Positions 1 to 64,000 of a stretch of 64,000 nucleotides of DNA are shown piece by piece. Numbering within the stretch: position 1 is the first letter of the stretch; the number at the start of each line of letters is the position of its first letter. A program made the position numbers and the translations under genes. Below the pieces are notes generated by a model that searched no databases, had not been told where the DNA came from, and saw only the letters and a list, made by a program, of their open reading frames with translations. The DNA is from Nitrospina sp. LS_NOB (GTDB lineage Bacteria; Nitrospinota; Nitrospinia; Nitrospinales; VA-1): positions 324,875 through 388,874 of the forward strand of contig LFLA01000021.1 of NCBI GenBank assembly GCA_001542995.1. The letters run 5' to 3'.

Positions 1-1482
1 GCGCAACAGCATTTCCTGCGTGGCGTTGCTGCCCTGCACTCTTTCTGGTACGCCGAAGCGCTTGCTGCGTTCCAGCGGTCTACCAAAGCCGATCCGCAAT
101 TCGCAATGGGTTACTGGGGACAAGCCATGGCCCACAACCATCCACTCTGGGAAGAACAGGATGCCGAATCTGCACAGGCCGCGCTGGCTAAGATCCCAAA
201 AAATGCAAAGCTGACTCAGCGGGAACAAGATTATATTCATGCTGTCCGGCTGCTTTATGGGGACGGTAAAAAACGGAACGTAAAAAAACCCATGCGCGAT
301 AAAGCTTATTCCAAAGCCATGGAAAAAATTTATGGCACCTATTCGGATGACCTGGAAGCCGCCTGTTTTTACAGTCTGTCGCTTTTAGGCCTGGCACGAA
401 ACGCGGAAAATAAATTGCCCTTGCAGGTCGAGTCGGGTGCTATTGCTCTGGAGGTTTTTCAGAGGAGTCCAGATCACCCCTGCGCGGCGCATTACGCCAT
501 CCACGCCCTCGACACTCCGGATCTGGCGCGGCTGGCCTTGCCTTCCGCCAGACGGTTCGCCAAAATCGCTCCGGCATCGGCTCACGCCCAGCACATGCCG
601 GCGCATATTTTTGTGCAGCTTGGCATGTGGCAAGAAGCGGCAACATCCAATAAAAACGGGTGGACCACTTCCGTCGATTGGGTGGAAAGAAAAAACCTGC
701 CGAAAAGCGAACGCGGTTACCACAGCCTGCAATGGCTGCACTACACCACTTTGCAACAGGGACTCTTGCAGGAGTCCGCTGCGGTTTTTGCCATCCAGCA
801 AAAAGATATGCGGGAGGGGATCCCGTCCGAATCCAATTTAAGGGCCGGAAAATATTATCCCCGCATGTTCGCCGCTGCCATTATTGAGACCGAGCAATGG
901 GCAGATCAACTCGCTCCGCCAGAGGGATGGAACCCTAAAAGTTATTCCCGGGCCGAATATAGTTTCGTCCGTGGATTCGCCGCCGCCATGCAGGGGAATC
1001 TTGAAGAAGCCCATAAATATCTCGTGGAGTTAAAAACCATCCGTGAAAAAGGGTTTCGCGAAAACTATTTCAAACGCCCCGAAAGCCTGCAAGTGTGGGA
1101 ACTGGAAATCCGGGTGGCGATTAAACTTCAGCAGAAAGAATACGACACCGCCATCCAACTCGCCAAACAGGCCACGTTGATTGAAGAAAAACTTCCGGCG
1201 CCATCCGGACCGCCGCGCATACTGAAACCCACTTACGAATTACTGGGTGAAGTTTATCTGCAAGCCGGCAAACCGGTTCTGGCGCAAGAGCAATTCGCCA
1301 TCTCCCTGCTTAGGCACCGCAATCGACTCCGTTCTCTGGTGGGGGCGGCTCGCGCCGCCAGAGCAAGTGGTGACAAATCCGCAGCAAAAGAAACCTATGA
1401 ACGGTTGCTCAGCCAGTTAAAAAATGCCGACCCGGGTTTTCCTGAACTTACAGAGGCAAAGGAATATTTGAATGACTTTTGA
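1..1482 (+). CDS. TPR-like helical-repeat protein (5' end outside window)
   Basis: Frame 1 is open from base 1 (AQQHFLRGVAALHSFWYAEALAAF...) into the 106..1482 track ORF. Repeated amphipathic helix pairs (EEAHKYLVELKTIRE, GKPVLAQEQFAISLL, DKSAAKETYERLL). Stop overlaps the next gene's start. Confidence 0.6.
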   Translation, partial: AQQHFLRGVAALHSFWYAEALAAFQRSTKADPQFAMGYWGQAMAHNHPLWEEQDAESAQAALAKIPKNAKLTQREQDYIHAVRLLYGDGKKRNVKKPMRDKAYSKAMEKIYGTYSDDLEAACFYSLSLLGLARNAENKLPLQVESGAIALEVFQRSPDHPCAAHYAIHALDTPDLARLALPSARRFAKIAPASAHAQHMPAHIFVQLGMWQEAATSNKNGWTTSVDWVERKNLPKSERGYHSLQWLHYTTLQQGLLQESAAVFAIQQKDMREGIPSESNLRAGKYYPRMFAAAIIETEQWADQLAPPEGWNPKSYSRAEYSFVRGFAAAMQGNLEEAHKYLVELKTIREKGFRENYFKRPESLQVWELEIRVAIKLQQKEYDTAIQLAKQATLIEEKLPAPSGPPRILKPTYELLGEVYLQAGKPVLAQEQFAISLLRHRNRLRSLVGAARAARASGDKSAAKETYERLLSQLKNADPGFPELTEAKEYLNDF

Positions 1483-2155
1483 TGAGTGGAAACCGTTAGC
1501 GGAACAAGGAGAAGCCGAAGCCCAATATAACCTTGGCTTTTACTACAGTAGAGGCCAGGACGTTGAGCAGGACTTTAAGGAGGCCGTCCGGTGGTATCGG
1601 CAGGCGGCGGAACAGGGATTCGCCGAGGCTCAAACCAACCTGGGGCTGATGTATGGGAAAGGCGCAGGCATCGAACAGAATTTTAGCGAAGCGGTTAAAT
1701 GGTACAGGCTCGCTGCCGATCAAGGATTAGCCCAGGCCCAGCACAATCTTGGAGTCTTGCATGCAAGAGGCCAGGGAGTTGTGCGGGATTATATGGAAGC
1801 GATCAAATGGTTCAAGCTATCGGCCGATCAGGGGTATGGTCAGGCCCAATACAATCTTGGGTTGATGCATATGAGGGGCGAGGGAGTCCCTCTGAATGAT
1901 AAAGAAGCGGTCAAATGGTATAGGCTTTCAGCCGAGCAGAGGATTAGCGGTGCCCAGTCCAACCTTGGCCTGATGTATGAAAAAGGCCAGGGGGTTGATC
2001 AGGATTATGTAGAAGCTCACAAGTGGTTCAACATTGCCGGGGTGAATGGCAATGAAGTGGGAAGCAGAAATGCGGACATTATAGAAAAGAAAATGACCCC
2101 GGGGCAGATCATCACTGCGGTGGGGCTCGCCAGAGAGTGGCTGGAGAAGCTTTAA
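1472..2155 (+). CDS. Sel1-like repeat (SLR) protein
   Basis: Six or more tandem about 36-aa units of the form AEAQxNLGxMYxxGxGVxQDxxEAVKWYRxAAEQG. ATG overlaps the upstream stop by 11 nt. Confidence 0.85.
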   Translation: MTFDEWKPLAEQGEAEAQYNLGFYYSRGQDVEQDFKEAVRWYRQAAEQGFAEAQTNLGLMYGKGAGIEQNFSEAVKWYRLAADQGLAQAQHNLGVLHARGQGVVRDYMEAIKWFKLSADQGYGQAQYNLGLMHMRGEGVPLNDKEAVKWYRLSAEQRISGAQSNLGLMYEKGQGVDQDYVEAHKWFNIAGVNGNEVGSRNADIIEKKMTPGQIITAVGLAREWLEKL

Positions 2156-2199
2156 AGAGGCTAGCAGGTCCCACCCGCGTCGCCCCTGCGAGCAGGCCC

Positions 2200-2761
2200 T
2201 TATGCCAATACGACCAGAATATCGCAGTACTGGTCTCGGATATCCTGTTCAAACTTCTCAACCGGCAATTCATTGAATCCCAGTTTTTGCAAGTACTCAG
2301 ACTTAACAGGGTTTGCAGCAGCTTCCCCGCTGGTCCCCCAGTTTCAACTCATCCACAATACTGTCAGCCACATGGACAATTTGGGTTATAAGGGGAAAAT
2401 CCTTTGCTTGTTCAGGCCGGTGATGAAAAAACACAGGTTCACAGAGACTCATGGGAAGCCCCCAGCCTTTAAGTAACTGGCTCCCAAAAAGAATCCATTG
2501 TGACACCAAGTGCTTGGGAATATCAGTGAATTGGTCCATAACGGATGTCGCCAGTACCAATTCCGTCAATGACTCCGTTCCAACTATTGCAAGAGTATGG
2601 GTGATTGTCTCGATTTCGGTTTCGAAGGAGTAGAATAGACTGTTTACAATTGCCAGGGATGTGGTTTTAATTTTGAGGGAAGTTATGGGGAAATGGGCAA
2701 AGACTTTATCGGAGCTCACCATCTGGTGCCCATTTCTTTGTTCAAGGGCCAAGTGGTGCAA
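2200..2761 (-). pseudogene. HDOD-domain gene remnant (N-terminally truncated, apparent frameshift)
   Basis: ORF 2303..2761 contains HDOD-like sequence (LAIVNSLFYSFE..TITHTLAIVGTESLTELVLATSV ... GWGLPMSLCEPVFFHHRPEQAKDFPLITQIVHVADSIVDEL). After G-runs near 2325-2345 the sensible reading continues in another frame (AAANPVKSEYLQKLGFNELPVEKFEQDIRDQYCDILVVLA*, stop 2200-2202). The 5' part is antisense to the HNH fragment. Confidence 0.45.
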
Positions 2762-2890
2762 CTAGACCCGAAGCTGGATTTTGTCGGCTTATGCTCCAAC
2801 TGCCATCAGATGATTCATCGCACCGAAAATCCCGATGATGTGAAAGCCTTCCAGAGCATCATCAAATCGGCGGAGAACCTCCGCAGGTAA
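2639..2890 (+). pseudogene. HNH (McrA-like) nuclease C-terminal fragment
   Basis: Frame opens right after TAG 2636-2638: TVYNCQGCGFNFEGSYGEMGKDFIGAHHLVPIS...LCSNCHQMIHR (CxxC..HH..CxxCH). No N-terminal domain and no RBS; the only ATG (2693) lies inside the domain. Confidence 0.5.
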
Positions 2891-3073
2891 TAGCAATATC
2901 TTTATCATGCGCTCATCAGCCTCTCGGCTTGATGGGCTATTACTCATTGGCCCCACGCTTGCGGGCGGAGAACACTCGCAGATAACAGGCCACAACTTCC
3001 AGAGACTCGTCATGCCCTCAATAATTGCCCCCCCTCGTTCGATTGTGCTGGCTGAATCTAAGTCTATCTGTGT

Positions 3074-4084
3074 CTAATCCCTGTAAGCGACTCCATGGGT
3101 TTCACCATCGGTATCGACTTTCATCGTGAGGCTGAGGTCACTGGCGGAGACGATGGCCAGTTTATTTTCATCGCGAATGGCGACGTAGAGTGTTTTCCCA
3201 TCTGAGCTAATGGCTATCATATCCGGACGTTGGCCCAGTGACGTGGTTTTTGTGATCTTGCGACTGGCTGTGTCGATCATGGCAATCTGGCCCAGTTTTC
3301 GTTGCCCAACGTAGACGGTTTTCCCGTCCGGACTGTGGACCAGCCCATGCGGTTCCCCCGGCACATCGATGGAAGCTTCTAACGCGCCAGTGCGTGAGTT
3401 CAACAATAATAATTTATTATCCGCCGGAGCGGTGAGCCAGAACTGCCCCCAGTTTTTAGTCGGTTTGATGGCCATAGCACCTTTGGCACCTTGCCGGGTT
3501 CCGGTGACTTTTTTGGATTTTACATCTACCACCGAAATATTCCCCGCCCCGGCGTTGACCACATACAACGTGTTTCCATCGGGAGAAAATACAGCAGTGA
3601 TGGCTTTCTTATCCGTCGCCATGGTGTGAACGGCTTTCTTTGAGGCAACATCGATGAAGGTAATGTTGCCCGCCCCCACGTTGCAGGAGACGGCAATCTT
3701 GCCATCGGGGGAAACGGCGACATCGTGGGCTTTGGTGTCTGTCACGATATCGGCCAAAATCTCTTTCGACATTGCGTCTATGACAGTGATGCTGTTGGTA
3801 CCCAGGTTAGCGATGTAGGCCAGCTTGCCATCCGGACTGAAGGTAACATTATGTGCCCCGGCACCCGTGGCTATAGTCTTGACGACTTTGTTGGAACTGG
3901 TATCTATGATCTGAACATTAGCGCCTTTCATATTGGCGACCCACACTTCACCCGCCATGCTCGGCACCGCTACCGAAAGGAACATAACCGTAAAAATGGC
4001 AACCCCTAACCACGACTGCCGTCTTTGCTGAAACGTGCTTTTAAATTTCCTGCCGATGGGATGGATCTTTTTATCTCCGCACAT
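3074..4084 (-). CDS. secreted YVTN-type beta-propeller repeat protein
   Basis: N-terminal hydrophobic signal (LGVAIFTVMFLSVAVPSMA). Repeated about 40-aa units (AHNVTFSPDGKLAYIANLGTNSITVID, AHDVAVSPDGKIAVSCNVGAGNITFID, ...). GGAGG 5 nt upstream of the ATG. Confidence 0.8.
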   Translation of the reverse strand: MCGDKKIHPIGRKFKSTFQQRRQSWLGVAIFTVMFLSVAVPSMAGEVWVANMKGANVQIIDTSSNKVVKTIATGAGAHNVTFSPDGKLAYIANLGTNSITVIDAMSKEILADIVTDTKAHDVAVSPDGKIAVSCNVGAGNITFIDVASKKAVHTMATDKKAITAVFSPDGNTLYVVNAGAGNISVVDVKSKKVTGTRQGAKGAMAIKPTKNWGQFWLTAPADNKLLLLNSRTGALEASIDVPGEPHGLVHSPDGKTVYVGQRKLGQIAMIDTASRKITKTTSLGQRPDMIAISSDGKTLYVAIRDENKLAIVSASDLSLTMKVDTDGETHGVAYRD

Positions 4085-4340
4085 ATTTGCCTCCAGAGAA
4101 AATAGATGGTGGATGAATTGCGTAACGTTTCTGCCGCACTTTAAACCATATTGAACACTTTAATAGTTAGAGTTGCAAGGCAAGGAATAGGATTCAAACT
4201 CTCTGATAAAGATAGGGGGTATAAGCGTACCCTTATTGAATTTATTGGAGAAAAAGGTTCTTCATGGCTCAAACCGTGTGGGTGGCTTGACGGGCAATTA
4301 CCCACTACCACAGCCACTTTGGCCGTCGGCGACTTGTCGG

Positions 4341-5033
4341 CTAGTGCGTGTTCAGATTCTGGCCGCCTCTTAATTTGTTGAGGACAGCGGTCATATGGTC
4401 GTAACCCATCTGGTTTTCGAGGGCGGAGAAGGTATCGCGGGCGCGTGTATACCAAAGGATGGCTTCGGGAATATTTTCTTCTTTCTTCCAGTAGATGCGC
4501 CCCATATTCTCGAACAGGACCGCCTGAATCTGATGCGGGGGAACATCTTGCACCAGTTCCACGCCTTTTTTATACCAGTCCCCTGCTGGAGCATGCTCGC
4601 CGCGCTCCATGAACAAGTCGCCGACGCGGTTCATGGCCCGGGCCTCACCCAATGGATTTTTGATTTTGTGGTGATAGTTCATGGCGAGGATGTATTGTGC
4701 CTCGGCTTCCTGAATTCTTGTGCGAAACTTATACAGGTCGCCTAAGGACTCATAAATCTTCGCGGCTTTTTTCAGTCGGTTTTCTTTTTCATAGGCGGTG
4801 ATGGCCTTGCCATAGTTCTCGATGGCGTGGTCAAACTCGTGGTAGAAAAAATCTTCCGATGCCTGTTGCAGGTACCGCCCGGCCTCGTCTTTGGCATCTA
4901 TCGGAGTGGTGATGGACGCGGACTCATCTCTTTGCTTTTTCCCATGCGGCAGGAGCCAAACGGCAAACCCCATTGCCAACGTCACCACAATAATGAGGAA
5001 ATATTTCAGCGCTGGTTTGAGGAAAGAGTCCAT
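4341..5033 (-). CDS. membrane-anchored TPR-repeat protein
   Basis: N-terminal TM helix (YFLIIVVTLAMGFAVWLL), then TPR-like helices (AIENYGKAITAYEKENRLKKAAKIYESLGDLY...). Stop TAG lies in a CTAG. Confidence 0.6.
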   Translation of the reverse strand: MDSFLKPALKYFLIIVVTLAMGFAVWLLPHGKKQRDESASITTPIDAKDEAGRYLQQASEDFFYHEFDHAIENYGKAITAYEKENRLKKAAKIYESLGDLYKFRTRIQEAEAQYILAMNYHHKIKNPLGEARAMNRVGDLFMERGEHAPAGDWYKKGVELVQDVPPHQIQAVLFENMGRIYWKKEENIPEAILWYTRARDTFSALENQMGYDHMTAVLNKLRGGQNLNTH

Positions 5034-5111
5034 TAAAGATACCTGATGATAATGAGGAAGCAGATTTCATCAGGCTAACATGAAATAGGGCCATCCACTA
5101 GGCGTGCGGCT

Positions 5112-5150
5112 GTGATGTCCCCTTCAATAACTTTCATGCCCTGTAAGGGT
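5112..5150. repeat. R1 hairpin repeat unit (GTGATnTCCCCTnAnTAACTTTCATGCCCnnnAGGG)
   Basis: gtgatgtccccttcaataactttcatgccctgtaagggt. Same unit seen at 8131, 19441, 20662, 20746, 24157, 32384 and 54110 in either orientation. Confidence 0.7.
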
Positions 5151-5515
5151 ACAATGAGCAATGGCTTGGAGCTGATATTTAGTTGAAAAATATGGGGAAA
5201 TCTCATCACAACCGCTTTAAAACACAAGGAAAATATTGGTAATACGATATCCCCAGGGGGTTAACAGGCGATTTATCAGTGTTTTACATACATTTTTTTA
5301 TTGTTTTTTTGGACTACTTTAGCGATCTATTTTGGCTATTGGAGATTGCACCGGTTGAGTATAGAATACATCCGCCTTTCATCCGGAGTGTTGTTCCGCG
5401 CAATGCCTGGAAACCTCCAGCTTATTTGGAGGGTCATCGCAACCAAAACAATCGACTCGCTTTCCTGAAAAATGTCCCGTCCCGAGATAAACTTCATCAG
5501 AGGGGAATTAAATTC

Positions 5516-8017
5516 GTGTTGAGTTTATTTGCCAACGTCTACAGGAAATGGGTGATTGAAAAACCCCTCGCCAGCCTGATATTGGTTTTGCTGATTGTGG
5601 GTTATTTTTCTTATCATATCCCAAACTTCAAGCTTGATGCCTCCGCTGAATCCCTGGTGCTGGAAAACGATGACTCCCTGCAATATTACCGGAAGATCAG
5701 CAAATCTTACGGCTCTGATGATTTCCTAATCATCACTTATGCTCCGTTCAAGGATTTGATGTCCGATGCAGTACTGGCAGATTTAAAATCGCTAAGCGAT
5801 GAGCTTGCCAAACTGGACCGGGTTCACTCTACAGACAGCATCCTCAACGTTCCCCTTCTGAACAGCCCGCGTGTTGAAATATCCAAACTGGCTACCGATA
5901 TCCGCACTTTGGAAACTGCCGGTGTAGACCGGGAAATGGCCCGCAAAGAATTTCTCGAAAGTCCTATTTATAAAAGTCTGTTGTTGAGTTCGGATGGAAA
6001 GATCACGATCATCCGTGTCAATTTCGAACGCGACGAAAAATACTTTTCCCTGATGTATCGGCGCAATGACCTGCGCGACAAAAAAAAGGAGTTTGGCCTC
6101 GACGAAAAAGAAGAGGCGCTATTTGTCAAAGCCCGTCAAGAGTTCCGCGATTATCACGCCCAGGTGCTGGACAGTGAAGACCGGCTCATAAGATCCGTTC
6201 GGGACATCATGGACAGGCACCGCGATCAGGCAGAGATGTTTCTTGGCGGGATCCCTATGATCACTACGGATATGATCGGCTTCATCGAACACGATCTGAA
6301 AACTTTCGGTCTGGGTGTCATAGCCTTCCTTATCCTGATGCTCAGCCTGTTTTTTAAGAAAAAACGATGGGTTGTATTGCCTATGAGTTGTTGCGTCATC
6401 ACCGTCCTGGTGATGGTGGGCTTTTTAGGATTAATGGATTGGCGGGTGACGGTGATCTCATCTAATTTCGTTTCGATTCTGCTTATCATCACCATGTCCC
6501 TGACCGTACACTTGATCGTGAGGTATCAGGGTTTAAACGATAACAACCCGGGCCAAAGCCAGAAGGAGCTGGTCTGGCAGACGGTCTGCCTCATGGCTCA
6601 GCCCTGTTTTTATACTGCCATCACCACAATCGTCGCTTTTAGTTCCCTCCTGGTGAGCGGCATTCGCCCGGTGATCGATTTCGGCTGGATCATGACCAGC
6701 GGAATTTCCCTGGCCTTTATCTTAATTTTTATATTTTTTCCGGCGGCGCTGGTTCTTTTAAATCCCGAGGCTCCCGGGTCCGGCAAGGACAGAACAAAAA
6801 GTTTCACTCTGTCCATTGCGGCATTTTCAAATCGCAACCGCAATGCAATTCTTTTTGGATCGTTGTTACTGGCAATGGTTAGCGCTATCGGGATTTCCAA
6901 ACTGGAAGTGGAAAACCGTTTCATCGATCACTTCAAAAGCAACACTGAAATCTATCGGGGAATGGAAGTGATCGACCAGCAGTTGGGAGGCACCACGCCG
7001 CTCGATATTATTATGAATCCGGACCAGAAGTATTTTGATTATCTCAAAGAAGCCAATGAGAAGAATATCGAAGAAGACATTTTTGATGATGATCCCTTCG
7101 CTGAGGAATCGGAAGAAGTGGAAAACAATTATTGGTTCAATTCCAATATGCTCGACCGGGTAGAAAAAATACATGACTACCTGGAAGGCCTGCCGGAGGT
7201 GGGCAAAGTCCAGTCCATATCCACCCTGATAAAGGTCTTCACCCAACTGGATAAAGGTCGAAAACCGGACGATTATGATCTGGCACTCATCCGCAAACTC
7301 ATGCCCGAGAAGGTCAAGGATTCCCTGGTCAACCCTTACCTGTCTCCAGATGCAAACCAGATTCATATCAATATAAGGTTGATCGAATCTAACCCCACCC
7401 TGAGACGCTCTCAACTGATAGAAAAAATCCGCTCCCATCTTGTTGAAGAATTAAAGTTCGATCCCAAGACCATCCATTTCACAGGAATGGTAGTGCTTTA
7501 TAACAATATGCTGCAGAGCCTGTATCGGTCACAGATTCTCACCATCGGCGTGGTTTTTTTCGCCATCATGTTCATGTTCATGATTTTGTTCAGAAGTGTG
7601 TCGTTGGCGTTGATCGGCATCGTTCCCAACCTTCTTGCCGCGGGAACGGTATTGAGCCTTATGGGCTGGCTGGGCATTCCCCTGGACATGATGACGATTA
7701 CTATCGCGGCCATCACGTTAGGAATAGCAGTAGACAATACTATCCATTACATCCACCGGTTTCAAAGGGAATTTAAGGTTGACCAGAATTATCTATCCGC
7801 GATGGACCGGTGCCACGGGAGCATTGGCAAAGCCATGTACTACACATCCGTGACCATTACCCTTGGTTTTTCTATCCTGGCGCTTTCGGAATTCATGCCG
7901 ACTATCTATTTCGGCCTGCTGACCGGCGCAGCAATGGTGATTGCCCTGATCGGCGCTCTCACCCTGCTGCCACTTTTGATTGTTGTCTTCCGCCCCCTTA
8001 GCAGGGGAGGCAACTAG
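5516..8017 (+). CDS. RND-superfamily (MMPL/HpnN-like) exporter
   Basis: Two 6-TM bundles separated by large soluble loops, typical of MMPL/SSD exporters (LDASAESLVLENDDSLQYY, GLGVIAFLILMLSLFF..., second half GIVPNLLAAGTVLSLMGWLGIPLDMMT). GTG 5516 preceded by AGAGGGGA is preferred over the track start 5279, whose first 79 codons look non-coding. Confidence 0.85.
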   Translation: MLSLFANVYRKWVIEKPLASLILVLLIVGYFSYHIPNFKLDASAESLVLENDDSLQYYRKISKSYGSDDFLIITYAPFKDLMSDAVLADLKSLSDELAKLDRVHSTDSILNVPLLNSPRVEISKLATDIRTLETAGVDREMARKEFLESPIYKSLLLSSDGKITIIRVNFERDEKYFSLMYRRNDLRDKKKEFGLDEKEEALFVKARQEFRDYHAQVLDSEDRLIRSVRDIMDRHRDQAEMFLGGIPMITTDMIGFIEHDLKTFGLGVIAFLILMLSLFFKKKRWVVLPMSCCVITVLVMVGFLGLMDWRVTVISSNFVSILLIITMSLTVHLIVRYQGLNDNNPGQSQKELVWQTVCLMAQPCFYTAITTIVAFSSLLVSGIRPVIDFGWIMTSGISLAFILIFIFFPAALVLLNPEAPGSGKDRTKSFTLSIAAFSNRNRNAILFGSLLLAMVSAIGISKLEVENRFIDHFKSNTEIYRGMEVIDQQLGGTTPLDIIMNPDQKYFDYLKEANEKNIEEDIFDDDPFAEESEEVENNYWFNSNMLDRVEKIHDYLEGLPEVGKVQSISTLIKVFTQLDKGRKPDDYDLALIRKLMPEKVKDSLVNPYLSPDANQIHINIRLIESNPTLRRSQLIEKIRSHLVEELKFDPKTIHFTGMVVLYNNMLQSLYRSQILTIGVVFFAIMFMFMILFRSVSLALIGIVPNLLAAGTVLSLMGWLGIPLDMMTITIAAITLGIAVDNTIHYIHRFQREFKVDQNYLSAMDRCHGSIGKAMYYTSVTITLGFSILALSEFMPTIYFGLLTGAAMVIALIGALTLLPLLIVVFRPLSRGGN

Positions 8018-8300
8018 CGATACCCTATCTGCTAGCCAATGACGCACCTCCTTAAGCCGAGACCACTCTTTGCTAGCGGTAAAGAACTATTGCGTTATGT
8101 ACCCATCCGGGGCACGAGAGCTTTGGAAGTACCCGTACCGGGCATGAAAGCTAATGAAGAGGACATCACAAATATCACGGCCGCTCAGCATGACAATCCA
8201 AACCCCCCTCAGTCCCCCCTTATCATGGGGGAGGCTTTTTTCACCGAGTCCAGCGTCACACGCTGGCCACGCGGAGTGGGCGGGAGACGAAACGGAAGGG
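8014..8300. repeat. intergenic cluster of modular repeats (R5, R1 x2, GCTCAGCATGACA module, C/G hairpin + T-run, R6 hairpin)
   Basis: CTAG at 8014, 8032 and 8073 delimits modules. R5 copy 8050..8076, R1-type units 8101..8169. Hairpin cccccc-ttatcat-ggggg followed by ggcttttt (8214..8241). R6 hairpin gtccagcgtcacacgctgg 8248..8266. Confidence 0.7.
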
Positions 8301-9257
8301 AAGCACCTGGTCTCCCCTTGAGGTGAGTGCTTCTATTATGGATTGTTTTTTAGCTGGCGGCACGATGAAGGCTATACACCCGCCGCCGCCCGCACCGCAT
8401 ACTTTGCCCGCCAACGCTCCCTTTTTCAGGGCAAATCGAATCAACCGGTCCATCTCGGGAGTGCTGATGTTGGGGGCCAACTGTTTTCGGGCTTTCCATT
8501 CTTTCGCAAAAATCGGCGCCAGACTTTTAAGTTGTCCCCGGCTCAATACCCGTTCCATTTCCACAGCACAATCGCGAATGGATTTCAGGTGACGGATCAC
8601 TGCCCGGTTTCCATCCACCGCTTTTTTTGTGACCTCCCAATTATTGATCCCCGAGTTTCGCGGTTTGCCGGTATAACACAGCACAAAATGCCGGGTCAGT
8701 TCAGCAGGGCTGATGGCAAACTTTTCGGTCTCGGTGCCTTGGACTCCGGGAACAACTTTTCGCACCCCTCCATACATTGCCGGAAAATAATCCTGGTATC
8801 CTGCGGGAACCTTAATGACCTGGGTTTCGATATTTTTGGCGATTTCAATCATCTCGGCCTTACGGTAACGTCGACCGGTAAAACGGTTGAGCGCCCCGTG
8901 CAGAGCAATGTTCAAAGCTGAAGAACCACCAATGCCCGAGCCCTGCGGAGCCTGACAGTCTGTCGATATTTCCAGTCCCGACTTTGGCGCGTAGAACTTC
9001 AACGTGCGCACAATAAGTTCCAAAGGGTGATTATCAGGAAGCGCATCCAGCGAGGAAAAGTTGTCGCTCAAACCCAAGTCGCGTGAGTTCAGGAAAATCC
9101 GTTTGTCTTTTCGGGGAATGATTTCAACCGTGGCATAAAGGTCGATCGCCGCGTTGAGGGTGGGGGGATTATCAAAAAGCAGGTGCAAAGGCCAGATATC
9201 CAGCGTGCCCCCGGCCAGATCAATGCGGGTGGGGGCAGAGCTTTTAATGTGGAGCAC
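8256..9257 (-). CDS. GHMP-family sugar/small-molecule kinase
   Basis: N-terminal APTRIDLAGGTLDIWPL and the GHMP ATP motif PQGSGIGGSSALNIA. GTG start 14 nt after the mlaC stop. Last about 8 codons and the stop lie inside a repeat hairpin. Confidence 0.8.
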   Translation of the reverse strand: MLHIKSSAPTRIDLAGGTLDIWPLHLLFDNPPTLNAAIDLYATVEIIPRKDKRIFLNSRDLGLSDNFSSLDALPDNHPLELIVRTLKFYAPKSGLEISTDCQAPQGSGIGGSSALNIALHGALNRFTGRRYRKAEMIEIAKNIETQVIKVPAGYQDYFPAMYGGVRKVVPGVQGTETEKFAISPAELTRHFVLCYTGKPRNSGINNWEVTKKAVDGNRAVIRHLKSIRDCAVEMERVLSRGQLKSLAPIFAKEWKARKQLAPNISTPEMDRLIRFALKKGALAGKVCGAGGGGCIAFIVPPAKKQSIIEALTSRGDQVLPFRFVSRPLRVASV

Positions 9258-9271
9258 CTGATCCAGGTCTC

Positions 9272-9901
9272 TCAGAGGTCTTCTGAATCTTTAATTGCTC
9301 TGGCTTCAAGTTCGTCGATTTTTTTGCTCAGTTTGCTGACCAGAGCCGCGTAGGATTCGGTACTGATTATTTTGGAGAACTGGGACCTATAATTACGAAC
9401 CAGGCTAACCCCTTCTATCACGAAGTCATAGACCAGCCATTCACCATTACTCTTGAGCATTTTGTAATCAACATCAATCACCCCATCCTTGCGGACAATC
9501 TGGGTTCTGACCAAGGCATATTTCCCCTTAACCTGTTCGTCCACATAATTAATAGTCTCATTCCGATAATTCTCAATTTTGTTGGCGTAGGAGTTTTCAA
9601 GTAATTTTTTAAAAAGTCCGGTGAACTCTTTGCGCTCCGCATCGCTCCGGTCGTTGTAATTCTTGGCCAGAGAGCGCATCACCATCTGCTTATAATTGAA
9701 ACGCACGCCAATCACCTGGCGCAGTTTTTTCCTTCTTAAGACAGGATCTTTCTTGAGGTTTTCGTCAGAAAGAATCTCCAAGACCTGATCAATGGTTCCC
9801 TTCACGTCCGCAGTGATTTGTGACCCCGCAAACACCTGCCCGGAACCCAAAAGCAAAAAAACCGCAATCAACGAATAAACCCAAGTATATTTTCTGTTCA
9901 T
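9272..9901 (-). CDS. mlaC: MlaC/Ttg2D-family phospholipid-binding periplasmic protein
   Basis: Signal peptide MNRKYTWVYSLIAVFLLLGSGQVFA, then MlaC-like body (FNYKQMVMRSLAKNYNDRSDAERKEFTGLFKKLLENSYANKIENY ... EWLVYDFVIEGVSLVRNYRSQF). ATG 9901 with GAGGA upstream is preferred to track start 9985. Confidence 0.85.
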   Translation of the reverse strand: MNRKYTWVYSLIAVFLLLGSGQVFAGSQITADVKGTIDQVLEILSDENLKKDPVLRRKKLRQVIGVRFNYKQMVMRSLAKNYNDRSDAERKEFTGLFKKLLENSYANKIENYRNETINYVDEQVKGKYALVRTQIVRKDGVIDVDYKMLKSNGEWLVYDFVIEGVSLVRNYRSQFSKIISTESYAALVSKLSKKIDELEARAIKDSEDL

Positions 9902-10147
9902 CAAAGAATCCTCACAGTTAGTTTCACCCCCGCCTTTTTGAGCAACTCTAACAAATATGGTATTTCGAATCAAGCATCCAGCCACCTCCCATCAAGATAA
10001 TTCCTCACTTAACTCATAATTCAACCCAAGAAAATGCCGATAAATTATAGGGGACTCAGGCCCATTTTCACCCGTCGAAATACTAGCGGGAGGAGGAAAA
10101 CTTCCCGGATCATAATTTATTTAAATTTAAACAAATTCTTTAAAATA

Positions 10148-10176
10148 TTGACAAATTTCACAGGATTTCATATAGT
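10148..10176 (+). promoter_or_regulatory. sigma70-type promoter (TTGACA-17 nt-TATAGT)
   Basis: TTGACA 10148-10153, 17-nt spacer, TATAGT 10171-10176, about 50 nt upstream of the lipoprotein gene start. Confidence 0.5.
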
Positions 10177-10228
10177 AGATAAATCTCTAAACGATCAAAT
10201 AATCAATAATTTAGACGGGTATCACATC

Positions 10229-11188
10229 GTGGGCCATTACCGTATTCCCCCATTCCTGAAACTATCCCTCGCACTTTTGGGACTTCTCTTTGCCGGGTGT
10301 GGCACCATTGACCTGGAAATTCGCCACGGTAGCGCAAATACGGGCATGCAACCCCGATCGGTGGCAATTTTGCCCTTCACCCTTGAGGAACCGGCTCATG
10401 AAAAAGTTGCTCCTCACGAGCTGTTCCGAGACTGTTTTTACAATTATTTCAGTTTTCTCGGTTATGTGGACCTGCCCCTGGAAACCATTGACCAAAAATT
10501 ACAGCAGGCGGGCCTGACCGACAATAAAAAGATTTTAGAGTTGAGCCCTGAAAAGCTTCGGGAAATCCTGGGCGTTGACGCGGTGATTCGTGGCCGTGTT
10601 CTATCCGCCAGCAATTTCACCGGAGGCATTCACGCGGAAACTTCCCTCAAAGCAAAAATTGACATGCTTGATCTGAGAACAGGAGATGTTCTCTGGGAAA
10701 CTGAACATAAGGAAATGACCTATTCAGGAATCCTTTCCCCAACGATTATTGAGATCATCCAGAGTCAAATGGACAACGTCAAAGTAAACCAAGCCTATTA
10801 TAAAATGGCGGAGATGTTTTCGATCAACATGATGAAGGAAATCCCCGACCCTGCTGACAGCTGGAAAGAGGAAATTCGTCTGCCAAAGATCATCAGCATT
10901 GAAACCAACTTGAAGCCGAGCCTGAAACTGAAACCCAATGACCGGATTTATGTGAACCTGAAAGGCGACCCGGGACTGACCGGGTACTTCGGTATTGGAA
11001 GCTGGAAATCAGACATACCTTTAAAAGAAATCGTGCCCGGACTCTACACCGGAAGCTACACCATCAAAGCTTCTGATGATGTGAGCAGTTCTTTGATAAT
11101 CGGCACTCTGAAAAACAAAAACGGCCTCACTGGAAAAAAGTTCTACAAAGACGGCATGGCCCAGTTTGATCGTTCATCTACGCACTAA
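10229..11188 (+). CDS. lipoprotein with LpoB/CsgG-like (DUF799-like) domain
   Basis: Lipobox LALLGLLFAG|C. Domain SVAILPFTLEE...LREILGVDAVIRGRVL...LDLRTGDVLWETEH is paralogous to the next gene. GTG 10229 is chosen because the promoter at 10148 lies inside the longer track ORF. Confidence 0.6.
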   Translation: MGHYRIPPFLKLSLALLGLLFAGCGTIDLEIRHGSANTGMQPRSVAILPFTLEEPAHEKVAPHELFRDCFYNYFSFLGYVDLPLETIDQKLQQAGLTDNKKILELSPEKLREILGVDAVIRGRVLSASNFTGGIHAETSLKAKIDMLDLRTGDVLWETEHKEMTYSGILSPTIIEIIQSQMDNVKVNQAYYKMAEMFSINMMKEIPDPADSWKEEIRLPKIISIETNLKPSLKLKPNDRIYVNLKGDPGLTGYFGIGSWKSDIPLKEIVPGLYTGSYTIKASDDVSSSLIIGTLKNKNGLTGKKFYKDGMAQFDRSSTH

Positions 11189-11190
11189 CT

Positions 11191-12477
11191 ATGATTTTGG
11201 CTAAACACATTTCTAGTCTTCGTCGGTCTTTTGCGATGTTGCTTTTGGCAACCCTGGTTTCTGCCTGCGCTTCAGACCTACAAACCAAGGTGTCCGGACA
11301 TCTTAATGGACTGTCCAAGCATCAAACCGTGGCCATCCTGCCCGTTGAAGCAAGCAATAAGGGGCAAAAAGAAATGGCAAAATTGTTCCGGCAAGGTTTA
11401 TATGCCAACCTCAAGCAATCCAAATTCAATTTACTGGAAAAATATATTGTAGACGGTCTGCTGAAGCAAAACAACTTGAACGATCCCGCAAGCTTTCTCG
11501 CTATCAATCCCATGCAGTTTGGTGAAATCCTGGGCGCAGATGCTATTGTGTTCAGCCGAATCAACAAAGTGGAACGCAGTTACTTTATTGTGCATTCCTC
11601 CATCGAACTCAGCGTCTCCGTGCAAATGGTGGACACACGCACCGGAGAGATTCTCTGGCGAGCCGAACAAACGGAACATGATTTTTCCGGTATCGGCAAA
11701 ATTCCAACCGGAATCTTCACCGCCCTGCTCGCTCCCATTCAGTTTGTGACCAATAAATTCAACCTAAGCAAGATGACCTCTAAAATGGTCAATAAGCTGA
11801 CCGCCTTGGTGAAGAAACCCGAAGACGCGGAAAAAGAAACTCAATTCGAAAAAACGGTGATCGCAAAAAAAGCCACCACCGACCTGAATAAAATTGAAGA
11901 ACTCCAGCAACTCAAAGCTGAATGGAACCAGGTGCTGGCTCTGGATGAGGAAGTTTTATCAAGTGAAATCCAAAAAGAAGCGATGGTTCCGATAAAAAGT
12001 TCCCCATCTTACGTACCGGTAGGAAAAATTCAAAACGAGGGGCCACTGAAAGCCGTGGTTCGAAAAATTGGGGCCACGGATGCAGAAAGGACCCAGCATC
12101 CAACTGCTCCTGAAACAAAAAAACAAAAAATCGCAACATCCATTCCCTTGAGCGCGTATAAAGCAACCCCGGCTATATCTCCCCGCATCGATGACCGACT
12201 GTCTCGCGTAAAAGCTAAATCCGGCAAAAACATAAATAAAAGTCTAACACCGACGTTATATACCGTGCAGGTGGGGGCTTATAAAACCAAAGCCTATGCT
12301 CAAAATCTTTTGAAGAAACTGGTAAAAAAAGGCTACAACGCTTTCGTGATTCACAACAAGATTTACAAAGTGCAGGTGGATAAATTTAAAAATAAGCAGG
12401 ACGCCCTCAAACTCGCCCAACTCATCCGGAAAAACGAAAACCTGAAAAACTTTGTGACCACCATCCAAACGGGTTAA
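11191..12477 (+). CDS. lipoprotein, LpoB/CsgG-like domain + C-terminal SPOR domain
   Basis: Lipobox LLLATLVSA|C. QTVAILPVEASN...FGEILGADAIVFSRIN...VDTRTGEILWRAEQTEHD. C-terminal SPOR-like YTVQVGAYKTKAYAQNLLKKLVKKGYNAFV...YKVQVDKFKNKQDALKLAQLI. Confidence 0.75.
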   Translation: MILAKHISSLRRSFAMLLLATLVSACASDLQTKVSGHLNGLSKHQTVAILPVEASNKGQKEMAKLFRQGLYANLKQSKFNLLEKYIVDGLLKQNNLNDPASFLAINPMQFGEILGADAIVFSRINKVERSYFIVHSSIELSVSVQMVDTRTGEILWRAEQTEHDFSGIGKIPTGIFTALLAPIQFVTNKFNLSKMTSKMVNKLTALVKKPEDAEKETQFEKTVIAKKATTDLNKIEELQQLKAEWNQVLALDEEVLSSEIQKEAMVPIKSSPSYVPVGKIQNEGPLKAVVRKIGATDAERTQHPTAPETKKQKIATSIPLSAYKATPAISPRIDDRLSRVKAKSGKNINKSLTPTLYTVQVGAYKTKAYAQNLLKKLVKKGYNAFVIHNKIYKVQVDKFKNKQDALKLAQLIRKNENLKNFVTTIQTG

Positions 12478-12481
12478 ACCT

Positions 12482-13324
12482 ATGGTCAACGAAATTTTTC
12501 CTATTAAAGATATCGGCTACTGGTCAGAAATTAAATTAGACATAATAAAAAAATATGCCCACGCCTACTCCACGATACTTACTCAACAAAGAGGCCTAAA
12601 GCCAATTTACATAGATGCTTTTGCCGGCACAGGGATCCACCGAAAAAAAGGCTCAGGAGAGCTAATTCCAGGATCCCCTCTTAATGCAATAAATGTCGAC
12701 CCACCGTTTTTTGAATACCACTTTGTTGACATTGACAAAGACAAAGTTGATTTCCTGAAAAATATTGTATTAAAAAGGGTAAATGTCAACGCCTCTGTCT
12801 ATGAGGGCGATTGCAATGACATCTTAATAAACGATCTTCTTCCTAAAGTTAGATATCAAGACTTTAAAAGAGCGCTATGCTTTTTAGATCCTTATGGACT
12901 ACACTTAGATTGGAATGTTATTAAAAAGGCGGGAGAAATGGGAACATGTGATATTTTTTTAAATTTCCCGATTCTTGACATGAACAGGAATGTGCTTCTA
13001 TGCGACCCCGATAAAGTTGCACAAAAAGAAATTGAACGAATGAACCGATTTTGGGGAGACGAGAGTTGGAAGGAAGAAATTTACAATACCCAACAAGGTT
13101 TATTTGGAGAAGACCAGAAAATTAAGGGAGATATTTTAGGGCTAATAAAAGCTTTCCGAAAAAGGTTAAAGGAAGTGGCTGGTTTTTCTGAAGTAACCGA
13201 GCCTATTCCCATGAAGAACGAACAAGGGGGAACATTATATTTTTTGTATTTTGCCTCCCAAAAACGGGTAGCAGCAAAAATTGCTCGGGATCTTTTTAAA
13301 AAATACCGAGTTGCAGGTTTATAG
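12482..13324 (+). CDS. three-Cys-motif partner protein TcmP-like (methyltransferase-like fold)
   Basis: WSEIKLDIIKKYAHAYSTIL...IYIDAFAGTGIH...PGSPLNAI matches my recollection of the TcmP family, which pairs with Gp37/Gp68 proteins. Visibly AT-richer than its flanks. Confidence 0.7.
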   Translation: MVNEIFPIKDIGYWSEIKLDIIKKYAHAYSTILTQQRGLKPIYIDAFAGTGIHRKKGSGELIPGSPLNAINVDPPFFEYHFVDIDKDKVDFLKNIVLKRVNVNASVYEGDCNDILINDLLPKVRYQDFKRALCFLDPYGLHLDWNVIKKAGEMGTCDIFLNFPILDMNRNVLLCDPDKVAQKEIERMNRFWGDESWKEEIYNTQQGLFGEDQKIKGDILGLIKAFRKRLKEVAGFSEVTEPIPMKNEQGGTLYFLYFASQKRVAAKIARDLFKKYRVAGL

Positions 13325-13327
13325 TTT

Positions 13328-14047
13328 ATGGCCTCTCAATCTACAATTGAATGGACGGAATCAACCTGGAACCCGGTAACGGGGTGCACCAAAATCAGTC
13401 CCGGTTGTAAGCTTTGCTACGCAGAGCGGATGGCTCACCGCCTTGAAGCCATGGGTTCGCCTAATTATCGCAACGGCTTTGAAACCACCCTTCATCTCCA
13501 TGCCCTGGGAATTCCTCTAAAATGGAAAAAACCACAAATCGTTTTTGTCAATTCTATGAGCGATTTGTTTCACGATGATGTACCTTTAGAATTTATTCAG
13601 CGTGTTTTTGAGGTTATGGCTCAAGCCTCACAACATCAATTCCAAGTCTTGACTAAACGCGCAGAAAGGCTGGAAAAAATAAGTAAAGACCTTATTTGGT
13701 CAGAAAATGTCTGGATGGGAGTAAGCATCGAACGTGCGGATTATTTATACCGGATTAAACGTCTTCGAAAGACAGGCGCCAAAATCAAATTCTTATCCCT
13801 CGAACCATTATTAGGCCCTTTAAGTAAAATAAATTTAAAGGGAATGGATTGGGTGATTGTTGGGGGAGAATCAGGGCCCGGAGCAAGGCCTATGAAACCA
13901 CAATGGGTTACAGGGATTCGAGAACAATGCCATCAAGCCAATGTTCCTTTTTTCTTTAAACAATGGGGTGGCACCAATAAGAAGAAAGCAGGTAGAACTC
14001 TGGAGGGAAAAACCTACGACGAAATGCCGGAACTCGCCACCATATAA
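13328..14047 (+). CDS. DUF5131 / phage Gp37-Gp68 family protein (three-Cys motif)
   Basis: N-terminal [29 protein letters not shown] (C-x6-C-x2-C) and C-terminal [15 protein letters not shown]...FFFKQWGG, typical of the family. Lies 3 nt after the TcmP stop. Confidence 0.8.
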
Positions 14048-14085
14048 ACTCAAGTCTAGACAAATCAGTTTATTACCCTAAAATA

Positions 14086-14263
14086 GCCGACGAGCAGAGC
14101 CGAGATTTTATTAAGCGAATGCAAAAATCCGCATATGGAATGAAAAAATTTATCGATGACTTGCTTCGTTTTTCAAAGGTTTCAACCGAAAATATTCCTT
14201 TCAAAAAAAGTTGACTTGGAACATAACAGCAAAAACAGTTGCGGCTTGGCTTTCTGGCGTTGA
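14086..14263 (+). pseudogene. histidine-kinase remnant (end of HisKA/DHp helix region only)
   Basis: ADEQSRDFIKRMQKSAYGMKKFIDDLLRFSKVSTENIPFKKVDLEH resembles the ...a.rM..LIdDLL.fSRv......f..vdL segment of sensor kinases. No phospho-His box, no HATPase domain, no start codon. Confidence 0.45.
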
Positions 14264-14272
14264 AGGTTTTGG

Positions 14273-15412
14273 TTACTGTTTTGATGCCACAAATTTATCC
14301 AGCAGATCGAAGAAACGGCTGACCTCATCTTCACTATTATAAAAATGTGGTGAGAGACGGACCAGACCGTCACGGACGGTGAGCTTGACCTTGTTCTCCA
14401 ACATCCATTCATAGAGCTGGCTGATATCCTGATTCATGACGAAAGCAATATTTCCAGAACGTTCTTCCGGGCGGGTGGAGCTATAAACTTTCAGTCCGCG
14501 CCGGTTGAGTTGTTCGAGAATCCTATCGCCCAGAGTCATCACCCGTTTCTCGATATTTTCGATCCCTGTTTCCAGTAGCAGGTCCAGTGCCGCACCAAAT
14601 GCGTGAATGCTCATCGTGTTGGGCGAACCTTCTTCAAAACGTTGCGCACCCGGCCTGAAGGCAAACTCATAATTCATGAAGTCTGCGGCATTGACCATGT
14701 TTCCCCATCCTACCGTTACCGGATAGACCTTTTCTAGAGCATCCCTGGAAATATAGAATCCGCCAAGCCCCTCGACACTGAGCATCCACTTATGCCCATC
14801 TGCAGAGAGAAAATCAATATGATCGCGTTTCACATCCATCGGCAGGAGTCCCAGGCTTTGAATAGCATCGACGCAAAACAGGATGCCCTTTTCTTTGCAG
14901 AACGCGCCGATGCGGTTGAGGTCACAACGGAAGCCACTATTGCATTCCACCGAACTGATGGAAATGAGTCTGGTCCGGGCATCCACATGCTTGACCAGAT
15001 CGTCAAACAACACCCGCCCCTCAACAGCAGGAACCATGCGGGTTTCAACACCCAAACGTTTCAGGTTCCACCAAGGGTAAACATTGGCAGGAAACTCAAT
15101 GTCAGGGATGACCACATTGTCGCCCGACTTCCAATCCAGTCCATTGGCAACGATGGAAAGTCCTTCGGAGGTATTTTTGACAAATGCCACCTCATCTGTC
15201 CCGGCGTTGATGAGCCGGGCAAAACTTTTTCGGGACTGTTCGATGCCCACCATCCAGGTTTCGTAATGGACCGTGCCGTAGCGGGTGGCGTCATCCACAA
15301 ATGCAGTCACTACTTTACGCACCCGCTCGGGCAAGGGTGCCACCCGGGCATGGTCGAAAAAGATCAACTCCTCCGTGACGGGAAACTCTTCTTTGATATT
15401 TTCAAAATTCAT
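14273..15412 (-). CDS. class V aminotransferase (cysteine desulfurase/selenocysteine lyase-like)
   Basis: MNFENIKEEFPVTEELIFFDHARVAPLP..., PLP-lysine context FLSADGHKWM, ...RLSPHFYNSEDEV. ATG 15412 is preferred because the track's 40 extra codons overlap dinB. Confidence 0.85.
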   Translation of the reverse strand: MNFENIKEEFPVTEELIFFDHARVAPLPERVRKVVTAFVDDATRYGTVHYETWMVGIEQSRKSFARLINAGTDEVAFVKNTSEGLSIVANGLDWKSGDNVVIPDIEFPANVYPWWNLKRLGVETRMVPAVEGRVLFDDLVKHVDARTRLISISSVECNSGFRCDLNRIGAFCKEKGILFCVDAIQSLGLLPMDVKRDHIDFLSADGHKWMLSVEGLGGFYISRDALEKVYPVTVGWGNMVNAADFMNYEFAFRPGAQRFEEGSPNTMSIHAFGAALDLLLETGIENIEKRVMTLGDRILEQLNRRGLKVYSSTRPEERSGNIAFVMNQDISQLYEWMLENKVKLTVRDGLVRLSPHFYNSEDEVSRFFDLLDKFVASKQ

Positions 15413-15419
15413 TTTAGCC

Positions 15420-16586
15420 TTACGCCGAGTAGCGGCTCGTCCCTCGTAATATGGATTTAAAACCATATTTATGACGGATGCGGTCGATACCCTGATACAG
15501 ACCATCCCAGCATTGACCTCCTTTATCATCAAACAATTCTTCCTGCCGATAAGGGTGTGCGGTCAACGAAGTGAACGCGATACCGATGAGACGCACCTGC
15601 ATCTGGCGCGTAAACAGCTTGCGGAATAATCCCGCACAGGTTTTAAATAACATATGGTCTTCCGCTGTTGGCATCTCCAGTGTTTTTGATCGGGTCACTG
15701 TCTTAAAATCGGAGTAACGCAGTTTCAACGTCACCGTACGAGCAAACAACTTGTTTTCCCTGAGCTGGCCCGCTGCTTTTTCGGTCAGGTAACTGAGTGC
15801 GGACTCCAGAAATAACGGGTCTGTTGAATCCGTCTCCAATGTCGTTTCACGGCTGATCGAGCGTGGGTCTTCAGTTTCGCTGATGACCGGACTGTCACTG
15901 ATCCCCCTGGCCTTGCGGTAAAGAGACACACCCCATTTGCCATAAACCTCTTCAAGAAGTTCAAGCGGCAGGCGGGCCAGGTCGCCCACAGATTTAACGC
16001 CCATGCGTTGTAGTTCAGCACCGCCTTTTGGTCCGATACCTGGAACGCGGCGGATGGGGAGCGGAGCCAGGAACCTTTGTTCCATCCCCGGTGCGATCCA
16101 CAACATTCCATTGGGCTTGCAATAAGCCGAGGCAATCTTGGCCAGTAGTTTGTTGGAAGCAATGCCAATGGAAGCGTTCAAACCCAGCACCTCACGAATC
16201 TCGTTGCAAATTTTTTCCGCCGACACCAGAACCGGACCGTGCAGCCTTTCGCATCCGGTCAAATCGACAAACGCTTCATCGAGCGAAATCGGTTCGACCA
16301 GAGGAGAATAGCGTTTTAAAATTTCAAACACCTTAACCGAGTATTCGCTGTACCGTCGGTGCGAACCACTGAGAAAAATTGCGTGCGGACACAACCTCTT
16401 CGCTTTCGCAATCGGCATTGCGGAATGAACACCATACCGCCTCACCGCATAGGAGGCGGCCGCAACCACCCCTCTTCCTTCAGGGCTACCACCGACTATT
16501 ACAGGTTTGCCCTTCAGGGATGGGTCGAGCACCTCTTCCACCGACACGAAAAACGCGTCCATATCCACATGCAATATATTTCGCAA
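15420..16586 (-). CDS. dinB: DNA polymerase IV (Y-family)
   Basis: (M)RNILHVDMDAFFVSVEEVLDPSLKGKPVIVGG..., SLDEAFVDLTG. TTG 16586 preceded by AAGGGG gives the canonical N-terminus. The track start (GTG 16658, overlapping the lexA stop) adds 24 codons that coincide with an R5 repeat copy. Confidence 0.9.
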   Translation of the reverse strand: MRNILHVDMDAFFVSVEEVLDPSLKGKPVIVGGSPEGRGVVAAASYAVRRYGVHSAMPIAKAKRLCPHAIFLSGSHRRYSEYSVKVFEILKRYSPLVEPISLDEAFVDLTGCERLHGPVLVSAEKICNEIREVLGLNASIGIASNKLLAKIASAYCKPNGMLWIAPGMEQRFLAPLPIRRVPGIGPKGGAELQRMGVKSVGDLARLPLELLEEVYGKWGVSLYRKARGISDSPVISETEDPRSISRETTLETDSTDPLFLESALSYLTEKAAGQLRENKLFARTVTLKLRYSDFKTVTRSKTLEMPTAEDHMLFKTCAGLFRKLFTRQMQVRLIGIAFTSLTAHPYRQEELFDDKGGQCWDGLYQGIDRIRHKYGFKSILRGTSRYSA

Positions 16587-16654
16587 ACCCAACCCCTTAT
16601 TAAGCCGAGACAACTTTTTGCCTGCCAGATAAAATTTTGCTTGCCCCCGGTGGC

Positions 16655-17251
16655 TCACCGGTTATCAAACTTGCGCAACACACCTATGACCACACCCTGA
16701 ATGGCAAAGTCGCCTTCACGGACGATGATTGGTTTCATATCCGGGTGGGCGGGTTGCAGGCGCACCCGGTCCTTTTCCCGGTAAAACCGTTTCAAGGTAG
16801 CCCGGTCGTTGTCGATCAATGCCACCACCGTTTCCCCGTTTTCGGCCACATCGCGCCGCTCCACGATCACATAATCTCCGTCCTGAATATGGTCTTCGAT
16901 CATCGAATTGCCTTTGACCTTGAGAACAAAGATATCTTTCTCTCCGGCATCGGGCAACAGAGCCATCACTTCACGGTGGTCCATCACCTCAATCGGCTCA
17001 CCCGCAGCGATATAGCCCAGCACCGGGTATTCCCGCGCGGGCTCTTCCACCACTTCAATGGCGCGGCTCAAATTATGTTGCTTCTTGATCAGCCCCTTCT
17101 TTTCCAAATGGGTCAGGTGCTTGTGCACCGTCGCCGGAGAACTGAGCTGGAAATGTTTGCCAATTTCCACAATGCTCGGCGCATACCCCTTGGAATGGAT
17201 ATGCTCCTTGAGGTACTCATAAATCTCCCGCTGACGTTTGGTGAGATACAT
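16655..17251 (-). CDS. lexA: LexA repressor
   Basis: N-terminal wHTH (LTKRQREIYEYLKEHIHSKGYAPSIVEIGKHF), cleavage/peptidase S24 region (VKGNSMIEDHIQDGDYVIV ... ATLKRF). Confidence 0.95.
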   Translation of the reverse strand: MYLTKRQREIYEYLKEHIHSKGYAPSIVEIGKHFQLSSPATVHKHLTHLEKKGLIKKQHNLSRAIEVVEEPAREYPVLGYIAAGEPIEVMDHREVMALLPDAGEKDIFVLKVKGNSMIEDHIQDGDYVIVERRDVAENGETVVALIDNDRATLKRFYREKDRVRLQPAHPDMKPIIVREGDFAIQGVVIGVLRKFDNR

Positions 17252-17318
17252 GGTGTAGACTCCTTCGACTTTCTCTAAAGAAAACGGGCCTCACCCGGAG
17301 GAATGTTGCAATATTTCA

Positions 17319-17500
17319 TTAAGCCGAGAACAAGCTTGCTCGCCTAAAGCAGTCGCTGCCATTTGCCTCCCTCGTAGAGGGTGGAGGCACTCCACAGAAT
17401 AAGCGAAAAAAAAACGAAAATCAAGCCCGCAACACGGGCTGGAAACGGGGCAATTTGCCTCCAGTCGCTGGCCCCACGCCGAGTGGGGTGGTATCCTGAA
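17319..17500. repeat. intergenic repeat modules between lexA and arsC
   Basis: R5-type attaagccgagaacaagcttgctcgcc (17319..17345). tggccccacgccgagtgggg (17470-17490) recurs at 34621-34640, and in variant form at 2941-2968 and 8264-8285. Confidence 0.55.
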
Positions 17501-17504
17501 CCCT

Positions 17505-17936
17505 ATGGCAACGAAACTGAAGCTTCTATTTTTGTGTACCGGCAACTCGTGCCGAAGCCAGATGGCCGAGGGCTGGGCGCGGCACTTGAAGAGCGACTCC
17601 ATCCAGGCGTTTTCAGCCGGACTCGAGGCGCATGGCCTGAATCCCAGCGCAGTTAAAGTCATGCAGGAGGTCGGAGTGGACATCACCGATCAGAAGTCGC
17701 AGAAAGTGGAGGAAGTGGAAACCATCCCTTTCGATTTTGTGATCACCGTGTGCAGTCACGCCGATGAGAACTGCCCGGTTTTCACCTGCACCTCCACCGT
17801 CGTGCATTTCGGATTTGATGATCCACCCAAGCTTGCGCAAAACGCAAACACAGAAGAAGAAGCCCTCGATCATTATCGCAGGGTGCGGGACGAGATCCGC
17901 ATCTTCGTCGAAACCCTGCCGGAAGTGTTGTGGTAG
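17505..17936 (+). CDS. arsC: arsenate reductase, LMW-PTP/thioredoxin-coupled type
   Basis: P-loop LCTGNSCRSQMAEG. Distal cysteine pair VCSHADENCP. HFGFDDPP. Confidence 0.85.
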   Translation: MATKLKLLFLCTGNSCRSQMAEGWARHLKSDSIQAFSAGLEAHGLNPSAVKVMQEVGVDITDQKSQKVEEVETIPFDFVITVCSHADENCPVFTCTSTVVHFGFDDPPKLAQNANTEEEALDHYRRVRDEIRIFVETLPEVLW

Positions 17937-17962
17937 TCGGCAAGAAAAACAAATCACCCCAG

Positions 17963-18014
17963 CCCCTCTTTGTAAAAGAGGGGTCCATTGAAGCTCCCCC
18001 TTCTGCGAAGGGGG
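17963..18014. repeat. two tandem perfect C/G hairpins downstream of arsC
   Basis: cccctcttt-gta-aaagagggg (17963..17983) and cccccttc-tgc-gaaggggg (17996..18014). No T-run. Same style as other intergenic hairpins. Confidence 0.6.
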
Positions 18015-18073
18015 TTGGGAGGATTTAAAGCTTCTCATGCAATATGCACACTAAACAAATTTAGGACATCTCT

Positions 18074-19201
18074 ATGAAATGGTTCGCGGTGAAAATTATT
18101 TTTCTCCTGGCTCTCGCCCTGTTTGTGAGCTATTCCCTCAGCGAAGGCGCGCCACGTAAAAAAACGGGAGTCCAGAAGGTCATGGCCCCGTTTCCCCAAA
18201 GCACCACCACGCGCATCGCCATCGTCGGTGATACCGGCACCGGAGAGCGGGCTTACGCACCGGGATTCTCCGCCGTGCAAAAAGCCATGCGCGATACCAA
18301 GCCGGACGCGTTACTGCATCTCGGCGATTTCGTTTACCAGCCGGAACCGTTCCCCGACTCCTGCCTGGATCGATACATAGAAGAAATCAAAAAAACATTG
18401 GTCGATCCCTATCCCCTGCGTCTTTTTGTTGCGGGCGATAACGATTTGCCTGCGCATAAATACAAACCCAAGGCTTCGGGTTGCTGGGATAAAATCGATC
18501 CGCTCGATTCCGGTTTTGACAACGCTGCTAAAAGTGCCGCGCGGGATTTCGAAGGCACCCGAGTGGTGGGCAACGCCTTGATCGGCATCATCCATAACTA
18601 TCCCTGGCAGGACCCCACCGAATGGCTGAAGCCGCGCATTAAAGAGGCAAGAGAAAAAGGGCTCTGGGTCATCCTTGCCGTCCACGAACCGGCGCTCACC
18701 ACCGCCTGGTATCTGGACAAACGCAACACGGTTCTCAAACAGTTGAATGCCTTAAAACCCGATCTGGTGTTCGCTGGCAACCAGCACTCCTACGAACGGT
18801 TTCATCCCATGAGTCCGGTAAAAGATGGCACATTCAAAGTGATCAAATCTGAATCCGGGAAATACCAAAGCGGGGATGGAACAATGCACATAGTTTCAGG
18901 CGGCGGCGGGGCCACATTCAAACCTTTTGCCGACACGCAAGGAAATGAAAAACGCACTGCGCCGAAAGAAGTGTTTGATGCGCTGGCAAAAAGGGCGCTG
19001 ATGAATCATTTTGTCACACTGGATATTTCGCGGGATGTTTTGAAAGGAACGGTCTGGCGAGTATGTGTGAACGATGATCCTGATGACCAACAAAACCCGC
19101 GCTGGAAATCGCGAAAGAAATTCTGGGACAACATCCCCCTGGAATGCGACGACAAGCCGGAAGGGGTAACGGTTTATGAGCAGTTTGAAATTAGCCACTA
19201 G
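18074..19201 (+). CDS. secreted calcineurin-like metallophosphoesterase
   Basis: Signal peptide. Motifs IVGDTGTGE, HLGDFVY, AGDND, AVHEP, GNQHSYE. Stop TAG within a CTAG. Confidence 0.75.
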   Translation: MKWFAVKIIFLLALALFVSYSLSEGAPRKKTGVQKVMAPFPQSTTTRIAIVGDTGTGERAYAPGFSAVQKAMRDTKPDALLHLGDFVYQPEPFPDSCLDRYIEEIKKTLVDPYPLRLFVAGDNDLPAHKYKPKASGCWDKIDPLDSGFDNAAKSAARDFEGTRVVGNALIGIIHNYPWQDPTEWLKPRIKEAREKGLWVILAVHEPALTTAWYLDKRNTVLKQLNALKPDLVFAGNQHSYERFHPMSPVKDGTFKVIKSESGKYQSGDGTMHIVSGGGGATFKPFADTQGNEKRTAPKEVFDALAKRALMNHFVTLDISRDVLKGTVWRVCVNDDPDDQQNPRWKSRKKFWDNIPLECDDKPEGVTVYEQFEISH

Positions 19202-19767
19202 CCGCCAGCGTGATGCTGGCCTCAATGTGCAATAACCCCCGTTTAACCACCGATGCACACAGATCGACACGGATAAAACATTCCTCTCCTCTCATGAGGG
19301 GAGGCTAGGTGGGGTGTGGATTTTCCTTTCGTCATCCTGAGGCTCTCAAAGGATCATGCCTGTCATCCTGTTATCCCTCTCCCCTCCGAGGGAGAGGCAA
19401 GGTGAGGGGGGGCATTTTGTTTACCCCCTCTTTCTTAAAGTACCCCTTCGGGGCATGAAAGTTAATGAGGGGATATCACAAGGGCGGAGGTGATTGACCT
19501 CAAGAGGGTTTTTGTCTGTCATCCTGAGCCACTTGCCGTGGGGGCGATACTGTCATCCTTGAGGAGCCGCAGGCAACGAAGGATCTCGTCATTGCGAACG
19601 ACTAAAAGGAGTGTGGCAATCCAGAGAGAATTTTTAGCGTTTTTCTCGTCATCCTGAGGCTTGATACCCCCTCCTTAAAACATCATGCCCTGCAAGGGTG
19701 GCCCCTTGATCTTTGACAATATAGTTTTGGATGTCAGAAACTTTTAATTTATTGCCGTTTTGAACCT
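19198..19767. repeat. 570-bp non-coding block made almost entirely of modular repeats
   Basis: R6 hairpin gccagcgtgatgctggc 19204..19220. cctctcccctccgagggagagg hairpin about 19374-19398. R1 unit 19441..19479. Five GTCATCCTGAG-type modules (19330, 19362, 19517, 19551, 19648). 71-bp R3 copy 19588..19658. Confidence 0.75.
19588..19658 (+). repeat. R3 71-bp repeat, copy 1
   Basis: gtcattgcgaacgactaaaaggagtgtggcaatccagagagaatttttagcgtttttctcgtcatcctgag. Differs from the 20586..20656 copy at 5 positions by my alignment. Confidence 0.85.
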
Positions 19768-20142
19768 TTAATCGGGATGCCCCTCGGCTCTGAAACCCAC
19801 ATCTATCATAATCCCCGGCGCGATGAGGCGGTTCAACGGAATTTCGTCTATGCGCCAGCGTCCTTTGGCAAAATGGGCCAGAGTGTCTATGTGAGTGCCA
19901 CCGTGCTCGGCTCCGCTGAAATTGTTAGCTTCGTACCAAAATCCGGATTCCGTTTTCCCTTTATAAACCTCATCCAATTGAAAAGGTCGGCTGGTCGGCC
20001 AGTAAATAGTGGATTGGTCAAAAGGATGGGTCAAGTCGATGTAGCGTGTTTCTGCCCAGGCAAGAGTAGGGAATGTGAAATGGGATGCCCAGACTCCCAA
20101 AAAAAGGAACAGAACAAATGGAATTGACTGAAATTTTTTCAT
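19768..20142 (-). pseudogene. cyclase-family (kynurenine formamidase-like) gene, C-terminally truncated
   Basis: Signal peptide plus YIDLTHPFDQSTIYWP...AEHGGTHIDTLAHF...IAPGIMIDV matches the N-terminal half of the putative-cyclase family. The ORF stops after 124 aa where repeats begin; family members are roughly twice as long. Confidence 0.55.
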
Positions 20143-20156
20143 TATATTAAGTGCTA

Positions 20157-20471
20157 TCAGTTTTCAGAAGTAGGACCATCATTGCGCTTTACAACAATAA
20201 TAGCGTAAACCCCATAGCCCAAAGCCAATACACCCGCGAGTGAATGCAAAGAACCGACAATCCAGAATCCGACCTACGGCCAAAATATATTCACCAGAAA
20301 GGCAATGAGGAGAAAAAAATTGGCATGAACATTATGCCGGGCATTATAGAAACCCCACCCCAATCTTTTTTTCCTTGCTTGACGACATCCACCGCTTTTT
20401 CTGCAAGCTCCGCCAGGGTTGATAAATATCCAGGCTGTCAGCAAACCCAGATAGAGCCATAAATAATCCAT
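20157..20471 (-). pseudogene. small multi-TM membrane protein gene interrupted by an in-frame TAG
   Basis: MDYLWLYLGLLTAWIFINP...FFLLIAFLVNIFWP-TAG-VGFWIVGSLHSLAGVLALGYGVYAIIVV.... The hydrophobic reading continues in the same frame for 38 codons after the stop (20274..20276). Confidence 0.3.
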
Positions 20472-20585
20472 ATGGACCTCACTCACTCTCCCCCTAATAG
20501 AATTAGAATACAATTTCAAAAAGAAAAGGCCCAGGCCAAAAAACCCAGGCCATTTCAAATCAAAGAAGAACTGAGGGGGGTTGTC

Positions 20586-20656
20586 GTCATTGCGAACGAC
20601 CGGAGGGAGTGCGGCAATCCAGAGAGAATTTTTAGCGTTTTTCTCGTCATCCTGAG
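20586..20656 (+). repeat. R3 71-bp repeat, copy 2
   Basis: gtcattgcgaacgaccggagggagtgcggcaatccagagagaatttttagcgtttttctcgtcatcctgag. Direct repeat of 19588..19658. Confidence 0.85.
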
Positions 20657-20661
20657 CTGCC

Positions 20662-20790
20662 GTGATATCCCCTCATTAACTTTCATGCCCCGCAGGGGTA
20701 GAAGGATCATGCCCCGCAGGTACACGTGATATCCCCATCAGTAACTGTGATGTCCTCTTCCTCAGCCTTCATGCCCGGTACGGGTAGAAC
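20662..20790. repeat. three consecutive R1-type units
   Basis: gtgatatcccctcattaactttcatgccccgcaggggta (20662..20700). Partial unit 20706..20745. gtgatgtcctcttcctcagccttcatgcccggtacgggta (20746..20786). Confidence 0.7.
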
Positions 20791-20881
20791 GGGTAGACCC
20801 CTTCATTTAGTCAAGAAAAGACTTGACCCCCTCATGATCCCCCCCTCATTAACCCCTGTAATAAAGTTGTTATAATGGGCC

Positions 20882-21094
20882 ATGGAGAAGCACATGGAAA
20901 AATTTATAGAACTCATAATGATGCTCCTTGTTTTTTGGTTGGCTACGAATTTTTTAATGAAGTTTTTGCCCGGTTTAGCCACTCAACTCCCGCTTCCTAT
21001 TTATGAGTTTTTATATGCATTTACGGGGGCTGGTGAAGACATACCCCAAGACCCTACCGGATTTTTTTCACCTGAACCTAGCCCTGACTCTTGA
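20882..21094 (+). CDS. hypothetical small membrane protein
   Basis: 70-aa ORF with one clear TM helix (LIMMLLVFWLATNFLMKFL). No recognisable family, weak RBS. Confidence 0.25.
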   Translation: MEKHMEKFIELIMMLLVFWLATNFLMKFLPGLATQLPLPIYEFLYAFTGAGEDIPQDPTGFFSPEPSPDS

Positions 21095-21148
21095 TAGATG
21101 AAAATCTAATTTTTACTATTACTTTACTGGGATCGAGAAAACAGCTGA

Positions 21149-22813
21149 TCATTTTTTCTTTGAAATTAGGGTTTTAAGGCGGGCTTTGATATTTTCATAC
21201 TTCAAACGAAGATGGGCTTTACCATTTTTGGTTAATAAGCCTGTGTGACCAACAACATTTCTTACTGGTGCATAAGCAATCGCGTCGTCCCGCAATGACT
21301 GCTTGCCCCCTCCGTCCTTAGAGCCTTCTGCGGTGATAGCAAGATCGTCCATGCTCAAATAACTTATATCGCTATTATCTTTTCTTATATCGAAACTGAG
21401 ATTAGCTTTACCCTTCTTAACTGATTCACGTTGTCGCCATTTTTCAGCTTCTTGTTTGGTTTTTTTCTCGAGCTTTATCGTATTCGAATCAATATATTTA
21501 CGGACTAAATTTTCAGATAAAAAGCAGTCGGCGTAAGAGGATAAATTAAACTCAGCATCGTCGCGCAATGCATTCAGCCATTCTTCAACTTGATCTCTCT
21601 GTGGTGAATCATCATCGGGCTCATATTCTTCTTTCGTGGCAGAATATAAATCCCTCGCCTTTCTTTCCTTCTTTGTTTTTCGCGTATTTTCTTGATCTCC
21701 CTCTTCACCTCTGTCTAGACGCAGTTTATCCCAAGAATCGAATATTGCTGGCAGCGCCTCACGCTTTAAATAATCGAGTAAAGATTGAAAATTTTCGTCA
21801 TCCTCGACTATGCCTTCTCGGCTGCTGGTAAAAGGGTCTTTGCCTAAAACATCCATTGAATCGAAATGGATCTGTCCATATATATAACTTTCTATAATTC
21901 GCTGAGTAGGAATATGGCTAATTATGTTCTTTTCTCTTAGTCTACCGTTTACGAACAAATCAATAGTTGCGCGCTCTTCAGTGCCTGTTATCTTTAGGTT
22001 TCTTGGCTTTTTTACAGATGCTATAAATCCCCCAACATCTAACGCAGTAGTAAGCTTTATTTTTTTATGCTTTAAGCTCTTTAACTTTTTAACGAAATCA
22101 TCATCAAGATTGTTTATTACCCATACGAATTCGGTAGCGTCTACCAGGTCTTTTATGTCATCAAAAGAGACTTTTTCGTTATTAACGTGAATAGAAAAAT
22201 TTTCGTCTATCAAAGAAAAATGAAAATTGAGTGCGATGAGCTTCTTTATGTGTGCAATAGAGTTCTTTATTTGATCTTTAGTTTCTTCAAAGCAGATAAT
22301 TGTTCCCCGTTTATGTTTCTTGGTTAAGTCATGTATTGATTTAACATCAAAAGCTTCTAATGGATACTTATCTGGAGTTAAGTCACTTTTAATAGCTTGG
22401 TCTAAACTAGTATTGTCAATTACCCCGCCGACATAGTCGCCCCCTGTTTTTTTTGTAAAAACAGAGATACGTTTTGCGCATGATAGAAGTGCTAGTTTTC
22501 CAATTCCTTTGGCTCCTATAAATGGTCGTTCGGACTTCGTATTCATCTTGCCAGATGCCCGTTTGCTATATCCGATTTTTAAAAATTTCGATTGAAAATC
22601 ATTGGCGTCCATCCCAATACCATCATCTTTGATGCTAAATACTTGCTTATCCTTGTCAATTTCTATCCACACGTTTTCAGCATCAGCATCCCAAGCATTA
22701 GATATCGCTTCGCCCAAAACTGTAATAAAGTTGCGATATAAATTCCGCCCAAGGTGATTTAATACACTCAGAGAAATTTCGAAGTTAAAATTATTATTTA
22801 ATTTCTTATTCAC
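21149..22813 (-). CDS. GHKL (HSP90/MutL/MORC-like) ATPase with helical C-terminal region carrying an RNxxxH motif
   Basis: Bergerat-fold motifs: GEAISNAWDA (N box), IKDDGIGMD (DxGxG), IGAKGIGKLALLS (G2). C-terminal ...APVRNVVGHTGLL (R518-H523). AT-rich. Lies 13 nt downstream of dcm on the same strand. Confidence 0.8.
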   Translation of the reverse strand: MNKKLNNNFNFEISLSVLNHLGRNLYRNFITVLGEAISNAWDADAENVWIEIDKDKQVFSIKDDGIGMDANDFQSKFLKIGYSKRASGKMNTKSERPFIGAKGIGKLALLSCAKRISVFTKKTGGDYVGGVIDNTSLDQAIKSDLTPDKYPLEAFDVKSIHDLTKKHKRGTIICFEETKDQIKNSIAHIKKLIALNFHFSLIDENFSIHVNNEKVSFDDIKDLVDATEFVWVINNLDDDFVKKLKSLKHKKIKLTTALDVGGFIASVKKPRNLKITGTEERATIDLFVNGRLREKNIISHIPTQRIIESYIYGQIHFDSMDVLGKDPFTSSREGIVEDDENFQSLLDYLKREALPAIFDSWDKLRLDRGEEGDQENTRKTKKERKARDLYSATKEEYEPDDDSPQRDQVEEWLNALRDDAEFNLSSYADCFLSENLVRKYIDSNTIKLEKKTKQEAEKWRQRESVKKGKANLSFDIRKDNSDISYLSMDDLAITAEGSKDGGGKQSLRDDAIAYAPVRNVVGHTGLLTKNGKAHLRLKYENIKARLKTLISKKK

Positions 22814-22826
22814 TAAGGGAATCCTT

Positions 22827-23885
22827 TTAGCAAGCTTTAATAATGGTTTTTCCTATCGCTTTTGCCAGCTTAACGGGGACTGCATTTCCAATCCATCTGC
22901 CTACTTCAGTAAAAGAAATTTTTTCATTAACGGGTAAAAATTCGTATCTGCGAGGAAAAGACTGGAAAATCGCAGCTTCTCTCAGGGAAATTGCTCGATT
23001 TTGCTCTGGGTGGCCAAATCGACCATTACCATAACCATAGCACTGTGTTGTCATTGTGGGTGATGGGTCATCCCATGTCATACGTGCATAGACGCCCGAA
23101 TATGTTTTTCCAGTGACGCGACGGTGGCATGGTGAGCGTAACCCTTTAGGCCAATCGCGCCAAGTTCCTCCTGGGGTAGATGCCTTAATTCGTTTTAGAT
23201 TTAAATTTGATAGAAATGCAGCAATATGGAGAGGGTCTTTACTGCTGGACTCACCGGCCTCTAGCTGGGGCAATTTGCCAATTGCCTTACATACAGAAAC
23301 AAAATTTTTATGTGAGGGTCGCAATGGTTTAAGGTTTCCAGCTTTGGAAGCTATAACTACTAGTCTTCTTCTCTTTTGCGGTATCCCGAACTCTTCACAT
23401 TTTGCTACAGTCCATTCCACTTGATAGCCAGCCTTCCGAAGAGAGTTACAAAATTGCTTAAATACGATGCCATTTTTGTATTTCATGAGTGCTGGAACAT
23501 TTTCCATTGTTACAAAATCCGGATTTGCTTTTACTGCCAGTTTTGCAAATTTTGCAACTAAGTCCCAACTTGGGTCTTCGTCATACCTTTGTTTATATGT
23601 TGAAAATGGTTGGCAGGGAGCACATCCCGCAAGGATGGAAGGTGCATTTCCACTAAAGTGATTCTTGATTTCTTTAGCGGTAAGCTTTGCTACATCTCTC
23701 GTATAAAACGTAGCGTCATTATTTTTTTCAAATGCATACCTACACCTTGCATCTGTGTCATATCCAGCAACAATTTTTAGCCCTGCGCATTTTAGCCCAT
23801 GACTTAAAGCGCCGACGCCGCAAAACAAATCAACCACTTCGCCAAAATTTGAATGTTTCCCTTTTTTTCTCCTTTGTATAGCCAT
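22827..23885 (-). CDS. dcm: DNA (cytosine-5)-methyltransferase
   Basis: Motif I DLFCGVGALSHG, motif IV GCAPCQPFS, motif VI TMENVPAL, motif VIII QKRRRLVVIAS, motif X GNAVPVKLAKAIG. Confidence 0.92.
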   Translation of the reverse strand: MAIQRRKKGKHSNFGEVVDLFCGVGALSHGLKCAGLKIVAGYDTDARCRYAFEKNNDATFYTRDVAKLTAKEIKNHFSGNAPSILAGCAPCQPFSTYKQRYDEDPSWDLVAKFAKLAVKANPDFVTMENVPALMKYKNGIVFKQFCNSLRKAGYQVEWTVAKCEEFGIPQKRRRLVVIASKAGNLKPLRPSHKNFVSVCKAIGKLPQLEAGESSSKDPLHIAAFLSNLNLKRIKASTPGGTWRDWPKGLRSPCHRRVTGKTYSGVYARMTWDDPSPTMTTQCYGYGNGRFGHPEQNRAISLREAAIFQSFPRRYEFLPVNEKISFTEVGRWIGNAVPVKLAKAIGKTIIKAC

Positions 23886-24156
23886 ATTTTTAAAAATTTC
23901 CCCATTCAGTATGATGCAACATTTTGTGTTTAAACTAGTTTAGCCTTTAAAGTCATTACATCTTGGAAAAATTTGATAATAAGCTAGTGGAATTTTAAGT
24001 AAAATTATTCGGATAACCTTAAACTTTTGCCAATTTAGGTCAATTTGCTTTAGAAGTCAAATTGCCAGTTTTTATGTAATGGCAAAAAAGATGGAATAAG
24101 GAGTAGAAAATGAATTTTGTGAATATTTATTACTTAAAAAAAATCTAAAAAGGATT

Positions 24157-24240
24157 TACCCTTGCAGGGCACGAGAGCTCTGGAAGAAGATATCACGGAA
24201 GCTCAGGATGACGGCAAATCCCCCCGACCCCCTTCACTTC
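24157..24240. repeat. host-type repeats (R1 unit + GTCATCCTGAG module) inside the AT-rich island
   Basis: tacccttgcagggcacgagagctctggaagaagatatcacgg followed by aagctcaggatgacgg and a C-run. Lies immediately 3' of the HNH gene stop. Confidence 0.65.
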
Positions 24241-24243
24241 GGT

Positions 24244-24792
24244 TTACCTTTGGACAAAAGCCTTGTCTAATTGTTTATATAGGTCTAGAGATTTTTCTAA
24301 TTCATTTTTTGTATTTTCATACAGAGAATTGGCAATTACCCGGATGGCGTGACTTTCTTCTTTTGATAAATTTGGATATTTTTCAATTTTAATATGTTTT
24401 CTTATTTTATTTCTCCTTTGCTCAAACTTGTGTTCTTCTCCCTGATCTTTGCAAATACGTTCTAATTGTTCTTCCCAGTTCACATATTCCCCTTTTGGTC
24501 CTCTGATTCTTTTATTGCACTTTGAACAAATAGGAACAATATTTCCAGGATGATGCAATCCACATTCTTTGCGATTAAACATAATTAAATGCTCAATTTG
24601 TAATTTAGCGCTGTCCTCATCACAATATGCACATTTCTTTTGAAACACCTTATTTTTAACTCTTTCCCAATCCGATTTTCCCTGGCCGCTTGAGGTATTA
24701 AAGCTCCGACCTAAATAAAATTCACCCACTTTTGTAAGAAATGCTCTTACCGATGTATTAGCACTATCTGCGGCAGTGTTATATACAGTCAT
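24244..24792 (-). CDS. HNH endonuclease (candidate restriction/effector nuclease)
   Basis: CAYCDEDSAKLQIEHLIMFNRKECGLHHPGNIVPICSKCNKR = CxxC...H...N...CxxC beta-beta-alpha-Me zinc-finger nuclease core. AT-rich. Confidence 0.8.
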   Translation of the reverse strand: MTVYNTAADSANTSVRAFLTKVGEFYLGRSFNTSSGQGKSDWERVKNKVFQKKCAYCDEDSAKLQIEHLIMFNRKECGLHHPGNIVPICSKCNKRIRGPKGEYVNWEEQLERICKDQGEEHKFEQRRNKIRKHIKIEKYPNLSKEESHAIRVIANSLYENTKNELEKSLDLYKQLDKAFVQR

Positions 24793-24912
24793 TTTTATTC
24801 ATTATGTTTGTTTAGAATTTTTTTAGCATCATGTGAGGAATCAAGGATAAGTGATAAAGCTAATCCCTGAGGATAGTGAAACTATTTCTAGCCTCCTTCA
24901 TTTCTAAAGTCT

Positions 24913-25146
24913 TTAATGTTTCTCAATTTCTTTTATTATTGAGATTGGAGAAGCTCCCATTGATCGTGCGACTTTTATAAATTCGACGATATCCAATCGC
25001 CGTTCTCCGTTTTCATATTTCGACACAAATGATTGGGGCTTCTTAAGAATGTCAGCTACATTCTGCTGGGTCATTTTTGCGGATCTCCGCTTTCGTATGA
25101 GTAACTTCAGAAAATTTTTATATTCACGACTGAATACAGATTTCAA
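24913..25146 (-). CDS. XRE-family HTH protein (controller C-protein-like)
   Basis: LLIRKRRSAKMTQQNVADILKKPQSFVSKYENGERRLDIVEFIKVARSMG. TTG start with GGAG 10 nt upstream. A stop 2 codons upstream fixes the start. Lies 120 nt upstream of the HNH gene, same strand. Confidence 0.7.
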   Translation of the reverse strand: MKSVFSREYKNFLKLLIRKRRSAKMTQQNVADILKKPQSFVSKYENGERRLDIVEFIKVARSMGASPISIIKEIEKH

Positions 25147-25224
25147 TTCCTAATTCTCCAAATAAAGAACAACTTGAAAATAAATAAACCTATTTCCAAA
25201 TAAACCCAAGTTGGGATATTTTTA

Positions 25225-25253
25225 TTGACAACAAACCACCATGGGAATAGATT
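25225..25253 (+). promoter_or_regulatory. sigma70-type promoter (TTGACA-17 nt-TAGATT) for the 25334 HTH gene
   Basis: TTGACA 25225-25230, 17-nt spacer, TAGATT 25248-25253, in the divergent region between the two XRE genes. Confidence 0.35.
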
Positions 25254-25333
25254 GAAACTGTCAAAACGTTAGAAATGGTCCCTAGTGTCCACACACACCA
25301 CAGGACTTTTTTTGTGTAAATCGGTAGGAGAAG

Positions 25334-25645
25334 GTGATGAAAAACACAGGGAGAAAGATCAAGTTCGCAGGAATGGGAATGCGGATTCGCAGTTGGCGAG
25401 AAAGCCAGGGCATGAAGGCCAAAGAACTGGCTCGGAGGCTCAAAATTTCCGGAGGAAGTTTGTCGGAGATTGAAAACGGAAAAACCCTTCCATCGGCCTT
25501 GACTCTGGCGTCTATTCATCAGAACACCGGCCTGAATGTGGGTTATGTTTTAACTGGCGAAATTGCGGGCGGGACATCGGGTGATAAACGGGTTCTCATA
25601 GTGGAGGTCGATCTTATGATTTTGAAAACAAAAACCAATTCTTGA
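25334..25645 (+). CDS. XRE-family HTH transcriptional regulator
   Basis: IRSWRESQGMKAKELARRLKISGGSLSEIENGKTLPSALTLASIHQNTGLNVGYVLTGE. Divergent from the 24913..25146 HTH gene. Confidence 0.7.
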   Translation: MMKNTGRKIKFAGMGMRIRSWRESQGMKAKELARRLKISGGSLSEIENGKTLPSALTLASIHQNTGLNVGYVLTGEIAGGTSGDKRVLIVEVDLMILKTKTNS

Positions 25646-25649
25646 ACAA

Positions 25650-26098
25650 ATTCCATAAATTTCAAGGCAGAGGATAAGACATAACCCTGCAAGGCATAAA
25701 GGCTAAGGCGACCCTTCGAGGACCTCAGGGTGACAGAATCCCCCCCCCTCACCGCGGCCACGCCTTGCCTCTCCCTCGGAGGAGACCTTTGCATAACCCC
25801 GAGATTCTTCGTCACGTTGTTCCTCAGAATGACAAAATGGCCCAGTGTTGTCATGCTGAGCTTGTCGAAGCATCGCGCTTTTCTGCTTTATCGACTTACG
25901 CAAAGGTCTCTCGGAGGGGAGAGGAATAATTGGATTACCCCTCAAGGCATGGATCTGGATTGCCGCGTTTCACTCGCAACGACGAGATGCTTCGAGGTCC
26001 TCAGCATGACAGGAAAACCCGAGATGCTTCGACAAGCTCAGCATGACAACATTGGCGCCACGGCGAGGTGTTTTGAACGTTGCCCCTCTGGCGAAGAG
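25650..26098. repeat. 450-bp intergenic repeat cluster
   Basis: Contains cgaggacctcagggtgacag, cctctccctcggagg, the 132-bp MITE-like element, gattgccgcgtttcactcgcaacgac, and two gcttcga..ctcagcatgaca modules. Track ORFs 25730..26557(+), 25543..25854(-) and 25703..25945(-) lie in it. Confidence 0.75.
25781..25912 (+). mobile_element. MITE-like 132-bp element with about 15-bp terminal inverted repeats, copy 1
   Basis: Starts gGAGACCTTTGCATAAcc and ends TTACGCAAAGGTCTCtc (TIR, 1 mismatch). Internal inverted cctcagaatgaca/tgtcatgctgag. Second copy inverted at 32491..32623. Confidence 0.5.
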
Positions 26099-27052
26099 TT
26101 ACGATCCGTTTTTCAGGATCGCGTCTATTTCATCGCAGGTTTTCTTCACATCCCGTGCCGACGCATCGAGAGCGGCTTGTTCTTCATCGGTCATTTTAAG
26201 CTCAATGACTTTTTCGATGCCGTGGATGCCCATCATGACGGGAACGCCGAAGAAAATTTCGCTCCAGCCATATTCGCCTTCCAAATAAGCGGTGCAGGGG
26301 AGGATGCGGCGTTTGTCCTGCAAGATCGCTTCAATCATTTTCACCACCGAAGCACCAGGCGCGTAAAAGGCGCTACCGGTTTTAAGCAGTGCGACAATTT
26401 CCGCCCCGCCTTTTCGGGTGCGTTCCACCACCCGGTCGATCTGTTCCTGGGTCATCAGTTCGGTGATCGAGATGCCCGACACAGAAGTGTAACGGGGCAA
26501 TGGGACCATGGAGTCGCCATGCCCGCCAAGGACCATCGCATCCACATCCACCAGTGAGCAGCCCAGCTCCAGCGAAACGAAGGTTCGCAACCGGGCCGAG
26601 TCGAGCACGCCGGCCATGCCGATGATTTTGTTCTTGGGCAGGTTGCCGGTTTTCTTGGCCATGTACACCATCGCGTCAAGCGGGTTCGACACCACGATGA
26701 CAATCGGGTCGCGCGAATGCTCCATGATCTGCTCGGTCACCGATTGCACAATTTTCGCATTGGTGGCGAGAAGGTCTTCGCGGCTCATGCCCGGCTTGCG
26801 CGGCAGCCCTGCTGTGATCACCACGATATCGGAATTGGCCGTGTCTTTATAGTCGTTGGTTCCTGTCACCAGACTATCGAAAACCTGCAGACAACTTGAC
26901 TCCTGCAAATCCAGAGCTTTTCCCTGCGGGATTCCCTCAACAATATCGATGATCACCACATCGCCGAGGTTTTTATAAGCGGTTAACTGGGCAACAGTGG
27001 ACCCAACCTGACCCGCCCCAACGACCGTGATTTTTTTTCTTGCGCTTGACAT
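26099..27052 (-). CDS. mdh: malate dehydrogenase (LDH-like family)
   Basis: [49 protein letters not shown] 27052 with GAGGAA upstream is preferred to track start 27076. Confidence 0.92.
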
Positions 27053-27117
27053 AGCAGTTCCTCTACATGAAGGCAAACCTGAACCCGGTTTGACCTGTTA
27101 TTAGCCAGCGGAAGCTC

Positions 27118-29376
<2,259 letters not shown>

Positions 29377-29625
29377 TTAATTATGTTTAGTTAATGAATA
29401 ACAAAAATTATTAAATCTCGAATGACAGAGATAACAGGTAAGCGCAACATAAAATGTCTGTTAGAAGAACGGTTTAAGCTAAATTATTACCCCCTTCTTG
29501 TCAAGCAATTTTGGTCGGACAATTTCCCACAAAAACACTGAAAAAAGGCACACAAGGCAGCACAAGCAAAACGGTCCAGGAAGCCTTTATATTTAATAGG
29601 ACCAAAAACAACAATGCTTAAAATT

Positions 29626-29634
29626 TGATATAAT
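29626..29634 (+). promoter_or_regulatory. extended -10 element TGaTATAAT upstream of glnD
   Basis: tttGaTATAAT: TG 29626-27, TATAAT 29629-34. It overlaps the TTG track start 29634, arguing for ATG 29676. Confidence 0.4.
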
Positions 29635-29675
29635 TGTCTTATTCTTCAAATCATCTTCCTGCTGATTTTCCCTCT

Positions 29676-32366
29676 ATGGACAATTCTGAAAAACACTATC
29701 GACTGGCGATTGATTTCAGCCCGGTGCAGAATATCCCTGCCGATCCCAAGCAGCGACTGCCCTATTTTCAGACCTTTAAACAATTATTGAAGGATGAGAA
29801 GGCCAAGATCAAAAACTGGCATCGCTCGGGAACCGGCGGACGCGAAATCATCCAGGCCCACACCAGCCTGGTCGATGAGGTCATCCGGCACGTCCTTCTT
29901 TCCATGACACAGCTTGAGGTTTATGCCGACGCCCGGGTTCTGGAAGGGTTCTCCCTCATCGCGGTGGGGGGCTATGGACGGGGAGAACTCAATCCGCTTT
30001 CGGATATTGATTTATTGTTTCTTCTTTCCAAAAAAACCAAGCCTCTCACAAAAACATTTATTCAGGACGCGCTGTCGGTTATTTGGGGATTCGACATGGA
30101 AATCAGTCACAGCTCCCGCACCATTAAAGACTGTATAAAACTTTCCCGGGAGGATGTGACCATCAAAACCTCCATGATCGAAACCCGGTTCCTCATTGGC
30201 AACCGAACCACTTATGATAAGTTTTACAACTCCATCCATAAAAATGTTTTGCAAAAACATGTGAAACAGTTTTTGAACTCCAAATTGAAAGAAACATACA
30301 CCCGCTACGGACAGGAGGACGGCGTGGTGTGCCACCCGGAGCCGGATATAAAAAACGGGCCGGGAGGATTGCGCGACTACCATAGCGCCCTGTGGGCCAC
30401 CGCCGTGCGCTATGGATGTCATTCGCTTCGCGAAATTAATGAGACCCACGTGCTTTCCCGGGAAGAAATTGAGTCGCTCTACCATTCTGTCGATTTTTCA
30501 CTGCGCGTCCGGAATGAACTGCATTACCTGACCGAAAGAAAAACCAATGTCCTGACTTTCGACGTCCAGAAACAACTGGCCGCCAATCTTGGATACAGGT
30601 CTTCCACCCACGGGCAACCCGTTGAAGAGTTCATGCGCGACTATTATCTGCACGCCACCAATATCTATAATTTTTCGCAAAACCTTTTTGAGCATTGCCG
30701 ACAAACCAAAAGATCGCTCAAAAAAGTAATCTCTTCATTAACTAAAAAATCCGTAGGGAGTGGATTCCATATTTCAGATTCCTCCCTGATTTATGACGGC
30801 GATGCGAAAGAGGATTTTAAAAAAGATAAATCGCTTTTATTGATTGCGTTAGAGCTTTGCAGAAAACATCAAGTCGCGCCGGATTACAAGCTTCAGCGGC
30901 AAATGCGGCTGAGCAAAAATCTCATTAGCCCGCAATTCATGAAGGGAGAAGAGACTCGGGATTTCCTGTTTTCCATTCTGAAAGACAAAGGCGCTGAAAA
31001 AATCCTGCGGCTGATGCATGAAACACACATTCTGGAACAGATTCTTCCGGAATTCGGGCTGGCACACTGCAAGGTGAATCATGATTTCTATCATCATTAC
31101 ACTGCCGATGAACATTCCCTGCGCATCATCCGCTTTCTCGATGAACTGGCCATTACCGGCATCACCAATCCCACCGACCTGTCCGCCTTGTATCAGGATT
31201 ACTTTCGGAAGGGGGTTCTCAAGTTATCAGCCCTTCTGCAATCGGTAGGAGAAATGCGCGAGGGTGAACAGGGCGAATTTTTAAAATCCATGACCGAAAG
31301 ACTGAACCTGGAAGAGGCGGATGTGCAAATCCTGCTTTTTCTTCTCGCTAATCCTTACACCATGATCGAAACGGCCTTGCATCAGGATATCCACCAGCCA
31401 GGGGTGATCCGGAAATTCGCCAAAACCTTGGTGAACGCAGAGAGGTTAAAGGGACTCTACCTCCTCAGTTATGCCGAGTTGCGGGCGGTGGCACCGGGAA
31501 CCCTGACCGCCTGGAAAAAAATATTGCTCTCGGAGTTATATGAAAGAACCTTGAAGTATCTGGAAGACCCAGGTTCTCTGGAACAACAGCCCCGGGCCAC
31601 CCGAGTGGGGGTATTCAAAGCCCTGCATCGGGAACTGCCCGTGAACGATATCGAAAAGCACCTTCGCCAGATGCCGGAAGATTATTTGATGACAGTATCC
31701 TCTGAAGAGGTGGCGCTTCATATCCGCCTCATCCGATCTTTTAAGGATAAACTGTTTGTTCTGCATCACCAGTTCCATGAAGCAGGCAACTACCATAACT
31801 TAACCCTGTGTTGCCCTACCGGCATTGAATCGTTCAAAAAACTGGTGGGAACCGTCACCGCCAAAAGCCTGAACATTCTCGGTGCACAAATCTATCTCAA
31901 ACAGGATGGCATCGTGATTGTCACCATACAGGTCGAAGCAGGTGCCAACGCCACAGCCGATGACCTCGAAATCTGGAAAGATATTAAAAATACTCTGGGC
32001 CAGTTGTTTGCAGGGGAAACCAGTTTGCAGAAAATGTTGAAATACCGAACCCGTTACGCCGACGAGCAGAAAAAGGTGGCGATGGTCCCGAGAGTGCATG
32101 TTGAAAAAACGGTGGATAATCCGTTCACAGTAATCCGGATTGAAGCCCGAGACCATATCGGCATGCTCTACAAAGTTGCCACCATCTTTGCCGATTTTGG
32201 CATTCGCATTCACCGGGCCAAAATTTCCACCCAGGGCGATCGGGCCATCGATGTTTTTTACGTGTCTCTGAAAAGTCCGAATTTTGACCTCAATAAGGTG
32301 ATCCTCCGGTTCAAGGAACATATGGTCCAGACCTTGATGATCGAAAAACTGGAAAACATCCGCTAG
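29676..32366 (+). CDS. glnD: [protein-PII] uridylyltransferase/uridylyl-removing enzyme
   Basis: NTase motif GGYGRGELNPLSDIDLLFL, HD domain HDFYHHYTADEHSL, two C-terminal ACT-like domains (TVIRIEARDHIGMLYKVATIFADFG). Start uncertain (TTG 29634 vs ATG 29676). Stop TAG within a CTAG. Confidence 0.88.
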   Translation: MDNSEKHYRLAIDFSPVQNIPADPKQRLPYFQTFKQLLKDEKAKIKNWHRSGTGGREIIQAHTSLVDEVIRHVLLSMTQLEVYADARVLEGFSLIAVGGYGRGELNPLSDIDLLFLLSKKTKPLTKTFIQDALSVIWGFDMEISHSSRTIKDCIKLSREDVTIKTSMIETRFLIGNRTTYDKFYNSIHKNVLQKHVKQFLNSKLKETYTRYGQEDGVVCHPEPDIKNGPGGLRDYHSALWATAVRYGCHSLREINETHVLSREEIESLYHSVDFSLRVRNELHYLTERKTNVLTFDVQKQLAANLGYRSSTHGQPVEEFMRDYYLHATNIYNFSQNLFEHCRQTKRSLKKVISSLTKKSVGSGFHISDSSLIYDGDAKEDFKKDKSLLLIALELCRKHQVAPDYKLQRQMRLSKNLISPQFMKGEETRDFLFSILKDKGAEKILRLMHETHILEQILPEFGLAHCKVNHDFYHHYTADEHSLRIIRFLDELAITGITNPTDLSALYQDYFRKGVLKLSALLQSVGEMREGEQGEFLKSMTERLNLEEADVQILLFLLANPYTMIETALHQDIHQPGVIRKFAKTLVNAERLKGLYLLSYAELRAVAPGTLTAWKKILLSELYERTLKYLEDPGSLEQQPRATRVGVFKALHRELPVNDIEKHLRQMPEDYLMTVSSEEVALHIRLIRSFKDKLFVLHHQFHEAGNYHNLTLCCPTGIESFKKLVGTVTAKSLNILGAQIYLKQDGIVIVTIQVEAGANATADDLEIWKDIKNTLGQLFAGETSLQKMLKYRTRYADEQKKVAMVPRVHVEKTVDNPFTVIRIEARDHIGMLYKVATIFADFGIRIHRAKISTQGDRAIDVFYVSLKSPNFDLNKVILRFKEHMVQTLMIEKLENIR

Positions 32367-32660
32367 GCGCGGGGCCAGTAGCCGTGATATTTCTCCTTAG
32401 TTTTCGTGCCCCGAAGGGGTAAATGGCTTTATCTGCTAGCAAAGAATTATCTCGGCTTAAAAAGGTTTTGCGATTTCCATCCCTCCCTATGAGAGACCTT
32501 TGCGTAAGTCGATAAAGCAGAAAAGCGAGATGCTTCGACAAGCTCAGCATGACAATAAAGGGCTGTTTTGTCATTCTGAGGAACAACGTGACGAAGAATC
32601 TCGGGGTTATGCAAAGGTCTCTCCCTATGAAGGGAGGGTTGGTTTATTTCAAAGAAGGCT
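32363..32660. repeat. intergenic repeat cluster downstream of glnD
   Basis: CTAGgcgcggggc..., R1 unit 32384..32421, R5 copy 32436..32460 (CTAGcaaagaattatctcggcttaa), MITE-like copy 32491..32623, ccctatgaagggagggttgg. Confidence 0.75.
32491..32623 (-). mobile_element. MITE-like element, copy 2 (inverted relative to 25781..25912)
   Basis: Its reverse complement matches copy 1 end to end, except a central about 15-nt patch and isolated substitutions. Same TIRs (gagagacctttgcgtaag ... ttatgcaaaggtctctc). Confidence 0.5.
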
Positions 32661-32699
32661 GAGGCGATTTACATTTTAAGCAAGCGAAAAAAGCCGGGC

Positions 32700-33035
32700 T
32701 TGATTTTTCTTTTATGTGTCCTCATTGTGGGGTTTTTCCTGCCCAGCGCCTTCGCAGAGCCTGTCGACTCAGAAACCGGCCGGGATATTTTCTACAAACA
32801 TTGCAAAGCCTGCCACGGCGGTAAAGGTGACGGCAAAACTTTCGCCGCGAATGTGTTGAATCCAACGCCCAAAAATTTCACCCATGAAGAATCGAAAAAA
32901 GAACTGACCGAAAAACGGATGATTGAATCCGTCACAAAAGGAAGGAAAGGCACCGCCATGATGCCGTGGGAATCGAACCTCACGAAAGATGAAATCAGCG
33001 CCGTTGTAAGTTACATCAGAAAAGTTCTGATGTGA
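32700..33035 (+). CDS. class I c-type cytochrome (monohaem, secreted)
   Basis: Signal peptide IFLLCVLIVGFFLPSAFA, haem site CKACHG, distal GTAMMPW. TTG start, RBS weak. Confidence 0.75.
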   Translation: MIFLLCVLIVGFFLPSAFAEPVDSETGRDIFYKHCKACHGGKGDGKTFAANVLNPTPKNFTHEESKKELTEKRMIESVTKGRKGTAMMPWESNLTKDEISAVVSYIRKVLM

Positions 33036-33453
33036 GAAAACTTCCTACAGACAAAAAGTGATTTTCATCACTTAAAGTTCCATAATTAATTTTACAGTTA
33101 TTGTCCCTTGCAATACGCCAATCATGCCTAATATTCCAATTTAGTTGAGATTTTGAGTAACGGTAGCCCGCCTTATTTGATTCTAAAAGAACGAGATAAT
33201 AATTATTCAGTGAACCATTTAATCTATCTAAAATATTCATGTCCACCCCCAAAAACGGTTTTTTTGATCGACTAATTTTAATTATCAGGAATTTCCAATC
33301 ATCATCTTTTTCTAAGACAAAATAATTTTCTCTCCTAAAAATACGCAGAGGAAGCAAATTTGTTCCAACCGCATCGTTAAACTGTATTTGCGTTAGCTTG
33401 CGAACAGAAGTTGCATTTATCTTACTTGTGAAAGTTTCTATTTCAGGTTCCAT
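33016..33453 (-). CDS. hypothetical protein (AT-rich orphan)
   Basis: 145-aa ORF, strongly AT-rich, no motif I can assign. Its 3' end overlaps the cytochrome c gene by 20 nt, convergently. Sits beside higBA. Confidence 0.4.
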   Translation of the reverse strand: MEPEIETFTSKINATSVRKLTQIQFNDAVGTNLLPLRIFRRENYFVLEKDDDWKFLIIKISRSKKPFLGVDMNILDRLNGSLNNYYLVLLESNKAGYRYSKSQLNWNIRHDWRIARDNNCKINYGTLSDENHFLSVGSFLTSELF

Positions 33454-33508
33454 AGGGATTCCAAGTTTTTGGGAATAATCCGTATTAACTCAGTAGGTGA
33501 TAAAAGGA

Positions 33509-33814
33509 TTAAACCATGTTTTGCGGCAGGGGGCGGATATTTTTCTCCAGCGTGGGCCAATCATCTCGCCTGGCAAGCTTGAGGTCGTAGCGAGACTGCA
33601 AATTCATCCAGAATTCGGCAGTGGTTTTAAAGTATTTTCCCAGTCGCAAAGCACTATTGGCCGTGATACCGCGTCGAGCATGAACGATATCGTTGATACG
33701 CGCTACAGGGACATCAATATCCCTTGCGAGTTTGTTCTGGCTGATCCCAAACGGCAACATAAACTCTTCCAGTAGAATTTCTCCCGGCGTGACTGGCTCC
33801 AATTTTTTTCTCAT
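33509..33814 (-). CDS. higA: HigA-family antitoxin (XRE HTH)
   Basis: PVTPGEILLEEFMLPFGISQNKLARDIDVPVARINDIVHARRGITANSALRLGKYFKTTAEFWMNLQ. Confidence 0.85.
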   Translation of the reverse strand: MRKKLEPVTPGEILLEEFMLPFGISQNKLARDIDVPVARINDIVHARRGITANSALRLGKYFKTTAEFWMNLQSRYDLKLARRDDWPTLEKNIRPLPQNMV

Positions 33815-33830
33815 AATTCCGTTGCTCTAT

Positions 33831-34109
33831 TTAATGATAATCAATGATTTCCACATCATAGGCATGTTTGTCCTTCCATTTGAAACAAACCCGCCATCTA
33901 TCGTTGATGCGGATACTATACTGGCCTTTTCGGTTTCCCTTTAAAGCTTCTAATCTGTTACCCGGCGGTTGCCGCAAATCATCAAGTTCTGTAGCAGCTT
34001 CAAGCATTTCCAGTTTTCTCCGGGCAACCCTTTCAATACTTCTAAAACGGGAAACCAGTTCGTCCTGAAACAGATTTTCCGTGTCTTTACAGCGAAAACC
34101 TTTAATCAT
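33831..34109 (-). CDS. higB: HigB-family (RelE/ParE superfamily) toxin
   Basis: MIKGFRCKDTENLFQ...LDDLRQPPGNRLEALKGNRKGQYSIRINDRWRVCFKW...VEIIDYH. Toxin-first order typical of higBA. Confidence 0.85.
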   Translation of the reverse strand: MIKGFRCKDTENLFQDELVSRFRSIERVARRKLEMLEAATELDDLRQPPGNRLEALKGNRKGQYSIRINDRWRVCFKWKDKHAYDVEIIDYH

Positions 34110-34207
34110 CCCCTATAGTATTCTGAAATAAGGAATACGTCAACAGGAATTCTTTAACCAGTACATCCTTCTATAGCATTTACCAGCCTACGGACTCCTT
34201 GGAGAGT

Positions 34208-34516
34208 CTACTTCTTCATCTCTTTTCCCAGTTTGTTTTCGATGGAAGCGATTTTGGATTCCAGCCTGCCCGATTTACCCTCCCTATAGTCAATCTTGAT
34301 GCCGCAGGTGATGCGTTTGCAATCCTTCTTCATCATCTCGTAACATTGTTTGACAACATCCATAACGTCATCGAACTCGCCTTCCAGCACCGTTCCCATC
34401 GGATTCAACCGATACGGCACACCGCTATCGTCAATAATTTTAAGGGAACGGCTAACCTGTTCGCTGACGCTCTCTCCTTTATCCATGGGGCTCATGCTGA
34501 ACTCAAGTAGTACCAT
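34208..34516 (-). CDS. MTH1187/YkoF-family (DUF77) small ligand-binding protein
   Basis: MVLLEFSMSPMDKGESVSEQVSRSLKIIDDSGVPYRLNPMGTVLEGEFDDVMDVVKQC. ATG 34516 with GAGGA 8 nt upstream is preferred to GTG 34537. Confidence 0.8.
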   Translation of the reverse strand: MVLLEFSMSPMDKGESVSEQVSRSLKIIDDSGVPYRLNPMGTVLEGEFDDVMDVVKQCYEMMKKDCKRITCGIKIDYREGKSGRLESKIASIENKLGKEMKK

Positions 34517-34540
34517 ATTTATGTCCTCAAAATTCACTAG

Positions 34541-34655
34541 GCGGAGTACCTCCGCTGGTAATTTGCAATTTCTTTATTTCGCGGGCAAACGTTCTCTCGG
34601 CCCAACGAGTCATTGCGAGTTGGCCCCACGCCGAGTGGGAATTTATTACTTGCAT
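34541..34655. repeat. intergenic repeat modules (ggcggagtacctccgc hairpin; ctctcggcc; cattgcgagttggccccacgccgagtggg)
   Basis: Hairpin ggcggag-tac-ctccgc recurs as gcggaggttctccgc at 43276 and 43382. The ggccccacgccgagtggg module recurs at 17470. Confidence 0.55.
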
Positions 34656-34674
34656 TTTAGGGCTGAAATGTGAA

Positions 34675-35814
34675 ATGATCAACCATCCCGCTCAGGCAAT
34701 TTCGGGAAATCCAAGTAAAGGCGGTATTTGTTTTTTGTCCCAGTTAGATGATCTGCGCCAGCAGATTGACAGAATTGACGACCAGCTGGTAAAGCTGATC
34801 AGTCGCCGTGGCCAATTGGCCCGGAAAATCGGCGATGAGAAGTCCCGTCAGGGGAAGACGAACCACTTCCACGTCCCCCAACGCGAACGGGCGATCCTTG
34901 AACGGTTGAGGGAGCTGAACAAGGGCCCTTTCCCCAACTCTTCCATCGAATCCATTTTTCGCGAACTGTTCTCCGCCACGCTCGCTTTAGAAAAGCCTTT
35001 GAAGATTGCTTTTCTCGGGCCAGAAACCACCTTCAGCCATCAGGCAGCAGTACGGCATTTTGGCCATTCCTGCACCTTCAATCCTTGCGGAAATATTGAA
35101 ACTGTTTTTTCGGAAATCGAGCTGGGCAACTCCGATTACGGAGTCGTGCCGATAGAAAATTCCATTGAAGGGGTTATCAACCTGACCCTCGACTGCTTTG
35201 TCGATTCTCCTCTTTATATTTGCAGTGAGACCCGACTGCCCATCGGGCTTTTTCTTTTATCCACAGTCGCCGACCGAAAAAAGATCAAGAAAATCTATTC
35301 ACATCCCCAGCCTTTTGCGCAGTGCAGAAACTGGCTGAACAGTAACCTGCCTGGTGTTGAGCAGGTTCCCGCTTCCAGCACGGCCCAGGCGGCGCAACTG
35401 GCCAAACAAAATAAAAACACGGCCGCCATCGCCGGGGAACTTGCCGCCGAGGTCTATGGATTAAAAACTGTCGCGAAAAATATTCAGGATCGGGCCGAAA
35501 ACCACACCCGGTTTCTGGTCATCTCCAAAGACAAGGCTAAAAGAACCAAGAAGAATAAAACATCGCTCATGTTTTCCATCGCCGACGAATCCGGGTCTTT
35601 GCTCAAAACCTTGCAGTTGTTTGCCAAAAACAAAATCAGTCTATCGAAAATACAATCGCGGCCTCTGCGCAATCGGCCTTGGGAATACTTGTTCTATGTC
35701 GATTTCATCGGCCACGTTGAAGATAAAACGGTCGAACGCGTTTTAAAAACATTGGGCAAACAGACTCTGTTTTTGCGGGTACTGGGCTCTTATCCCGAAC
35801 AGGGGCAACCGTGA
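34675..35814 (+). CDS. pheA: bifunctional chorismate mutase / prephenate dehydratase
   Basis: CM helix LRQQIDRIDDQLVKLISRRGQLARKIG. PDT domain IAFLGPETTFSHQAA. C-terminal ACT TSLMFSIADESGSLLKTLQLFA. Confidence 0.9.
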   Translation: MINHPAQAISGNPSKGGICFLSQLDDLRQQIDRIDDQLVKLISRRGQLARKIGDEKSRQGKTNHFHVPQRERAILERLRELNKGPFPNSSIESIFRELFSATLALEKPLKIAFLGPETTFSHQAAVRHFGHSCTFNPCGNIETVFSEIELGNSDYGVVPIENSIEGVINLTLDCFVDSPLYICSETRLPIGLFLLSTVADRKKIKKIYSHPQPFAQCRNWLNSNLPGVEQVPASSTAQAAQLAKQNKNTAAIAGELAAEVYGLKTVAKNIQDRAENHTRFLVISKDKAKRTKKNKTSLMFSIADESGSLLKTLQLFAKNKISLSKIQSRPLRNRPWEYLFYVDFIGHVEDKTVERVLKTLGKQTLFLRVLGSYPEQGQP

Positions 35815-36674
35815 AGCTTTTTGGAAAAATGACGGTGATCGGTGTTGGCCTGCTTGGGGCCTCTTTGGCCAAGGCCTGCAAAGAGCGCGGCCTTGTGGAA
35901 GAGATTTCGGGATATGGCAGGAACCGTGAGAACCTGGAAAAAGCTAAGGATTTAAAAATCATCGATCACTGCCCCGCTGATTTGGGTGCGGCGGTCAGCG
36001 GTGCCGACCTGATCGTGTTGTGCACACCGGTTTCAACCCTCGTTCCCTTGATGCAAAACCTGGCCTCCGAGGTTCGGCCTGGCACGCTGATCACTGATGT
36101 CGGCTCGGTGAAAGAGCCCATCGTCAAGGGCATAGACAAACTGGTTCCTAAAGGCGTTTTTTTTGTCGGGTCGCACCCGATCGCCGGAGGGGAAAACTCC
36201 GGACTGGAAGCTTCCACCGCAGATTTATACCAAGACGCAAAATGCATCGTGACCCCAACAGACACCACCGATAAAAAAGCTGTGGAAAAAATCAGCGCCC
36301 TCTGGCAAGCGGTCGGCATGAAGGTCGTCAGCTTATCAGCAGAAGAACATGATTTTATTTTTGGCGCGGTGAGCCATTTGCCTCACATCGTGGCTTACGC
36401 CCTGATGAACACTCTTGGCGCCTTGAGAACCCCCAATGGTTGTGAAGTCACCGCCTATTCAGGGGCTGGACTAAGAGACATCACCCGAATTGCTTCCAGC
36501 GACCCGGTTATGTGGCGGGATATCTGTCTTTCCAATCGCAACCATTCGCTGGATCTGATCGACCGGTTCCAGAACAAACTGGAAGAAATTCGCAGTACCA
36601 TCGAAAGAGGCGACGGACAGGAATTAAAAAAAGAATTTATAGCCGCGAACAAATACCGGCTGAATGTGATTTGA
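35811..36674 (+). CDS. tyrA: prephenate (arogenate) dehydrogenase
   Basis: Rossmann VIGVGLLGASLA, catalytic GSHPIAG. GTG start overlaps the pheA stop (GTGA). Confidence 0.85.
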   Translation: MKLFGKMTVIGVGLLGASLAKACKERGLVEEISGYGRNRENLEKAKDLKIIDHCPADLGAAVSGADLIVLCTPVSTLVPLMQNLASEVRPGTLITDVGSVKEPIVKGIDKLVPKGVFFVGSHPIAGGENSGLEASTADLYQDAKCIVTPTDTTDKKAVEKISALWQAVGMKVVSLSAEEHDFIFGAVSHLPHIVAYALMNTLGALRTPNGCEVTAYSGAGLRDITRIASSDPVMWRDICLSNRNHSLDLIDRFQNKLEEIRSTIERGDGQELKKEFIAANKYRLNVI

Positions 36675-36678
36675 TCGA

Positions 36679-37335
36679 ATGATTATCGCAATAGACGGGC
36701 CCGCCGGCAGTGGCAAAAGCACGGTCGCCAAGTTGGTCGCTAAACGGCTGAACTACCGGTACATCGACACCGGTGCCATGTATCGGGCCGTGGCTTGGAC
36801 CGCCCAGAAAAAAGGCCTGGATCTTACCGATGAATCAGTTATGACCAAGATCGCCTTGAGCCTGAATATTGAATTCGTTCCTGGCGCTGAAGGGCAATCA
36901 GTATTGGTGGAGGGTGAAAATGTCACCACCCTTTTGAAAAATGAAACGGTGGGACGGGGAGCCGCAACAGTTGCGGCGCAAAAGTTTGTTCGCGAAGTCC
37001 TGGTAGCCCGGCAACGTCAGATCGGGGAGACCGGCAATGTTGTCATGGATGGACGCGACATTGGAACGGTCGTATTCCCCCAGGCCGATAAAAAATTTTT
37101 TTTCGTTGCCGACGCGGAAGAACGCGGACGACGGAGGTATGAAGAACTGAAATCTAAAAACCCGGGTTTGGATTTGAAAACCATTATTGAAGAAATTCGG
37201 CAACGTGACCATGAAGACCGCAACCGAAAAATTTCTCCACTGGTCAAAGCAGACGATGCCCTGGAAGTTGATACTACTCGATTAAGTATTGAAGAAGTCA
37301 CCGATCATATTTTTAAAAATATAAATAACCTTTAA
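36679..37335 (+). CDS. cmk: cytidylate kinase
   Basis: IIAIDGPAGSGKSTVAKLVAKRLNYRYIDTGAMYRAV. Confidence 0.93.
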   Translation: MIIAIDGPAGSGKSTVAKLVAKRLNYRYIDTGAMYRAVAWTAQKKGLDLTDESVMTKIALSLNIEFVPGAEGQSVLVEGENVTTLLKNETVGRGAATVAAQKFVREVLVARQRQIGETGNVVMDGRDIGTVVFPQADKKFFFVADAEERGRRRYEELKSKNPGLDLKTIIEEIRQRDHEDRNRKISPLVKADDALEVDTTRLSIEEVTDHIFKNINNL

Positions 37336-37367
37336 ACATCCCAGGAGAAAGTGAGAATCAGGAGGTC

Positions 37368-39071
37368 ATGAAAATATCCAAGGAATTGCTAGAGCAAATG
37401 GAAAATGATGATAAAGAGGAACAGGAGGAGCTAACCGCAACCCAGATCGCCGCCTATGAAGAGATGGAAGGCTATTTTAACGAGAGTCTTGGCCGCTTTA
37501 AAGCGTCGCAGATCATCATGGGAAAGGTGATCGCCATTTCCAACGGACTAGCCACCATCGATGTCGGCTTTAAATCAGAAGGCATGGTCTCGCTTTCCGA
37601 ATTCCCTGAAAACGGCAAGAACCTACAGCTTGATGAAGAGGTTGAGGTCTATCTTGAGAAGGTTGAGGACAACAATGGCAATGTAGTCCTGTCCAAAGAA
37701 AAAGCCAATAAAATTAAAATCTGGGATGACCTGGTTCAAACTTATGAAGCGGATAAAACCATTCAGGGTACTGTTGTGGCCAAAGCCAAGGGCGGACTGA
37801 CCGTCGATATCGGCCTGAAAGCCTTCCTGCCTGGTTCCCAGATCGACCTTCGCCCGATTCGCAATCTGGAAAAACTACTGGGCGAAAAATTCGACATGAA
37901 AATCATTAAGATGAATAAAAAACGCGGCAATATTGTCCTGTCGCGAAGAATTCTCCTTGAAGAACAACGCAAACAGATTCGCGAAGGCACTCTGGAGAAA
38001 ATGAGTGAAGGCAGCCTCATTGAAGGTATCGTTAAAAATATCACCGAGTACGGAGTGTTCATCGACCTGGGCGGAATTGATGGTCTGCTTCATATCACCG
38101 ACATGTCATGGGGCCGGGTCAACCATCCCTCCGAAATGTTTTCCATTGGTGACAAAGTCACGGTCATGGTTCTCAAGTACGATAAAGAAAAAGAGCGCGT
38201 CTCGCTCGGTCTCAAACAAACCAGTGCCGACCCATGGGTGGATGTCGATTCCAAATACCCGGTCAGCACCCAAATTAAGGGACGGGTGGTCAGCATCACC
38301 GACTATGGCGTGTTTGTAGAACTTGAAAAAGGCATTGAAGGGCTGGTCCACATTTCCGAAATGAGCTGGAGCCGTCACGTCAAACACCCGAGCAAAATGG
38401 TTTCGATCGGAGATGAAGTGGAAGCCATTGTGCTGACCCTCGATAAAGAGAAAAAACGGATTTCTCTCGGCATGAAACAAATCGAGCCCAACCCGTGGGA
38501 AAAAATTGAAGACAAATATCCCATTGGTTCTGAAGTTGAGGGCACGGTTCGTAACCTGACCGACTTTGGCGCCTTTGTGGAACTGGAAGACGGCGTGGAT
38601 GGGCTGATCCATATTTCCGATTTGAGTTGGAAAAAAATCAAACATCCTTCTGAAGTCCTGAAGAAAAAGGACAGAGTCACATCAGCCGTGCTCAGCATCG
38701 ACAAGGAAAACTGCCGCATCTCTCTTGGGGTTAAACAATTGCAACCCGACCCCTGGGATGATATCGCAGCCAACTATCCTATCGGCACCGAAGTCACCGG
38801 CAAGATCATCAAAGTGACAGGATTCGGAGCGTTCGCAGAATTTGGCGACGGATTAGAAGGCCTGATCCATGTTTCGCAACTCAGTTCTGAAAAAATTACA
38901 GATCCTGAATCTGCGGTGAAGGTGGACGATGACATCAAAGCAAAAGTGATCAAAGTGGATACCTCTAACAAAAAGATCGCTTTAAGCATTAAAGCCCATA
39001 TGGAAAAACTCGACATTTCGCAGATCGAAAAAGAACAGGTAGATCTGGAAGGCTTTAAAGAAGAAGAGTAA
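37368..39071 (+). CDS. rpsA: 30S ribosomal protein S1
   Basis: Six S1/OB repeats (GxVxxItxxGaFVdLgg.dGLlHiSe). AGGAGG RBS. Confidence 0.95.
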   Translation: MKISKELLEQMENDDKEEQEELTATQIAAYEEMEGYFNESLGRFKASQIIMGKVIAISNGLATIDVGFKSEGMVSLSEFPENGKNLQLDEEVEVYLEKVEDNNGNVVLSKEKANKIKIWDDLVQTYEADKTIQGTVVAKAKGGLTVDIGLKAFLPGSQIDLRPIRNLEKLLGEKFDMKIIKMNKKRGNIVLSRRILLEEQRKQIREGTLEKMSEGSLIEGIVKNITEYGVFIDLGGIDGLLHITDMSWGRVNHPSEMFSIGDKVTVMVLKYDKEKERVSLGLKQTSADPWVDVDSKYPVSTQIKGRVVSITDYGVFVELEKGIEGLVHISEMSWSRHVKHPSKMVSIGDEVEAIVLTLDKEKKRISLGMKQIEPNPWEKIEDKYPIGSEVEGTVRNLTDFGAFVELEDGVDGLIHISDLSWKKIKHPSEVLKKKDRVTSAVLSIDKENCRISLGVKQLQPDPWDDIAANYPIGTEVTGKIIKVTGFGAFAEFGDGLEGLIHVSQLSSEKITDPESAVKVDDDIKAKVIKVDTSNKKIALSIKAHMEKLDISQIEKEQVDLEGFKEEE

Positions 39072-39081
39072 AACCTGAAAA

Positions 39082-39107
39082 ATTCTGGACCCGAAAGGGT
39101 CCAGAAT
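39082..39107 (+). other. perfect 11-bp stem / GAAA tetraloop hairpin between rpsA and sppA
   Basis: attctggaccc-gaaa-gggtccagaat. No U-tract. Ends 7 nt before the sppA ATG. Confidence 0.6.
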
Positions 39108-39114
39108 CTTGAAA

Positions 39115-40014
39115 ATGGAACCTACGACTCAACCTAAACGATCTTTCTTCAAATCTTTTATGCGGTTTGCGGCAGGGCTTTTTGTCTTGATGATATTGAT
39201 AAGCATCGGCTCTGCCCTGTTGCCGGATCGTTGGAAATCCCCTTCCGGCGAAATCGCCCTGATCCACGTTCAGGGAGTGCTGATGAATTCCCGGGACATT
39301 GTCCGCCAGCTCTCCGACTATCGCCACAATCCGAAAGTGCGGGGCATCATCCTGCGCATTAATTCTCCAGGCGGAGCGGTTGCACCGGCACAGGAGATTT
39401 ACAGCGAAATCATGAAACTCCGGGCCGATCATAAAACGGTTTATGCCTCCATGGGAACGGTGGCGGCCTCGGGTGGATATTATATTGCCTGCGCGGCCGA
39501 TTACGTACTGGCTAATCCCGGTACCCTAACGGGGAGCATATCTGCCGTGATGGCTTTTAATAACATTGAGGAACTGACAAAGAAAATTGGCGTTAAACCC
39601 AATATCATTAAGAGCGGTAAATTCAAAGACATGGGTTCCCCCCTGCGAGCCATGAGCCCAGAGGAACAAAAACTTTTGCAAGATGTCGTGGACGATGTGC
39701 ACCAACAATTTGTGCAGGCTATCGCGAAAGGCCGAAACCTGCCCGTTGCCCAGGTTCATAAGATTGCTGATGGAAGGATCATGACCGGCCAGCAGGCTCT
39801 TGAGCTCAAACTGATTGATGAGGTGGGCGGGCTCGAAAAAACCATCGAACTGCTGGCAAAAAAGCTCGGTATCAAAGGAAGGCCTGAAGTCATTGAACAA
39901 AAAGAAAAAATTCCTTTCCTCGACTGGCTTCTGCAAAGTTCGCTCGCCAGTGAACTGGCAGAAACCTTAATGCCATCCTCCTACCCCCGCTTGCAATATC
40001 TTTGGTTTCCATGA
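39115..40014 (+). CDS. sppA: signal peptide peptidase SppA (36K type, S49)
   Basis: TM anchor, NSPGG, nucleophile region GTVAASGGYYIACAAD, KSGKFKD. ATG 39115 lies 2 codons inside the TTG track start. Confidence 0.88.
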   Translation: MEPTTQPKRSFFKSFMRFAAGLFVLMILISIGSALLPDRWKSPSGEIALIHVQGVLMNSRDIVRQLSDYRHNPKVRGIILRINSPGGAVAPAQEIYSEIMKLRADHKTVYASMGTVAASGGYYIACAADYVLANPGTLTGSISAVMAFNNIEELTKKIGVKPNIIKSGKFKDMGSPLRAMSPEEQKLLQDVVDDVHQQFVQAIAKGRNLPVAQVHKIADGRIMTGQQALELKLIDEVGGLEKTIELLAKKLGIKGRPEVIEQKEKIPFLDWLLQSSLASELAETLMPSSYPRLQYLWFP

Positions 40015-40171
40015 AAAAACAATGAGCTATGGCACTTGCGCCGCACAGAAAAACTAAAATACCCTCCCCCAGTCAGGTCATGCGACCGCGTTAATCCAGA
40101 CTCCTGAAGGGGGACTTTTCAAGCGCAAAACCGGGGCCTTAAAACCGGGTAAACCCATTAAAATATTGGGC

Positions 40172-40199
40172 TTGACTTAATTCCACCTAATGCTATACT
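40172..40199 (+). promoter_or_regulatory. sigma70-type promoter (TTGACT-16 nt-TATACT) for the IHF/HU gene
   Basis: TTGACT 40172-40177, TATACT 40194-40199. Followed by leader hairpin cttctg...cagaag. Confidence 0.45.
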
Positions 40200-40257
40200 T
40201 CTGCGATTCTTATTTCAGAAGCAGTTAAAATGTTTACCGGTGGGGGGAGATTTTTTA

Positions 40258-40560
40258 ATGACTAAAGCGGAGCTTGTTGAAAGAGTGGCCAACCAGATCA
40301 ACCTGACGAAGAAACAGACCGAGGTCGTGGTGAATACTGTTTTTTCTAGCATTACTGAATCGTTGGCAGAAGGAAAAAAAGTCGAATTGAGAGGGTTTGG
40401 AAGTTTCCGAATCCGGCAAAGAAATGCCAGGGTTGGACGCAATCCCAAGTCTGGGCAAAAAGTGGAGGTTCCCTCTAAAAAAGTGCCTTTTTTCAAGGCC
40501 GGAAAAGAGTTGAGGGAACTGGTGGACAAGCACGAAAAAGCTCAAGAGGTAGAGTCCTAA
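40258..40560 (+). CDS. IHF/HU-family DNA-bending protein (IHF beta-like)
   Basis: MTKAELVERVANQ...LRGFGSFRIRQRNARVGRNPKSGQKVEVPSKKVPFFKAG. GGGGGAG RBS before ATG 40258. The cmk-rpsA-...-ihf neighbourhood is as in many bacteria. Confidence 0.85.
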   Translation: MTKAELVERVANQINLTKKQTEVVVNTVFSSITESLAEGKKVELRGFGSFRIRQRNARVGRNPKSGQKVEVPSKKVPFFKAGKELRELVDKHEKAQEVES

Positions 40561-40762
40561 AAGGGATTTTAAAGTTAAAATCCCCCACCTCATTCGTATA
40601 AAACCGGGGCCACTGCGTCCTCTGGCGCCCACACCGCACCCCTTCCCCACCCAAAAACAATTAGTCTTTAGTTTTCAATAACTTCATCCCAGGAATACGC
40701 GAGTGAACGTTCTGTTACCCAGTCGGGCCTTAACAGAAAGAGTTACATTCAGCCTATAATTT

Positions 40763-41833
40763 ATGTCTGGAAGCACGTTCGGAAAACATTTTAAAATTAC
40801 CACCTGGGGCGAGTCTCATGGTGATGGCGTCGGGGTTGTCGTGGAAGGTTGCCCGGCCGGATTGCCCCTCAAAGAATCTGATATCCAAAAAGATCTGGAC
40901 CGGCGACGAACCGGCCAAAGCAAAGTCACTACCACCCGCAAGGAAGGCGACAAAATCCAAATCATGTCCGGTGTCTTTAAGGGCAAGACCACCGGTACGC
41001 CTATTTCCATGCGCGTCGATAACAAAGATGCCGATTCCTCAAAATATGAATTGATCAAACACCTGTACCGTCCCGGTCACGCGGACTACACCTATGATGC
41101 GAAATACGGCTTTCGCGATTACCGGGGTGGAGGACGGTCCAGCGCACGGGAAACTGTAGGCCGAGTGGCCGCAGGGGCCATCGCTAAAAAACTTTTAGCC
41201 CGCGATAAAATCACCATCACCGGGTTCACCCGGCAGATCGGGCACCACACAGCAACAACCGTAAACTTCAAGGAAATAGAAAAAAATATTGTGCGTTGTC
41301 CGGATGCGAAAACCGCCGAAAAAATGGTGGCCGCCATCATGCAGGCACGTAAAAACGGCGACTCGCTGGGAGGTATCGTCGAAGTGATTGCCAAAGGAGT
41401 GCCTGCCGGATTGGGAGAACCCGTCTTCGACAGACTGGATGCCGACCTGGCCAAGGCGGTCATGAGCATCCCTGCGGTAAAAGGAATGGAAATTGGCGCA
41501 GGGTTCCAAACCGCCACCATGACCGGCTCGGAGTGTAATGATGTCTTTGTCACAAAAAACAAAAAGGTGATGACCACAACCAATAACGCCGGGGGGATTC
41601 TCGGTGGCATTTCCAATGGCATGGATATCGTTGTCAAATTGGTGGTGAAACCAACTTCATCGATCAACAAGACGCAAGAAACCATCACCCAAGAAGGAAA
41701 AAAATCTGAAATCCGCGTTGAGGGCCGACACGATCCCTGCGTCGCCCCAAGAGCCGTTCCTATTGCCGAGGCCATGGTCGCCCTGACCCTGATTGACCAT
41801 CTGCTGAGAAACAAAACTTCCCGGCTGACCTGA
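40763..41833 (+). CDS. aroC: chorismate synthase
   Basis: MSGSTFGKHFKITTWGESHG..., RPGHADYTY, GGGRSSARET. Confidence 0.95.
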   Translation: MSGSTFGKHFKITTWGESHGDGVGVVVEGCPAGLPLKESDIQKDLDRRRTGQSKVTTTRKEGDKIQIMSGVFKGKTTGTPISMRVDNKDADSSKYELIKHLYRPGHADYTYDAKYGFRDYRGGGRSSARETVGRVAAGAIAKKLLARDKITITGFTRQIGHHTATTVNFKEIEKNIVRCPDAKTAEKMVAAIMQARKNGDSLGGIVEVIAKGVPAGLGEPVFDRLDADLAKAVMSIPAVKGMEIGAGFQTATMTGSECNDVFVTKNKKVMTTTNNAGGILGGISNGMDIVVKLVVKPTSSINKTQETITQEGKKSEIRVEGRHDPCVAPRAVPIAEAMVALTLIDHLLRNKTSRLT

Positions 41834-41845
41834 CCCGAACCCACT

Positions 41846-42643
41846 ATGAGAGTTGGATTCGTTCAAAACAAACCCATTTTTGCAGGCGTTCAGGATAACC
41901 TTGACCGGATTGAAGAACTTCTTAAAGGTCAGAGTGCTGACCTGTTTGTCCTGCCCGAACTTTTTGCCACCGGCTATCAGTTCAAAGATATGGAAGAGTC
42001 GCGTAGCCTGGCGGAACCAGTTCCAGGAGGACTCACCACCAGCGCGCTGACCGCCATCGCCAAGAAAACCAATGCCACTATCATCGCCGGTCTTGCCGAG
42101 ATCGAAGACGATCAGGTCTACAATTCCGCCGTTATCACGGGACCGAATGGATATATCGGAAAGTATCGCAAGCTCCATCTCTTTGATACGGAAAAGGACT
42201 GCTTCCAACAAGGCAACTTGCCGCTCAAGCTTTTTGATATCGCCGGCGCAAAAGTAGGAGTCATGATTTGTTTCGACTGGCGCTTTCCCGAAACCGCCCG
42301 ATCCCTTGCGCTGATGGGAGCGGATCTGATCGCTCATCCCTCCAACCTGGTCCTGACCCACTGTCCGCAGGCCATGATCACCCGTTGCCTGGAAAACCGT
42401 GTCTTCGCTGTCACCGCCGACCGGGTGGGAATGGAAGATCGTTTAGAGGAAGAACCTCTTAACTTCATGGGCCAGAGTCAGGTGATAGACCCCAACGGTA
42501 ATATTTTGGTCCGGGCCTCGATGACCGATGAAGAAGTACATGTGGTCCAGTTAGACCTCAGTCTAGCCCGCGACAAATTCCTCAACCCCCGCAACCACAT
42601 TTTCAATGACCGCCGCACAGACCTCTACCCCCCCCCCTCTTAA
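41846..42643 (+). CDS. carbon-nitrogen hydrolase (nitrilase superfamily)
   Basis: Catalytic triad contexts VLPELF (E), YRKLHLF (K), VMICFDWRFPE (C). Confidence 0.85.
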   Translation: MRVGFVQNKPIFAGVQDNLDRIEELLKGQSADLFVLPELFATGYQFKDMEESRSLAEPVPGGLTTSALTAIAKKTNATIIAGLAEIEDDQVYNSAVITGPNGYIGKYRKLHLFDTEKDCFQQGNLPLKLFDIAGAKVGVMICFDWRFPETARSLALMGADLIAHPSNLVLTHCPQAMITRCLENRVFAVTADRVGMEDRLEEEPLNFMGQSQVIDPNGNILVRASMTDEEVHVVQLDLSLARDKFLNPRNHIFNDRRTDLYPPPS

Positions 42644-42769
42644 TAGATAACAATGGCCCCACTTTGAAATAACCTCACCATAGGTTAAAATAGGGCTACA
42701 GTTTAATCGAAAAATATTACATATCATCCATCAGCATTCACTGCTTGCTGATTATTTGAGAGGAATAGA

Positions 42770-43198
42770 ATGGGTAACGAAAAGTCACGGTTTTTAAAAA
42801 GAGACGATGGAACTATTTACGATTCTCTGACCAGCGTCACTTGGATGGCGAACGACTCACGGTTGGATCTGGATAAAGAAGTCTCTTATTCGGAAACGGA
42901 AGAATACGTAAAATCAATGAACGAAAAGAAAGTGGGCGGATATGCGGACTGGCGTCTCCCTTCCATCCATGAGGCATCCTCCATTTATGATAAGGAAAAG
43001 CTGAATAAAGATTTCAAGGGTGCCGACATTCATCTCGACTCTGTGTTTCCTCCCGGTGCGGGCAACTGCACATGGACTTCAGCCACTCGCGGCAAGGAAG
43101 CACAAATCCTTTTCTACATGAATGGCTGCGCCTACTGGTACGGTAAGGAGGACAAAACCATTTCCCACGGTGCACGCCTCGTCCGCCGCGATAACTAG
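42770..43198 (+). CDS. DUF1566 (Lcl C-terminal-like) domain protein
   Basis: TWMANDS..., GYADWRLPSIHEASSIY, CTWTSAT..., HGARLVRR. Stop TAG within a CTAG that starts a repeat. Confidence 0.65.
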   Translation: MGNEKSRFLKRDDGTIYDSLTSVTWMANDSRLDLDKEVSYSETEEYVKSMNEKKVGGYADWRLPSIHEASSIYDKEKLNKDFKGADIHLDSVFPPGAGNCTWTSATRGKEAQILFYMNGCAYWYGKEDKTISHGARLVRRDN

Positions 43199-43520
43199 GC
43201 GTTAGGCCAATGAACAATGAGTCGTTGGGCTGTTTTTCATCTCTTGCCAGAGCTGAGTCCAGCGTCACGCTGGACAGCGGAGGTTCTCCGCCAATTAGCC
43301 ATTGAGACATTGAGACAATGTGCAATTTCCCGTTGAGCCGAAATAACTATTGCCAGCTGTGAAAAACTTTAAAAGGTACCAGCGGAGGTTCTCCGCCAAC
43401 TAGGCGTTAGGCCAACTAGCAATAAGGTGTTTGACCGACAAACTTCTTCTCGGCTTGAATAGGTTTTACCCAATTCTTCCCTCCCTTCATAGGGAGGGAC
43501 TGAGGGAGGGTTGGCTTTTT
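43195..43520. repeat. intergenic repeat cluster
   Basis: CTAGgcgttaggccaa at 43195 and 43400. agcggaggttctccgccaa at 43274 and 43380. R6 hairpin gtccagcgtcacgctggac 43257..43275. R5-like CTAGcaataagg...tcttctcggcttgaa 43416..43459. ccctccct-tcat-agggaggg hairpin 43479-43498, followed by gagggagggttggcttttt. Confidence 0.75.
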
Positions 43521-44582
43521 ATGACTTATAACAAGAAAAGAAAATTTAAATTCTTTCTATGTTTCGTTTTGATATTTTTAATCTGCACCCCTCGCACTAG
43601 CCTGGCGAAATGCCCCACAAGAATGGGTTCCATTTTTACCCCGGACCATTTTTCAGTGATCACGCGCAGGGGCTCGGTCACCAAATTCCCAGAAAATACT
43701 ATTCCAGCTTTCCAGGAGGCGTTGAACGTGGATGGCGCCAACTCTCTCGAAGTCGACCTGTCTATGACCAAGGATAGAAAAATTGTTCTCTGGCACGATT
43801 GGGATCCGAACAGTCCAATGGCACTGATCAGGCAGGAGAAGGGTGGGCCGGTTGAAAAATTCAAGCCCTCCGGCCCCTCGTTAGGGGAGTCAAGATGGAG
43901 AAAAAAAGTAAGCAAACTCACTTTGGCCGAATTTATAGAACACTACGGATATGAGGATAAAATCACTAACACCAAATCGGATGTTAAGATCCCAACCCTG
44001 CAGGATTTAATGGAATGGGCCACACAGCAGGATAAACTCAAGCTGGTGTTATTGAAGTTAAAGATTCCAGCGAATGAAAGCCACTTAGCCCCGATTATGC
44101 TCAAAAAAATAAGGCTGGTTATTGGCAGCATTGATCCAGCCCCCCGATTTCAATTCATACTGTCAACACCGCATAAAGAAGTTTTAAATCTGATCAGAAA
44201 TCGATTTGATGAATTTTCATTTTCTTATGACCGGGAAATCCCCCCTGTTGGAATCATAAATTATCACGGCTTTACATCTGTTCCCGCTGCCATGGACTTT
44301 AAAAACAGCTTTGCGGGTATCGGGCTCCTCACTCATGCTGGCCTTCCTGACTCCTCAACCCCGGACCCATGGCTGACCTACAAATATGTCTTAACGCTCG
44401 ACTTTAAAATTCGTGATGGCTACAAAAAAAGCACTTCCAATTATATTAAAATTATCAGCCGGACCTTTAATGACGAGAAAAAAATGAGATGCCTGATTAA
44501 TCTGGGGGTCGATGGAATTGTGACGGACAAGCCTAAAATGCTACGCAGAATCGCATTGGATATGGGGAAAATTTTAGATTAA
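43521..44582 (+). CDS. secreted GDPD-like phosphodiesterase-family protein
   Basis: Signal peptide KFKFFLCFVLIFLICTPRTSLA. RRGSVTKFPENTIPAFQEALNVDGANSLEVDLSMTKDRKIVLWHDWD resembles the HRG..PENT...E.D...T.D...V..HD core, but with Arg where the first His is expected. ATG 43521 is preferred because the track's 30 extra codons are repeat sequence. Confidence 0.65.
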   Translation: MTYNKKRKFKFFLCFVLIFLICTPRTSLAKCPTRMGSIFTPDHFSVITRRGSVTKFPENTIPAFQEALNVDGANSLEVDLSMTKDRKIVLWHDWDPNSPMALIRQEKGGPVEKFKPSGPSLGESRWRKKVSKLTLAEFIEHYGYEDKITNTKSDVKIPTLQDLMEWATQQDKLKLVLLKLKIPANESHLAPIMLKKIRLVIGSIDPAPRFQFILSTPHKEVLNLIRNRFDEFSFSYDREIPPVGIINYHGFTSVPAAMDFKNSFAGIGLLTHAGLPDSSTPDPWLTYKYVLTLDFKIRDGYKKSTSNYIKIISRTFNDEKKMRCLINLGVDGIVTDKPKMLRRIALDMGKILD

Positions 44583-44651
44583 GAGGGCGAATTTTTATTT
44601 GTGCTATCTGCCTGCCCTGTCAAGGGCTCATGTACTTTGGGTTGTCAAGCA

Positions 44652-44918
44652 TCAGGCCGAAAGTAGGAGCTTTTTTTGGGCTGGCGGGTCAGGTTTGCGG
44701 TATATCTCGTGAAATGATTCAGTATCCAACGAATCATCCCTCAACCCGGCCAGTTGCTGCGGGGTGATGGCATTCATCGAATTTTCCGAAAACAGCGAAG
44801 TTCCGATTCCGGACCAATGCGAAGAACCAAAACCCTGGTGCACCAGATGGGTAGTGCCGAGTGAGTATTCCCCGGCTTTGGCAAGGAACGGGGTACGGCT
44901 AGTGGGCGGTTTTGACAT
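44652..44918 (-). CDS. hypothetical protein, paralogous to the C-terminal module of the upstream gene
   Basis: GEYSLGTTHLVHQGFGSSHWSGIGTSLFSE...ITPQQLAGLRDDSLDTESFHEIYRK aligns with MEYSTGVESLVQQQFVHTHWVGVGVTMFDE...VSAEQVQQLLKQDISDEEFHVLYRK in 44899..45471. ATG overlaps the upstream stop by 20 nt. Confidence 0.4.
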   Translation of the reverse strand: MSKPPTSRTPFLAKAGEYSLGTTHLVHQGFGSSHWSGIGTSLFSENSMNAITPQQLAGLRDDSLDTESFHEIYRKPDPPAQKKLLLSA

Positions 44919-45471
44919 TAGGCACCTTCAATCCAAAGTAGGGAACCAGTTCATTGGGCACCGACAATTTTCGGTACAGAACATGAAATTCCTCATCGGA
45001 AATATCCTGTTTCAGCAGTTGTTGAACCTGCTCGGCAGAAACGATCTGTTGCGAAGGTTCATCAAACATGGTGACGCCAACACCCACCCAATGGGTATGG
45101 ACAAACTGCTGCTGCACCAGACTCTCGACACCGGTGCTGTATTCCATGGATTTTTTGATGATATGCTGGGCGATATAGGCTGGAACGCATCGCCCCACCG
45201 CAATCACTTTTGAGGTCTCGCCCATGGGGTACACCCTCAAGGCCACGCGTGTGGAACCGATCTCAGCAAATTCCTTGAAGACCTGTTTTCTTTGTTTGCG
45301 ATAAGATTTGGAAATATAGCCCTCAATTTTGATACGTTTTTTATCGACAGGTTCACATTTTTCTTCGGCAAACACCGGAGCCACCATCCCTAAAACTATC
45401 AAAACAGGTAAACCCTGCATTCGGAACCGCTGCCATAACTTACTGAATTGCTGCTTTTTAAATTGCATCAT
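44899..45471 (-). CDS. hypothetical secreted protein
   Basis: Signal peptide LPVLIVLGMVAPVFA. ATG 45471 with AGGAAA/GGAG upstream is preferred to TTG 45501. Confidence 0.5.
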   Translation of the reverse strand: MMQFKKQQFSKLWQRFRMQGLPVLIVLGMVAPVFAEEKCEPVDKKRIKIEGYISKSYRKQRKQVFKEFAEIGSTRVALRVYPMGETSKVIAVGRCVPAYIAQHIIKKSMEYSTGVESLVQQQFVHTHWVGVGVTMFDEPSQQIVSAEQVQQLLKQDISDEEFHVLYRKLSVPNELVPYFGLKVPNVKTAH

Positions 45472-45544
45472 GAAATTTCCTGTTTCTCCGGTTTGAGACA
45501 AATCCTCTGTTATAATAGTTCGACCCCGATTGACCTTGCTCTAC

Positions 45545-45778
45545 CTATGGGGTCTTGTTAATGAATTCTTCAGCGCTTTGTTCGCTTGAAAAATAATATT
45601 CCTTGCCGTTGATGGTTTTTTTGATCGCCTCAGATTTCGGGATATACACCCCATTATTGGGGTCCATGACCATTTCTGTAGGTTCCTGTTCCGCGGATGG
45701 GCTTTTTGATGGGAAAATCGCGCGCGCGATAAAAATCAGCAGAACTACGGCAATTCCAAATAGTGCTAAACGGACCAT
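45545..45778 (-). CDS. small membrane-anchored protein (YHS-like C-terminal motif, no Cys)
   Basis: TM helix LALFGIAVVLLIFIARAIF, then ...INGKEYYFSSEQSAEEF, reminiscent of YHS-type domains. Confidence 0.4.
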   Translation of the reverse strand: MVRLALFGIAVVLLIFIARAIFPSKSPSAEQEPTEMVMDPNNGVYIPKSEAIKKTINGKEYYFSSEQSAEEFINKTP

Positions 45779-45864
45779 AGGGTTATTTTAAAGTTTTGCC
45801 GCACAAAATACAACCCGGCAGAAATTGGCAGGAACAGGCAATTTATTAAATCATACCTCAAACT

Positions 45865-46782
45865 ATGAACGACGAAACAACCACAGACAAGCCGGATAAA
45901 TCACGGTTGCCAGCGGTTCGGACCAAAGGTTCACTGGTCCCGCTCGACCCTTATTCTGCTTATCTTCAGGAAGTCCGTAAATACCCACTTCTGACGGAAG
46001 AGGAGGAGAAAGAGCTGGCCATCCGTTACAAAGAAACCGGTGATCTTGAGGCTGCCTATAAACTGACCACCGCCAACCTGATGCTGGTCATAAAAATTGC
46101 CATGACGTTCAAGCGCGAATGGCAGAACCTGATGGATTTGATTCAGGAAGGCAATGTTGGCCTGATGAAAGCGGTTAAAAATTTTGACCCCTTTCGCGGA
46201 GTACGTCTTTCTGCCTATGCCACCTGGTGGATCAAGTCATATATTCTGAAACATATTCTCGATAACTGGCGGCTGGTGCGTGTGGGCACCACCAACGCGC
46301 GGCGAAAACTATTGTTCAACCTGAAAAGGGAAAAGGAAAAGCTCGAGCAAGAGGGGTTTGACCCCACCACCAAACTGCTGGCCGAACGGTTTGGGGTTGA
46401 TGAAGGAGAAATCATCGATGTCTCTGCCAGCATCGGTGCGATGGATGTTTCCATCGACACCCCCACCCACCCCGACAGCACCATGACTCCAGCGCAAACT
46501 CTTACGGACGGGAAATCTGTTGAAGCCAATGCGGAGCTTAACCAGTTCCGGGAAATTCTCAATAAAAATATTGAAAGCTTTAAAACCGATTTGAACGCCA
46601 ATGAAATAGAAATTCTCAACCAGCGCGTTCTTTCCGAGGATCCTTTATCGCTGCAGGAAATTGGCGACCAGAGAGGAGTCACGCGAGAAGCTGTGCGCCA
46701 GGCCGAGCAAAGATTATTAAAAAAATTTAAAACTTTTATCGAAGAAAAAATGCCGGAAGCGGCAGACTATTTTAAAACCTGA
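45865..46782 (+). CDS. rpoH: RNA polymerase sigma-32 (heat-shock sigma factor)
   Basis: Region 2 [34 protein letters not shown]. RpoH-box-like [12 protein letters not shown]. Region 4 [27 protein letters not shown]. Confidence 0.9.
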
Positions 46783-46793
46783 GGAGGAGCATT

Positions 46794-48185
46794 ATGAGTA
46801 CCCGGACCGAAACCGACAGCATGGGAGAGATCGATGTCCCGGCCAGCAGTTACTATGGAGCCCAAACCGCGCGATCATTGATCCATTTTGATATTGGCAC
46901 CGAAACCATGCCACGCGAAATCATCCGGGGAATGGGCATCCTGAAAAAGGCTTCGGCCATGGTCAATGCCGAGTTAGGGCTCTTGCCTGAAAATGTTAAA
47001 GACCTGATCTGCCGGGCCGCCGATGAAGTGATCGAGGGGACACTGGATGAACATTTTCCTTTAAGAGTCTGGCAAACCGGTAGTGGAACGCAGTCCAACA
47101 TGAACACCAACGAAGTCATCGCCAACCGGGCTATTGAAATAGCGGGCGGGACCATCGGCTCCAAGGACCCGGTGCACCCCAACGATCATGTTAATATGGG
47201 CCAGTCTTCCAACGATACCTTTCCCACCGCCATGCATATTGCAGCAGTGGAACGGATTCGTGACACGCTCATCCCTTCTATATCGACTTTAGCCGGATCA
47301 TTCAGCAAAAAAACCGACGAGTTTCAAGACATCATAAAAATCGGCCGCACTCATCTGATGGATGCCACCCCGCTCACCCTGGGCCAGGAGTTCAGCGGAT
47401 ACACGACTCAGTTGGAATACGCACTCGACCGCATTAACAATTGCATGCCCAGAATGTATCAAATCGCGCTGGGTGGAACCGCAGTAGGAACCGGCCTCAA
47501 CTCGCACAAGGATTTCGCCGTGAAAGTTGCCAAACAAATTTCCGACCTCACCGGCTGCCCCTTTGTAACTGCGCCCAATAAATTTGAGTCTCTCGCGGCA
47601 CATGATGCTATTGTAGAGACCAGCGGCGTTTTAAAAACCATCGCCTGTTCACTCATGAAAATCGCCAACGATATTCGCTGGCTCGGGTCAGGTCCGCGAT
47701 GCGGAATCGGAGAAATCATTTTACCGGCCAATGAACCGGGAAGCTCGATCATGCCGGGCAAAGTCAACCCGACCCAGTCTGAAGCAATGACCATGGTCGC
47801 AGCACAGGTGATCGGCAATGACACCACCATCAATGTTGGGGGATCCTCCGGGAATTTCGAACTCAATGTTTTCAAACCGGTGATGATTTATAATCTTCTA
47901 CAGTCCATTCGCCTGCTTGCCGATTCCTGTCGGTCTTTCAACGACCATTGCGTGGTGGGCATTGAGCCTAATAAAGTACAGATCGAAAAACATCTTAATG
48001 GCTCGCTCATGCTGGTCACGGCCCTCAATCCGCATATCGGCTATGACAACGCGGCGAAGGTTGCCAAGAAGGCCTATCAGGATAACAGCACTTTGAAAGA
48101 AGCGGCGGCGGCTTTGAACCTGCTCACGCCGGAGGAATTTGACGAAAAAGTGCGACCTGAAAAAATGACCGGCCCAAAGGGATAA
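46794..48185 (+). CDS. fumC: class II fumarate hydratase
   Basis: [21 protein letters not shown], signature [16 protein letters not shown]. Confidence 0.95.
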
Positions 48186-48222
48186 AAGGTTGCTTGAAGT
48201 TTATAAATTTTGAGATCCTAAA

Positions 48223-48882
48223 ATGAAAAATGTCCTCAGTCCATCCCGAAGAAATTTTCTAAAAAGTTCCGTGGCACTGGGAAGCCTGCTCGGTGCTGAA
48301 TTCCTGAACCCGCTTCCCGCCTTTCCGGCTTGCATCCCAACCCCATGGGAAACTTCGGGGCCCTTTTATCCCAGGACATTTCCACTGGACGACGATAATG
48401 ATCTTACTTTTTTGAAAAGTAAATCAGACAAAGCTCAGGGAGATATTATTTTTATCGAAGGAGTGGTTCAGAATGAAAAATGCCAGCCTGTTCCCGGAGC
48501 ATCGGTAGAAATCTGGCAGGCATGTGCTACGGGAAAATATAATCACCCGGAAGATCGAAACTCCGCAGAACTCGACCCGCATTTCCAATATTGGGGGAAA
48601 GCCATTTCCAATGATAAAGGTGAATATGGCTTTAAAACTATAAAGCCTGGTTCTTATCCTGTCAGTTGGTTCTGGACGCGCCCACCGCATATTCACTTTG
48701 CGGTTCACTCCCGCAATTTTCATCCTTTTACCACCCAAATGTACTTTTTGGGAGAACCGTTAAATAAAAAGGACCGCCTTCTAGGGGACCACCCAAAGGA
48801 AGAACAGAAGCGATACATTGTTCCCTTTCAGGCAATCAACGACATTCGATTGGGGAAATTGGACCTGACCCTGAAAAAATAA
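48223..48882 (+). CDS. intradiol ring-cleavage dioxygenase-family protein with Tat-type signal
   Basis: SRRNFLKSSVALGSLLG twin-arginine-like signal. TSGPFYP, GASVEIWQACATGKYNH, RPPHIHFAV. Confidence 0.8.
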   Translation: MKNVLSPSRRNFLKSSVALGSLLGAEFLNPLPAFPACIPTPWETSGPFYPRTFPLDDDNDLTFLKSKSDKAQGDIIFIEGVVQNEKCQPVPGASVEIWQACATGKYNHPEDRNSAELDPHFQYWGKAISNDKGEYGFKTIKPGSYPVSWFWTRPPHIHFAVHSRNFHPFTTQMYFLGEPLNKKDRLLGDHPKEEQKRYIVPFQAINDIRLGKLDLTLKK

Positions 48883-48902
48883 CCGGCCCAAAGGAGGAAA
48901 AT

Positions 48903-48986
48903 ATGTTTCAAAACTGGGAAAATTTTATAGGAATTGTGATCGTACTGGCCATCCTGCTTCCCATCATTCTAAAGAAAATGTATTAA
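48903..48986 (+). CDS. 27-aa hydrophobic micro-ORF with strong Shine-Dalgarno
   Basis: AAAGGAGGAAAAT-ATG. MFQNWENFIGIVIVLAILLPIILKKMY* is a single TM helix. Starts 21 nt after the dioxygenase stop. Too short for the ORF track. Confidence 0.35.
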   Translation: MFQNWENFIGIVIVLAILLPIILKKMY

Positions 48987-48996
48987 AAGGGATTCC

Positions 48997-49377
48997 TCAC
49001 AGAGAGGAAGGCTGGCTGTTTAAATTGTTCAAAGAAACTACTCCGAGAAGCACCCCATTCTGATTGGTCACCGCAATAAAATTCACATCATGTTCCGCCA
49101 TGATTTCTGCCGCTCGAGCCTCAGGCTCATTGCTCTTAATCATCAGCAGAGGCTCCATATATTCGCGGATTGTAGAACCCAACATATCCTCCGACTTGTA
49201 ATTTTCCAGTAACTGACTCGTAGCAACAATGCCTGCCATTTTATCTTCATGCTGGACAAAGGCATGATCGCAATCATTGAGAATCATATATTCGATGGCG
49301 TCAAAAATGGTGGTTTTTGAATCCAGAGTCGGTGTGGGCGAAGCAAACTCTCCTATTAAAGACATGGCCTCCTCCAT
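48997..49377 (-). CDS. CBS-domain pair protein
   Basis: Two CBS-like units (TIFDAIEYMILNDCDHAFVQHEDKMAGIVA; ARAAEIMAEHDVNFIAVTNQNGVLLGVVS). Confidence 0.75.
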   Translation of the reverse strand: MEEAMSLIGEFASPTPTLDSKTTIFDAIEYMILNDCDHAFVQHEDKMAGIVATSQLLENYKSEDMLGSTIREYMEPLLMIKSNEPEARAAEIMAEHDVNFIAVTNQNGVLLGVVSLNNLNSQPSSL

Positions 49378-49633
49378 TGCAGCTATCCTAATAAAGTTAT
49401 GAAAATGACAAAATCCTTAAAATACAACTAAAATATATAGACACAGGAGAAATTTTTCAATCCCGCAAATGAGGGGGCACTCGAAATCTATTGAAAAACA
49501 GGTGTTTTTATCCATGATCCCGGGGATTCCAACTATCTCCCCAGCATATATAGGATCGGAGAACTTGTTTATTTACTTACGGTTATAGTATTATATAAAT
49601 ATATTTACACTATTAAATTAACATTTACATATT

Positions 49634-50464
49634 TTGGTGAAGCAGTCGCCCATCTGTTGCGCTTTTCAGGAAGAGGAATTAAGGCACATTTATAGTGTCG
49701 GCAACAAGATGCGCCTGAAAAAGGATCAGGTGCTTTTTTCAGAAAATGCCGTGCAGGATACCCTGTACATCATCCTTTCTGGAAGAATGGAAGTGTATAA
49801 AAAACAAATTGCCATTCGGGAAGCCAGTGATTTTTTGGGTGAAATGGCCGTACTGGAATCCAAACCCCGTTCAGCCAGCGTCCGGGCTCTTACTGATACA
49901 GAAGTGCTGGAAATTAATAAAGAAACCTTCTTCGATTATTTTGTTTCGAACCCGAAAATAGTTTGGGAGATTTTAAGGTCCATCTCTTCAAGAAATAGGG
50001 AGGACCTGAATGTCATCGTCGCCAGCTACCAGGAAATCAGAAACAGCCGGGAAAAATACCGTAGGGTGGTCGATGCAACCTCCGATATCATTATCCAGAC
50101 CAATCCAGAGGGTAAAATCATTTTTGCCAATAAAGCGATCAGTTTTTTAGGGTTTGATGTGTTTGACCTGATCGGAAAGGACTTTGAGAGTTTTTGCGAG
50201 GAAAAGCTTAGTGATACCAGCAGAGCCTATATTTTAACCCAGCGTGTCGGCCCCAGAACCACAACCGATCTGGAAATTTCCTTGAAAGTGAACGAACAGT
50301 CCAACCTGTACGATGTCTGTCGCAGCATGAGCTTTATGATGACCGCTACCGGGATATGGGATGTGCCGCAGGAAATGGTAATAAAAAAGGGCGTCAAAAA
50401 AGAATTTCAAGGCACCCTGCTGATCCTCCGAAAAGAAAAATTGGGAAGCTACCGACTGGTTTAA
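49634..50464 (+). CDS. cyclic-nucleotide-binding domain protein with C-terminal PAS-like domain
   Basis: cNMP motif FLGEMAVLESKPRSASVRAL. PAS-like YRRVVDATSDIIIQTNPEGKIIFANKAISFLGF. TTG start in a very AT-rich upstream region. Confidence 0.7.
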   Translation: MVKQSPICCAFQEEELRHIYSVGNKMRLKKDQVLFSENAVQDTLYIILSGRMEVYKKQIAIREASDFLGEMAVLESKPRSASVRALTDTEVLEINKETFFDYFVSNPKIVWEILRSISSRNREDLNVIVASYQEIRNSREKYRRVVDATSDIIIQTNPEGKIIFANKAISFLGFDVFDLIGKDFESFCEEKLSDTSRAYILTQRVGPRTTTDLEISLKVNEQSNLYDVCRSMSFMMTATGIWDVPQEMVIKKGVKKEFQGTLLILRKEKLGSYRLV

Positions 50465-50524
50465 TCAAACCCCAAAAGGCGCCTCCCCTCCTATTTTCAG
50501 AACGAAGAAAAATTTCCTGAATTT

Positions 50525-51049
50525 TTAGATAGTGGTTATAGAATTCAAGATTTGGGATTCAGAACTCTCACCATAATTTGTCAGAATCGCCTGAACTCTG
50601 GATTCGATCAAAGCATCCAGGTTTGTGCTGGATCGCAGGAGCGAGTTTAAATCTTTTTGCCGGTTTACCCCATCACTCAAGAATTCGACGATACTGCTGG
50701 TAGAAATCCCCGATCGGTTAAAAATGGTTTGCAGTTGGGTCAAGAGTTCGTCCTGCCCCTCTCCGGCCCTGGCCCGGTCCGCAATCAATTCCGTAGCTGA
50801 GAGTTCTCCGTTTTTGTCAGAGTCGATGGAGTCAAAATTGTCCAGCAGGTTCTGACCGCTGCTGGTCGCGTCTATTTTTTTCTGGATTTCGTCGACATCT
50901 AATCCGCCTGAGTGGTTGCTGTCATCTTTGGGGAACTGCTGAAAAATCCGCTGGGTGAAACTGTTAAGAATGGTTGAACCGAGTCCTCCACTGCCTCCGA
51001 TCATTGGTCGCCCTCCACCAAAAGGATGTTTAAAATTGGGCCATTCCAT
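50525..51049 (-). CDS. EF-hand calcium-binding motif protein
   Basis: Canonical loop DSDKNGELSATEL and a second DSNHSGGLDVDEI. Gly-rich N-terminus. Confidence 0.65.
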   Translation of the reverse strand: MEWPNFKHPFGGGRPMIGGSGGLGSTILNSFTQRIFQQFPKDDSNHSGGLDVDEIQKKIDATSSGQNLLDNFDSIDSDKNGELSATELIADRARAGEGQDELLTQLQTIFNRSGISTSSIVEFLSDGVNRQKDLNSLLRSSTNLDALIESRVQAILTNYGESSESQILNSITTI

Positions 51050-51202
51050 GCCCTATACATCCTTAACGGCATCCGTGAAAAAGGCCATAAGCTTTTATTT
51101 GAAAAGGGTTATAGCAATCGCAAAATCAAGGGTTTTCCCACCCCCTATAGCAGGGGCAGGCAGATTGCCATAGCTTAATCTCGGGCCCAATCGGCCTTCG
51201 GC

Positions 51203-52219
51203 TTAGTGAGCCGAGTACTCAAACATGCGTTCTACGCATTGGAGGGAGCGCTGCTGGGTTTCCGGGTCGAGGGTGATGGTGTTTTCGGGACCGGGGTTTT
51301 CGAGGACGTTGAGTATATCTTCCAAAGAATTGGACTTCATATATTTGCAGAGTGTACAACTTCCGGCAAAGGTTTTTTGCGGGAACTCGGATTGCAGAAC
51401 ACCGGTCAACCCGCACTCTGTCACCAGAAAAAAGGAGTCGCCGTTGGATTCCCTGACATGGTTGAGCATCTGGCTAGTGCTTCCCACATAATCGGCCTTG
51501 CCCACCACTGAAGAACTGCATTCGGGGTGAACGAGAATTTCCACACCCTCAAAGTTTCTCCGCACCTGGTCTATACTTTCCGGCTGATATTCTTCATGAA
51601 CGTAGCAGGTGCCATCCCAGAGTTGGATATCCTTATTCAGGCCCTTGGATTTGAAATGGTTGATCACATTTTCACCCATGAGCCGGTCGGGCAGGAAATA
51701 AATCTTGTTATTGGGAATTTTTTCAATGATAGCGTAAACATTCGAAGAGGTGACGCACACATCACACTGGGCTTTCACCTCGGCGGTCGTGTTGATGTAG
51801 CAGACGAATGTGTGATCGGGAAACTCTTTGCGGAGCCTTATAACATCTTCCGCCGTTATGCCATCGGCCAGGGAGCAACCGCCATTGGGATTGGGATCAA
51901 GCACAGTTTTTTGAGGATTGAGAATCTTGGCGGTCTCTGCCATAAAACGAACCGCTGCGAACACAATAACATCGGCATTGGATTCCTTAGCTTTTTTCGA
52001 CAGGCCATAAGAGTCGCCGGTAAAATCGGCGACACTGTAATAAATTTGCGGCGCGACATAATTATGCACGAGGATGATGGCATTTTTTTCGCGCTTGAGC
52101 TCTTCAATCTTTCTGATGGTGGGGAGCAACAGCTCGCAATTTTCCTGAGTGAACCGGCAAATCGGATTGCCCACCTGAATATCTTTAAGCTTTTCGTATA
52201 ACTGTTCTGCGGTAACCAT
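51203..52219 (-). CDS. nadA: quinolinate synthase
   Basis: ILVHNYV...DFTGDS, FMAETAKIL, HPEC..., conserved Cys ligand contexts (CYVHEE, TECGL). Confidence 0.93.
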   Translation of the reverse strand: MVTAEQLYEKLKDIQVGNPICRFTQENCELLLPTIRKIEELKREKNAIILVHNYVAPQIYYSVADFTGDSYGLSKKAKESNADVIVFAAVRFMAETAKILNPQKTVLDPNPNGGCSLADGITAEDVIRLRKEFPDHTFVCYINTTAEVKAQCDVCVTSSNVYAIIEKIPNNKIYFLPDRLMGENVINHFKSKGLNKDIQLWDGTCYVHEEYQPESIDQVRRNFEGVEILVHPECSSSVVGKADYVGSTSQMLNHVRESNGDSFFLVTECGLTGVLQSEFPQKTFAGSCTLCKYMKSNSLEDILNVLENPGPENTITLDPETQQRSLQCVERMFEYSAH

Positions 52220-52223
52220 TTTT

Positions 52224-52568
52224 CTAACCCGGCGGCCAGTTCAAGGCGCGACCGCCTAAAAGATGATAATGAATATGATACACCGACTGCCCGGCCCCGG
52301 CACCACAATTGACCACCAGCCGAAACCCTGATTTATCGAGTCCCCTCTCCTTCGCCAGTTGGTTTGCCACACTGATCACCGAACCCATCAACGTATGATC
52401 CTTCTCCTCGACATCCAGCAAGGTAGCCTGATGGATTCGGGGGATGATCAGGATATGCGTAGGAGCTTGCGGGTTGATATCATTAATCGCGAACAAGGTG
52501 TCCGATTCATAAACCTTATCTGAAGGGGTAGTCCCCTCGCTGATTTTGCAGAACAGGCAATCACTCAT
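52224..52568 (-). CDS. HIT-family (histidine triad) nucleotide hydrolase
   Basis: MSDCLFCKI..., triad GQSVYHIHYHLLGG. ATG 52568 overlaps the pafA-like stop by 8 nt (ATGAGTGA). Confidence 0.88.
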   Translation of the reverse strand: MSDCLFCKISEGTTPSDKVYESDTLFAINDINPQAPTHILIIPRIHQATLLDVEEKDHTLMGSVISVANQLAKERGLDKSGFRLVVNCGAGAGQSVYHIHYHLLGGRALNWPPG

Positions 52569-54063
52569 AAGATTTTTTTCCGTGTCGCTCCGGGTTTCCC
52601 ATATCCTGTTTATTTTCCTGGTGGGGGAGAGAATCAAACTGCTCAAGATGCTCTATGATTTCTTCTTTATAGGAGATGAATGGATCGAGCATCAGAAACG
52701 GTTCGTCAGTTTTGCTCAGGCGAAATCCGATCCAGTCTATGAGATAACCCATGTGAGAATGCTGGTTCATGAGCCTTTTAACAAGCTCTCCCCGGCCATG
52801 CGCCCGGGTTCCTCTTGGAGGATTGACTTTTGAGAAGTCGACGGCCTCATCGGTGGTTTTGCGGTAACCATCGCCACTGGCTTCCAATCCCCAGAACAGA
52901 CCGGTTTCCTTATTCAGGTTATGGTATTCCAGATCCAGGCTTTTGAGCCAGGGGTCGTGCCATTCCAGGTTTTCTTCGTTTCTAAACTCGTTGAGCATCC
53001 AATACTTGCTGGCCCAGTCCACTCGGCCGATCACCGCTTCCGGTCCTTTAGGTAAATCGGTCAAGACCGATTCCCAGCCCTCCAGAATCCAGTCGGTCTC
53101 CCGGTTTGTCCCAGCCAGATGTTCCTTACAGGTATTTAAAATATCCCATTGTAGTTCCAAAGCGGTGGAATATTTTCCCGAAGCCAGTTTCACCTCCCAT
53201 TTAAAATCCGGATCGCGAGAAATAGAACGCATGGCAAAAACCGAGTCCGCAAGAATCCATTCCCGTTTGGCGACCCCCAACTGCATGATTTCCAACATGA
53301 GGGTTGTGGTTCCCATCTTCATGGCGGTGGCAAACTCACTCATCGTCGAGTCACCGACCAAAAGATGAATGCGCCGGTATTTGCTCGGGTCCGACAACGG
53401 CTCGTCGCGGGTGTTGACAATCGCCCGGTTATATTGCACCCACCGGTAAAATTCATTGGGAATGTGGTCAGCCCTTTGTGACAGCTGAAAGTTCACCTCA
53501 TCGTCCTGATTTTCATAAGGTGTGATGCCATCCCAATCCTGAAACGGGTGGGGATCGCAGGAACCGATGCGGCCCGCACCGCAATAAATCAGTCGAGTAG
53601 TTAAAAAGGAAGAAAGCAGTTTCAGGTTGTCGCGCTCATCGAAAGGGAATCCTCTACCGACCAGATAATTCTCGTGGCAGCCGAACGTCGCGCTGGTTTC
53701 AAGATCCACATTGTTCTTGATGAACGAAACATGATCGGCCCAGCCCAACTCCTCCACCGCTTCCTGAATCAGCGTGTCGCCGGCGCGGTCAAAAGTCACC
53801 AGGTCAACAAGATTGGAACATTCCGGAGAGGCGTATTCTAAATGCCCCATGTCGAGATACAAGCGCCCACCGTTAAGCAGAAACCCGCCGTTACCGGGGG
53901 GCTCATCGTTAGCGCGGTAGTGAAGGTCCAGCACACCATGATTTTTTGAGAAAATATGGTTCTTGACCTTGTTGGCCACTTCCATCGAGTCGAGAGGGAA
54001 CTCCGCATCATTTTTGATCAGCAGGCCGTATTCCGTTTCGATGCCGTAGATTCGTTTTTTCAT
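52561..54063 (-). CDS. pafA: Pup/UBact ligase PafA homologue
   Basis: MKKRIYGIETEYG..., short N-terminal region then LNGGRLYLDMGHLEYASPEC (as in PafA [22 protein letters not shown]). Lacks the long acidic insertion seen in the Dop-like paralogue. CHENYLV. Confidence 0.85.
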   Translation of the reverse strand: MKKRIYGIETEYGLLIKNDAEFPLDSMEVANKVKNHIFSKNHGVLDLHYRANDEPPGNGGFLLNGGRLYLDMGHLEYASPECSNLVDLVTFDRAGDTLIQEAVEELGWADHVSFIKNNVDLETSATFGCHENYLVGRGFPFDERDNLKLLSSFLTTRLIYCGAGRIGSCDPHPFQDWDGITPYENQDDEVNFQLSQRADHIPNEFYRWVQYNRAIVNTRDEPLSDPSKYRRIHLLVGDSTMSEFATAMKMGTTTLMLEIMQLGVAKREWILADSVFAMRSISRDPDFKWEVKLASGKYSTALELQWDILNTCKEHLAGTNRETDWILEGWESVLTDLPKGPEAVIGRVDWASKYWMLNEFRNEENLEWHDPWLKSLDLEYHNLNKETGLFWGLEASGDGYRKTTDEAVDFSKVNPPRGTRAHGRGELVKRLMNQHSHMGYLIDWIGFRLSKTDEPFLMLDPFISYKEEIIEHLEQFDSLPHQENKQDMGNPERHGKKSYE

Positions 54064-54097
54064 TTCAGAGCGTCTTGTTCGTCAGAGAGAATCATTG

Positions 54098-54211
54098 CTA
54101 GTTTACCCCTTTACCCCTTCGGGGCATGAGACAAATGAAGAAATATCACAGGCTCACGAAGGCTGAGGAAAAATATCACGACCACCGGTTGCTCACTGGC
54201 ACCACGCCTAG
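54098..54211. repeat. 106-bp repeat insert (two R1-type units) bracketed by CTAG ... CTAG between prcB and pafA
   Basis: CTAG 54098-54101. ttaccccttcggggcatgagacaaatgaagaaatatcac (54110..54148). aggctcacgaaggctgaggaaaaatatcacg (54149..54180). CTAG 54208-54211 is the prcB stop. Confidence 0.7.
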
Positions 54212-55011
54212 TGGCCGCGTTTTAAAGAGGACTTGCATAGTTTCGCCAGATCCTTATCGTTCAAAAACTGGTACCCCGCCTCGGTGACCAATGCCACGGT
54301 AGGAAATATTTCATCTTCCGGACGGGCTTTGCCGGTTGCAGAATCAAACTGCGCCGCAGTCTGCAAAAGCCGAATGGCCAAGGTGACCGCATCGCTTTCC
54401 GATCTTTCTACCAGGGGCTTATCTCCCCAGAGATCTTCATGTTCCAGAATTCCCCGAATGGTCGGCGAACCAGAGCCGGTCGCGGTATGGGTACTGATCC
54501 TGAAATCGGCTCCCAACATATCGTAAAAATGTATCGCCGCCTTTTTACATTTCAAGTCGTAAGTAGCAAATATTGGACTCACCGCTCCCAGCCCCTGCAC
54601 CGCCATCCCGACATTCTCTTTCAGCAGTTTTGATAAGGCGCGGATTTTCCCTTCCACACTCATGGTTTGCATCTGTGACCGTCGGTAGTATTCAAAATTA
54701 TGCGTGAGAACCCGTGCCATCTCGAAAGCCGTAGCAGGAACCCCGGCAATCGCCATGAGCGTATAATCGTCGATGGGAATGACCTTGTCGCAACGTTCAT
54801 ACATGATACTGTTGCCCGCCGTGGCCCGTCGGTCACCGGCAACAATCACGCCATCCTTAAAGTGGAAGGCGAGAACCGTAGTGCCCTGGGTTACTGTAAT
54901 GCCGCTTGGCGCCTGCGAAGAATCGATGCGAGCATGCCAGCGATAGCCGGATTTTTCCAGTAGCTCGAAAAAATCTCCGGGCGAAGTATGAGGATCTGTT
55001 TGAAAACTCAT
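54208..55011 (-). CDS. prcB: 20S proteasome beta subunit (bacterial type, with propeptide)
   Basis: Propeptide then ..TQG|TTVLAFHFKDGVIVAGDRRATAGNSI (Thr1 after Gly), closely parallel to actinobacterial PrcB. ATG overlaps the stop of the tag ORF (ATGA). Confidence 0.88.
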   Translation of the reverse strand: MSFQTDPHTSPGDFFELLEKSGYRWHARIDSSQAPSGITVTQGTTVLAFHFKDGVIVAGDRRATAGNSIMYERCDKVIPIDDYTLMAIAGVPATAFEMARVLTHNFEYYRRSQMQTMSVEGKIRALSKLLKENVGMAVQGLGAVSPIFATYDLKCKKAAIHFYDMLGADFRISTHTATGSGSPTIRGILEHEDLWGDKPLVERSESDAVTLAIRLLQTAAQFDSATGKARPEDEIFPTVALVTEAGYQFLNDKDLAKLCKSSLKRGH

Positions 55012-55184
55012 TGACCGGTTCTCTGTTTGTATTTTTCAGATTGTTTCGGGTCCACCTTTTTCATCCGCTTCAAAAGATTATCCTTTCCCGGCCGTGAAGG
55101 TTCCGGGCTGGAAGGGCCGGAATCATCGCGATCTGGACTGGTTTCTTTTTTTTCTTCCCGTCTCAGGGGATCATTCATTTCCAT
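55008..55184 (-). CDS. Pup-like small protein modifier (UBact-type), 58 aa, C-terminal ...KYKQRTGQ
   Basis: AAGGAG 8 nt upstream of ATG 55184. MEMNDPLRREEKKETSPDRDDSGPSSPEPSRPGKDNLLKRMKKVDPKQSEKYKQRTGQ*. Disordered charged N-terminal half, helical basic C-terminal half, terminal Gly-Gln. Sits between the proteasome subunit genes. Confidence 0.75.
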   Translation of the reverse strand: MEMNDPLRREEKKETSPDRDDSGPSSPEPSRPGKDNLLKRMKKVDPKQSEKYKQRTGQ

Positions 55185-55234
55185 GGGATCAACTCCTTTT
55201 GTTGCCAGGCCGTTTCTGCCTTATCACCCGGGCA

Positions 55235-55969
55235 TTAACCGACCGATGATTTTAACTTACCTATCTCTTCTTTCGTAAGCGCTCTGTAAATGGCTCTTCG
55301 CTCCACCTTTCCAGATAAAACAGCAGCCTCAAGATACCATTGATCAAAAGCCTCTTTCAAAGTCTTGGGTATATTTTCATCGTCTTCTTCCTGCTTTCTA
55401 CTTTCATCCCAAAGGCGGCAGGTTTCCTTTAAAGCTTTATTCAGAGGAAACGTCGCAAAGGGCGTGTCCTGAATTTTCTTCTGCACCTCCTCCATAACTT
55501 TTTCATTACCGGCGATAACGGTTCCATTTTTAAATGTTTCCCAATGCCCATCATAGTTCACACGGAAAAAGTGGGGATGGCCATCACCGTCCAGTTCAGC
55601 AAGAAGAAGGCGGATGATATAAGGAGCCCGTTGGATTTCCTCAAAATTCTGTTTGAGTGCGGGAGCGATGCCAAACTGTAGCAGCCTTGCCAATGTCACA
55701 TCTTGAGCCGAACGGTTGAATCCTTCCAGATGCGCCATATCCAAAAGCGTCATGCGCAACCGCTCCACATCAGCAGGGTGGCCCACGCCGCCCAGGGCGA
55801 TGCGGTCATAGACTTCGAATATCTTGCCCGGCTGGGGGGCAAACCCCATAATCAGCACCCCTTCATTGAAAGGAACCGACAACACCGGCTGGCCCATTTT
55901 CAGCTTTTCCTGAACATAACTGTGGCGGGTGGAAACCGCTTCCATCCAGCGATACGGCTCTTCAAACAT
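55235..55969 (-). CDS. prcA: 20S proteasome alpha subunit (bacterial type)
   Basis: ..QPVLSVPFNEGVLIMGFAPQPGKIFEVYDRIALGGVGHPADVERLR...YIIRLLLAELDGDG..FFRVNYDGHW parallels the actinobacterial PrcA layout. No Thr1-type active site. Confidence 0.8.
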   Translation of the reverse strand: MFEEPYRWMEAVSTRHSYVQEKLKMGQPVLSVPFNEGVLIMGFAPQPGKIFEVYDRIALGGVGHPADVERLRMTLLDMAHLEGFNRSAQDVTLARLLQFGIAPALKQNFEEIQRAPYIIRLLLAELDGDGHPHFFRVNYDGHWETFKNGTVIAGNEKVMEEVQKKIQDTPFATFPLNKALKETCRLWDESRKQEEDDENIPKTLKEAFDQWYLEAAVLSGKVERRAIYRALTKEEIGKLKSSVG

Positions 55970-56114
55970 TTCCCCCTCTTCCTTTTACGTTTTGAACCAA
56001 TTTGTGGAAGCCGAGAAACTTTTAAATCTCTTCACTCTTCCTCTGTTGTTCTAAACCAAGTTATCCCTTAAAGCTGGGGATATTTTTAAATCCTTCAAAT
56101 TTCCTATTTTGTCT

Positions 56115-57575
56115 TCAAACCAATTGTTTGCTGGAGTTAAGAACCTCTTCAACCTCTTCGGAGCTAATGACTCCGGTCAAATCAAGAATCTCTCCGTTCA
56201 TAAACTCAACTCCGGTCCAATGAATACTTTTTATTTTTTCCGCTCCTTGAGCCACCGCCTGCCCTCTTATCTGAGCGCGGGTTCCTACCGGGGGCGACTC
56301 AACAGCCCGGGCGATTTCTTCTTCACTGAGCAGGGAAAAAACATCTCCCTCCTGCTGCAATCCCCGATACAATCCGCGATCAGGGTCCAGATTATGGTAT
56401 TCCAAATCCAGGCTCTTGAGCAAGGGGTCATCCCAGCCAATGCCCTCGGACTGCATGAACCCGGCAAATAGTTTTTCCTTGATCGCCCAGTCAATGCGAT
56501 CCGAAAGTTTTTCCGGACTGTGCCGAAGTTCATCCAGTGTCTTTTTCCATTCCGCAAGAATCCAGTCCCACTCGCGATCCTTTCCGGCAAAGGCTTTTTC
56601 CACCACTTCCAGATACGCTTCCTGAATCTCAAGAGCCGTGATAGTACCACCAGTCTTGCGACGTAAAACTGCAGTTTTGTCGAGAGACACTCTCAACACA
56701 TCGGCCACTGGGTCCGCCAATTCCAAATGGAGAAGTTTCTCCCCACGGGCGATCAGATTGAGAACCAGCGATGTACTCCCCACCTTCAGGGCCGTGGCAT
56801 AAGCGGACATATTGGCATCGCCGAGAATTAAATGCAAACGCCGATACCGACTGCTCACCGCATGCGGTTCGTCCCGGGTATTGATGAGGGGACGTTTCGT
56901 CATGGTCTCAATGCTTAAAACTGTCTCGATAAAGTCGGACCGCTGGGCCAACTGCAATCCTTGAAAATCACTAGCGCTTTCCGATCCCACTTTTCCTGCC
57001 CCGGCATACAACTGGCGCGTCACCAGAAAAGGAGCCAGCCCTTTTACCACATCTTCAAAGGGAGTTGCTCTGGGGATGAGATAGTTATCATGAGTTCCAT
57101 AACTATGGCCGCTGTAATCAGTATTATTTTTGAACACCTGAAGGGGTTTGCCCTCCAGCTCGCGGTTGCGAATGGCCGCGCATTCGGCGACAATCCGCTC
57201 GCCCGCCACATCATGTGCCACCAGAGATAACACCGACCGGCATTCCGGGGTGCTGTATTCCGGATGAGTATGATCATTATAAAATCGGGCACCATTTGTC
57301 AAAACCCGGTCGCACTTCATATCTAAATAAGAATAAGGCCTTTTACGATCTTCGGCGCAAAAGGCATCTTCTTCCTCATCCTGAGCCAAAGACCCCACCC
57401 GAAACCCACGCATATCCAGATGCGAGTTCTCCTGCGAGTAGGCCCATTTGCCAAAAACACTTTTGCGCTCGCAGGCCTTTAAAAGTTTCATGGACTCTTC
57501 AACCGGGTCGGAATTTTCCATATCTTCCCGGACTATCCCATACTCGGTCTCCATACCCAGGAGAGAAACACTCAT
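56115..57575 (-). CDS. dop: deamidase/depupylase Dop homologue
   Basis: MSVSLLGMETEYGI..., long acidic insertion (LDMRGFRVGSLAQDEEEDAFCAEDRKRPYSYLD) before LTNGARFYNDHTHPEYSTPEC, like the Dop loop and DHAHPEYSAPEC. ATG overlaps the mpa stop (ATGA). Confidence 0.85.
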   Translation of the reverse strand: MSVSLLGMETEYGIVREDMENSDPVEESMKLLKACERKSVFGKWAYSQENSHLDMRGFRVGSLAQDEEEDAFCAEDRKRPYSYLDMKCDRVLTNGARFYNDHTHPEYSTPECRSVLSLVAHDVAGERIVAECAAIRNRELEGKPLQVFKNNTDYSGHSYGTHDNYLIPRATPFEDVVKGLAPFLVTRQLYAGAGKVGSESASDFQGLQLAQRSDFIETVLSIETMTKRPLINTRDEPHAVSSRYRRLHLILGDANMSAYATALKVGSTSLVLNLIARGEKLLHLELADPVADVLRVSLDKTAVLRRKTGGTITALEIQEAYLEVVEKAFAGKDREWDWILAEWKKTLDELRHSPEKLSDRIDWAIKEKLFAGFMQSEGIGWDDPLLKSLDLEYHNLDPDRGLYRGLQQEGDVFSLLSEEEIARAVESPPVGTRAQIRGQAVAQGAEKIKSIHWTGVEFMNGEILDLTGVISSEEVEEVLNSSKQLV

Positions 57576-59188
57576 ATGATAGACCTGCGAATCGTATTTT
57601 CGGTTGCCTTATCCGATTCGCTGGGCTTTCTTACCCGCACAACATTTTTTGATTCCATATCCAAAAGCTGAAGCCAGTCTTCCATATTGGATTCGGCGGG
57701 AAGCAGGTTGCCTTCCTCAAATTCAGCCTCCAGTGAAACAATAAGATCGTCCACCGTCATACACAGCGTTTCACCCTGAATCGCCCGTTCAATGGCTCTC
57801 TCTTTAGCGCGTTTCATGATTCCCTCAATGACCGCGCCGGAAATGAAATCGTTCCAATACAGTTTCTTCGTGCCACCGCTTCTTAAAGTCAACACCAGCA
57901 CTTCCTGTTTCGAACTGCGGTCAAACAGACGATCCAGAAAGGGTTCAGCCATGGCGTCAAAATCTTCATGTTCGCGGGGAAGCCCTTCTTTCAGATAAAC
58001 ACGCAGGATGGCTTTAGACTCTTCGCGGTTGGGACGCGACACTTTGATCTTCCTGTCAATTCTTCCGGGCCGGATGACAGCCGGGTCGATCAGGTCGGGC
58101 CGGTTGGTCGCCAGAATCACCACCGTTTCGCGAAGGGACTGGATGCCATCCATCTCCGCGCAAAACATGGGGACCACCGTGTTGCTGATGTTCGATCCGC
58201 GCCACGCCTGCCGGATTCCCAAAATTGACTCCGCTTCATCTATAAAAATGAAAGGGATCTGACCTTTTTCTTTATAGTCCCGGGCTTTCTTAAAAATTTC
58301 ACGGATTTTACGTTCCGATTCCCCCAGCCACATATTGAGGATCTCCGGTCCTTTGACATGAATGAACCGGCCCTGAAGTTCGGAATCTTCCTGCTCGGAA
58401 AGTTTGCGGATCACTTCGGTGAGAATCGCTTTTCCTATGAGAGTTTTTCCGCAACCCGGAGGACCATAAAACAAAAATCCTTTGGGCACCTGATATTCCA
58501 TCTGGCTCAGAATTTCTTTGTGCAGGAGCGGATATTCGAGGACTTTGCGCACCTCTTCTTTTACTTTTTCTTGTCCGCCCACTTGTGACCATTCCACATG
58601 TTCATAATCGTCTTCAACCAGAGTGCGAGACTCGCGTTTAGAAAGTTTGCCTAAAATAACTCTTTGGTTACTGTCGAGAAAAATTTCTTCCCCCTCTTTC
58701 AGCCCATCTTCATCCAGACCATCTCGGACCAAAACAATCGTCTCGGTATTGCCAGTCGCCGCCTGCACCAGCCATTGCCCGCCAGCAAGCTTTCCGGAAA
58801 TTTTTGCAAGTGGCCCCTGAGTGGGAAAAGGTAGCAGTGCAATCACCACAAATCCTTCATTCAGCGCCACCTGATCACCGGTTTTCAATCCCTCATTTTC
58901 CGTAAGTTCCGGGACGACCGCAGCCTGGTATTCCGTGCCTCCGGAAACCAGACGCACCAGACCGTCCTCCCCCTGGCCCAGAATCGTGCCGATCCGATGG
59001 GCGGGAGACTTTAACTTTTCAATGGCTTCCTCCAAGGTCTTGATTTTCAATGCATACTGCTGGGCAGACTGCTGGGCCTGGAACAGAGCATCCCTAAGAT
59101 CAAGAATCTTTTCCTGCAATTGGGGTCGATCCTGGGTTTCATTTAAAACCTGGTCGATCAACTCTACGATATGGGTCTGGTCTCCCAT
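57572..59188 (-). CDS. mpa: proteasome-associated AAA+ ATPase (Mpa/ARC homologue)
   Basis: N-terminal coiled coil (LQEKILDLRDALFQAQQSAQQYALKIKTLEEAIEKL), OB-like region, Walker A GPPGCGKT, Walker B FIFIDEAES, second region of homology. Confidence 0.9.
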   Translation of the reverse strand: MGDQTHIVELIDQVLNETQDRPQLQEKILDLRDALFQAQQSAQQYALKIKTLEEAIEKLKSPAHRIGTILGQGEDGLVRLVSGGTEYQAAVVPELTENEGLKTGDQVALNEGFVVIALLPFPTQGPLAKISGKLAGGQWLVQAATGNTETIVLVRDGLDEDGLKEGEEIFLDSNQRVILGKLSKRESRTLVEDDYEHVEWSQVGGQEKVKEEVRKVLEYPLLHKEILSQMEYQVPKGFLFYGPPGCGKTLIGKAILTEVIRKLSEQEDSELQGRFIHVKGPEILNMWLGESERKIREIFKKARDYKEKGQIPFIFIDEAESILGIRQAWRGSNISNTVVPMFCAEMDGIQSLRETVVILATNRPDLIDPAVIRPGRIDRKIKVSRPNREESKAILRVYLKEGLPREHEDFDAMAEPFLDRLFDRSSKQEVLVLTLRSGGTKKLYWNDFISGAVIEGIMKRAKERAIERAIQGETLCMTVDDLIVSLEAEFEEGNLLPAESNMEDWLQLLDMESKNVVRVRKPSESDKATENTIRRSII

Positions 59189-59437
59189 GAATAAGTCCTT
59201 TATTTTGGTTGTGAACTCAATTGTATGAACAAAAAATTTTATAAATCAAGTCAATTTTCTCAAAGGTTTAGTAGAGAAAACCTTGTCATTATATTAGGAT
59301 GAAGGCTTCTATTGATTATTATCCTGAAAAGCTTTTCGCTCAACTTTTTTGTATTCCTACAGAGCCCGGCAAAACCCCAGGTGGCGCAAGACCACCTTTA
59401 ACACGAAAGTGATTCCTGACAACAAGTTTTTGATTCT

Positions 59438-60748
59438 ATGACCTTTGCGAACAACAAAACCCCTATCGAAAAATGCATCATCAGTTTCAGCCATAACAAA
59501 TATTCCACCCGTAAAGAAGCTGATACAGTGAGCCTTGCCAAGGCAGAGCGTGAAATTGCCGCCAGGAAAAATGGCATCAGCCATCTTCTTCTAAGAGCTG
59601 AGGATGATGACATCGATCGACTGAAATTTCTTTTTTTGATCCGGGGAATTCCTATCATGTGTTACGCGCTGGGGAACCTGCTGAACTCCAGCTTGCGCGA
59701 AATCGTGGTCGTCGGCTCTGAGGAAGTCAAAAAAGTTATGGATCGCTTCCTCGACATTGTTGGCACCTGCGGAAAAACCATTCGGTTTGTCCGGGAAGAT
59801 GCTCAACACCTCAACCTGGTTCACACCATGAATCTGGGCCGGGAGTTGCTTTCCCCTTCACCCGACGAACTGGTTCTGTTCCAACCCGGTGACCTGCCTT
59901 TCCTATACGACCTGGAAAAAGTCTTGCACTTTCCAGACAACAAAAAATATAACCTGGTGCTCTGGCTGAACTCCCGGCAAACGATGTTCCCGGATTTTGC
60001 AAAGAATCCGGAGAGCGAGTTCGTCAAGCGCAATTACCATTACCGCTCTTTTAGCGAAAATGAAGATAGCCTGCTGGATCTCAAAGAACCCAATTTATAT
60101 CCCATTAATTTTGCAATGATGGATTCGGATATCATTGACCACCTGCACTCTTCCCGCAAAGATGGACAAATAATTCACGCGGGCATCCAAGTTGCCTTGC
60201 AAAAACCTTTACGCTTACTCAAGGTTCTGCCTTATGTCATGGACCATCTGTTGACGTTCCGGACGAATGTAAACCGCATCAGGCCCGGCGACCGGTATGA
60301 TTTCGGCATGTCCCGAAAAAATTTCCATAAAGGCATCTCCCGCTTGCTCAATACTCCTTTGACCACCACATTGCATGACGACCCGGCTTTCGTTTCCGAT
60401 GTCGATGCACTAGAAGATTGGGAAGATTTTGAGTCTCTCACCCATCATGCGGAAACAACCCATGGCCGGGAGGGACTGGAGACCATCCACCCGTTTGGAA
60501 AATCCCTGACCCAATTTCGTGAAGAGGGCATGCCTCAGTTGAAAACAGAGATTCCCATGTACCGGGATTTCCCTTCATACCTCAACTCTATTTATGAAAC
60601 GCTCGAGATGGGTTATGTACCCTTTGACAGGGACAACCAATACATCTCGCCCAATGCGAACTTGAAAGAAGTGGAAATCGCATACCGCTGGTATAAACAA
60701 AAATGTGCCCTATTGAAACAACCTCATGAAAACCGGCAACAGGTCTGA
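59438..60748 (+). CDS. hypothetical protein with MobA-like nucleotidyltransferase (GT-A) N-terminal region
   Basis: IRGIPIMCYALGNLLNSSLREIVVVGSEEV...LFQPGDLPFL resembles NTP-transferase family cores. The C-terminal 250 aa are unassigned. Start uncertain. Confidence 0.4.
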   Translation: MTFANNKTPIEKCIISFSHNKYSTRKEADTVSLAKAEREIAARKNGISHLLLRAEDDDIDRLKFLFLIRGIPIMCYALGNLLNSSLREIVVVGSEEVKKVMDRFLDIVGTCGKTIRFVREDAQHLNLVHTMNLGRELLSPSPDELVLFQPGDLPFLYDLEKVLHFPDNKKYNLVLWLNSRQTMFPDFAKNPESEFVKRNYHYRSFSENEDSLLDLKEPNLYPINFAMMDSDIIDHLHSSRKDGQIIHAGIQVALQKPLRLLKVLPYVMDHLLTFRTNVNRIRPGDRYDFGMSRKNFHKGISRLLNTPLTTTLHDDPAFVSDVDALEDWEDFESLTHHAETTHGREGLETIHPFGKSLTQFREEGMPQLKTEIPMYRDFPSYLNSIYETLEMGYVPFDRDNQYISPNANLKEVEIAYRWYKQKCALLKQPHENRQQV

Positions 60749-60865
60749 CCGGAAAAACCACTGGCGTTATCCCGAGACCCGCTTTCTGTAAACCAAAAAT
60801 AACGCTATAATAGTAACTGTTATTTTACAGGCTAAAATTTAAGCACGCGGACAAACGAGCCAAAA

Positions 60866-61822
60866 ATGCCAAAATCATGGCAGGGAAATAGTTTATTAAA
60901 CCGAACCCGATTATCCGGGTTTATCCTTTTATCGCTGGGCATTCACATAACATCGGTGATCGCACACATGGCGATCCCCACCGCGAAAGAAGAAGTAAAG
61001 GGACCTCCCCCTATCCGAATAAAATATATCGAACCGGAGAAACCCCTGGCCTCCAAAGGCGGCCGAATCATCGATACGCCAACGCCACCCAAAAAAATCG
61101 AGAAACCCAAAAATAAAGATTTGCTGACAAAATTTGACAGCCGAGCCCACTCCAATATCAAAAAGAAAACTGCAAAAACCTATCAGCGCAAAAAAACCGT
61201 GGTACCGAAATCGAAAGGGTCGGTGGGCAAGACAGGTACCGCTCCTGTTCGAGAAAAGAAAGTCGCACGAAAACCTCAAAAACGGGCCGCGATTGTGCCG
61301 AGAAAAAGGCTCCTCCCGGAATCAGATATTGGAAAATATAAATCCGTTTTCAGAAAAAAACCCAAACCCACGACGTCCCCCGCCAACCCCAAAGCAGGAA
61401 CAGGTAGCGCTTTGGCTCTTCTGGACAGGTTTGACCCCGAACCCTTCGCATCGCTCAGCACAGAGGATCTCGAAAACATCGATGATGACGAACCGGTTTC
61501 CCTCGATACAACAGAAGTCAAATACGCTTCCTATTTTGCGAGAATTAAGCACCAGATTGAACGGGTTTGGATTTATCCCACCGAGGCGGCGCAACGCGGC
61601 ATCAGCGGCAATCTCACTTTGACGTTCAGGATTTCCAAGGACGGCACCCTTCTGGGAGTGCAGCTGTTGGATCAGTCAGGCTATGAAATTCTGGATGTGG
61701 CTGCGCTCAAAGCCGTGAAGGAAGCGGCCCCCTTTTATCCCTTCCCGGCAACCATTGACAGGGAGAAATTCTCCATCCAGGCCAACTTCGTTTACACCCC
61801 TCAATTCGAACCTGCCCGCTAG
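60866..61822 (+). CDS. tonB: TonB-family energy transducer
   Basis: N-terminal TM anchor, Pro/Lys-rich spacer, C-terminal TonB domain (YPTEAAQRGISGNLTLTFRISKDGTLLGVQLLDQSGYEILDVAALKAVKEAAPFYPFP). Confidence 0.8.
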   Translation: MPKSWQGNSLLNRTRLSGFILLSLGIHITSVIAHMAIPTAKEEVKGPPPIRIKYIEPEKPLASKGGRIIDTPTPPKKIEKPKNKDLLTKFDSRAHSNIKKKTAKTYQRKKTVVPKSKGSVGKTGTAPVREKKVARKPQKRAAIVPRKRLLPESDIGKYKSVFRKKPKPTTSPANPKAGTGSALALLDRFDPEPFASLSTEDLENIDDDEPVSLDTTEVKYASYFARIKHQIERVWIYPTEAAQRGISGNLTLTFRISKDGTLLGVQLLDQSGYEILDVAALKAVKEAAPFYPFPATIDREKFSIQANFVYTPQFEPAR

Positions 61823-61871
61823 CCAGCGTGACGCTGGACTCAATGAGGGGAAATCACAGCCCCGCGCCTAG
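61819..61871. repeat. 45-bp repeat insert bracketed by CTAG ... CTAG between convergent tonB and dinG
   Basis: CTAG(61819-22)-ccagcgtgacgctggactcaatgaggggaaatcacagccccgcgc-CTAG(61868-71). The left CTAG holds the tonB TAG and the right CTAG holds the dinG TAG on the other strand. Confidence 0.75.
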
Positions 61872-63826
61872 CGGAAGAAGTCTCGGACTTCATCCAAGTG
61901 GGTCGTGACCGGACAAGGTGGTAATGATGCGATGAACTGTTTGCCATACCCACGCCGCCTCATGCGGGAATCAAGAATTGAAACCACACCGGTGTCGGTC
62001 TTCTTGCGGATCAACCTGCCGAACCCCTGCTTCAACTGAAGGATCGCCCGGGGAATCTGGTAATGCCTGAACGGGTCGATATGTTGCCGACGCAATTCTT
62101 CAATACGGGCTTCTGTCAAAGGTTCTTTGGGAACGTCAAAGGGAAGTTTGGTGATGATGACACTTTGCAACGCGTCACCGGGTATGTCCACTCCCTGCCA
62201 GAAGGAGTTGGTTCCGAAAATCACTGAGGGTTCCTGCTTGAACTTTTTGATCATCTGGACGGTGGGCATTTCTCCCTGGCGAATGAGCGGGAACTGGAAC
62301 TGAAGCTCGTCCAGTCTTTCATAAACCTGATTGAGAAGCGCATAACTTGTAAACAGGATAAATGTTTTACCGCCGGAAGCCTCCACTAGTTCCCGGCACC
62401 GGTTAGCAATACCCTCTACATAAACTCCTGCTTCATCCCCCGGTTCGGGGAGATCATCAGGAACATAGAGCAGGGCTTGGCGGGGGTAATCGAAAGGTGC
62501 CTCTAAAGACAACTCATCATCCGGCTGATAACCAATACGCTCTTTAATAAAATCGAATCCTTTGGCAGTGGTTAATGTCGCCGAGGTCATGACCACCCGG
62601 TCAATTTTATCGAACACCTGTGCGTGCAGTTCTTCCGCAACATGAATGGGAACCCCGCGCAAGACCACACGGGCAAAATGTTTTCTTGGCGTGATTTCCA
62701 ACCAATAAACATATCCGCACATGTGCTGGTTGAGAATGGCAGATAGAGCGTTATTGAACTCAAAACAACGCTCGGCAGCGGATGAAACATCAACCCGGTC
62801 TTCCTCCGAATGCAGACCTCCTTCCAAAGATTTCAATGCCTCCCGCAGGGCTTCGAGCGGAACATACACACCGTTATCCAACACGGGCGGTTTGTAGAAC
62901 CGTAAGACCCGGTCGTTTTTTCCATACTGTTCCAGAAGTTGATTGAAAAAAACATCGGCCGCTTGACGTGCGGACATCACCAACTTGCGAATATGCGGCA
63001 CCGAGTCGTGATTGATGCGAGTCAACAACCCCCGTTTGGTGCGCGGATTATGCAACCGGTCGAGAAAATAGATCAAACTGGAATTGGAAATTTCCAGCCC
63101 CAAAAACTGGGTGGCCGCTTCTTCCAGATTCTGAGCCTCGTCAAAAACCACCGCGTCGAAAGCCGGTAGTACCGCTCCGGCGTTGGCAACGTTGGCAAAA
63201 AATAAATGGTGGTTGACGATCAAAAGATGGGCGCCGAACCATTTCTTGCGGGCTTTGAAATAAAAACAAGACGAATGTGTTTCACAGTTTTTTCCCAGAC
63301 ACAGGTCTTTCTGCCGCCCCACCTCTTCCCACACCTGAGGAAGCACCTCAAAAGACAGATCACTGCGATAGCCGGTCTCAGTCTCTCCAGCCCAGTTGAA
63401 AATTCCTTCCCATTGCTTTTCCTCATCGGGTTGGGTGAACAACCCCGCCTGCGCCGACCGTTTCAACCGCCTGAGCGATAGGTAGTTTTCGTTACCCATG
63501 CACAAGGCATAGCGAAAGGCTATTCCCAATTTGTCGCGGAGCAGAGGAATATCGTGATTGATAATCTGATGCTGAAGCGTCTTGGTATAAGTGGAGATGA
63601 CCACCTTCTTGTTATTTTCCACGGCCCATAAAATGGCCGGGATGAGGTAGGCCAAACTTTTGCCCGTTCCGGTGCCCGCTTCGACAATCAGATGCCGGGC
63701 ATTGCCAAACGCCTCCTCCACCGCCTCGGCCATATCCATTTGCTGACGACGGAATTCGAATCCCTCCAACCGCGAAGACAGAATGCCCTCTTTACCGAGA
63801 TAGTTTTCCACCCTATTTGCTGTCAT
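61868..63826 (-). CDS. dinG: DinG/XPD-family ATP-dependent DNA helicase (Fe-S type)
   Basis: Walker A EAGTGTGKSLAYLIPA, DEAQ box VVFDEAQNLEE, Cys cluster (..LCMGNENY.. CLGKNCETHSSCFYF), C-terminal helicase motifs (QGFGRLIRKKTDTGVV). Confidence 0.85.
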   Translation of the reverse strand: MTANRVENYLGKEGILSSRLEGFEFRRQQMDMAEAVEEAFGNARHLIVEAGTGTGKSLAYLIPAILWAVENNKKVVISTYTKTLQHQIINHDIPLLRDKLGIAFRYALCMGNENYLSLRRLKRSAQAGLFTQPDEEKQWEGIFNWAGETETGYRSDLSFEVLPQVWEEVGRQKDLCLGKNCETHSSCFYFKARKKWFGAHLLIVNHHLFFANVANAGAVLPAFDAVVFDEAQNLEEAATQFLGLEISNSSLIYFLDRLHNPRTKRGLLTRINHDSVPHIRKLVMSARQAADVFFNQLLEQYGKNDRVLRFYKPPVLDNGVYVPLEALREALKSLEGGLHSEEDRVDVSSAAERCFEFNNALSAILNQHMCGYVYWLEITPRKHFARVVLRGVPIHVAEELHAQVFDKIDRVVMTSATLTTAKGFDFIKERIGYQPDDELSLEAPFDYPRQALLYVPDDLPEPGDEAGVYVEGIANRCRELVEASGGKTFILFTSYALLNQVYERLDELQFQFPLIRQGEMPTVQMIKKFKQEPSVIFGTNSFWQGVDIPGDALQSVIITKLPFDVPKEPLTEARIEELRRQHIDPFRHYQIPRAILQLKQGFGRLIRKKTDTGVVSILDSRMRRRGYGKQFIASLPPCPVTTHLDEVRDFFR

Positions 63827-63975
63827 GACCGTGCATGGTACGGGGACAACTTAAAAAGCGCAAAATTAAATTTGCATGCCAGCAATAAAGACGTCGATTA
63901 TCTCTGGTTCAACGAGGTTGAATTGTGTGGCGGACTTCCTTTATAGTAGATACAGGTAATTTAACTGGAGCCAGC

Positions 63976-64000
63976 ATGAAAACCCTCAGCATCATCCTCA
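63976..64000 (+). CDS. start of an ORF running off the window (MKTLSIIL...)
   Basis: ATG 63976 with GGAG 7 nt upstream. Only 8 codons visible. Confidence 0.2.

Follow-up and report, generated by a model that had tools for sequence, protein, structure and literature searches.

Why does the palindrome CTAG recur at the ends of genes that lie beside repeat clusters in Nitrospina sp. LS_NOB? We addressed this question in a window of 64,000 nucleotides (the whole stretch of DNA analyzed, LFLA01000021.1:324875-388874), for which a preliminary description had listed eight repeat-abutting genes whose TAG stop is embedded in CTAG. It had taken CTAG as the border of the repeat modules and had proposed either that the elements target this motif, as some IS5-type transposases do, or that they donate stops to the genes. 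Gene calls and Pfam matches showed all eight genes to be real and to end C|TAG, and the motif was present at every coordinate given; one more CTAG stop, the ninth, had been overlooked at 44899 (minus strand). Our preferred reading, to which we give a probability of about two in three, is that these CTAGs come from short REP-like hairpin repeats, a family widespread in Nitrospinota whose key unit, here called S, brings stop codons to gene ends.

Across the window, CTAG is depleted (45 occurrences observed versus 102 expected), and its noncoding density of 1.2 to 1.7 per kb is close to the random expectation, which together rule out a global enrichment. Coding DNA contains 0.36 to 0.43 per kb, the motif being 3 to 4 times denser outside genes than inside, the same ratio as in E. 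coli (PMC5009759). Its role as a module border did not survive an all-against-all alignment of the intergenic DNA, in which CTAG appeared near alignment ends at 0.68 times the average 4-mer (rank 199 of 256), and the 4-mers enriched at these endpoints were TACC and GGTA, i.e., the end of the Y family. The CTAGs are internal to the repeats and occupy fixed positions, namely the S hairpin loop, the S tail (AACTAGCAAT), and GGCTAGCAAAG in module M1, which account for 13 of the 23 noncoding or stop CTAGs in the window. At these positions the copies vary, orthologues and paralogues often reading CTCG, CCAG, or CCAA, and in M1, where the 4-mer is variable, only 7 of 69 pattern matches have CTAG. Each S unit has a single CTAG at one end, 4 to 7 nt inside from the 5' edge, with no flanking duplication. 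CTAG is a passenger motif within the repeat, not a border, target, or duplication.

The S unit is a hairpin of ca. 20 to 30 nt with the form NNNC-TAG[G/C]C-GNNN, followed by GGCCA or GGGCA and often then by the tail; the stem has 4 to 7 bp and the loop 5 nt, T[A/C]G[G/C]C. It was found across Nitrospinota MAGs, with 11 copies in the 64 kb and 70 in ca. 1.07 Mb. The loop contains TAG in 23 to 26 copies and TCG in 22, a dimorphism present in both S subfamilies. When loop plus tail served as the anchor and both arms were left free, perfect 4-bp stems of eight types were found in 47 of 96 matches, against 14 in shuffles (maximum, 24). An alignment of 68 sequences, pruned by eye of obvious non-S matches, gave a stem covariation score that none of 500 shuffles reached, with pair 6-16 occurring as CG (38), UA (19), or AU (3) and pair 7-15 as AU (42) or GC (15). 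Since the bases 5' of TAG pair and covary with those 3' of the loop, they are part of the unit and not flanking target DNA, and the recurrence of stem variants at unrelated sites likewise assigns the 5' arm to the unit. The thermodynamic stability of S is not unusual compared with shuffles (z of -0.8 to +0.2), S has no T run or U tract of the kind that marks intrinsic terminators, and an Rfam scan of the window gave nothing at the gathering threshold. No target-site duplication was seen for S. Tandem S arrays exist (L003), and only 3 convergent pairs were counted among 70 copies; because the copies are solitary, we rejected the idea that S forms the terminal inverted repeats of a MITE.

The location of S is biased. 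The stop of an ORF of at least 100 codons lies at -15 to 0 of the loop in 16 of 48 copies versus 3.2% of random noncoding positions (p of ca. 1e-12), a roughly ten-fold enrichment at stops. The offsets cluster at 0, -7, and -10, and S either overlaps the last codons or, at the latter two offsets, begins its stem on the base right after the stop codon, in which case it is always in sense orientation to the upstream gene. Of 26 copies with a TAG loop, 14 lie at gene ends, compared with 4 of 22 with a TCG loop (p = 0.017); 28 of the 48 TAG- or TCG-loop copies are away from any long ORF end. Usually S heads a mosaic cluster of small modules (Y, H, M1, M3, and MITEs with IS5-type ends), and S, Y, H, M1, M3, and P are combined variously in the window and at orthologous sites, as in BIMEs. 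The S+Y repeats headed by the copy at 5095 stand where relatives have a response-regulator gene, and the orthologous S loop in OZ242182 reads CAAGC. Positions are compiled in Table 1.

Table 1. Location of CTAG stops, S units, and associated repeat modules in the 64-kb window
Position	Strand	Feature	Remarks
4341-4344	-	CTAG stop of TPR/SNAP gene	Relatives read CAC TAA; not a repeat border
5095-5113	+	S, loop TAGGC	Away from gene end; heads S+Y repeats
7994-8017	+	S-type hairpin, stem CCCCT/AGGGG, loop TAGC, tail AGGCAA-CTAG	Overlaps last 8 RND/MMPL codons
8031-8077		M1, inverted, contains TTAAGCCGAGA	GCTAGC on both sides (8031-8036, 8072-8077)
8097-8169	-	Two Y-family units, GTGATRT..TCRTGCCCnGnAnGGGTA	Family throughout Nitrospinota MAGs
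8213-8241	+	P-type hairpin, then T run	Only terminator-like site in 7900-8400
8250-8279	-	H hairpin CCAGCGTGTGACGCTGG	Loop TGA (8256-8258) is GHMP-kinase gene stop
17468-17486	-	S, loop TCGGC	Away from gene end; twin copy at 34620-34638 (-)
19194-19219	+	S remnant CCAC-TAGCC-G, H hairpin replacing 3' arm	TAG is phosphoesterase stop
25771-25918		Inverted MITE copy	
26080-26098	-	S, loop TCGCC	Starts on base after TAA of gene 26099-27076
32360-32378	+	S, CCGC-TAGGC-GCGG-GGCCA	Loop TAG is glnD stop
32485-32632		MITE, IS5-family terminal inverted repeats GAGACCTTTGCRTAAG	In P hairpin; 9-bp duplication TCCCTATGA
43192-43210	+	S, TAAC-TAGGC-GTTA-GGCCA	Loop TAG is Lcl_C/DUF1566 stop
43397-43419	+	Second copy of Lcl_C-gene S unit, then tail CTAG (43416)	205 nt downstream; not a stop
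44899-44902	-	Ninth CTAG stop, CAC TAG CCG	No clear S structure
54196-54214	-	S, CCAC-TAGGC-GTGG-TGCCA	Loop TAG is prcB stop
61819-61837	+	tonB stop CTAG, H hairpin CCAGCGTGACGCTGG immediately after it	Probable fusion of an S remnant with H
61856-61874	-	S, CCGC-TAGGC-GCGG-GGCTG	Loop TAG is dinG stop

At the RND locus, the stop is the TAG of the S tail (8015-8017). Among 120 homologues the C-terminal tails are hypervariable after a conserved ..FRPL, and the 5' arm of the hairpin coincides with the conserved native RPL codons. Downstream, the CTAGs at 8032 and 8073 correspond to CCAA and CCAG in the orthologue L183 (OZ242182). For the RND gene, the P hairpin at 8213-8241 resembles an intrinsic terminator, and in the convergent direction an S-like hairpin (loop TCCGC) precedes the H hairpin inside the last GHMP-kinase codons. 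The same peptide, RATPGG(N/K), ends both a PrcB (L102) and an RND protein (L185).

The other CTAG stops were likewise compared with relatives. At prcB, S heads a 144-nt repeat cluster inserted between this gene and the Pup ligase gene; seven lineages, one of them at 92% identity, have an empty site with TGA, TAA, or TAG and a spacer of 10 to 20 nt, and six others have different modules at the same spot. The repeat-free end of dinG is FFT TAA (TTC ACC TAA in L125), while L066 has CCCCAC/GTGGGG at the same place, read through in another frame, and in OZ252246 S is read through for 9 extra codons. Older tonB orthologues end ..IAP TGA. The phosphoesterase is shortened by ca. 17 aa where S sits, most homologues carrying a further tail of that length, and OZ253496 and OZ242182 have an intact S at this place. 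The glnD unit is also found in OZ253496, the two sequences diverging only past GGCCA. For the Lcl_C/DUF1566 gene, an orthologue (L111) has the compensated stem CAAC/GTTG, and distant orthologues end GAC TAG without S. The protein encoded at 44899 is 3 to 4 residues shorter than its relatives, which end ..AQPN TAA. At the TPR gene the stop is a TAA-to-TAG point change, the His codon being native and the downstream DNA orthologous; in L184, S is fused after the native CAC TA(A/G) of this gene, and its 5' arm is the native CAC.

The TAG stop is derived: in orthologues without the repeat, TAA or TGA stands at this position. Of the two earlier proposals, donation is the one that fits most of the nine genes, in which the repeat has replaced the old stop and the last 1 to 17 residues, but it is not supported for the TPR gene. 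Stop donation by the repeats is supported for prcB, dinG, tonB, the phosphoesterase, and RND and is probable for glnD and the Lcl_C/DUF1566 gene. Within ca. 5 to 10% sequence divergence, genes have gained or shifted stops, and convergent genes have come to share them.

Two other accounts would leave the repeats without this role. The CTAG stops could reflect chance and composition, TAG making up ca. 21% of stops, with C before it in about one-third, and no causal link to repeats. Consistent with this, CTAG stops end 6.6% of 579 related Nitrospinota genes, which equals the prediction from independence for DNA that was sampled via repeat-containing 8-kb blocks and is not an unbiased genome-wide census; the pooled data have no general excess of C before TAG (35% versus 33% before TGA); and the TPR stop is a simple substitution. 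The excess in the window, 9 among 56 to 60 genes called as greedy ORFs and not by a trained gene finder, is modest (p = 0.010 to 0.016) and was noticed post hoc. However, seven of the nine stops continue as CTAG[G/C]CG (p of ca. 1e-9) and so are not independent chance events, S is enriched at stops and also lies at gene ends in other genomes of Nitrospinota, and orthologues show the stop change together with repeat gain. In the suggested comparison of stop usage, CTAG stops end 16% of repeat-adjacent versus 6% of other genes (odds ratio, 2.8; p = 0.005; ca. 635 pooled genes). The remark that genes away from repeats mostly use TAA or TGA, though true, says little, as 75% of all window genes do. 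Contradicted for most of the nine genes, chance stands only for 4341 and perhaps 44899, and we consider it improbable as a general account. We find even less likely the proposal that non-autonomous transposons (IS5-type at YTAR, IS630-type at TA in CTAG) insert into a pre-existing CTAG, in which case the repeats would pile up at C-TAG stops because the motif is tolerated almost only at stops and in spacers. In its favor are the rarity of CTAG in coding DNA, the 4-bp YTAR duplications (e.g., CTAG or CTAA) made by the IS5 family, the preference of IS630 for TA within CTAG (Tenzen and Ohtsubo, as cited in PMC2170065), the distant Lcl_C/DUF1566 orthologues that already end in GAC TAG, and the junction after native codons in the L184 TPR gene. 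Yet where orthologues of prcB, tonB, dinG, and the 44899 gene lack repeats, their stops are the older TGA or TAA and the sites contain no CTAG, which was therefore no pre-existing target there; the empty-site comparison called for earlier has gone against targeting. In S, moreover, the motif lies inside a covarying hairpin and not at its edge or at repeat-alignment ends, the far end of the units has no second CTAG, about half of the copies read CTCG, the copies are solitary, and YTAR direct repeats were not found on both sides of S copies. The anticipated IS5-family transposase does occur in the lineage, in a genome ca. 95% related (L008, 4795-5736, minus strand; DUF772, 2.6e-27; DDE_Tnp_1, 6.7e-30), but its element ends in GAGACCTTTGCATAAG, unrelated to S. 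It is the autonomous relative of, and accounts for, a different family, the two MITEs of the window, which have matching inverted ends and ca. 150 nt; part of the Y family lies inside such MITEs, and the direct repeats of the IS5-type elements here are 6 to 9 bp within P hairpins, not CTAG. IS630/Tc1-mariner elements and TA-flanked MITEs (Correia/NEMIS) resemble S in associating a palindromic CTAG with small gene-adjacent repeats but differ in having TA or CTAG at both ends.

A third alternative keeps S at the center and reads it as a selected RNA or DNA signal at stops (a 3' stabilizer, a modulator of termination or stalling, or a protein-binding site), built or kept in place with the last codons of the gene as one arm. 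The flush starts at -7 and -10, the invariable sense orientation of those cases, the use of conserved native codons as the 5' arm in RND and the TPR gene, and the compensatory changes at dinG (CCGC/GCGG versus CCCCAC/GTGGGG) and Lcl_C (TAAC/GTTA versus CAAC/GTTG) would all agree with it, as would E. coli REPs located at most 15 nt from a stop, which according to work cited in PMC12306157 cause ribosome stalling and down-regulation of the gene upstream. Against it are the copies that lie far from long ORF ends, the differences in presence or absence among close relatives and in the modules occupying one site, the tandem arrays, and the weak hairpins lacking a U tract. We regard such a signal as unlikely, although it is compatible with, and not exclusive of, the stop-bringing repeat family. 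The same low likelihood is given to a separate reading in which S would be a self-propagating element that docks on stop codons. A putative enzyme, or recombination guided by microhomology, would place the REP-like hairpin precisely at stops, flush with them or overlapping; the element would bring its own stops in two frames and toggle its loop between TAG (stop) and TCG (sense), with CT[A/C]G as a possible recognition or cleavage motif, like a loop-shifted counterpart of the GTAG of REP/RAYT systems. If that were true, the C-terminal tails of unrelated proteins would be repeatedly rewritten, and termination or mRNA fate may be tuned.

S lies preferentially at gene 3' ends. Because its loop and its tail each supply a TAG, in different reading frames, a gene whose last codons are overrun by S is closed within a few codons, and the stop then reads C-TAG. 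For the preferred reading, a REP-like family that brings stops to gene ends, we propose the following course. Copies at or just inside gene ends may persist because their built-in stops limit protein damage, and TAG-loop variants may be kept there more often than TCG-loop variants. The family could spread as a non-autonomous element through a putative enzyme or by recombination between copies. Searches by tblastn with approximate E. coli RAYT and IS200 TnpA queries gave nothing below E = 0.4 in ca. 1.6 Mb (1.59 Mb, a fraction of any one genome), and a candidate REPtron-like gene inside inverted Y arrays of L012 turned out to encode an FMN reductase. Where the 5' arm consists of native codons, as at RND and the L184 TPR gene, the junction lies within the hairpin; simple insertion of whole units fits this less well than local selection or recombination guided by microhomology.

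The closest precedent is that of the GTAG-tagged REPs, in which a TAG within the repeat often provides the stop of the flanking ORF (Di Nocera 2013, PMC3733652), and S is a local version of this known phenomenon. Like REPs and BIMEs (PMC3733652), which are short (20 to 40 nt), G+C-rich, imperfect palindromes of high copy number, S is a short palindrome, repeated many times, and mainly extragenic, with a third of copies at gene 3' ends. Also shared are the usual position downstream of a gene, in spacers of unidirectional or convergent ORFs, the mosaic clusters with other short motifs, and the overlap with gene ends whereby a few terminal residues are repeat encoded. GTAG-REPs, however, carry a GTAG/CGTC head beside the stem, which S does not have at either stem-loop end, GTAG appearing only in the CTAC/GTAG stem variant; the tetranucleotide conserved in S, C-T[A/C]-G, runs from the final base of the stem into the loop (C-TAG-G/C-C), and another TAG follows in the tail. 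S further differs in its alternation of TAG and TCG, in its host phylum, Nitrospinota, and in that the approximate queries used revealed no RAYT transposase in the DNA sampled. With the stop-proximal REPs of E. coli it shares, by position alone, a hairpin on or just after the upstream stop, whereas in a quarter of the TAG-loop copies of S the stop codon is within the loop itself. Rickettsia palindromic elements (RPE) and in-frame REPs also add repeat-encoded residues to unrelated proteins, but S repeats only replace or extend C-terminal tails and soon close the frame; no internal in-frame insertions were seen.

In this genome, the clustering of the avoided tetranucleotide CTAG at gene ends is explained by these repeats. 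Annotation of Nitrospinota should take into account that many C-terminal tails and stops are repeat encoded and fast evolving. Flush docking and the TAG/TCG dimorphism offer handles on how REP-like elements choose their sites and on a possible action in translation termination or mRNA decay. Stop donation by REPs is extended to a phylum of major marine nitrite oxidizers, where the architecture differs in that the loop holds the stop.

Nine genes of the window end in a TAG embedded in CTAG. The preliminary description named eight of them (TPR, RND, phosphoesterase, glnD, Lcl_C/DUF1566, prcB, tonB, dinG); we found CTAG at every coordinate it gave, confirmed the eight ends by ORF mapping and added a ninth. 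Pfam domains were present in eight of the encoded proteins (MMPL in RND), and the other has orthologues. The RND gene closes with ...CGC CCC CTT AGC AGG GGA GGC AAC TAG followed by CGATACCCTATCTG-CTAG-(37 nt)-CTAG, which puts CTAG at 8014, 8032 and 8073. In a greedy ORF map, 15 of ~60 window genes use TAG, nine of them as CTAG. The tetranucleotide itself is depleted (45 observed versus 102 expected), as in every related genome sampled, with 0.36 to 0.43/kb in coding DNA and 1.2 to 1.7/kb, about the random expectation, in noncoding DNA, a ratio that matches that of E. coli (0.14 versus 0.47/kb; PMC5009759). The evidence on chance is mixed overall. The surplus of CTAG stops is modest (9 in 56 to 60 genes versus 6.6% of 579 genes from related DNA; p=0.010 to 0.016), while the extended context CTAG[G/C]CG, at 7/9 of them, is a strong signal (p=1e-9); these stops therefore share repeated sequence. 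When stop usage was compared, CTAG closed 16% of repeat-adjacent genes versus 6% of others (635 genes pooled; p=0.005).

Listing all CTAG[G/C]CG in ~0.8 Mb led to the recognition of S, a REP-like hairpin of ~20 to 30 nt with a 5-nt loop T[A/C]G[G/C]C and a GGCCA or GGGCA tail, for example CCAC-TAGGC-GTGG-GGCCA, which often runs on as AACTAGCAATAGC...GGCTAGCAAAG. Bases 5' of the TAG pair with bases 3' of the loop, and stem variants are compensated (CCAC/GTGG, CTGC/GCAG, CTAC/GTAG, CCGC/GCGG, TAAC/GTTA and others). With loop pattern and tail alone fixed, perfect 4-bp stems occurred in 47 of 96 matches versus 14 in shuffles (maximum 24), and no shuffle reached the covariation of a 68-copy alignment (pair 6-16: CG 38, UA 19, AU 3; pair 7-15: AU 42, GC 15). 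Single S hairpins, tested for stability, were not unusually stable; covariation, not energy, supports the structure. The loop is dimorphic (TAG in 23 to 26 copies, TCG in 22, a few TGG and TTG), its second base being A or C roughly equally in both subfamilies (CCAC..GGCCA and CTGC..GGGCA). Three of the four CTAG-starting families described previously, CTAGGCGCGGGGC.., CTAGGCGTTAGGCCAA and CTAGCC..AGCGTGAYGCTGG, are this one unit read from the loop onward, while the fourth, CTAGCAAAG..TCTCGGCTTAA, stands as a separate module, M1, with CTAG in 7/69 pattern matches (other variants CTGG, CAGG, CGAG and CGAA); its CTAG/CGAG alternation resembles the A/C of the S loop. One S unit, AACTAGGCGTTAGGCCAA, is present twice, 205 nt apart, bracketing H and M3 modules, and could stem from duplication of a long segment or from nested insertion.

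S is concentrated at gene ends. The stop of an ORF of at least 100 codons lay at -15 to 0 of the loop in 16/48 TAG- or TCG-loop copies, against 3.2% of random noncoding positions (p~1e-12). The loop TAG is itself the stop in seven copies; among the remaining nine, the stem mostly sits flush with the native stop, at offsets -7 or -10 (GTGA/CTAC-TAGGC-GTAG, CTAA/CCAC-TAGGC-GTGG). Gene ends hold a larger share of the TAG-loop copies (14/26) than of the TCG-loop copies (4/22; p=0.017). In one related stretch, L184, a single S-loop CTAG terminates both of two convergent genes, RND (+) and GHMP kinase (-), which overlap by 4 nt. In some cases the 5' arm coincides with conserved native codons: RPL in RND and, in L184, CAC in the TPR gene.

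Comparison material came from a scan, one genome per species, with the Y repeat family (GTGATRT..TCRTGCCCnGnAnGGGTA; 8 window copies), which returned 100 stretches, every one from a Nitrospinota MAG. Two complete chromosomes are ~91 to 96% identical to parts of the window: OZ253496, whose stretch L064 spans glnD, and OZ252246, whose stretch L066 spans tonB and dinG. Orthologous prcB-pafA loci (66 to 94% identity) were obtained by a metagenome scan with Pup ligase, and the RND and phosphoesterase neighbourhoods by homologue searches and exact look-ups.

Gene ends and other features of the window and related Nitrospinota stretches (L-numbers); positions are those of the window unless a stretch is named
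Feature	Position	Window	Relatives
prcB	54208 (-)	..KRGH TAG, S loop, + 144 nt repeats	Seven lineages (one at 92% identity): ..KRG/..RR + TGA/TAA/TAG, 10-20 nt to pafA ATG. Five others, different modules at same spot. L106: S-loop TAG as stop; L102, L107: tails RATPGGN*/RAIPGGD* ending at S-tail CTAG; L105: Y immediately after TAG; L114: CAG-TAG hairpin
tonB	61819	PAR TAG + H hairpin	Older: ..IAP TGA; OZ252246: LAP TAG + M3 hairpin
dinG	61868 (-)	FFR TAG, S loop	Older: FFT TAA; OZ252246: S in another frame, 9 more codons to TAA
Ninth gene	44899 (-)	AH TAG	..AQPN TAA
Phosphoesterase	19198	S at EFEI(S/N)H truncates protein	Further ~17-aa tail in most homologues; OZ242182: stop reads TTAG, not CTAG
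RND/MMPL	5279-8017	Tail SRGGN*, terminating at S-tail CTAG	..FRPL common to 120 homologues, then 3-17 unrelated residues from different S-type units
glnD	32363	S loop	Same S in OZ253496
Lcl_C/DUF1566	43195	S loop	GAC TAG end already in distant orthologues
TPR	4341 (-)	CAC TAG, orthologous downstream DNA	CAC TAA (point change)
Flush S	after gene 26099-27076	GTAA/CTCT-TCGCC-AGAG	
AACTAGGCGTTAGGCCAA pair	43193-43226, 43398-43431		
Shared S-loop stop	L184 5493-5496		
GHMP-kinase stop	8250-8279 (-)	TGA in H loop	
RND RATPGG tail	L185 5060-5097		
IS5-family IS	L008 4639-5812 (OZ252246.1)		
MITEs	25771-25918, 32485-32632		
Y copies	8097-8169, 19441-19479, 20662-20786, others		
Response regulator	L184 2204-2605, L185 1795-2196	Absent (5034-5278)	
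Fic gene + small ORFs	L182 5928-8289, L183 5952-7485	Absent (8018-8255)	
GTCATTGCGAACGAC/GTCATTCTGAGGAAC types	19581-19658, 20579-20656, 25978-26049, 32521-32600		
Low G+C	19768-25600	Repeat clusters 19202-19767, 20559-20860	
IS3-like OrfA (HTH) remnant	L064 6496-6660		
In-frame TAA	L187 1866-1871		
P-type hairpin, TTTTTT	8213-8241 (+)		

Two readings had been offered for the CTAG stops, that elements target a pre-existing CTAG, in the manner of some IS5-type transposases, or that they bring the stop with them. Empty-site comparison is available for prcB, tonB, dinG and the 44899 gene, whose repeat-free relatives lack CTAG at the site. Of the five genes whose repeat-free orthologues end unlike the window, four speak against targeting, as does the position of CTAG inside a covarying hairpin. 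For most of the nine genes, though not for TPR, the evidence supports donation; for glnD, no empty site was found among relatives. The TAG stops are derived and the C-terminal tails repeat-encoded. Of the two readings, that of donated stops stands and that of a CTAG target fails. Repeat-encoded RATPGG(N/K)(EQ) forms the tail of both a PrcB (L102) and an RND transporter, unrelated proteins (P0017, P0032) from different MAGs. The GHMP-kinase gene of the window continues across an S-like hairpin whose loop is TCCGC before its TGA in the H hairpin CCAGCGTGTGACGCTGG, so other hairpin modules can also supply stops.

CTAG had also been proposed to delimit the modules. In an all-against-all comparison of intergenic DNA it occurs near alignment ends at 0.68x the average 4-mer (rank 199/256), and S and M1 account, through fixed internal positions, for 13 of the 23 CTAGs of the window that are noncoding or stops. 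At positions matching 8032 and 8073, the orthologous OZ242182 cluster reads CCAA and CCAG, and in OZ242182 the S loop matching 5098 reads CAAGC. CTAG is an interior feature of the repeats and not a border; the observation was real but its framing wrong.

The search for an IS5-like transposase with matching termini did recover an IS5-family element (DUF772 and DDE_Tnp_1 domains), but its inverted ends, GAGACCTTTGCATAAG, are unrelated to S. The window holds ~150-nt MITEs with these ends; across ~1 Mb of DNA from Nitrospinota, 87 such ends were counted. The direct repeats, 6 to 9 bp, lie inside P hairpins, an example being TCCCTATGA in CCCTCCCTATGAAGGGAGGG, without CTAG. Hairpin repeats appear to be the target of this element, as REPs are for IS1397 and ISKpn1. 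S as paired element ends was rejected, the copies being solitary. Many Y copies (GTGAT..CCCCGAAGGGGTA) lie just inside one inverted end of the MITE (GAGACCTTTGCATAAC-CCCGGAT-TACCCC..), so part of the repeat mosaic is MITE interior. Y is polymorphic in presence within an S-M1 unit (L187 versus L186).

The loci differ in other respects. Relatives carry a response-regulator gene between TPR and RND that is missing from the window and from OZ242182, where S and Y repeats stand instead, with a shortened copy retained in OZ253496; a Fic-domain gene with small ORFs, found in relatives between RND and GHMP kinase, is lacking in the window and in L184. The P-type hairpin and T run after RND score as an intrinsic terminator, and termination may be a second role of some repeat modules. 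Repeats of the types GTCATTGCGAACGAC..GGCAATCC and GTCATTCTGAGGAAC..GACGAAGAATC, widespread in many phyla, are interspersed with Nitrospinota-specific modules. A low-G+C stretch (38 to 42% versus ~48%), flanked by dense repeat clusters, may be an acquired island. In OZ253496, an IS3-like remnant lies downstream of glnD, and the phosphoesterase gene has an in-frame TAA 19 codons short of its usual end, so that it is either a pseudogene or wrongly assembled.

REP/BIME repeats are the closest precedent for S, which behaves like them. S has no GTAG/CGTC head, and a weak search (approximate queries, part of each genome) gave no match to a RAYT/IS200-like gene in the sampled DNA; for these reasons it is not classed as a REP sensu stricto. 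Our full-text literature search found no published description of such repeats in Nitrospina. In E. coli, ribosome stalling has been tied to REPs lying no more than 15 nt from a stop (work cited in PMC12306157). S probably spreads either as a REP-like unit that is non-autonomous or through recombination between its copies. Those at or just inside gene ends would survive thanks to their built-in stops, because the loop TAG and the tail TAG 16 nt later close two of three frames, and TAG-loop variants would be favoured at gene ends.

Follow-up and report, generated by a model that had tools for sequence, protein, structure and literature searches.

The two adjacent genes at positions 12482-14047 of the 64,000-nucleotide stretch of Nitrospina sp. 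[quoted passage not shown] An RlmJ-like partner with an altered catalytic loop, the occurrence of the two proteins fused to each other and a fusion to ParB are the features that lead to the hypothesis of a two-subunit, SAM-dependent DNA-base modification. The Nitrospinales locus itself does not represent a new type of system; it is a clean and ordinary example of a candidate that had been catalogued before. The original prediction had called the partnership recognised but uncharacterised, in agreement with the NCBIfam nomenclature, where TcmP is named after its partnership with a three-Cys protein, and with PADLOC-DB v2, where the pair is the candidate PDC-M41A/B. The adjacent genes match PDC-M41A with 246 bits (TcmP) and PDC-M41B with 408.5 bits (DUF5131), end to end; additionally, with 397 bits the DUF5131 protein matches PADLOC M30B, while M30A is matched weakly by TcmP in its N-terminal half. 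The literature searched on DUF5131, TcmP, PDC-M41 and PDC-M30 was found to hold catalogue mentions, annotations and correlations only, and no experiment on any of their members; "defence" is for this pair a candidate label only.

The tcmP gene (12482-13324, forward strand; 280 amino acids) and the DUF5131 (Gp37/Gp68) gene (13328-14047, forward strand; 239 amino acids, three-Cys, radical-SAM-superfamily-like) lie between a GNA1162-like/SPOR lipoprotein gene upstream (11191-12477, forward strand; PF05643 and PF05036) and a convergent class-V aminotransferase gene downstream (14273-15532, reverse strand; PF00266), which form the two boundaries of a variable junction; the aminotransferase gene was also the anchor of the metagenome scan. 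The genome is that of a marine member of the Nitrospinales, its taxonomy having been deduced from ribosomal protein S1. The packing is as tight as originally described, with 4 nt between the SPOR lipoprotein gene and the ATG of tcmP and 3 nt between tcmP and the DUF5131 gene, and the pair is probably transcribed by readthrough from the lipoprotein operon. Its AT-richness was likewise borne out (GC 0.374 in tcmP and 0.439 in the DUF5131 gene, 0.477 in the whole window), and it extends to the third codon positions, where GC3 is 0.34 and 0.40, respectively, as against 0.50-0.69 in the neighbouring genes. The immediate neighbours are the lipoprotein, aminotransferase, dinB and lexA genes, the last two within 3 kb downstream. 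A Type II R-M pair is located about 7 kb away, the TcmP/DUF5131 pair itself does not appear to be embedded in a defence system, and no cognate nuclease was found beside it at the locus, as a restriction-modification system would have.

The original prediction had named as its opposite a pair that is core in the relatives, and the comparison of related Nitrospinales contigs clearly gave another picture. The lipoprotein gene adjoins the aminotransferase gene in 61 of them, with or without cargo in between, and the TcmP/DUF5131 pair is present in none of these 61; in some lineages other cargo is found at the same junction. Contigs whose flanks are 98.8% identical include both filled and empty alleles. 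In comparison with an empty-site relative (L103), the block formed by the pair and the tail behind it (12478-14272) is missing from the closest relatives: nucleotide homology ends about position 12453, in the last SPOR codons, and restarts exactly at the aminotransferase stop codon (14273), with 46 nt in place of the pair and tail. Nitrospinales populations offer natural near-isogenic "with" and "without" alleles for comparison.

The assignment of the first gene product to the TcmP family was supported by the HMM check (TIGR04474, 192.4 bits at E 1.3e-56, the cutoff being 53 bits); the match runs from residue 13 to residue 275 of the 280 and takes in profile positions 1-262 of 263. The methyltransferase-like core that had been noticed in it can now be specified as an RlmJ-like class-I SAM methyltransferase fold. 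The AF2 model has a pLDDT of 93, and with Foldseek its best PDB matches were the RlmJ/DUF519 structures 6qdx, 2oo3 and 4blu (E 8e-8 to 1e-6), superposed over nearly the full length with TM-scores of 0.5-0.57. Comparison with E. coli RlmJ by hhalign gave a probability of 87% and an E-value of 4e-6, significant over residues 64-147 only, and paired S65, D83, D110 and D136 of TcmP, which are invariant or nearly so among TcmP homologues, with S100, E118, D143 and D164 of RlmJ, that is, with its SAM, ribose, adenine and catalytic residues (PMC3814359). An N-terminal Lys18 is also common to both proteins. No Pfam family, the methyltransferase and RlmJ models included, was detected in TcmP at E <= 0.01, and PDB sequence searches with the single sequence and with a profile found nothing.

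The segment IYIDAFAGTGIH is present in TcmP, and its core, YIDAFAGTGIH (residues 43-53; 12608-12640, forward strand), is the putative SAM-binding loop, motif I. Y43, D45, F47, G49, G51 and H53 are invariant among 67 homologues, and the motif is akin to YLDTHAGAGRY of RlmJ and VIDGYAGRGRY of gp43 of the phage Jablanski, an annotated "methyltransferase" which proved to be a TcmP homologue. Motif IV occurs in a variant form, L-D136-P-Y-G (12884-12898, forward strand), in which D136, P137, Y138 and G139 are invariant in the same 67 homologues. One residue is deleted here relative to DPPY of RlmJ, so that the motif departs from the (D/N)PP(Y/F/W) consensus, and a phage homologue of TcmP has DPTG at this place. 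Since TcmP has lost the second Pro of the consensus and the phage protein has DPTG, TcmP may not be a methyl-group transferase at all.

The second gene product is a DUF5131 protein with little doubt: the HMM check gave PF07505 with E 8e-104 and 346.8 bits (gathering cutoff 28.9), end to end over profile positions 1-243 of 243, and PHROG 2045 is matched as well. The motifs quoted for it, C-x6-C-x2-C, GGESG and FFFKQWGG, are all present. The three cysteines of C20-x6-C27-x2-C30 (13385-13417, forward strand), which on the basis of sequence and conservation are presumed [4Fe-4S] ligands, are each kept in 97% of 157 DUF5131 homologues, down to 41% identity. G179, G180 and E181 of the GGE-type motif G179-G180-E181-S182 (13862-13873, forward strand) are conserved in at least 95% of these homologues, and so are D79, E135 and E159; its resemblance to the GGE motif known from radical SAM enzymes makes this motif a presumed SAM contact. 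The protein is about 70% identical across phyla, and both members of the pair are under strong purifying selection. With about 40,800 clusters (50% identity, E <= 1e-3), and with an occurrence in 181 sequenced phage records, the family ranks among the larger branches of the radical SAM superfamily that are still uncharacterised.

SFLD and RadicalSAM.org treat DUF5131 as a subgroup of the radical SAM superfamily, in a megacluster shared with spore photoproduct lyase, and the profile TIGR04471, "radical SAM mobile pair protein A", matches with E 2.5e-29 and 102 bits, its cutoff of 355 not being reached. The structural model is moderately confident (pLDDT 79, about 54 in the Cys loop) and predicts a beta/alpha barrel, which outside the family weakly matches TIM-barrel and radical SAM structures (TM 0.35-0.46); spore photoproduct lyase had the highest query TM-score among the PDB matches (0.45-0.46). 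The cysteine spacing is C-x6-C-x2-C, and not the canonical CX3CX2C. Comparison by hhalign with a canonical radical SAM enzyme, PflA of E. coli, was not significant, and PDB sequence searches with the single DUF5131 sequence and its profile returned nothing.

The two proteins clearly belong together. DUF5131 adjoins TcmP in all 79 testable GTDB loci among the matches listed (the window's own genome is not one of these matches), in many phyla and mostly 3-25 nt downstream. Of 80 viral contigs, where the TcmP relatives counted are only 24-53% identical, 60 have DUF5131 no more than 300 nt away from TcmP, in several gene orders. A natural fusion of DUF5131 with TcmP was also found (P0432, TIGR04474 at 189 bits). 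For much of the DUF5131 family, TcmP is the obligate partner. A conserved third gene was not found in 80 loci among the matches listed, the next-commonest neighbour cluster being present at 6 of the 80. In another protein, ParB_N and ParB-HTH domains are fused to DUF5131 (P0505).

Regarding genomic surroundings, the earlier expectation that the pair often occurs in phage or mobile contexts did not hold for this subfamily, which usually resides on ordinary chromosome rather than in phages or defence islands. Its nearest neighbours are mostly housekeeping genes; among the matches listed, about 6 of 125 nearest neighbours match R-M or other PADLOC defence models (a raw count), and 2 are integrases. 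GC3 is lower than in the flanks at 53 of 56 loci for TcmP and at 48 of 56 for DUF5131 among the matches listed; the composition of the pair is foreign in most of its other hosts as well as here. Temperate Gordonia phages have the genes within the integrase/immunity-repressor region; the prophage defence genes of Gordonia phage CarolAnn were considered as homologues and rejected, being RexAB-like and unrelated. In S. meliloti, TcmP has been described next to the Hna defence gene. The pair is passed on horizontally, and temperate phages as well as many phyla of bacteria take part in this exchange. The ParB fusion, the Gordonia lysogeny region, the PADLOC listing and the Hna neighbour are observations in favour of a DNA substrate or a conflict role; that RlmJ acts on RNA counts against a DNA substrate, and a modification-only cassette without an effector is not an obvious defence system.

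In the mechanism that we propose, the two proteins would form a complex in which TcmP, with SAM bound, keeps a flipped-out base in the pocket around its invariant Asp-Pro-Tyr-Gly loop. DUF5131 would bind a [4Fe-4S] cluster via C-x6-C-x2-C and a second SAM via the GGE motif, and the nucleotide presented by TcmP would then undergo radical, or at least Fe-S-dependent, chemistry, leading to something more complex than plain N-methylation. The cassette is self-contained, with no nuclease and no other fixed partner, and its benefit to the cell would most likely be epigenetic DNA marking in the setting of phage or mobile-element conflict, hence its being catalogued as defence candidate PDC-M41. In its boldest form, in which a heterodimer installs an undescribed radical-derived base modification on double-stranded DNA for use in phage-host conflict without a dedicated nuclease, the proposal is tentative and on the whole rather doubtful. 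If true, it would add a new class of epigenetic mark, which horizontal transfer has carried into bacteria, archaea and phages and which about 40,000 protein clusters represent.

The pair could instead be a dispensable RNA-modification system, where TcmP targets an rRNA or tRNA adenine and DUF5131 adds radical chemistry in the manner of RlmN/Cfr or MiaB, tuning translation with no relation to DNA or phages. Many radical SAM enzymes act on RNA adenines, which lends this idea some support, as do the housekeeping surroundings in most hosts and the strong purifying selection on both proteins; moreover, it is to a 23S rRNA m6A methyltransferase, RlmJ, that the nearest experimental structures belong, and likewise the one profile match that reached significance. 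We nevertheless regard it as unlikely, because the presence of the pair varies within a near-identical population and all 61 relatives are without it, its composition is foreign, it occurs in phage lysogeny modules and in defence embedding recorded by PADLOC, and DUF5131 occurs fused to ParB, a DNA-binding protein. The catalytic site of RlmJ has itself been described as DNA-m6A-methyltransferase-like (PMC3814359).

A further possibility is an antiviral small-molecule factory similar to viperin, with DUF5131 converting a free nucleotide in a radical reaction and TcmP methylating or binding it, so that the product would be a chain terminator or a signalling molecule and no mark on a polymer. The relation of DUF5131 to the radical SAM superfamily and the listing of the pair as a defence candidate are compatible with this, and the module, like the prokaryotic viperins, can do without a nuclease or any other effector gene. 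The RlmJ pocket can accommodate a mononucleotide, as its AMP complex demonstrates (PMC3814359). On the other hand, the ParB-HTH fusion points to a DNA-bound enzyme, the fold of TcmP is nearest to polynucleotide methyltransferases, and no kinase or nucleotide-metabolism partner was seen in the neighbourhoods among the matches listed, which together make this reading quite improbable.

As to how the pair came to this place, the original prediction had suggested horizontal insertion. The accessory status (0 of 61 relatives) and the foreign composition agree with that suggestion; what cannot be upheld is a recent event, and the hallmarks of mobile elements are missing. A recent site-specific insertion of a mobile element would explain the clean boundaries and the empty site in the closest relatives (87% nucleotide identity in the flanks), the low GC3 of the pair and the foreign-looking tail beside it. 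Nevertheless, the pair occupies the same junction in four Nitrospinales lineages, and a search of about 5.8 billion protein clusters gave, as the three TcmP homologues nearest to this one, exactly those of the same-junction lineages. The third-position identity of the pair (0.62-0.65) is no higher than that of the flanks (0.69-0.78), so that its silent sites have diverged at least as far as theirs, and the insertion is accordingly not recent. No integrase or transposase is among the genes adjacent to the pair, the window contains no tRNA, and no boundary repeats were found at the junction. In near-isogenic contigs the boundary of the indel falls inside a neighbouring gene, a sign that homologous recombination has replaced one allele by the other. 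A recent insertion thus has a slender chance, and the pair is best seen as polymorphic, optional cargo that has long been resident at this variable junction of two convergent genes.

Among the earlier claims the weakest was that of a gene remnant beside the pair. The 225-nt non-coding tail (14048-14272) does contain a weak HisKA-like fragment in the forward frame, a 54-codon unframed stretch (14050-14211) which matches the C-terminal half of the HisKA profile only (E 8e-4), but its 19.8 bits are below the gathering score of 26.9, and no other homologue of the stretch was found in the window or in the comparison loci searched. Decay of an AhpC-like gene was examined as well, because a relative has such a gene at the same spot, and it was ruled out: only about 25 nt (~14061-14084) are common to the tail and the cassette of that relative (L007). 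No Rfam family matched the cassette or the tail, so a structured RNA was not detected there.

It is very improbable that the pair is a DNA-repair enzyme related to spore photoproduct lyase and tied to the downstream SOS genes, for although DUF5131 and this lyase share an SFLD megacluster, the lyase gave the top query TM-score among the PDB matches, dinB and lexA lie within 3 kb and a UvrA or LexA-like gene is near the pair at two other loci, dinB and lexA are equally placed in all 61 relatives that have no pair, so that it is the locus, and not the cassette, that accounts for their adjacency, no repair family recurs among 125 neighbours among the matches listed, and tblastn placed LexA or DinB close to the pair at no more than 2-3 of 80 loci among the matches listed; a link of the pair to SOS or repair genes was rejected on these grounds.

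Compared with known systems, TcmP resembles RlmJ/DUF519, the 23S rRNA m6A2030 N6-adenine methyltransferase, in its fold, its cofactor, ribose and adenine ligands and its catalytic Asp, and differs from it in having DP-YG as motif IV where RlmJ has DPPY; furthermore RlmJ works without an Fe-S partner, whereas TcmP has an obligate, predicted Fe-S partner in DUF5131. With the radical SAM superfamily (spore photoproduct lyase, RlmN/Cfr, MiaB) DUF5131 shares three cysteines in the N-terminal region and the GGE motif, the spacing being C-x6-C-x2-C instead of C-x3-C-x2-C. The PADLOC entries PDC-M41 and PDC-M30 are "guilt-by-embedding" predictions, most of them without a phenotype, and the Nitrospinales copy does not appear to be defence-embedded. 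A parallel in way of life is offered by the orphan and phage-borne DNA methyltransferases, including those fused to ParB, which are modification-only and have no cognate nuclease, as proposed for this pair. Like them, the pair is found in lysogeny regions of prophages, is spread horizontally in a patchy manner, is low in GC and has a ParB fusion; it is distinguished from them by its two subunits, one of which is a predicted Fe-S protein, and by its non-canonical motif IV.

[quoted passage not shown] It stands 3' of a GNA1162-like lipoprotein gene with a C-terminal SPOR domain (11191..12477), itself preceded by a paralogous GNA1162-like gene; 4 nt separate the SPOR gene stop from the first ATG of the pair and 3 nt separate its two genes. 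The genes, both gaps and the motifs quoted in the original prediction were all found in the ORF listing and the sequence, and the DUF5131 assignment was borne out by a match to the entire Pfam PF07505 profile (347 bits, cutoff 28.9). The pair is indeed AT-richer: the GC of tcmP and the DUF5131 gene is 0.37 and 0.44 against 0.48 in the window, and their GC3 of 0.34 and 0.40 compares with 0.50-0.69 for the neighbours. Of the adjacent gene remnant proposed earlier only a trace was seen, a 54-codon stretch (14050-14211) matching just the distal half of HisKA with E 8e-4, below the gathering score.

The window is assigned to marine Nitrospinales by its ribosomal protein S1. In a protein collection of about 5.8 billion clusters the three closest TcmP homologues (86%, 69% and 61% identity) all occupy the same site 3' of the GNA1162/SPOR genes, so that four lineages share this placement, and the convergent aminotransferase, dinB and lexA lie beyond the pair where the contig reaches. 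Between the window and the 69% relative the identity is 69% for TcmP, 73% for DUF5131, 69% for LexA, 67% for DinB and 64% for the aminotransferase; the pair has diverged at the pace of conserved housekeeping genes. Using the class-V aminotransferase (14273..15532, - strand) as anchor, 80 relatives (95% to 62% identity) were collected from metagenomes, and none of the 61 contigs covering the SPOR/aminotransferase junction carries the pair, contrary to a uniformly core position, the case that the original prediction had named as standing against it. The called TTG start of the aminotransferase (15532, from a mechanical ORF) overlaps dinB by 113 nt (15420-15532); since the relatives' matches begin at residue ~26-40, with homologues of ~377 aa, the real start probably lies around 15415-15455.

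In the closest pair-less relatives (L103 and L104, flanks 87% identical in nucleotides) 46 nt separate the two stop codons. Their homology to the window stops in the last SPOR codons and restarts exactly at the aminotransferase stop, which defines the extra block as 12478-14272. Across marine Nitrospinales the junction is a hotspot for cargo: it is empty in most contigs, and otherwise holds an AhpC-like peroxiredoxin (L105, L127), TetR+SDR with AhpC (L107, L110, L112-L114, L119, L121, L122) or without it (L144), a decayed SDR (L123, L124) or TcmP+DUF5131. Two pair-carrying contigs (L006/L007) and the pair-less L105 are 98.8% identical across 3.2 kb of flank and differ at the junction by 1622 nt versus 32 nt. 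Since this indel has its edge inside the terminal 3' part of the AhpC-like gene, where the two alleles differ over the last ~10 codons, the difference fits allelic replacement by homologous recombination and not site-specific integration. At conserved residues, the window and L006 share 0.62-0.65 of third positions in the pair and 0.69-0.78 in the flanks; as the value of the pair does not exceed that of the flanks, the pair was not recently exchanged between these lineages.

The low GC3 of the pair, about 0.28-0.42 against flanks of 0.5-0.8, recurs in every syntenic relative (compared at window 12482-14047, L002 10001-11581, L006 3232-4797 and L011 8001-8840), and it has not ameliorated, staying low though silent-site divergence is as large as in the flanks. 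In other phyla it is also low, in 53 of 56 loci for TcmP and 48 of 56 for DUF5131, and this identifies the cassette as an accessory module that circulates horizontally. Thus the proposed horizontal insertion holds as regards the accessory character of the pair, with its low GC3 and its absence from the 61 relatives, whereas a recent insertion by a mobile element is less likely, given the four lineages and the lack of any tRNA, recombinase or boundary repeats found at the pair.

TcmP and DUF5131 are an obligate unit. When GTDB species representatives were scanned with the TcmP alignment, at least 584 loci were obtained, in Acidobacteriota, Planctomycetota, Chloroflexota, Nitrospirota, Desulfobacterota, Myxococcota, Verrucomicrobiota and others, the matches listed all being ~50-57% identical to the query. 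Of the 80 loci kept, 79 have DUF5131 adjoining TcmP, and the 80th contig stops 8 nt past TcmP; DUF5131 mostly follows TcmP in the same orientation after 3-25 nt and is occasionally convergent or divergent. No third gene is conserved with the pair, the next neighbour cluster occurring in 6 of the 80. An exhaustive HMMER search gave ~40,800 DUF5131 clusters at E ≤ 1e-3, and the best 150 include a natural DUF5131+TcmP fusion (P0432, 558 aa, TIGR04474 189 bits) and a ParB_N + ParB-HTH + DUF5131 fusion (P0505, 519 aa). Other long DUF5131 proteins (P0393, 736 aa; P0412, 711 aa; P0426, 521 aa) have C-terminal extensions without clear Pfam domain, that of P0412 having only a sub-threshold FGase match. 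In IMG/VR, DUF5131 lies within 300 nt of TcmP relatives (24-53% identity) in 60 of 80 contigs. About 20 viral contigs (L214, L217-L224, L226, L228, L230, L233-L236 among them) match mostly TcmP residues ~12-208 only, at ~31-32% identity, and DUF5131 was undetectable in these loci; they may belong to a related family built on the N-terminal domain and served by another partner.

Around the first 37 of the 80 GTDB loci, the great majority of the 125 nearest neighbours are housekeeping genes, with no family seen more than three times; about 6 match models for R-M or other defence systems in PADLOC, and 2 are integrases. In the two Gordonia phages examined, Jablanski (L098 3492-5361) and BaxterFox (L099 3492-4478), the genes lie within the integrase/immunity-repressor region, the usual seat of lysogenically expressed accessory genes. 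The TcmP-like gene of BaxterFox sits directly 3' of the repressor gene. DUF5131 turns up in 181 records of sequenced phages, which for the most part infect actinobacteria, Burkholderia or cyanobacteria, and tblastn recognised TcmP in only 5; divergent partners exist, such as Jablanski gp43, annotated 'methyltransferase', which is related to TcmP over its full length (E 6e-6 and 240 columns by hhalign) and has DPTG as motif IV. In the window, ~7 kb from the cassette, there is a low-GC (0.385-0.40) Type II R-M-like pair (21149-23885, - strand), composed of a C5-cytosine methyltransferase gene (22827-23885; PADLOC MTase_II, 286 bits) and a REase_II-matching GHKL-ATPase-type gene (21149-22813; 141 bits). 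Farther along the - strand are a Pup-proteasome system, with Pup ligase (52561-54063) and proteasomal AAA ATPase (57572-59188), and a DinG-family helicase (61868-63826) that scores 428 bits against PADLOC 'typeIV_DinG' (CRISPR type IV-associated) and is probably an ordinary DinG.

DUF5131 is most aptly placed as a divergent and non-canonical branch joined to the radical SAM superfamily. Across 157 homologues (identity down to 41%) C20, C27, C30, D79, H103, T109-K110-R111, E135, R142, E159 and G179-G180-E181 are among the residues at least 95% conserved, and C201 is 80% conserved. The protein hits the NCBIfam 'radical SAM mobile pair protein A' model with E 2.5e-29, scoring well below the model cutoff; its AF2 model (pLDDT 79) folds as a barrel of alternating beta and alpha elements, for which Foldseek returned weak matches to designed TIM barrels, NifB, spore photoproduct lyase, BlsE, EpeE and phage radical SAM proteins, and hhalign against PflA gave no significant match. 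SFLD/RadicalSAM.org list DUF5131 as a radical SAM subgroup and group it with spore photoproduct lyase in one megacluster. Fe-S and SAM chemistry would be expected.

The view of the pair as a recognised but uncharacterised partnership was upheld. PADLOC-DB v2 models fit exactly TcmP+DUF5131 (PDC-M41A 246 bits, PDC-M41B 408 bits), PDC-M30 being a variant of this pair. Such PDCs are 'guilt-by-embedding' candidates, of which a few others have been tested; our literature search found no test of PDC-M41 or PDC-M30, the latter being only correlated with phage-resistant P. aeruginosa strains. Literature on TcmP consists of annotation, e.g. beside the Hna defence gene in S. meliloti, and searching the PDB with TcmP and DUF5131 found no sequence relative of either. 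The window locus is a typical example of this catalogued pair type.

The best-supported reading is that the pair forms a self-contained two-subunit SAM-dependent nucleic-acid modification enzyme, optional in its hosts and probably acting on DNA; defence, anti-restriction and epigenetics are candidate, unproven roles. RNA modification is less likely, even with an rRNA methyltransferase as the nearest structural match of TcmP. SPL-like repair, notwithstanding spore photoproduct lyase in the same megacluster and among the weak structural matches, and a viperin-like nucleotide product are also less likely. The AlphaFold model of TcmP is confident (pLDDT 93, pTM 0.90). The PDB structures nearest to it are E. 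coli RlmJ, the enzyme that methylates 23S rRNA to m6A2030, and 2oo3, a DUF519 protein (E about 1e-7, TM 0.5-0.57); generic class-I methyltransferases rank after these. When the TcmP alignment was compared with E. coli RlmJ by hhalign, the probability was 87% and E 4e-6. This comparison paired invariant TcmP residues with RlmJ residues of described role (PMC3814359): S65 with S100 (SAM amino-acid moiety), D83 with E118 (ribose), D110 with D143 (adenine) and D136 with D164 (catalytic, motif IV). Since these residues, motif I (YIDAFAGTGIH in TcmP, YLDTHAGAGRY in RlmJ) and the N-terminal Lys18 common to both match, TcmP is almost certain to bind SAM and a nucleobase. Unlike that of RlmJ, however, its motif IV reads D-P-Y-G, one proline fewer, with which TcmP fails the strict N6-adenine methyltransferase motif test.

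Follow-up and report, generated by a model that had tools for sequence, protein, structure and literature searches.

The systems closest to the locus described here are the UBact system and the actinobacterial Pup-proteasome system. Nitrospinae are said to be among the phyla in which Lehmann et al. first described UBact in 2017, and the system is already known and annotated in public genomes. In Mycobacterium tuberculosis, the genes of the Pup system are ordered mpa-dop-pup-prcB-prcA ... pafA, and a GQYL motif is known from mycobacterial Mpa. The 20S proteasome of Rhodococcus erythropolis is built from two alpha-type and two beta-type subunits. The primary UBact paper is cited in PMC5751360; in the literature open to searching, no biochemical work on UBact conjugation came to light.

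A UBact-proteasome locus in Nitrospinales

In the window, by which we mean the whole 64,000-nt stretch of DNA that was analyzed, a preliminary description had recognized a complete set of tag, ligase, deamidase, unfoldase and 20S proteasome genes in a diderm bacterium. Domain and family matches for every partner bear this out (Table 1): seven ORFs, all on the minus strand, form a tagging and proteasome cluster in the order mpa (AAA+), dop, prcA, the gene for a 58-aa tag, prcB, a 106-nt repeat insert, pafA and a HIT-family gene, and our reading of the sequence agreed with the ORF positions and succession originally given. We conclude that the locus very probably represents the UBact-proteasome system of Nitrospinales, a diderm counterpart of the actinobacterial Pup-proteasome, with a derived gene order and a repeat inserted later. 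The host is a marine Nitrospinales bacterium (phylum Nitrospinota), and the closest proteins as well as all 80 related loci belong to Nitrospinota. As this phylum is diderm and TonB adjoins the locus, the diderm background holds as well.

Table 1. Features of the locus and its immediate surroundings (positions in the window)
Feature	Position	Strand	Evidence and remarks
nadA (quinolinate synthase)	51203..52219	-	Pfam NadA 356 bits; 4 nt downstream of HIT
HIT-family (HinT-like) protein, 114 aa	52224..52568	-	Pfam HIT 83.4 bits; start overlaps pafA stop by 8 nt
pafA-like paralogue, 500 aa, presumed UBact ligase	52561..54063	-	Pup_ligase 418.8 bits
Dispersed REP/MITE-like repeat insertion, prcB-pafA spacer	54098..54211	-	CTAG flanks; repeat copies in window
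prcB, 20S proteasome beta subunit, 267 aa	54208..55011	-	Pfam Proteasome 103.4 bits, TIGR03690 162.8 bits
UBact, 58-aa ubiquitin-like tag	55008..55184	-	PF20513, NF033388; stop overlaps prcB start by ATGA
prcA, 20S proteasome alpha subunit, 244 aa	55235..55969	-	Pfam Proteasome 31.8 bits; upstream of tag gene
dop-prcA spacer, 145 nt	55970..56114	-	Probably created by rearrangement; sequence read, compared with relatives
dop-like deamidase/depupylase homologue, 486 aa	56115..57575	-	Pup_ligase family; overlaps mpa stop by ATGA
mpa/arc-like proteasomal AAA+ ATPase, 538 aa	57572..59188	-	Pfam Prot_ATP_ID_OB_N, Prot_ATP_ID_OB_C, AAA
Candidate operon promoter	59220..59263	-	Promoter-like hexamers 5' of mpa; consensus scan

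Judged by its family matches, the tag is UBact, an already described family: it scored 71.8 bits against PF20513 UBact (cut-off 27.8) and 73.8 bits against NF033388 of NCBIfam (cut-off 35), and public Nitrospinota proteins that are 81–88% identical to it carry the name "ubiquitin-like protein UBact". Its C-terminus reads KYKQRTGQ, the last 22 residues are nearly invariant across 86 loci, and glutamine is the final residue of every Nitrospinota UBact, which fits the need for a deamidase. Related public proteins are annotated as UBact, Pup--protein ligase or PafA2 family. Because the UBact system has been reported for Nitrospinae and is publicly annotated, the novelty that the preliminary description implied is absent; the locus is a real finding but mostly an ordinary one, the odd gene order being a local rearrangement in one Nitrospinota branch.

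The putative unfoldase has the architecture of Mpa (an N-terminal coiled-coil-like region, two OB domains and an AAA module) and matches TIGR03689 pup_AAA over nearly its full length at 380.7 bits, under the cut-off of 504.75. It ends in RRSII, and RS[IV]I is kept in nearly all Nitrospinota relatives; a GQYL-type C-terminus is lacking, which counts against the mechanism proposed below. PrcA scored 59.1 bits over residues 13–238 against TIGR03691 20S_bact_alpha, under the cut-off of 139, and is 60–71% identical to the products of prcA genes located after prcB in canonical-order Nitrospinota. In PrcB, a 43-residue propeptide precedes a predicted mature N-terminus at Thr44 (G|TTVLAF). Loss of the Thr1 context in relatives, named earlier as a possible sign of inactive subunits, was not seen: the [G/A]-TTV context with Thr1, Asp17 and Lys33 are kept in all of the relatives aligned (85/85). 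All five enzymes and subunits score under the NCBI actinobacterial equivalog cut-offs, so that function is extrapolated across a large distance.

Junctions, neighbors and the repeat insert

Reading of the junctions confirmed the overlaps described earlier. The mpa/dop and UBact/prcB pairs each overlap by 4 nt (ATGA), while pafA and the HIT gene overlap by 8 nt (ATGAGTGA). Every locus in the clade sharing the window's gene order has the first of these, as do most loci of canonical order; the second is present in all loci but one, and the third is restricted to the window's clade, canonical-order relatives having gaps of 29–277 nt instead. Judged from gene spacing alone, the genes are probably translationally coupled and arranged as an operon. 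Upstream of mpa, a consensus scan detected the hexamer pairs TTGAGA-16-TAAAAT and TTGATT-18-TACAAT; since the number of promoter-like sites in the region is not above shuffled expectation, this promoter candidate is weak evidence.

The co-directional block runs on past the HIT gene, for which the ORF list gives an upstream alternative start (TTG at 52646) and whose relatives are annotated with a 114-aa product, into nadA, 4 nt farther on. This synteny is kept across Nitrospinota, where the HIT-nadA gap is 1–9 nt in most loci of all three gene orders, and nadA is absent from Gemmatimonadota and Armatimonadota-like loci. It may be co-transcribed with the tagging locus, but probably stands outside the tagging function.

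The 106-nt insert pointed out between prcB and pafA proved to be a CTAG-flanked, dispersed repeat. It spans 54102–54207 between duplicated CTAG sequences at 54208–54211 and 54098–54101, the upstream one of which (54208–54211) contains the prcB stop codon TAG. We counted 10 occurrences of the repeat motif TCATGCCCnnnnGGGGTA in the window versus 0.36 expected, and the copies have GTGATAT...TCATGCCCCGAAGGGGTA in common. The prcB-pafA spacer measures 144 nt, as compared to 19 nt both in the closest relatives and as the mode of relatives with the window's order; the same repeat family was found in this spacer in L018 and L021. The element would have been inserted later and belong to a small repeat present genome-wide.

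Gene order and its origin

That the gene order departs from the actinobacterial one was correctly recognized, prcA lying ahead of the tag gene. This arrangement does not characterize diderm systems as such, however: among 80 Nitrospinota species genomes surveyed, 44 have the canonical order mpa-dop-UBact-prcB-prcA-pafA, 26 have that of the window (prcA-UBact-prcB), eight have prcB2-prcA-UBact-prcB and two could not be classified; the canonical order also holds for the Gemmatimonadota and Armatimonadota-like loci. The accompanying statement that actinobacterial pafA lies elsewhere is imprecise, because there, too, pafA is found downstream of prcA, sometimes with unrelated ORFs between (PMC3511204). 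In a PrcB tree and in a tree of Mpa, Dop and PafA, the rearranged loci form a single clade with 100% bootstrap support, leaving the canonical ones paraphyletic; by this phylogeny, the window's order is a derived, clade-specific rearrangement.

In eight genomes of the rearranged clade, prcA is preceded by an additional beta gene, prcB2. Thr1, Asp17 and Lys33 are intact in the five full-length copies, prcB2 matches are broken over reading frames in L032 and L035, and L029 has a deletion scar that preserves codons 1–33 and the 3' end of the gene. The presence of prcB2 in eight genomes and of the scar in one points to duplication followed by loss. The ancestral Nitrospinota order would have been the canonical one; in the ancestor of the clade, the UBact-prcB segment would have been relocated behind prcA, most simply by a duplication after which the original site still held a second beta gene (prcB2), since lost repeatedly, and the window's mpa-dop-prcA-UBact-prcB-pafA would be the end state of this loss. 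As no prcB2 remnant is detectable in the window's own subclade, nor any remnant of prcB2 or UBact in the window's dop-prcA spacer, this route is read from sister lineages. Alternatively, prcB2 may have been acquired from another Nitrospinota lineage, given that the PrcB tree places it away from the prcB of the clade itself (3% bootstrap). The dop-prcA spacer, 83–85 nt long in the relatives compared, reaches 145 nt in the window. Within it lies an imperfect direct repeat of ~62 nt, copied from the 3' end of dop and the spacer, and the prcA start is preceded by a Shine-Dalgarno-like GGAAGAGGGGG.

Most of the related records are metagenome-assembled genomes, which might suggest that the unusual order arose artificially when metagenome-derived sequence was assembled or binned. 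We give this next to no credence, since 26 species genomes, each assembled independently and some of them closed chromosomes of 2.3–2.9 Mb, show the same order, which is phylogenetically coherent and comes with conserved junction spacers. A recent horizontal gain of an actinobacterial Pup-proteasome cluster, shuffled upon arrival, is very improbable as well. Although Nitrospirae and other phyla have been proposed to have received the pupylation machinery horizontally from Actinobacteria (PMC3511204; PMC7947786), the tag matches UBact and not Pup, every component falls under the actinobacterial cut-offs, the GC content of the locus (0.49–0.50) equals that of its surroundings, and the locus is syntenic with the flanking orf436, HIT and nadA genes across dozens of Nitrospinota species, with identities that follow clade structure. 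Any transfer would be ancient, older than the diversification of the phylum.

The Dop- and PafA-like paralogues

Both ligase-family paralogues contain GxExE, the catalytic Asp and NTRDEP. The extra loop ahead of the NGxRxYxDH motif, claimed for 56115–57575 only, is real: the distance from ETEY to NGxR is 81 residues in this protein and 51 in 52561–54063, the reference distances being 75 (Acidothermus Dop) and 37 (Corynebacterium PafA). The Dop-like protein scored 509 bits against Pfam Pup_ligase, has Dop as its best NCBIfam match (TIGR03688 Dop 432.7 bits versus PafA 352.7 bits), reaches 326.7 bits with solved Dop structures as compared to 244.4 with solved PafA structures, and gains ~73 bits more on a Dop core profile than on a PafA profile. 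It also has Dop-type residues at the positions that discriminate Dop from PafA according to Hecht et al. 2020 (PMC7947786). On these comparisons, its identification as Dop is solid. Phylogeny, proposed earlier as a check on both assignments, did not settle PafA.

The assignment of 52561–54063 as PafA, previously drawn from its missing loop, is nevertheless reasonable, while its phylogenetic placement is weakly resolved. Indeed, the loop is absent, residues are PafA-type at seven discriminating positions, PafA is the best NCBIfam match (TIGR03686 317.5 bits, full-length, versus Dop 299.1 bits, partial), and an end-to-end alignment, C-terminal domain included, is obtained only with Corynebacterium PafA. 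The one-residue insertion beside the catalytic Asp is lacking. The protein could instead stem from a separate duplication within the UBact lineage and be no PafA orthologue, in which case it could be a second hydrolase, a regulator or an independently evolved ligase. In a neighbor-joining tree of 130 family members, the UBact-type PafA clade stands beside the UBact-type Dop clade and not Corynebacterium PafA; the protein is nearly equidistant from actinobacterial PafA and Dop, favors the former by just 5 bits on shared-core profiles, on which its Gemmatimonadota relative favors Dop, and scores 235.7 bits with solved Dop chains versus 223.4 with solved PafA chains. Moreover, its divergent alpha-loop resembles neither enzyme, the two threonines conserved in PafA and Dop being replaced (TT to VQ). 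We nonetheless consider a separate duplication rather unlikely: its topology was recovered in 13–17% of bootstrap replicates and 20 of 60 maximum-likelihood quartets, as against 83–87% of four-cluster replicates and 40 of 60 quartets for orthology, and Hecht et al. 2020 (PMC7947786) found that Dop and PafA, Nitrospirae sequences included, fall into separate clusters with good support. In addition, the gene follows the 20S genes in canonical loci, the same place as actinobacterial pafA, and the conserved C-terminal Gln/Glu of the tag needs a ligase, for which the locus offers no other candidate.

Proposed mechanism

By homology, UBact would be produced with a C-terminal Gln, which the Dop homologue would deamidate to Glu; the same enzyme may also strip the tag from substrates. 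The PafA homologue would activate the Glu side chain at the expense of ATP and join it to substrate lysines, whereupon the Mpa-like AAA+ ring would bind the tag, unfold the substrate and feed it into the PrcA/PrcB 20S particle. Removal of the 43-residue propeptide is predicted to expose Thr1 and activate PrcB.

Comparison with known systems

With the described UBact system, the locus shares a tag that is recognized by both curated UBact models and has R-T-G-Q at its end, the placement of the tag gene immediately ahead of prcB in a cluster that also holds mpa, dop, pafA and prcA, and the host phylum Nitrospinae, reportedly among those first described. It differs only locally, prcA standing ahead of UBact-prcB where most Nitrospinota, Gemmatimonadota and Armatimonadota-like loci examined have UBact-prcB-prcA, and a repeat element being inserted ahead of pafA.

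The M. tuberculosis Pup system has the same six functional parts. In both, Dop and PafA belong to the superfamily with the carboxylate-amine ligase fold, the AAA+ ATPase is of the Mpa type with a double OB domain, the beta subunit has Thr1 behind a propeptide, and the tag has Gln at its end, implying that deamidation precedes ligation, as it does in mycobacteria. However, the window's tag ends in TGQ rather than GGQ and matches no Pup model, its proteins all fall under the actinobacterial equivalog cut-offs, Mpa ends in RSII rather than GQYL, the alpha-loop of the PafA-like protein is unlike that of actinobacterial PafA, prcA precedes the tag gene, and the host is diderm. Eight sister genomes of the window's clade resemble R. 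erythropolis in having two beta genes (prcB2 and prcB), but in Nitrospinota the two share an operon with just one alpha gene, some genomes show prcB2 in decay, and the window has only one beta gene.

Gene content, tag and host

Homologues of the tag, mpa, dop, pafA, prcA and prcB genes all lie on one strand within 52561-59188, and the ORF listing and profile searches bear out the seven-gene anatomy and order, ending in a HIT gene, that the preliminary description had proposed (see table). The overlaps it noted, mpa/dop (ATGA), tag/prcB (ATGA) and pafA/HIT (ATGAGTGA), are also present; nadA lies 4 nt past HIT, and the co-directional block extends into it.

Features of the proteasome locus and motif starts of the dispersed small repeat, by position in the window
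Feature	Position	Strand	Description and basis
Mpa/ARC-type AAA+ ATPase	57572-59188	minus	two proteasomal-ATPase OB domains and AAA module (ORF listing, profile searches)
Pup-ligase-family protein, top score Dop	56115-57575	minus	ORF listing, profile searches
20S alpha subunit (prcA)	55235-55969	minus	ORF listing, profile searches
UBact, 58 aa	55008-55184	minus	ORF listing, profile searches
20S beta subunit (prcB)	54208-55011	minus	ORF listing, profile searches
Second Pup-ligase-family protein, top score PafA	52561-54063	minus	ORF listing, profile searches
HIT protein, 114 aa	true start ATG at 52568	minus	same start called in relatives
Dispersed small repeat (motif starts)	5134, 8100, 8130, 19441, 19683, 20683, 20769, 24157, 32404, 54112		

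The tag matched the UBact models PF20513 (71.8 bits, cut-off 27.8) and NF033388 (73.8 bits, cut-off 35), while the Pfam scan at E<=0.01 returned UBact alone and no match to the Pup family. Its 58 residues end in KQRTGQ, which fits the R-[T/S]-G-[E/Q] ending of these short proteins. The RTGQ ending is invariant in 86 Nitrospinota loci, whereas RTGE and RSGE are found in the Gemmatimonadota and Armatimonadota-like loci (L087:6948-7139 and L091:9558-9755). This contrast, glutamine at the end of every Nitrospinota UBact protein and glutamate in the two other loci, implies that phyla differ in whether deamidation is needed, and would fit a deamidase step that is obligatory in Nitrospinota.

Database searches with the tag and the PafA-like protein gave homologues from Nitrospina, Nitrospinaceae and Nitrospinota, and several of these proteins already carry the name 'ubiquitin-like protein UBact', 'Pup--protein ligase' or 'PafA2 family protein'. 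A one-genome-per-species scan yielded 246 relatives, and the best 80 are without exception from Nitrospinota; a UBact identical to that of the window is encoded on two closed Nitrospinales chromosomes, with neighbouring proteins 94–99% identical. These affiliations, together with the TonB gene adjoining the locus, uphold the diderm background suggested earlier. The work in which UBact was first described is said to place Nitrospinae among five phyla that have it, so that the system was already known. Regarding UBact biochemistry or the Nitrospina proteasome, nothing relevant was found in the literature that could be searched. The name UBact is from Lehmann et al. 2017, as cited in PMC5751360.

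Mpa and the 20S subunits

The preliminary description had held that evidence of inactive subunit genes, such as loss of the Thr1 context in relatives, would count against a working proteasome. No such loss was seen: PrcB has G43/T44-T-V after its propeptide, D17 in VAGDRR and K33 in CDKV, and the G/TTV context, Asp17 and Lys33 are kept in 85 of 85 aligned relatives, so that this objection fails. The window Mpa ends in RRSII (57572-57590), and RS[IV]I ends nearly all Nitrospinota mpa products, with SRTV in Gemmatimonadota and SRVI in the Armatimonadota-like locus; a tyrosine-containing GQYL/HbYX-like motif is absent from the C-termini of the window Mpa and of the related mpa products.

When scored against the actinobacterial NCBIfam equivalog models, Mpa (TIGR03689, 380.7 bits against a cut-off of 504.75), the upstream paralogue (TIGR03688, 432.7 against 492.3), the downstream paralogue (TIGR03686, 317.5 against 551.3), PrcB (TIGR03690, 162.8 against 191.9) and PrcA (TIGR03691, 59.1 against 139.05) all fell below the cut-offs, which confirms that they form a branch of the system that is distinct and distant.

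Gene order across related loci

Window proteins were mapped by tblastn onto 86 related loci, and orders were counted in 80 species genomes (the best 80 of 246). The canonical order mpa-dop-UBact-prcB-prcA-pafA was found in 44 of these 80, including Nitrospina sp. and Ca. Nitromaritima, and the window's order, mpa-dop-prcA-UBact-prcB-pafA, in 26; eight genomes have mpa-dop-prcB2-prcA-UBact-prcB-pafA, where prcB2 is an extra beta-subunit gene, and two loci were unclassifiable. The canonical order is also that of one Gemmatimonadota and one Armatimonadota-like locus, and likewise of the actinobacterial system (PMC3511204).

Whether the tree is built from PrcB or from concatenated Mpa+Dop+PafA, the genomes of both non-canonical orders group as a single clade (100% bootstrap) and the canonical-order genomes are not monophyletic; the window's order is thus derived and belongs to one subclade of Nitrospinota. 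That the order might be a property of diderm systems was considered and is ruled out, as it is derived within this subclade and the canonical order is found elsewhere.

Three loci look incomplete. Canonical-order contigs L072 and L083 carry mpa-dop-UBact-prcB, with prcA and pafA absent within ~7 kb downstream of prcB in L072 and in ~2 kb of sequence in L083, and L075 ends after UBact; split loci or problems of assembly are possible causes. A 436-aa ORF divergent from mpa (59438-60748, plus strand) keeps this place in nearly every Nitrospinota locus, whichever of the three orders the locus has; its sole Pfam signal is a sub-threshold match to a MobA-like NTP transferase (19.6 bits).

Junctions and the repeat insert

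The 4-nt mpa/dop and UBact/prcB overlaps are present across nearly the whole Nitrospinota phylum, and in canonical loci the prcB/prcA and prcA/pafA junctions mostly range from a gap of a few nucleotides to an overlap of 4–8 nt; such tight junctions are old features of the locus. In the rearranged clade, gaps of 20–244 nt separate dop from prcA (145 nt in the window), 39–54 nt separate prcA from UBact (50 nt in the window), and mostly 8–19 nt separate prcB from pafA (144 nt in the window). These looser junctions are a product of the rearrangement, and only this clade has the 8-nt pafA/HIT overlap. Promoter- and terminator-like sites in 51000-59700 were no commoner than in shuffled sequence and give little information on operon boundaries.

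The 144-nt prcB-pafA spacer of the window holds a 106-nt element (54102-54207) between duplicated CTAG tetranucleotides, the upstream one of which includes the prcB stop codon. The window has 10 copies of the element core, GTGATAT...TCATGCCCCGAAGGGGTA, where 0.36 would be expected; the family core is GTGATAT(N~20)TC[A/G]TGCCCnnnnGGGTA, some copies form tandem or inverted pairs, and most lie just past stop codons. A member of the same family is present in the prcB-pafA spacers of two related loci (L018 and L021). CTAG target duplication was rejected as a general trait of the family, being two-sided in only two of the 10 window copies (32404 and 54112). The spacer folds no better than its shuffles (z = +1.76), giving no support for a structured RNA or terminator, and an Rfam scan of the whole window at gathering thresholds returned no match, the repeat element included.

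Two further repeats were observed. Beside small-repeat copies lies a 78-nt direct repeat of 91% identity (19581-19658 and 20579-20656, 998 nt apart). The 3' end of dop and the dop-prcA spacer (55970-56135) contain three imperfect direct copies of a ~62-nt unit starting A(A/C)(A/T)TTGGTT, which Tandem Repeats Finder did not report; in copy 2 lies the stop context TTGGTTTAG, with which dop ends in the closest relatives.

Probable origin of the rearrangement

The extra gene prcB2 lies between dop and prcA in eight genomes (L020, L025, L026, L027, L032, L033, L035 and L085; e.g., L026:6323-7123). It encodes a divergent beta subunit with 53–56% identity to the window PrcB, scoring 120.6 bits with TIGR03690 against 157.7 bits for the regular copy, and Thr1, Asp17 and Lys33 are kept in all five full-length copies. 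The prcB2 matches of L032 and L035 are broken across reading frames. Within L029, which has the window's order, the 208-nt dop-prcA spacer aligns with the first ~127 nt and last ~78 nt of the L026 prcB2 region and still encodes the first 33 residues of prcB2 (tblastn E ~8e-7); this spacer is a deletion scar of prcB2. The spacer of L024 matches the 3' end of the prcB2 region, and the split frames, the L029 scar and this match together point to prcB2 loss.

On the simplest reading, UBact-prcB would have been duplicated to the position after prcA, the first UBact copy would then have been lost, and prcB2 would have been deleted repeatedly afterwards. A search of the window's own dop-prcA spacer found no remnant of prcB2 or UBact, and since none is detectable in its subclade, we infer the duplication-loss route there only by extension. 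With regard to the source of prcB2, only 3% of bootstrap replicates of the PrcB tree unite it with the prcB of its own clade, and it could be either the old positional copy or an import from another Nitrospinota lineage.

It could also be that the change went beyond neutral shuffling, combining a two-beta stage and uncoupled expression with a UBact ligase that has its own active-site arrangement, a combination that we regard as improbable. A proteasome having two distinct active beta subunits, both encoded in a single operon, could have been a stage in the history of the clade and may persist in the eight genomes; with prcB2 lost, new spacers ahead of prcA and UBact, and repeats recurrently inserted upstream of pafA, the alpha subunit and ligase could have come to be expressed independently of the tag and beta subunit; and the UBact ligase, with W-[V/I]-Q replacing T-T-R in its alpha-loop, may differ from both PafA and Dop in the arrangement of its active site.

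The two Pup-ligase-family paralogues

The Dop criterion was an insertion of ~40 residues, the Dop loop, preceding the NGxRxYxDH strand, and diagnostic residues were the positions uniquely conserved between Dop and PafA in Table 1 of Hecht et al. 2020, in which discriminating positions were defined by experiment. The upstream paralogue has an ETEY-to-NGxR distance of 81 residues (Acidothermus Dop, 75; Corynebacterium PafA, 37), and its loop aligns with that of 4B0R/5LRT. It is Dop-type at S27, H95, S101-T102-P103, F208, E210, E216 and K220 and in having no insertion after the catalytic Asp, and departs from the Dop type at positions 93 (N), 214 (S) and 218 (M). Dop scored above PafA among solved structures (326.7 versus 244.4 bits), NCBIfam models (432.7 versus 352.7 bits) and actinobacterial core profiles (472.4 versus 399.5 bits, ~73 more for Dop). 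By its sequence, this protein is clearly Dop-like, as first assigned: the loop is present, most diagnostic residues are Dop-type and every score comparison favors Dop.

The assignment of the downstream paralogue as PafA is less clear. It lacks the Dop loop (51 residues versus 81 in the Dop paralogue, and 14 more than in Corynebacterium PafA), can be aligned over its whole length only with Corynebacterium PafA, and is PafA-type at seven positions (A37, F54, L63, G66, A72, H188 and D439). However, its catalytic-Asp motif D-M-G-H has Dop-like spacing, without the one-residue insertion of PafA, position 74 is a Dop-type P, and its alpha-loop, HIPNEFYRWVQYNR (HIPNEFYRWVQYNRAIVNTRDEP), is unlike that of either, the two threonines common to PafA and Dop alpha-loops, which matter for PafA activity, being V and Q. 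This signature recurs in other UBact-type PafA proteins, including one from Gemmatimonadota.

A single clade for both paralogues, which would have undone the Dop/PafA distinction, finds some support in the large neighbor-joining tree, in which UBact-type PafA lies beside UBact-type Dop on a short branch. As that tree was sampled with a bias to the query and has short deep branches, it was not accepted as it stood, and four-cluster, profile and quartet tests were added. Orthology of the downstream paralogue with PafA was recovered in 83–87% of four-cluster distance bootstrap replicates and in 40 of 60 approximate maximum-likelihood quartets, and core profiles placed PafA ahead of Dop by just 5 bits. 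Together these placements are mixed, neither establishing a single clade for both paralogues nor firmly excluding it. The AlphaFold model of this protein, from a 31-sequence alignment, was poor (mean pLDDT 62.3, with active-site and alpha-loop segments <50). A ligase role is the best inference, given where the gene lies in the locus, which diagnostic residues the protein has and that the system logically needs a ligase; UBact-type 'PafA' is nevertheless nearly equidistant from characterized PafA and Dop, with an alpha-loop of its own, so that ligase activity should not be assumed.

A 78-nt stretch of 76% DNA identity between pafA (52885-52962) and dop (56358-56435) covers the conserved W.DP.LKSLDLEYHNL region; it was rejected as a mobile repeat and reflects the paralogy of the two genes. 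Other family members were seen outside proteasome loci. In another genome from the same sample, a locus with no proteasome genes (L089:8001-11391) has a dop-like gene, then a 75-aa ORF with a Pup-like QPGGE ending and no Pfam match, then a pafA-like gene. Orphan Pup-ligase-family genes with degenerate alpha-loop and NTRDEP motifs occur with no tag or proteasome genes nearby (L092:8001-15993 and L090:8001-9491), one adjoining a Cas5d/Cas7/Cas3 (type I-C-like) cluster.

Comparison with known systems

The observation is real, and the locus is a member of the described, publicly annotated UBact-proteasome system; its one distinctive trait is the gene order, a lineage-specific rearrangement with intermediates in sister genomes. 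The main value of the analysis is correct filing, under this known system and not as a new kind of diderm proteasome locus. Specialist interest may lie in the placement and alpha-loop of UBact-type 'PafA' and in the Nitrospinota order series, which starts at the canonical order, runs by way of a two-beta-gene intermediate and a deletion scar, and ends at the window's order, showing how a tightly coupled proteasome operon can be reorganized. As cultured marine nitrite oxidizers, Nitrospina are a possible source of experimental evidence on UBact tagging.

The C-terminus of actinobacterial Mpa, that of mycobacteria included, bears a GQYL-type motif for docking, in which the penultimate residue is Tyr. 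While mycobacterial Mpa has this GQYL-type end, the window Mpa ends in RSII, and with RS[IV]I in place of a Tyr motif, docking to the 20S particle may differ from that of mycobacterial Mpa. Similarly, the Pup tag ends in GG[E/Q], whereas the window tag ends in TGQ. Finally, the non-actinobacterial order claimed for the locus is substantiated: the actinobacterial Pup-proteasome genes are arranged mpa-dop-tag-prcB-prcA with pafA downstream, while those of the window are arranged mpa-dop-prcA-tag-prcB-pafA.
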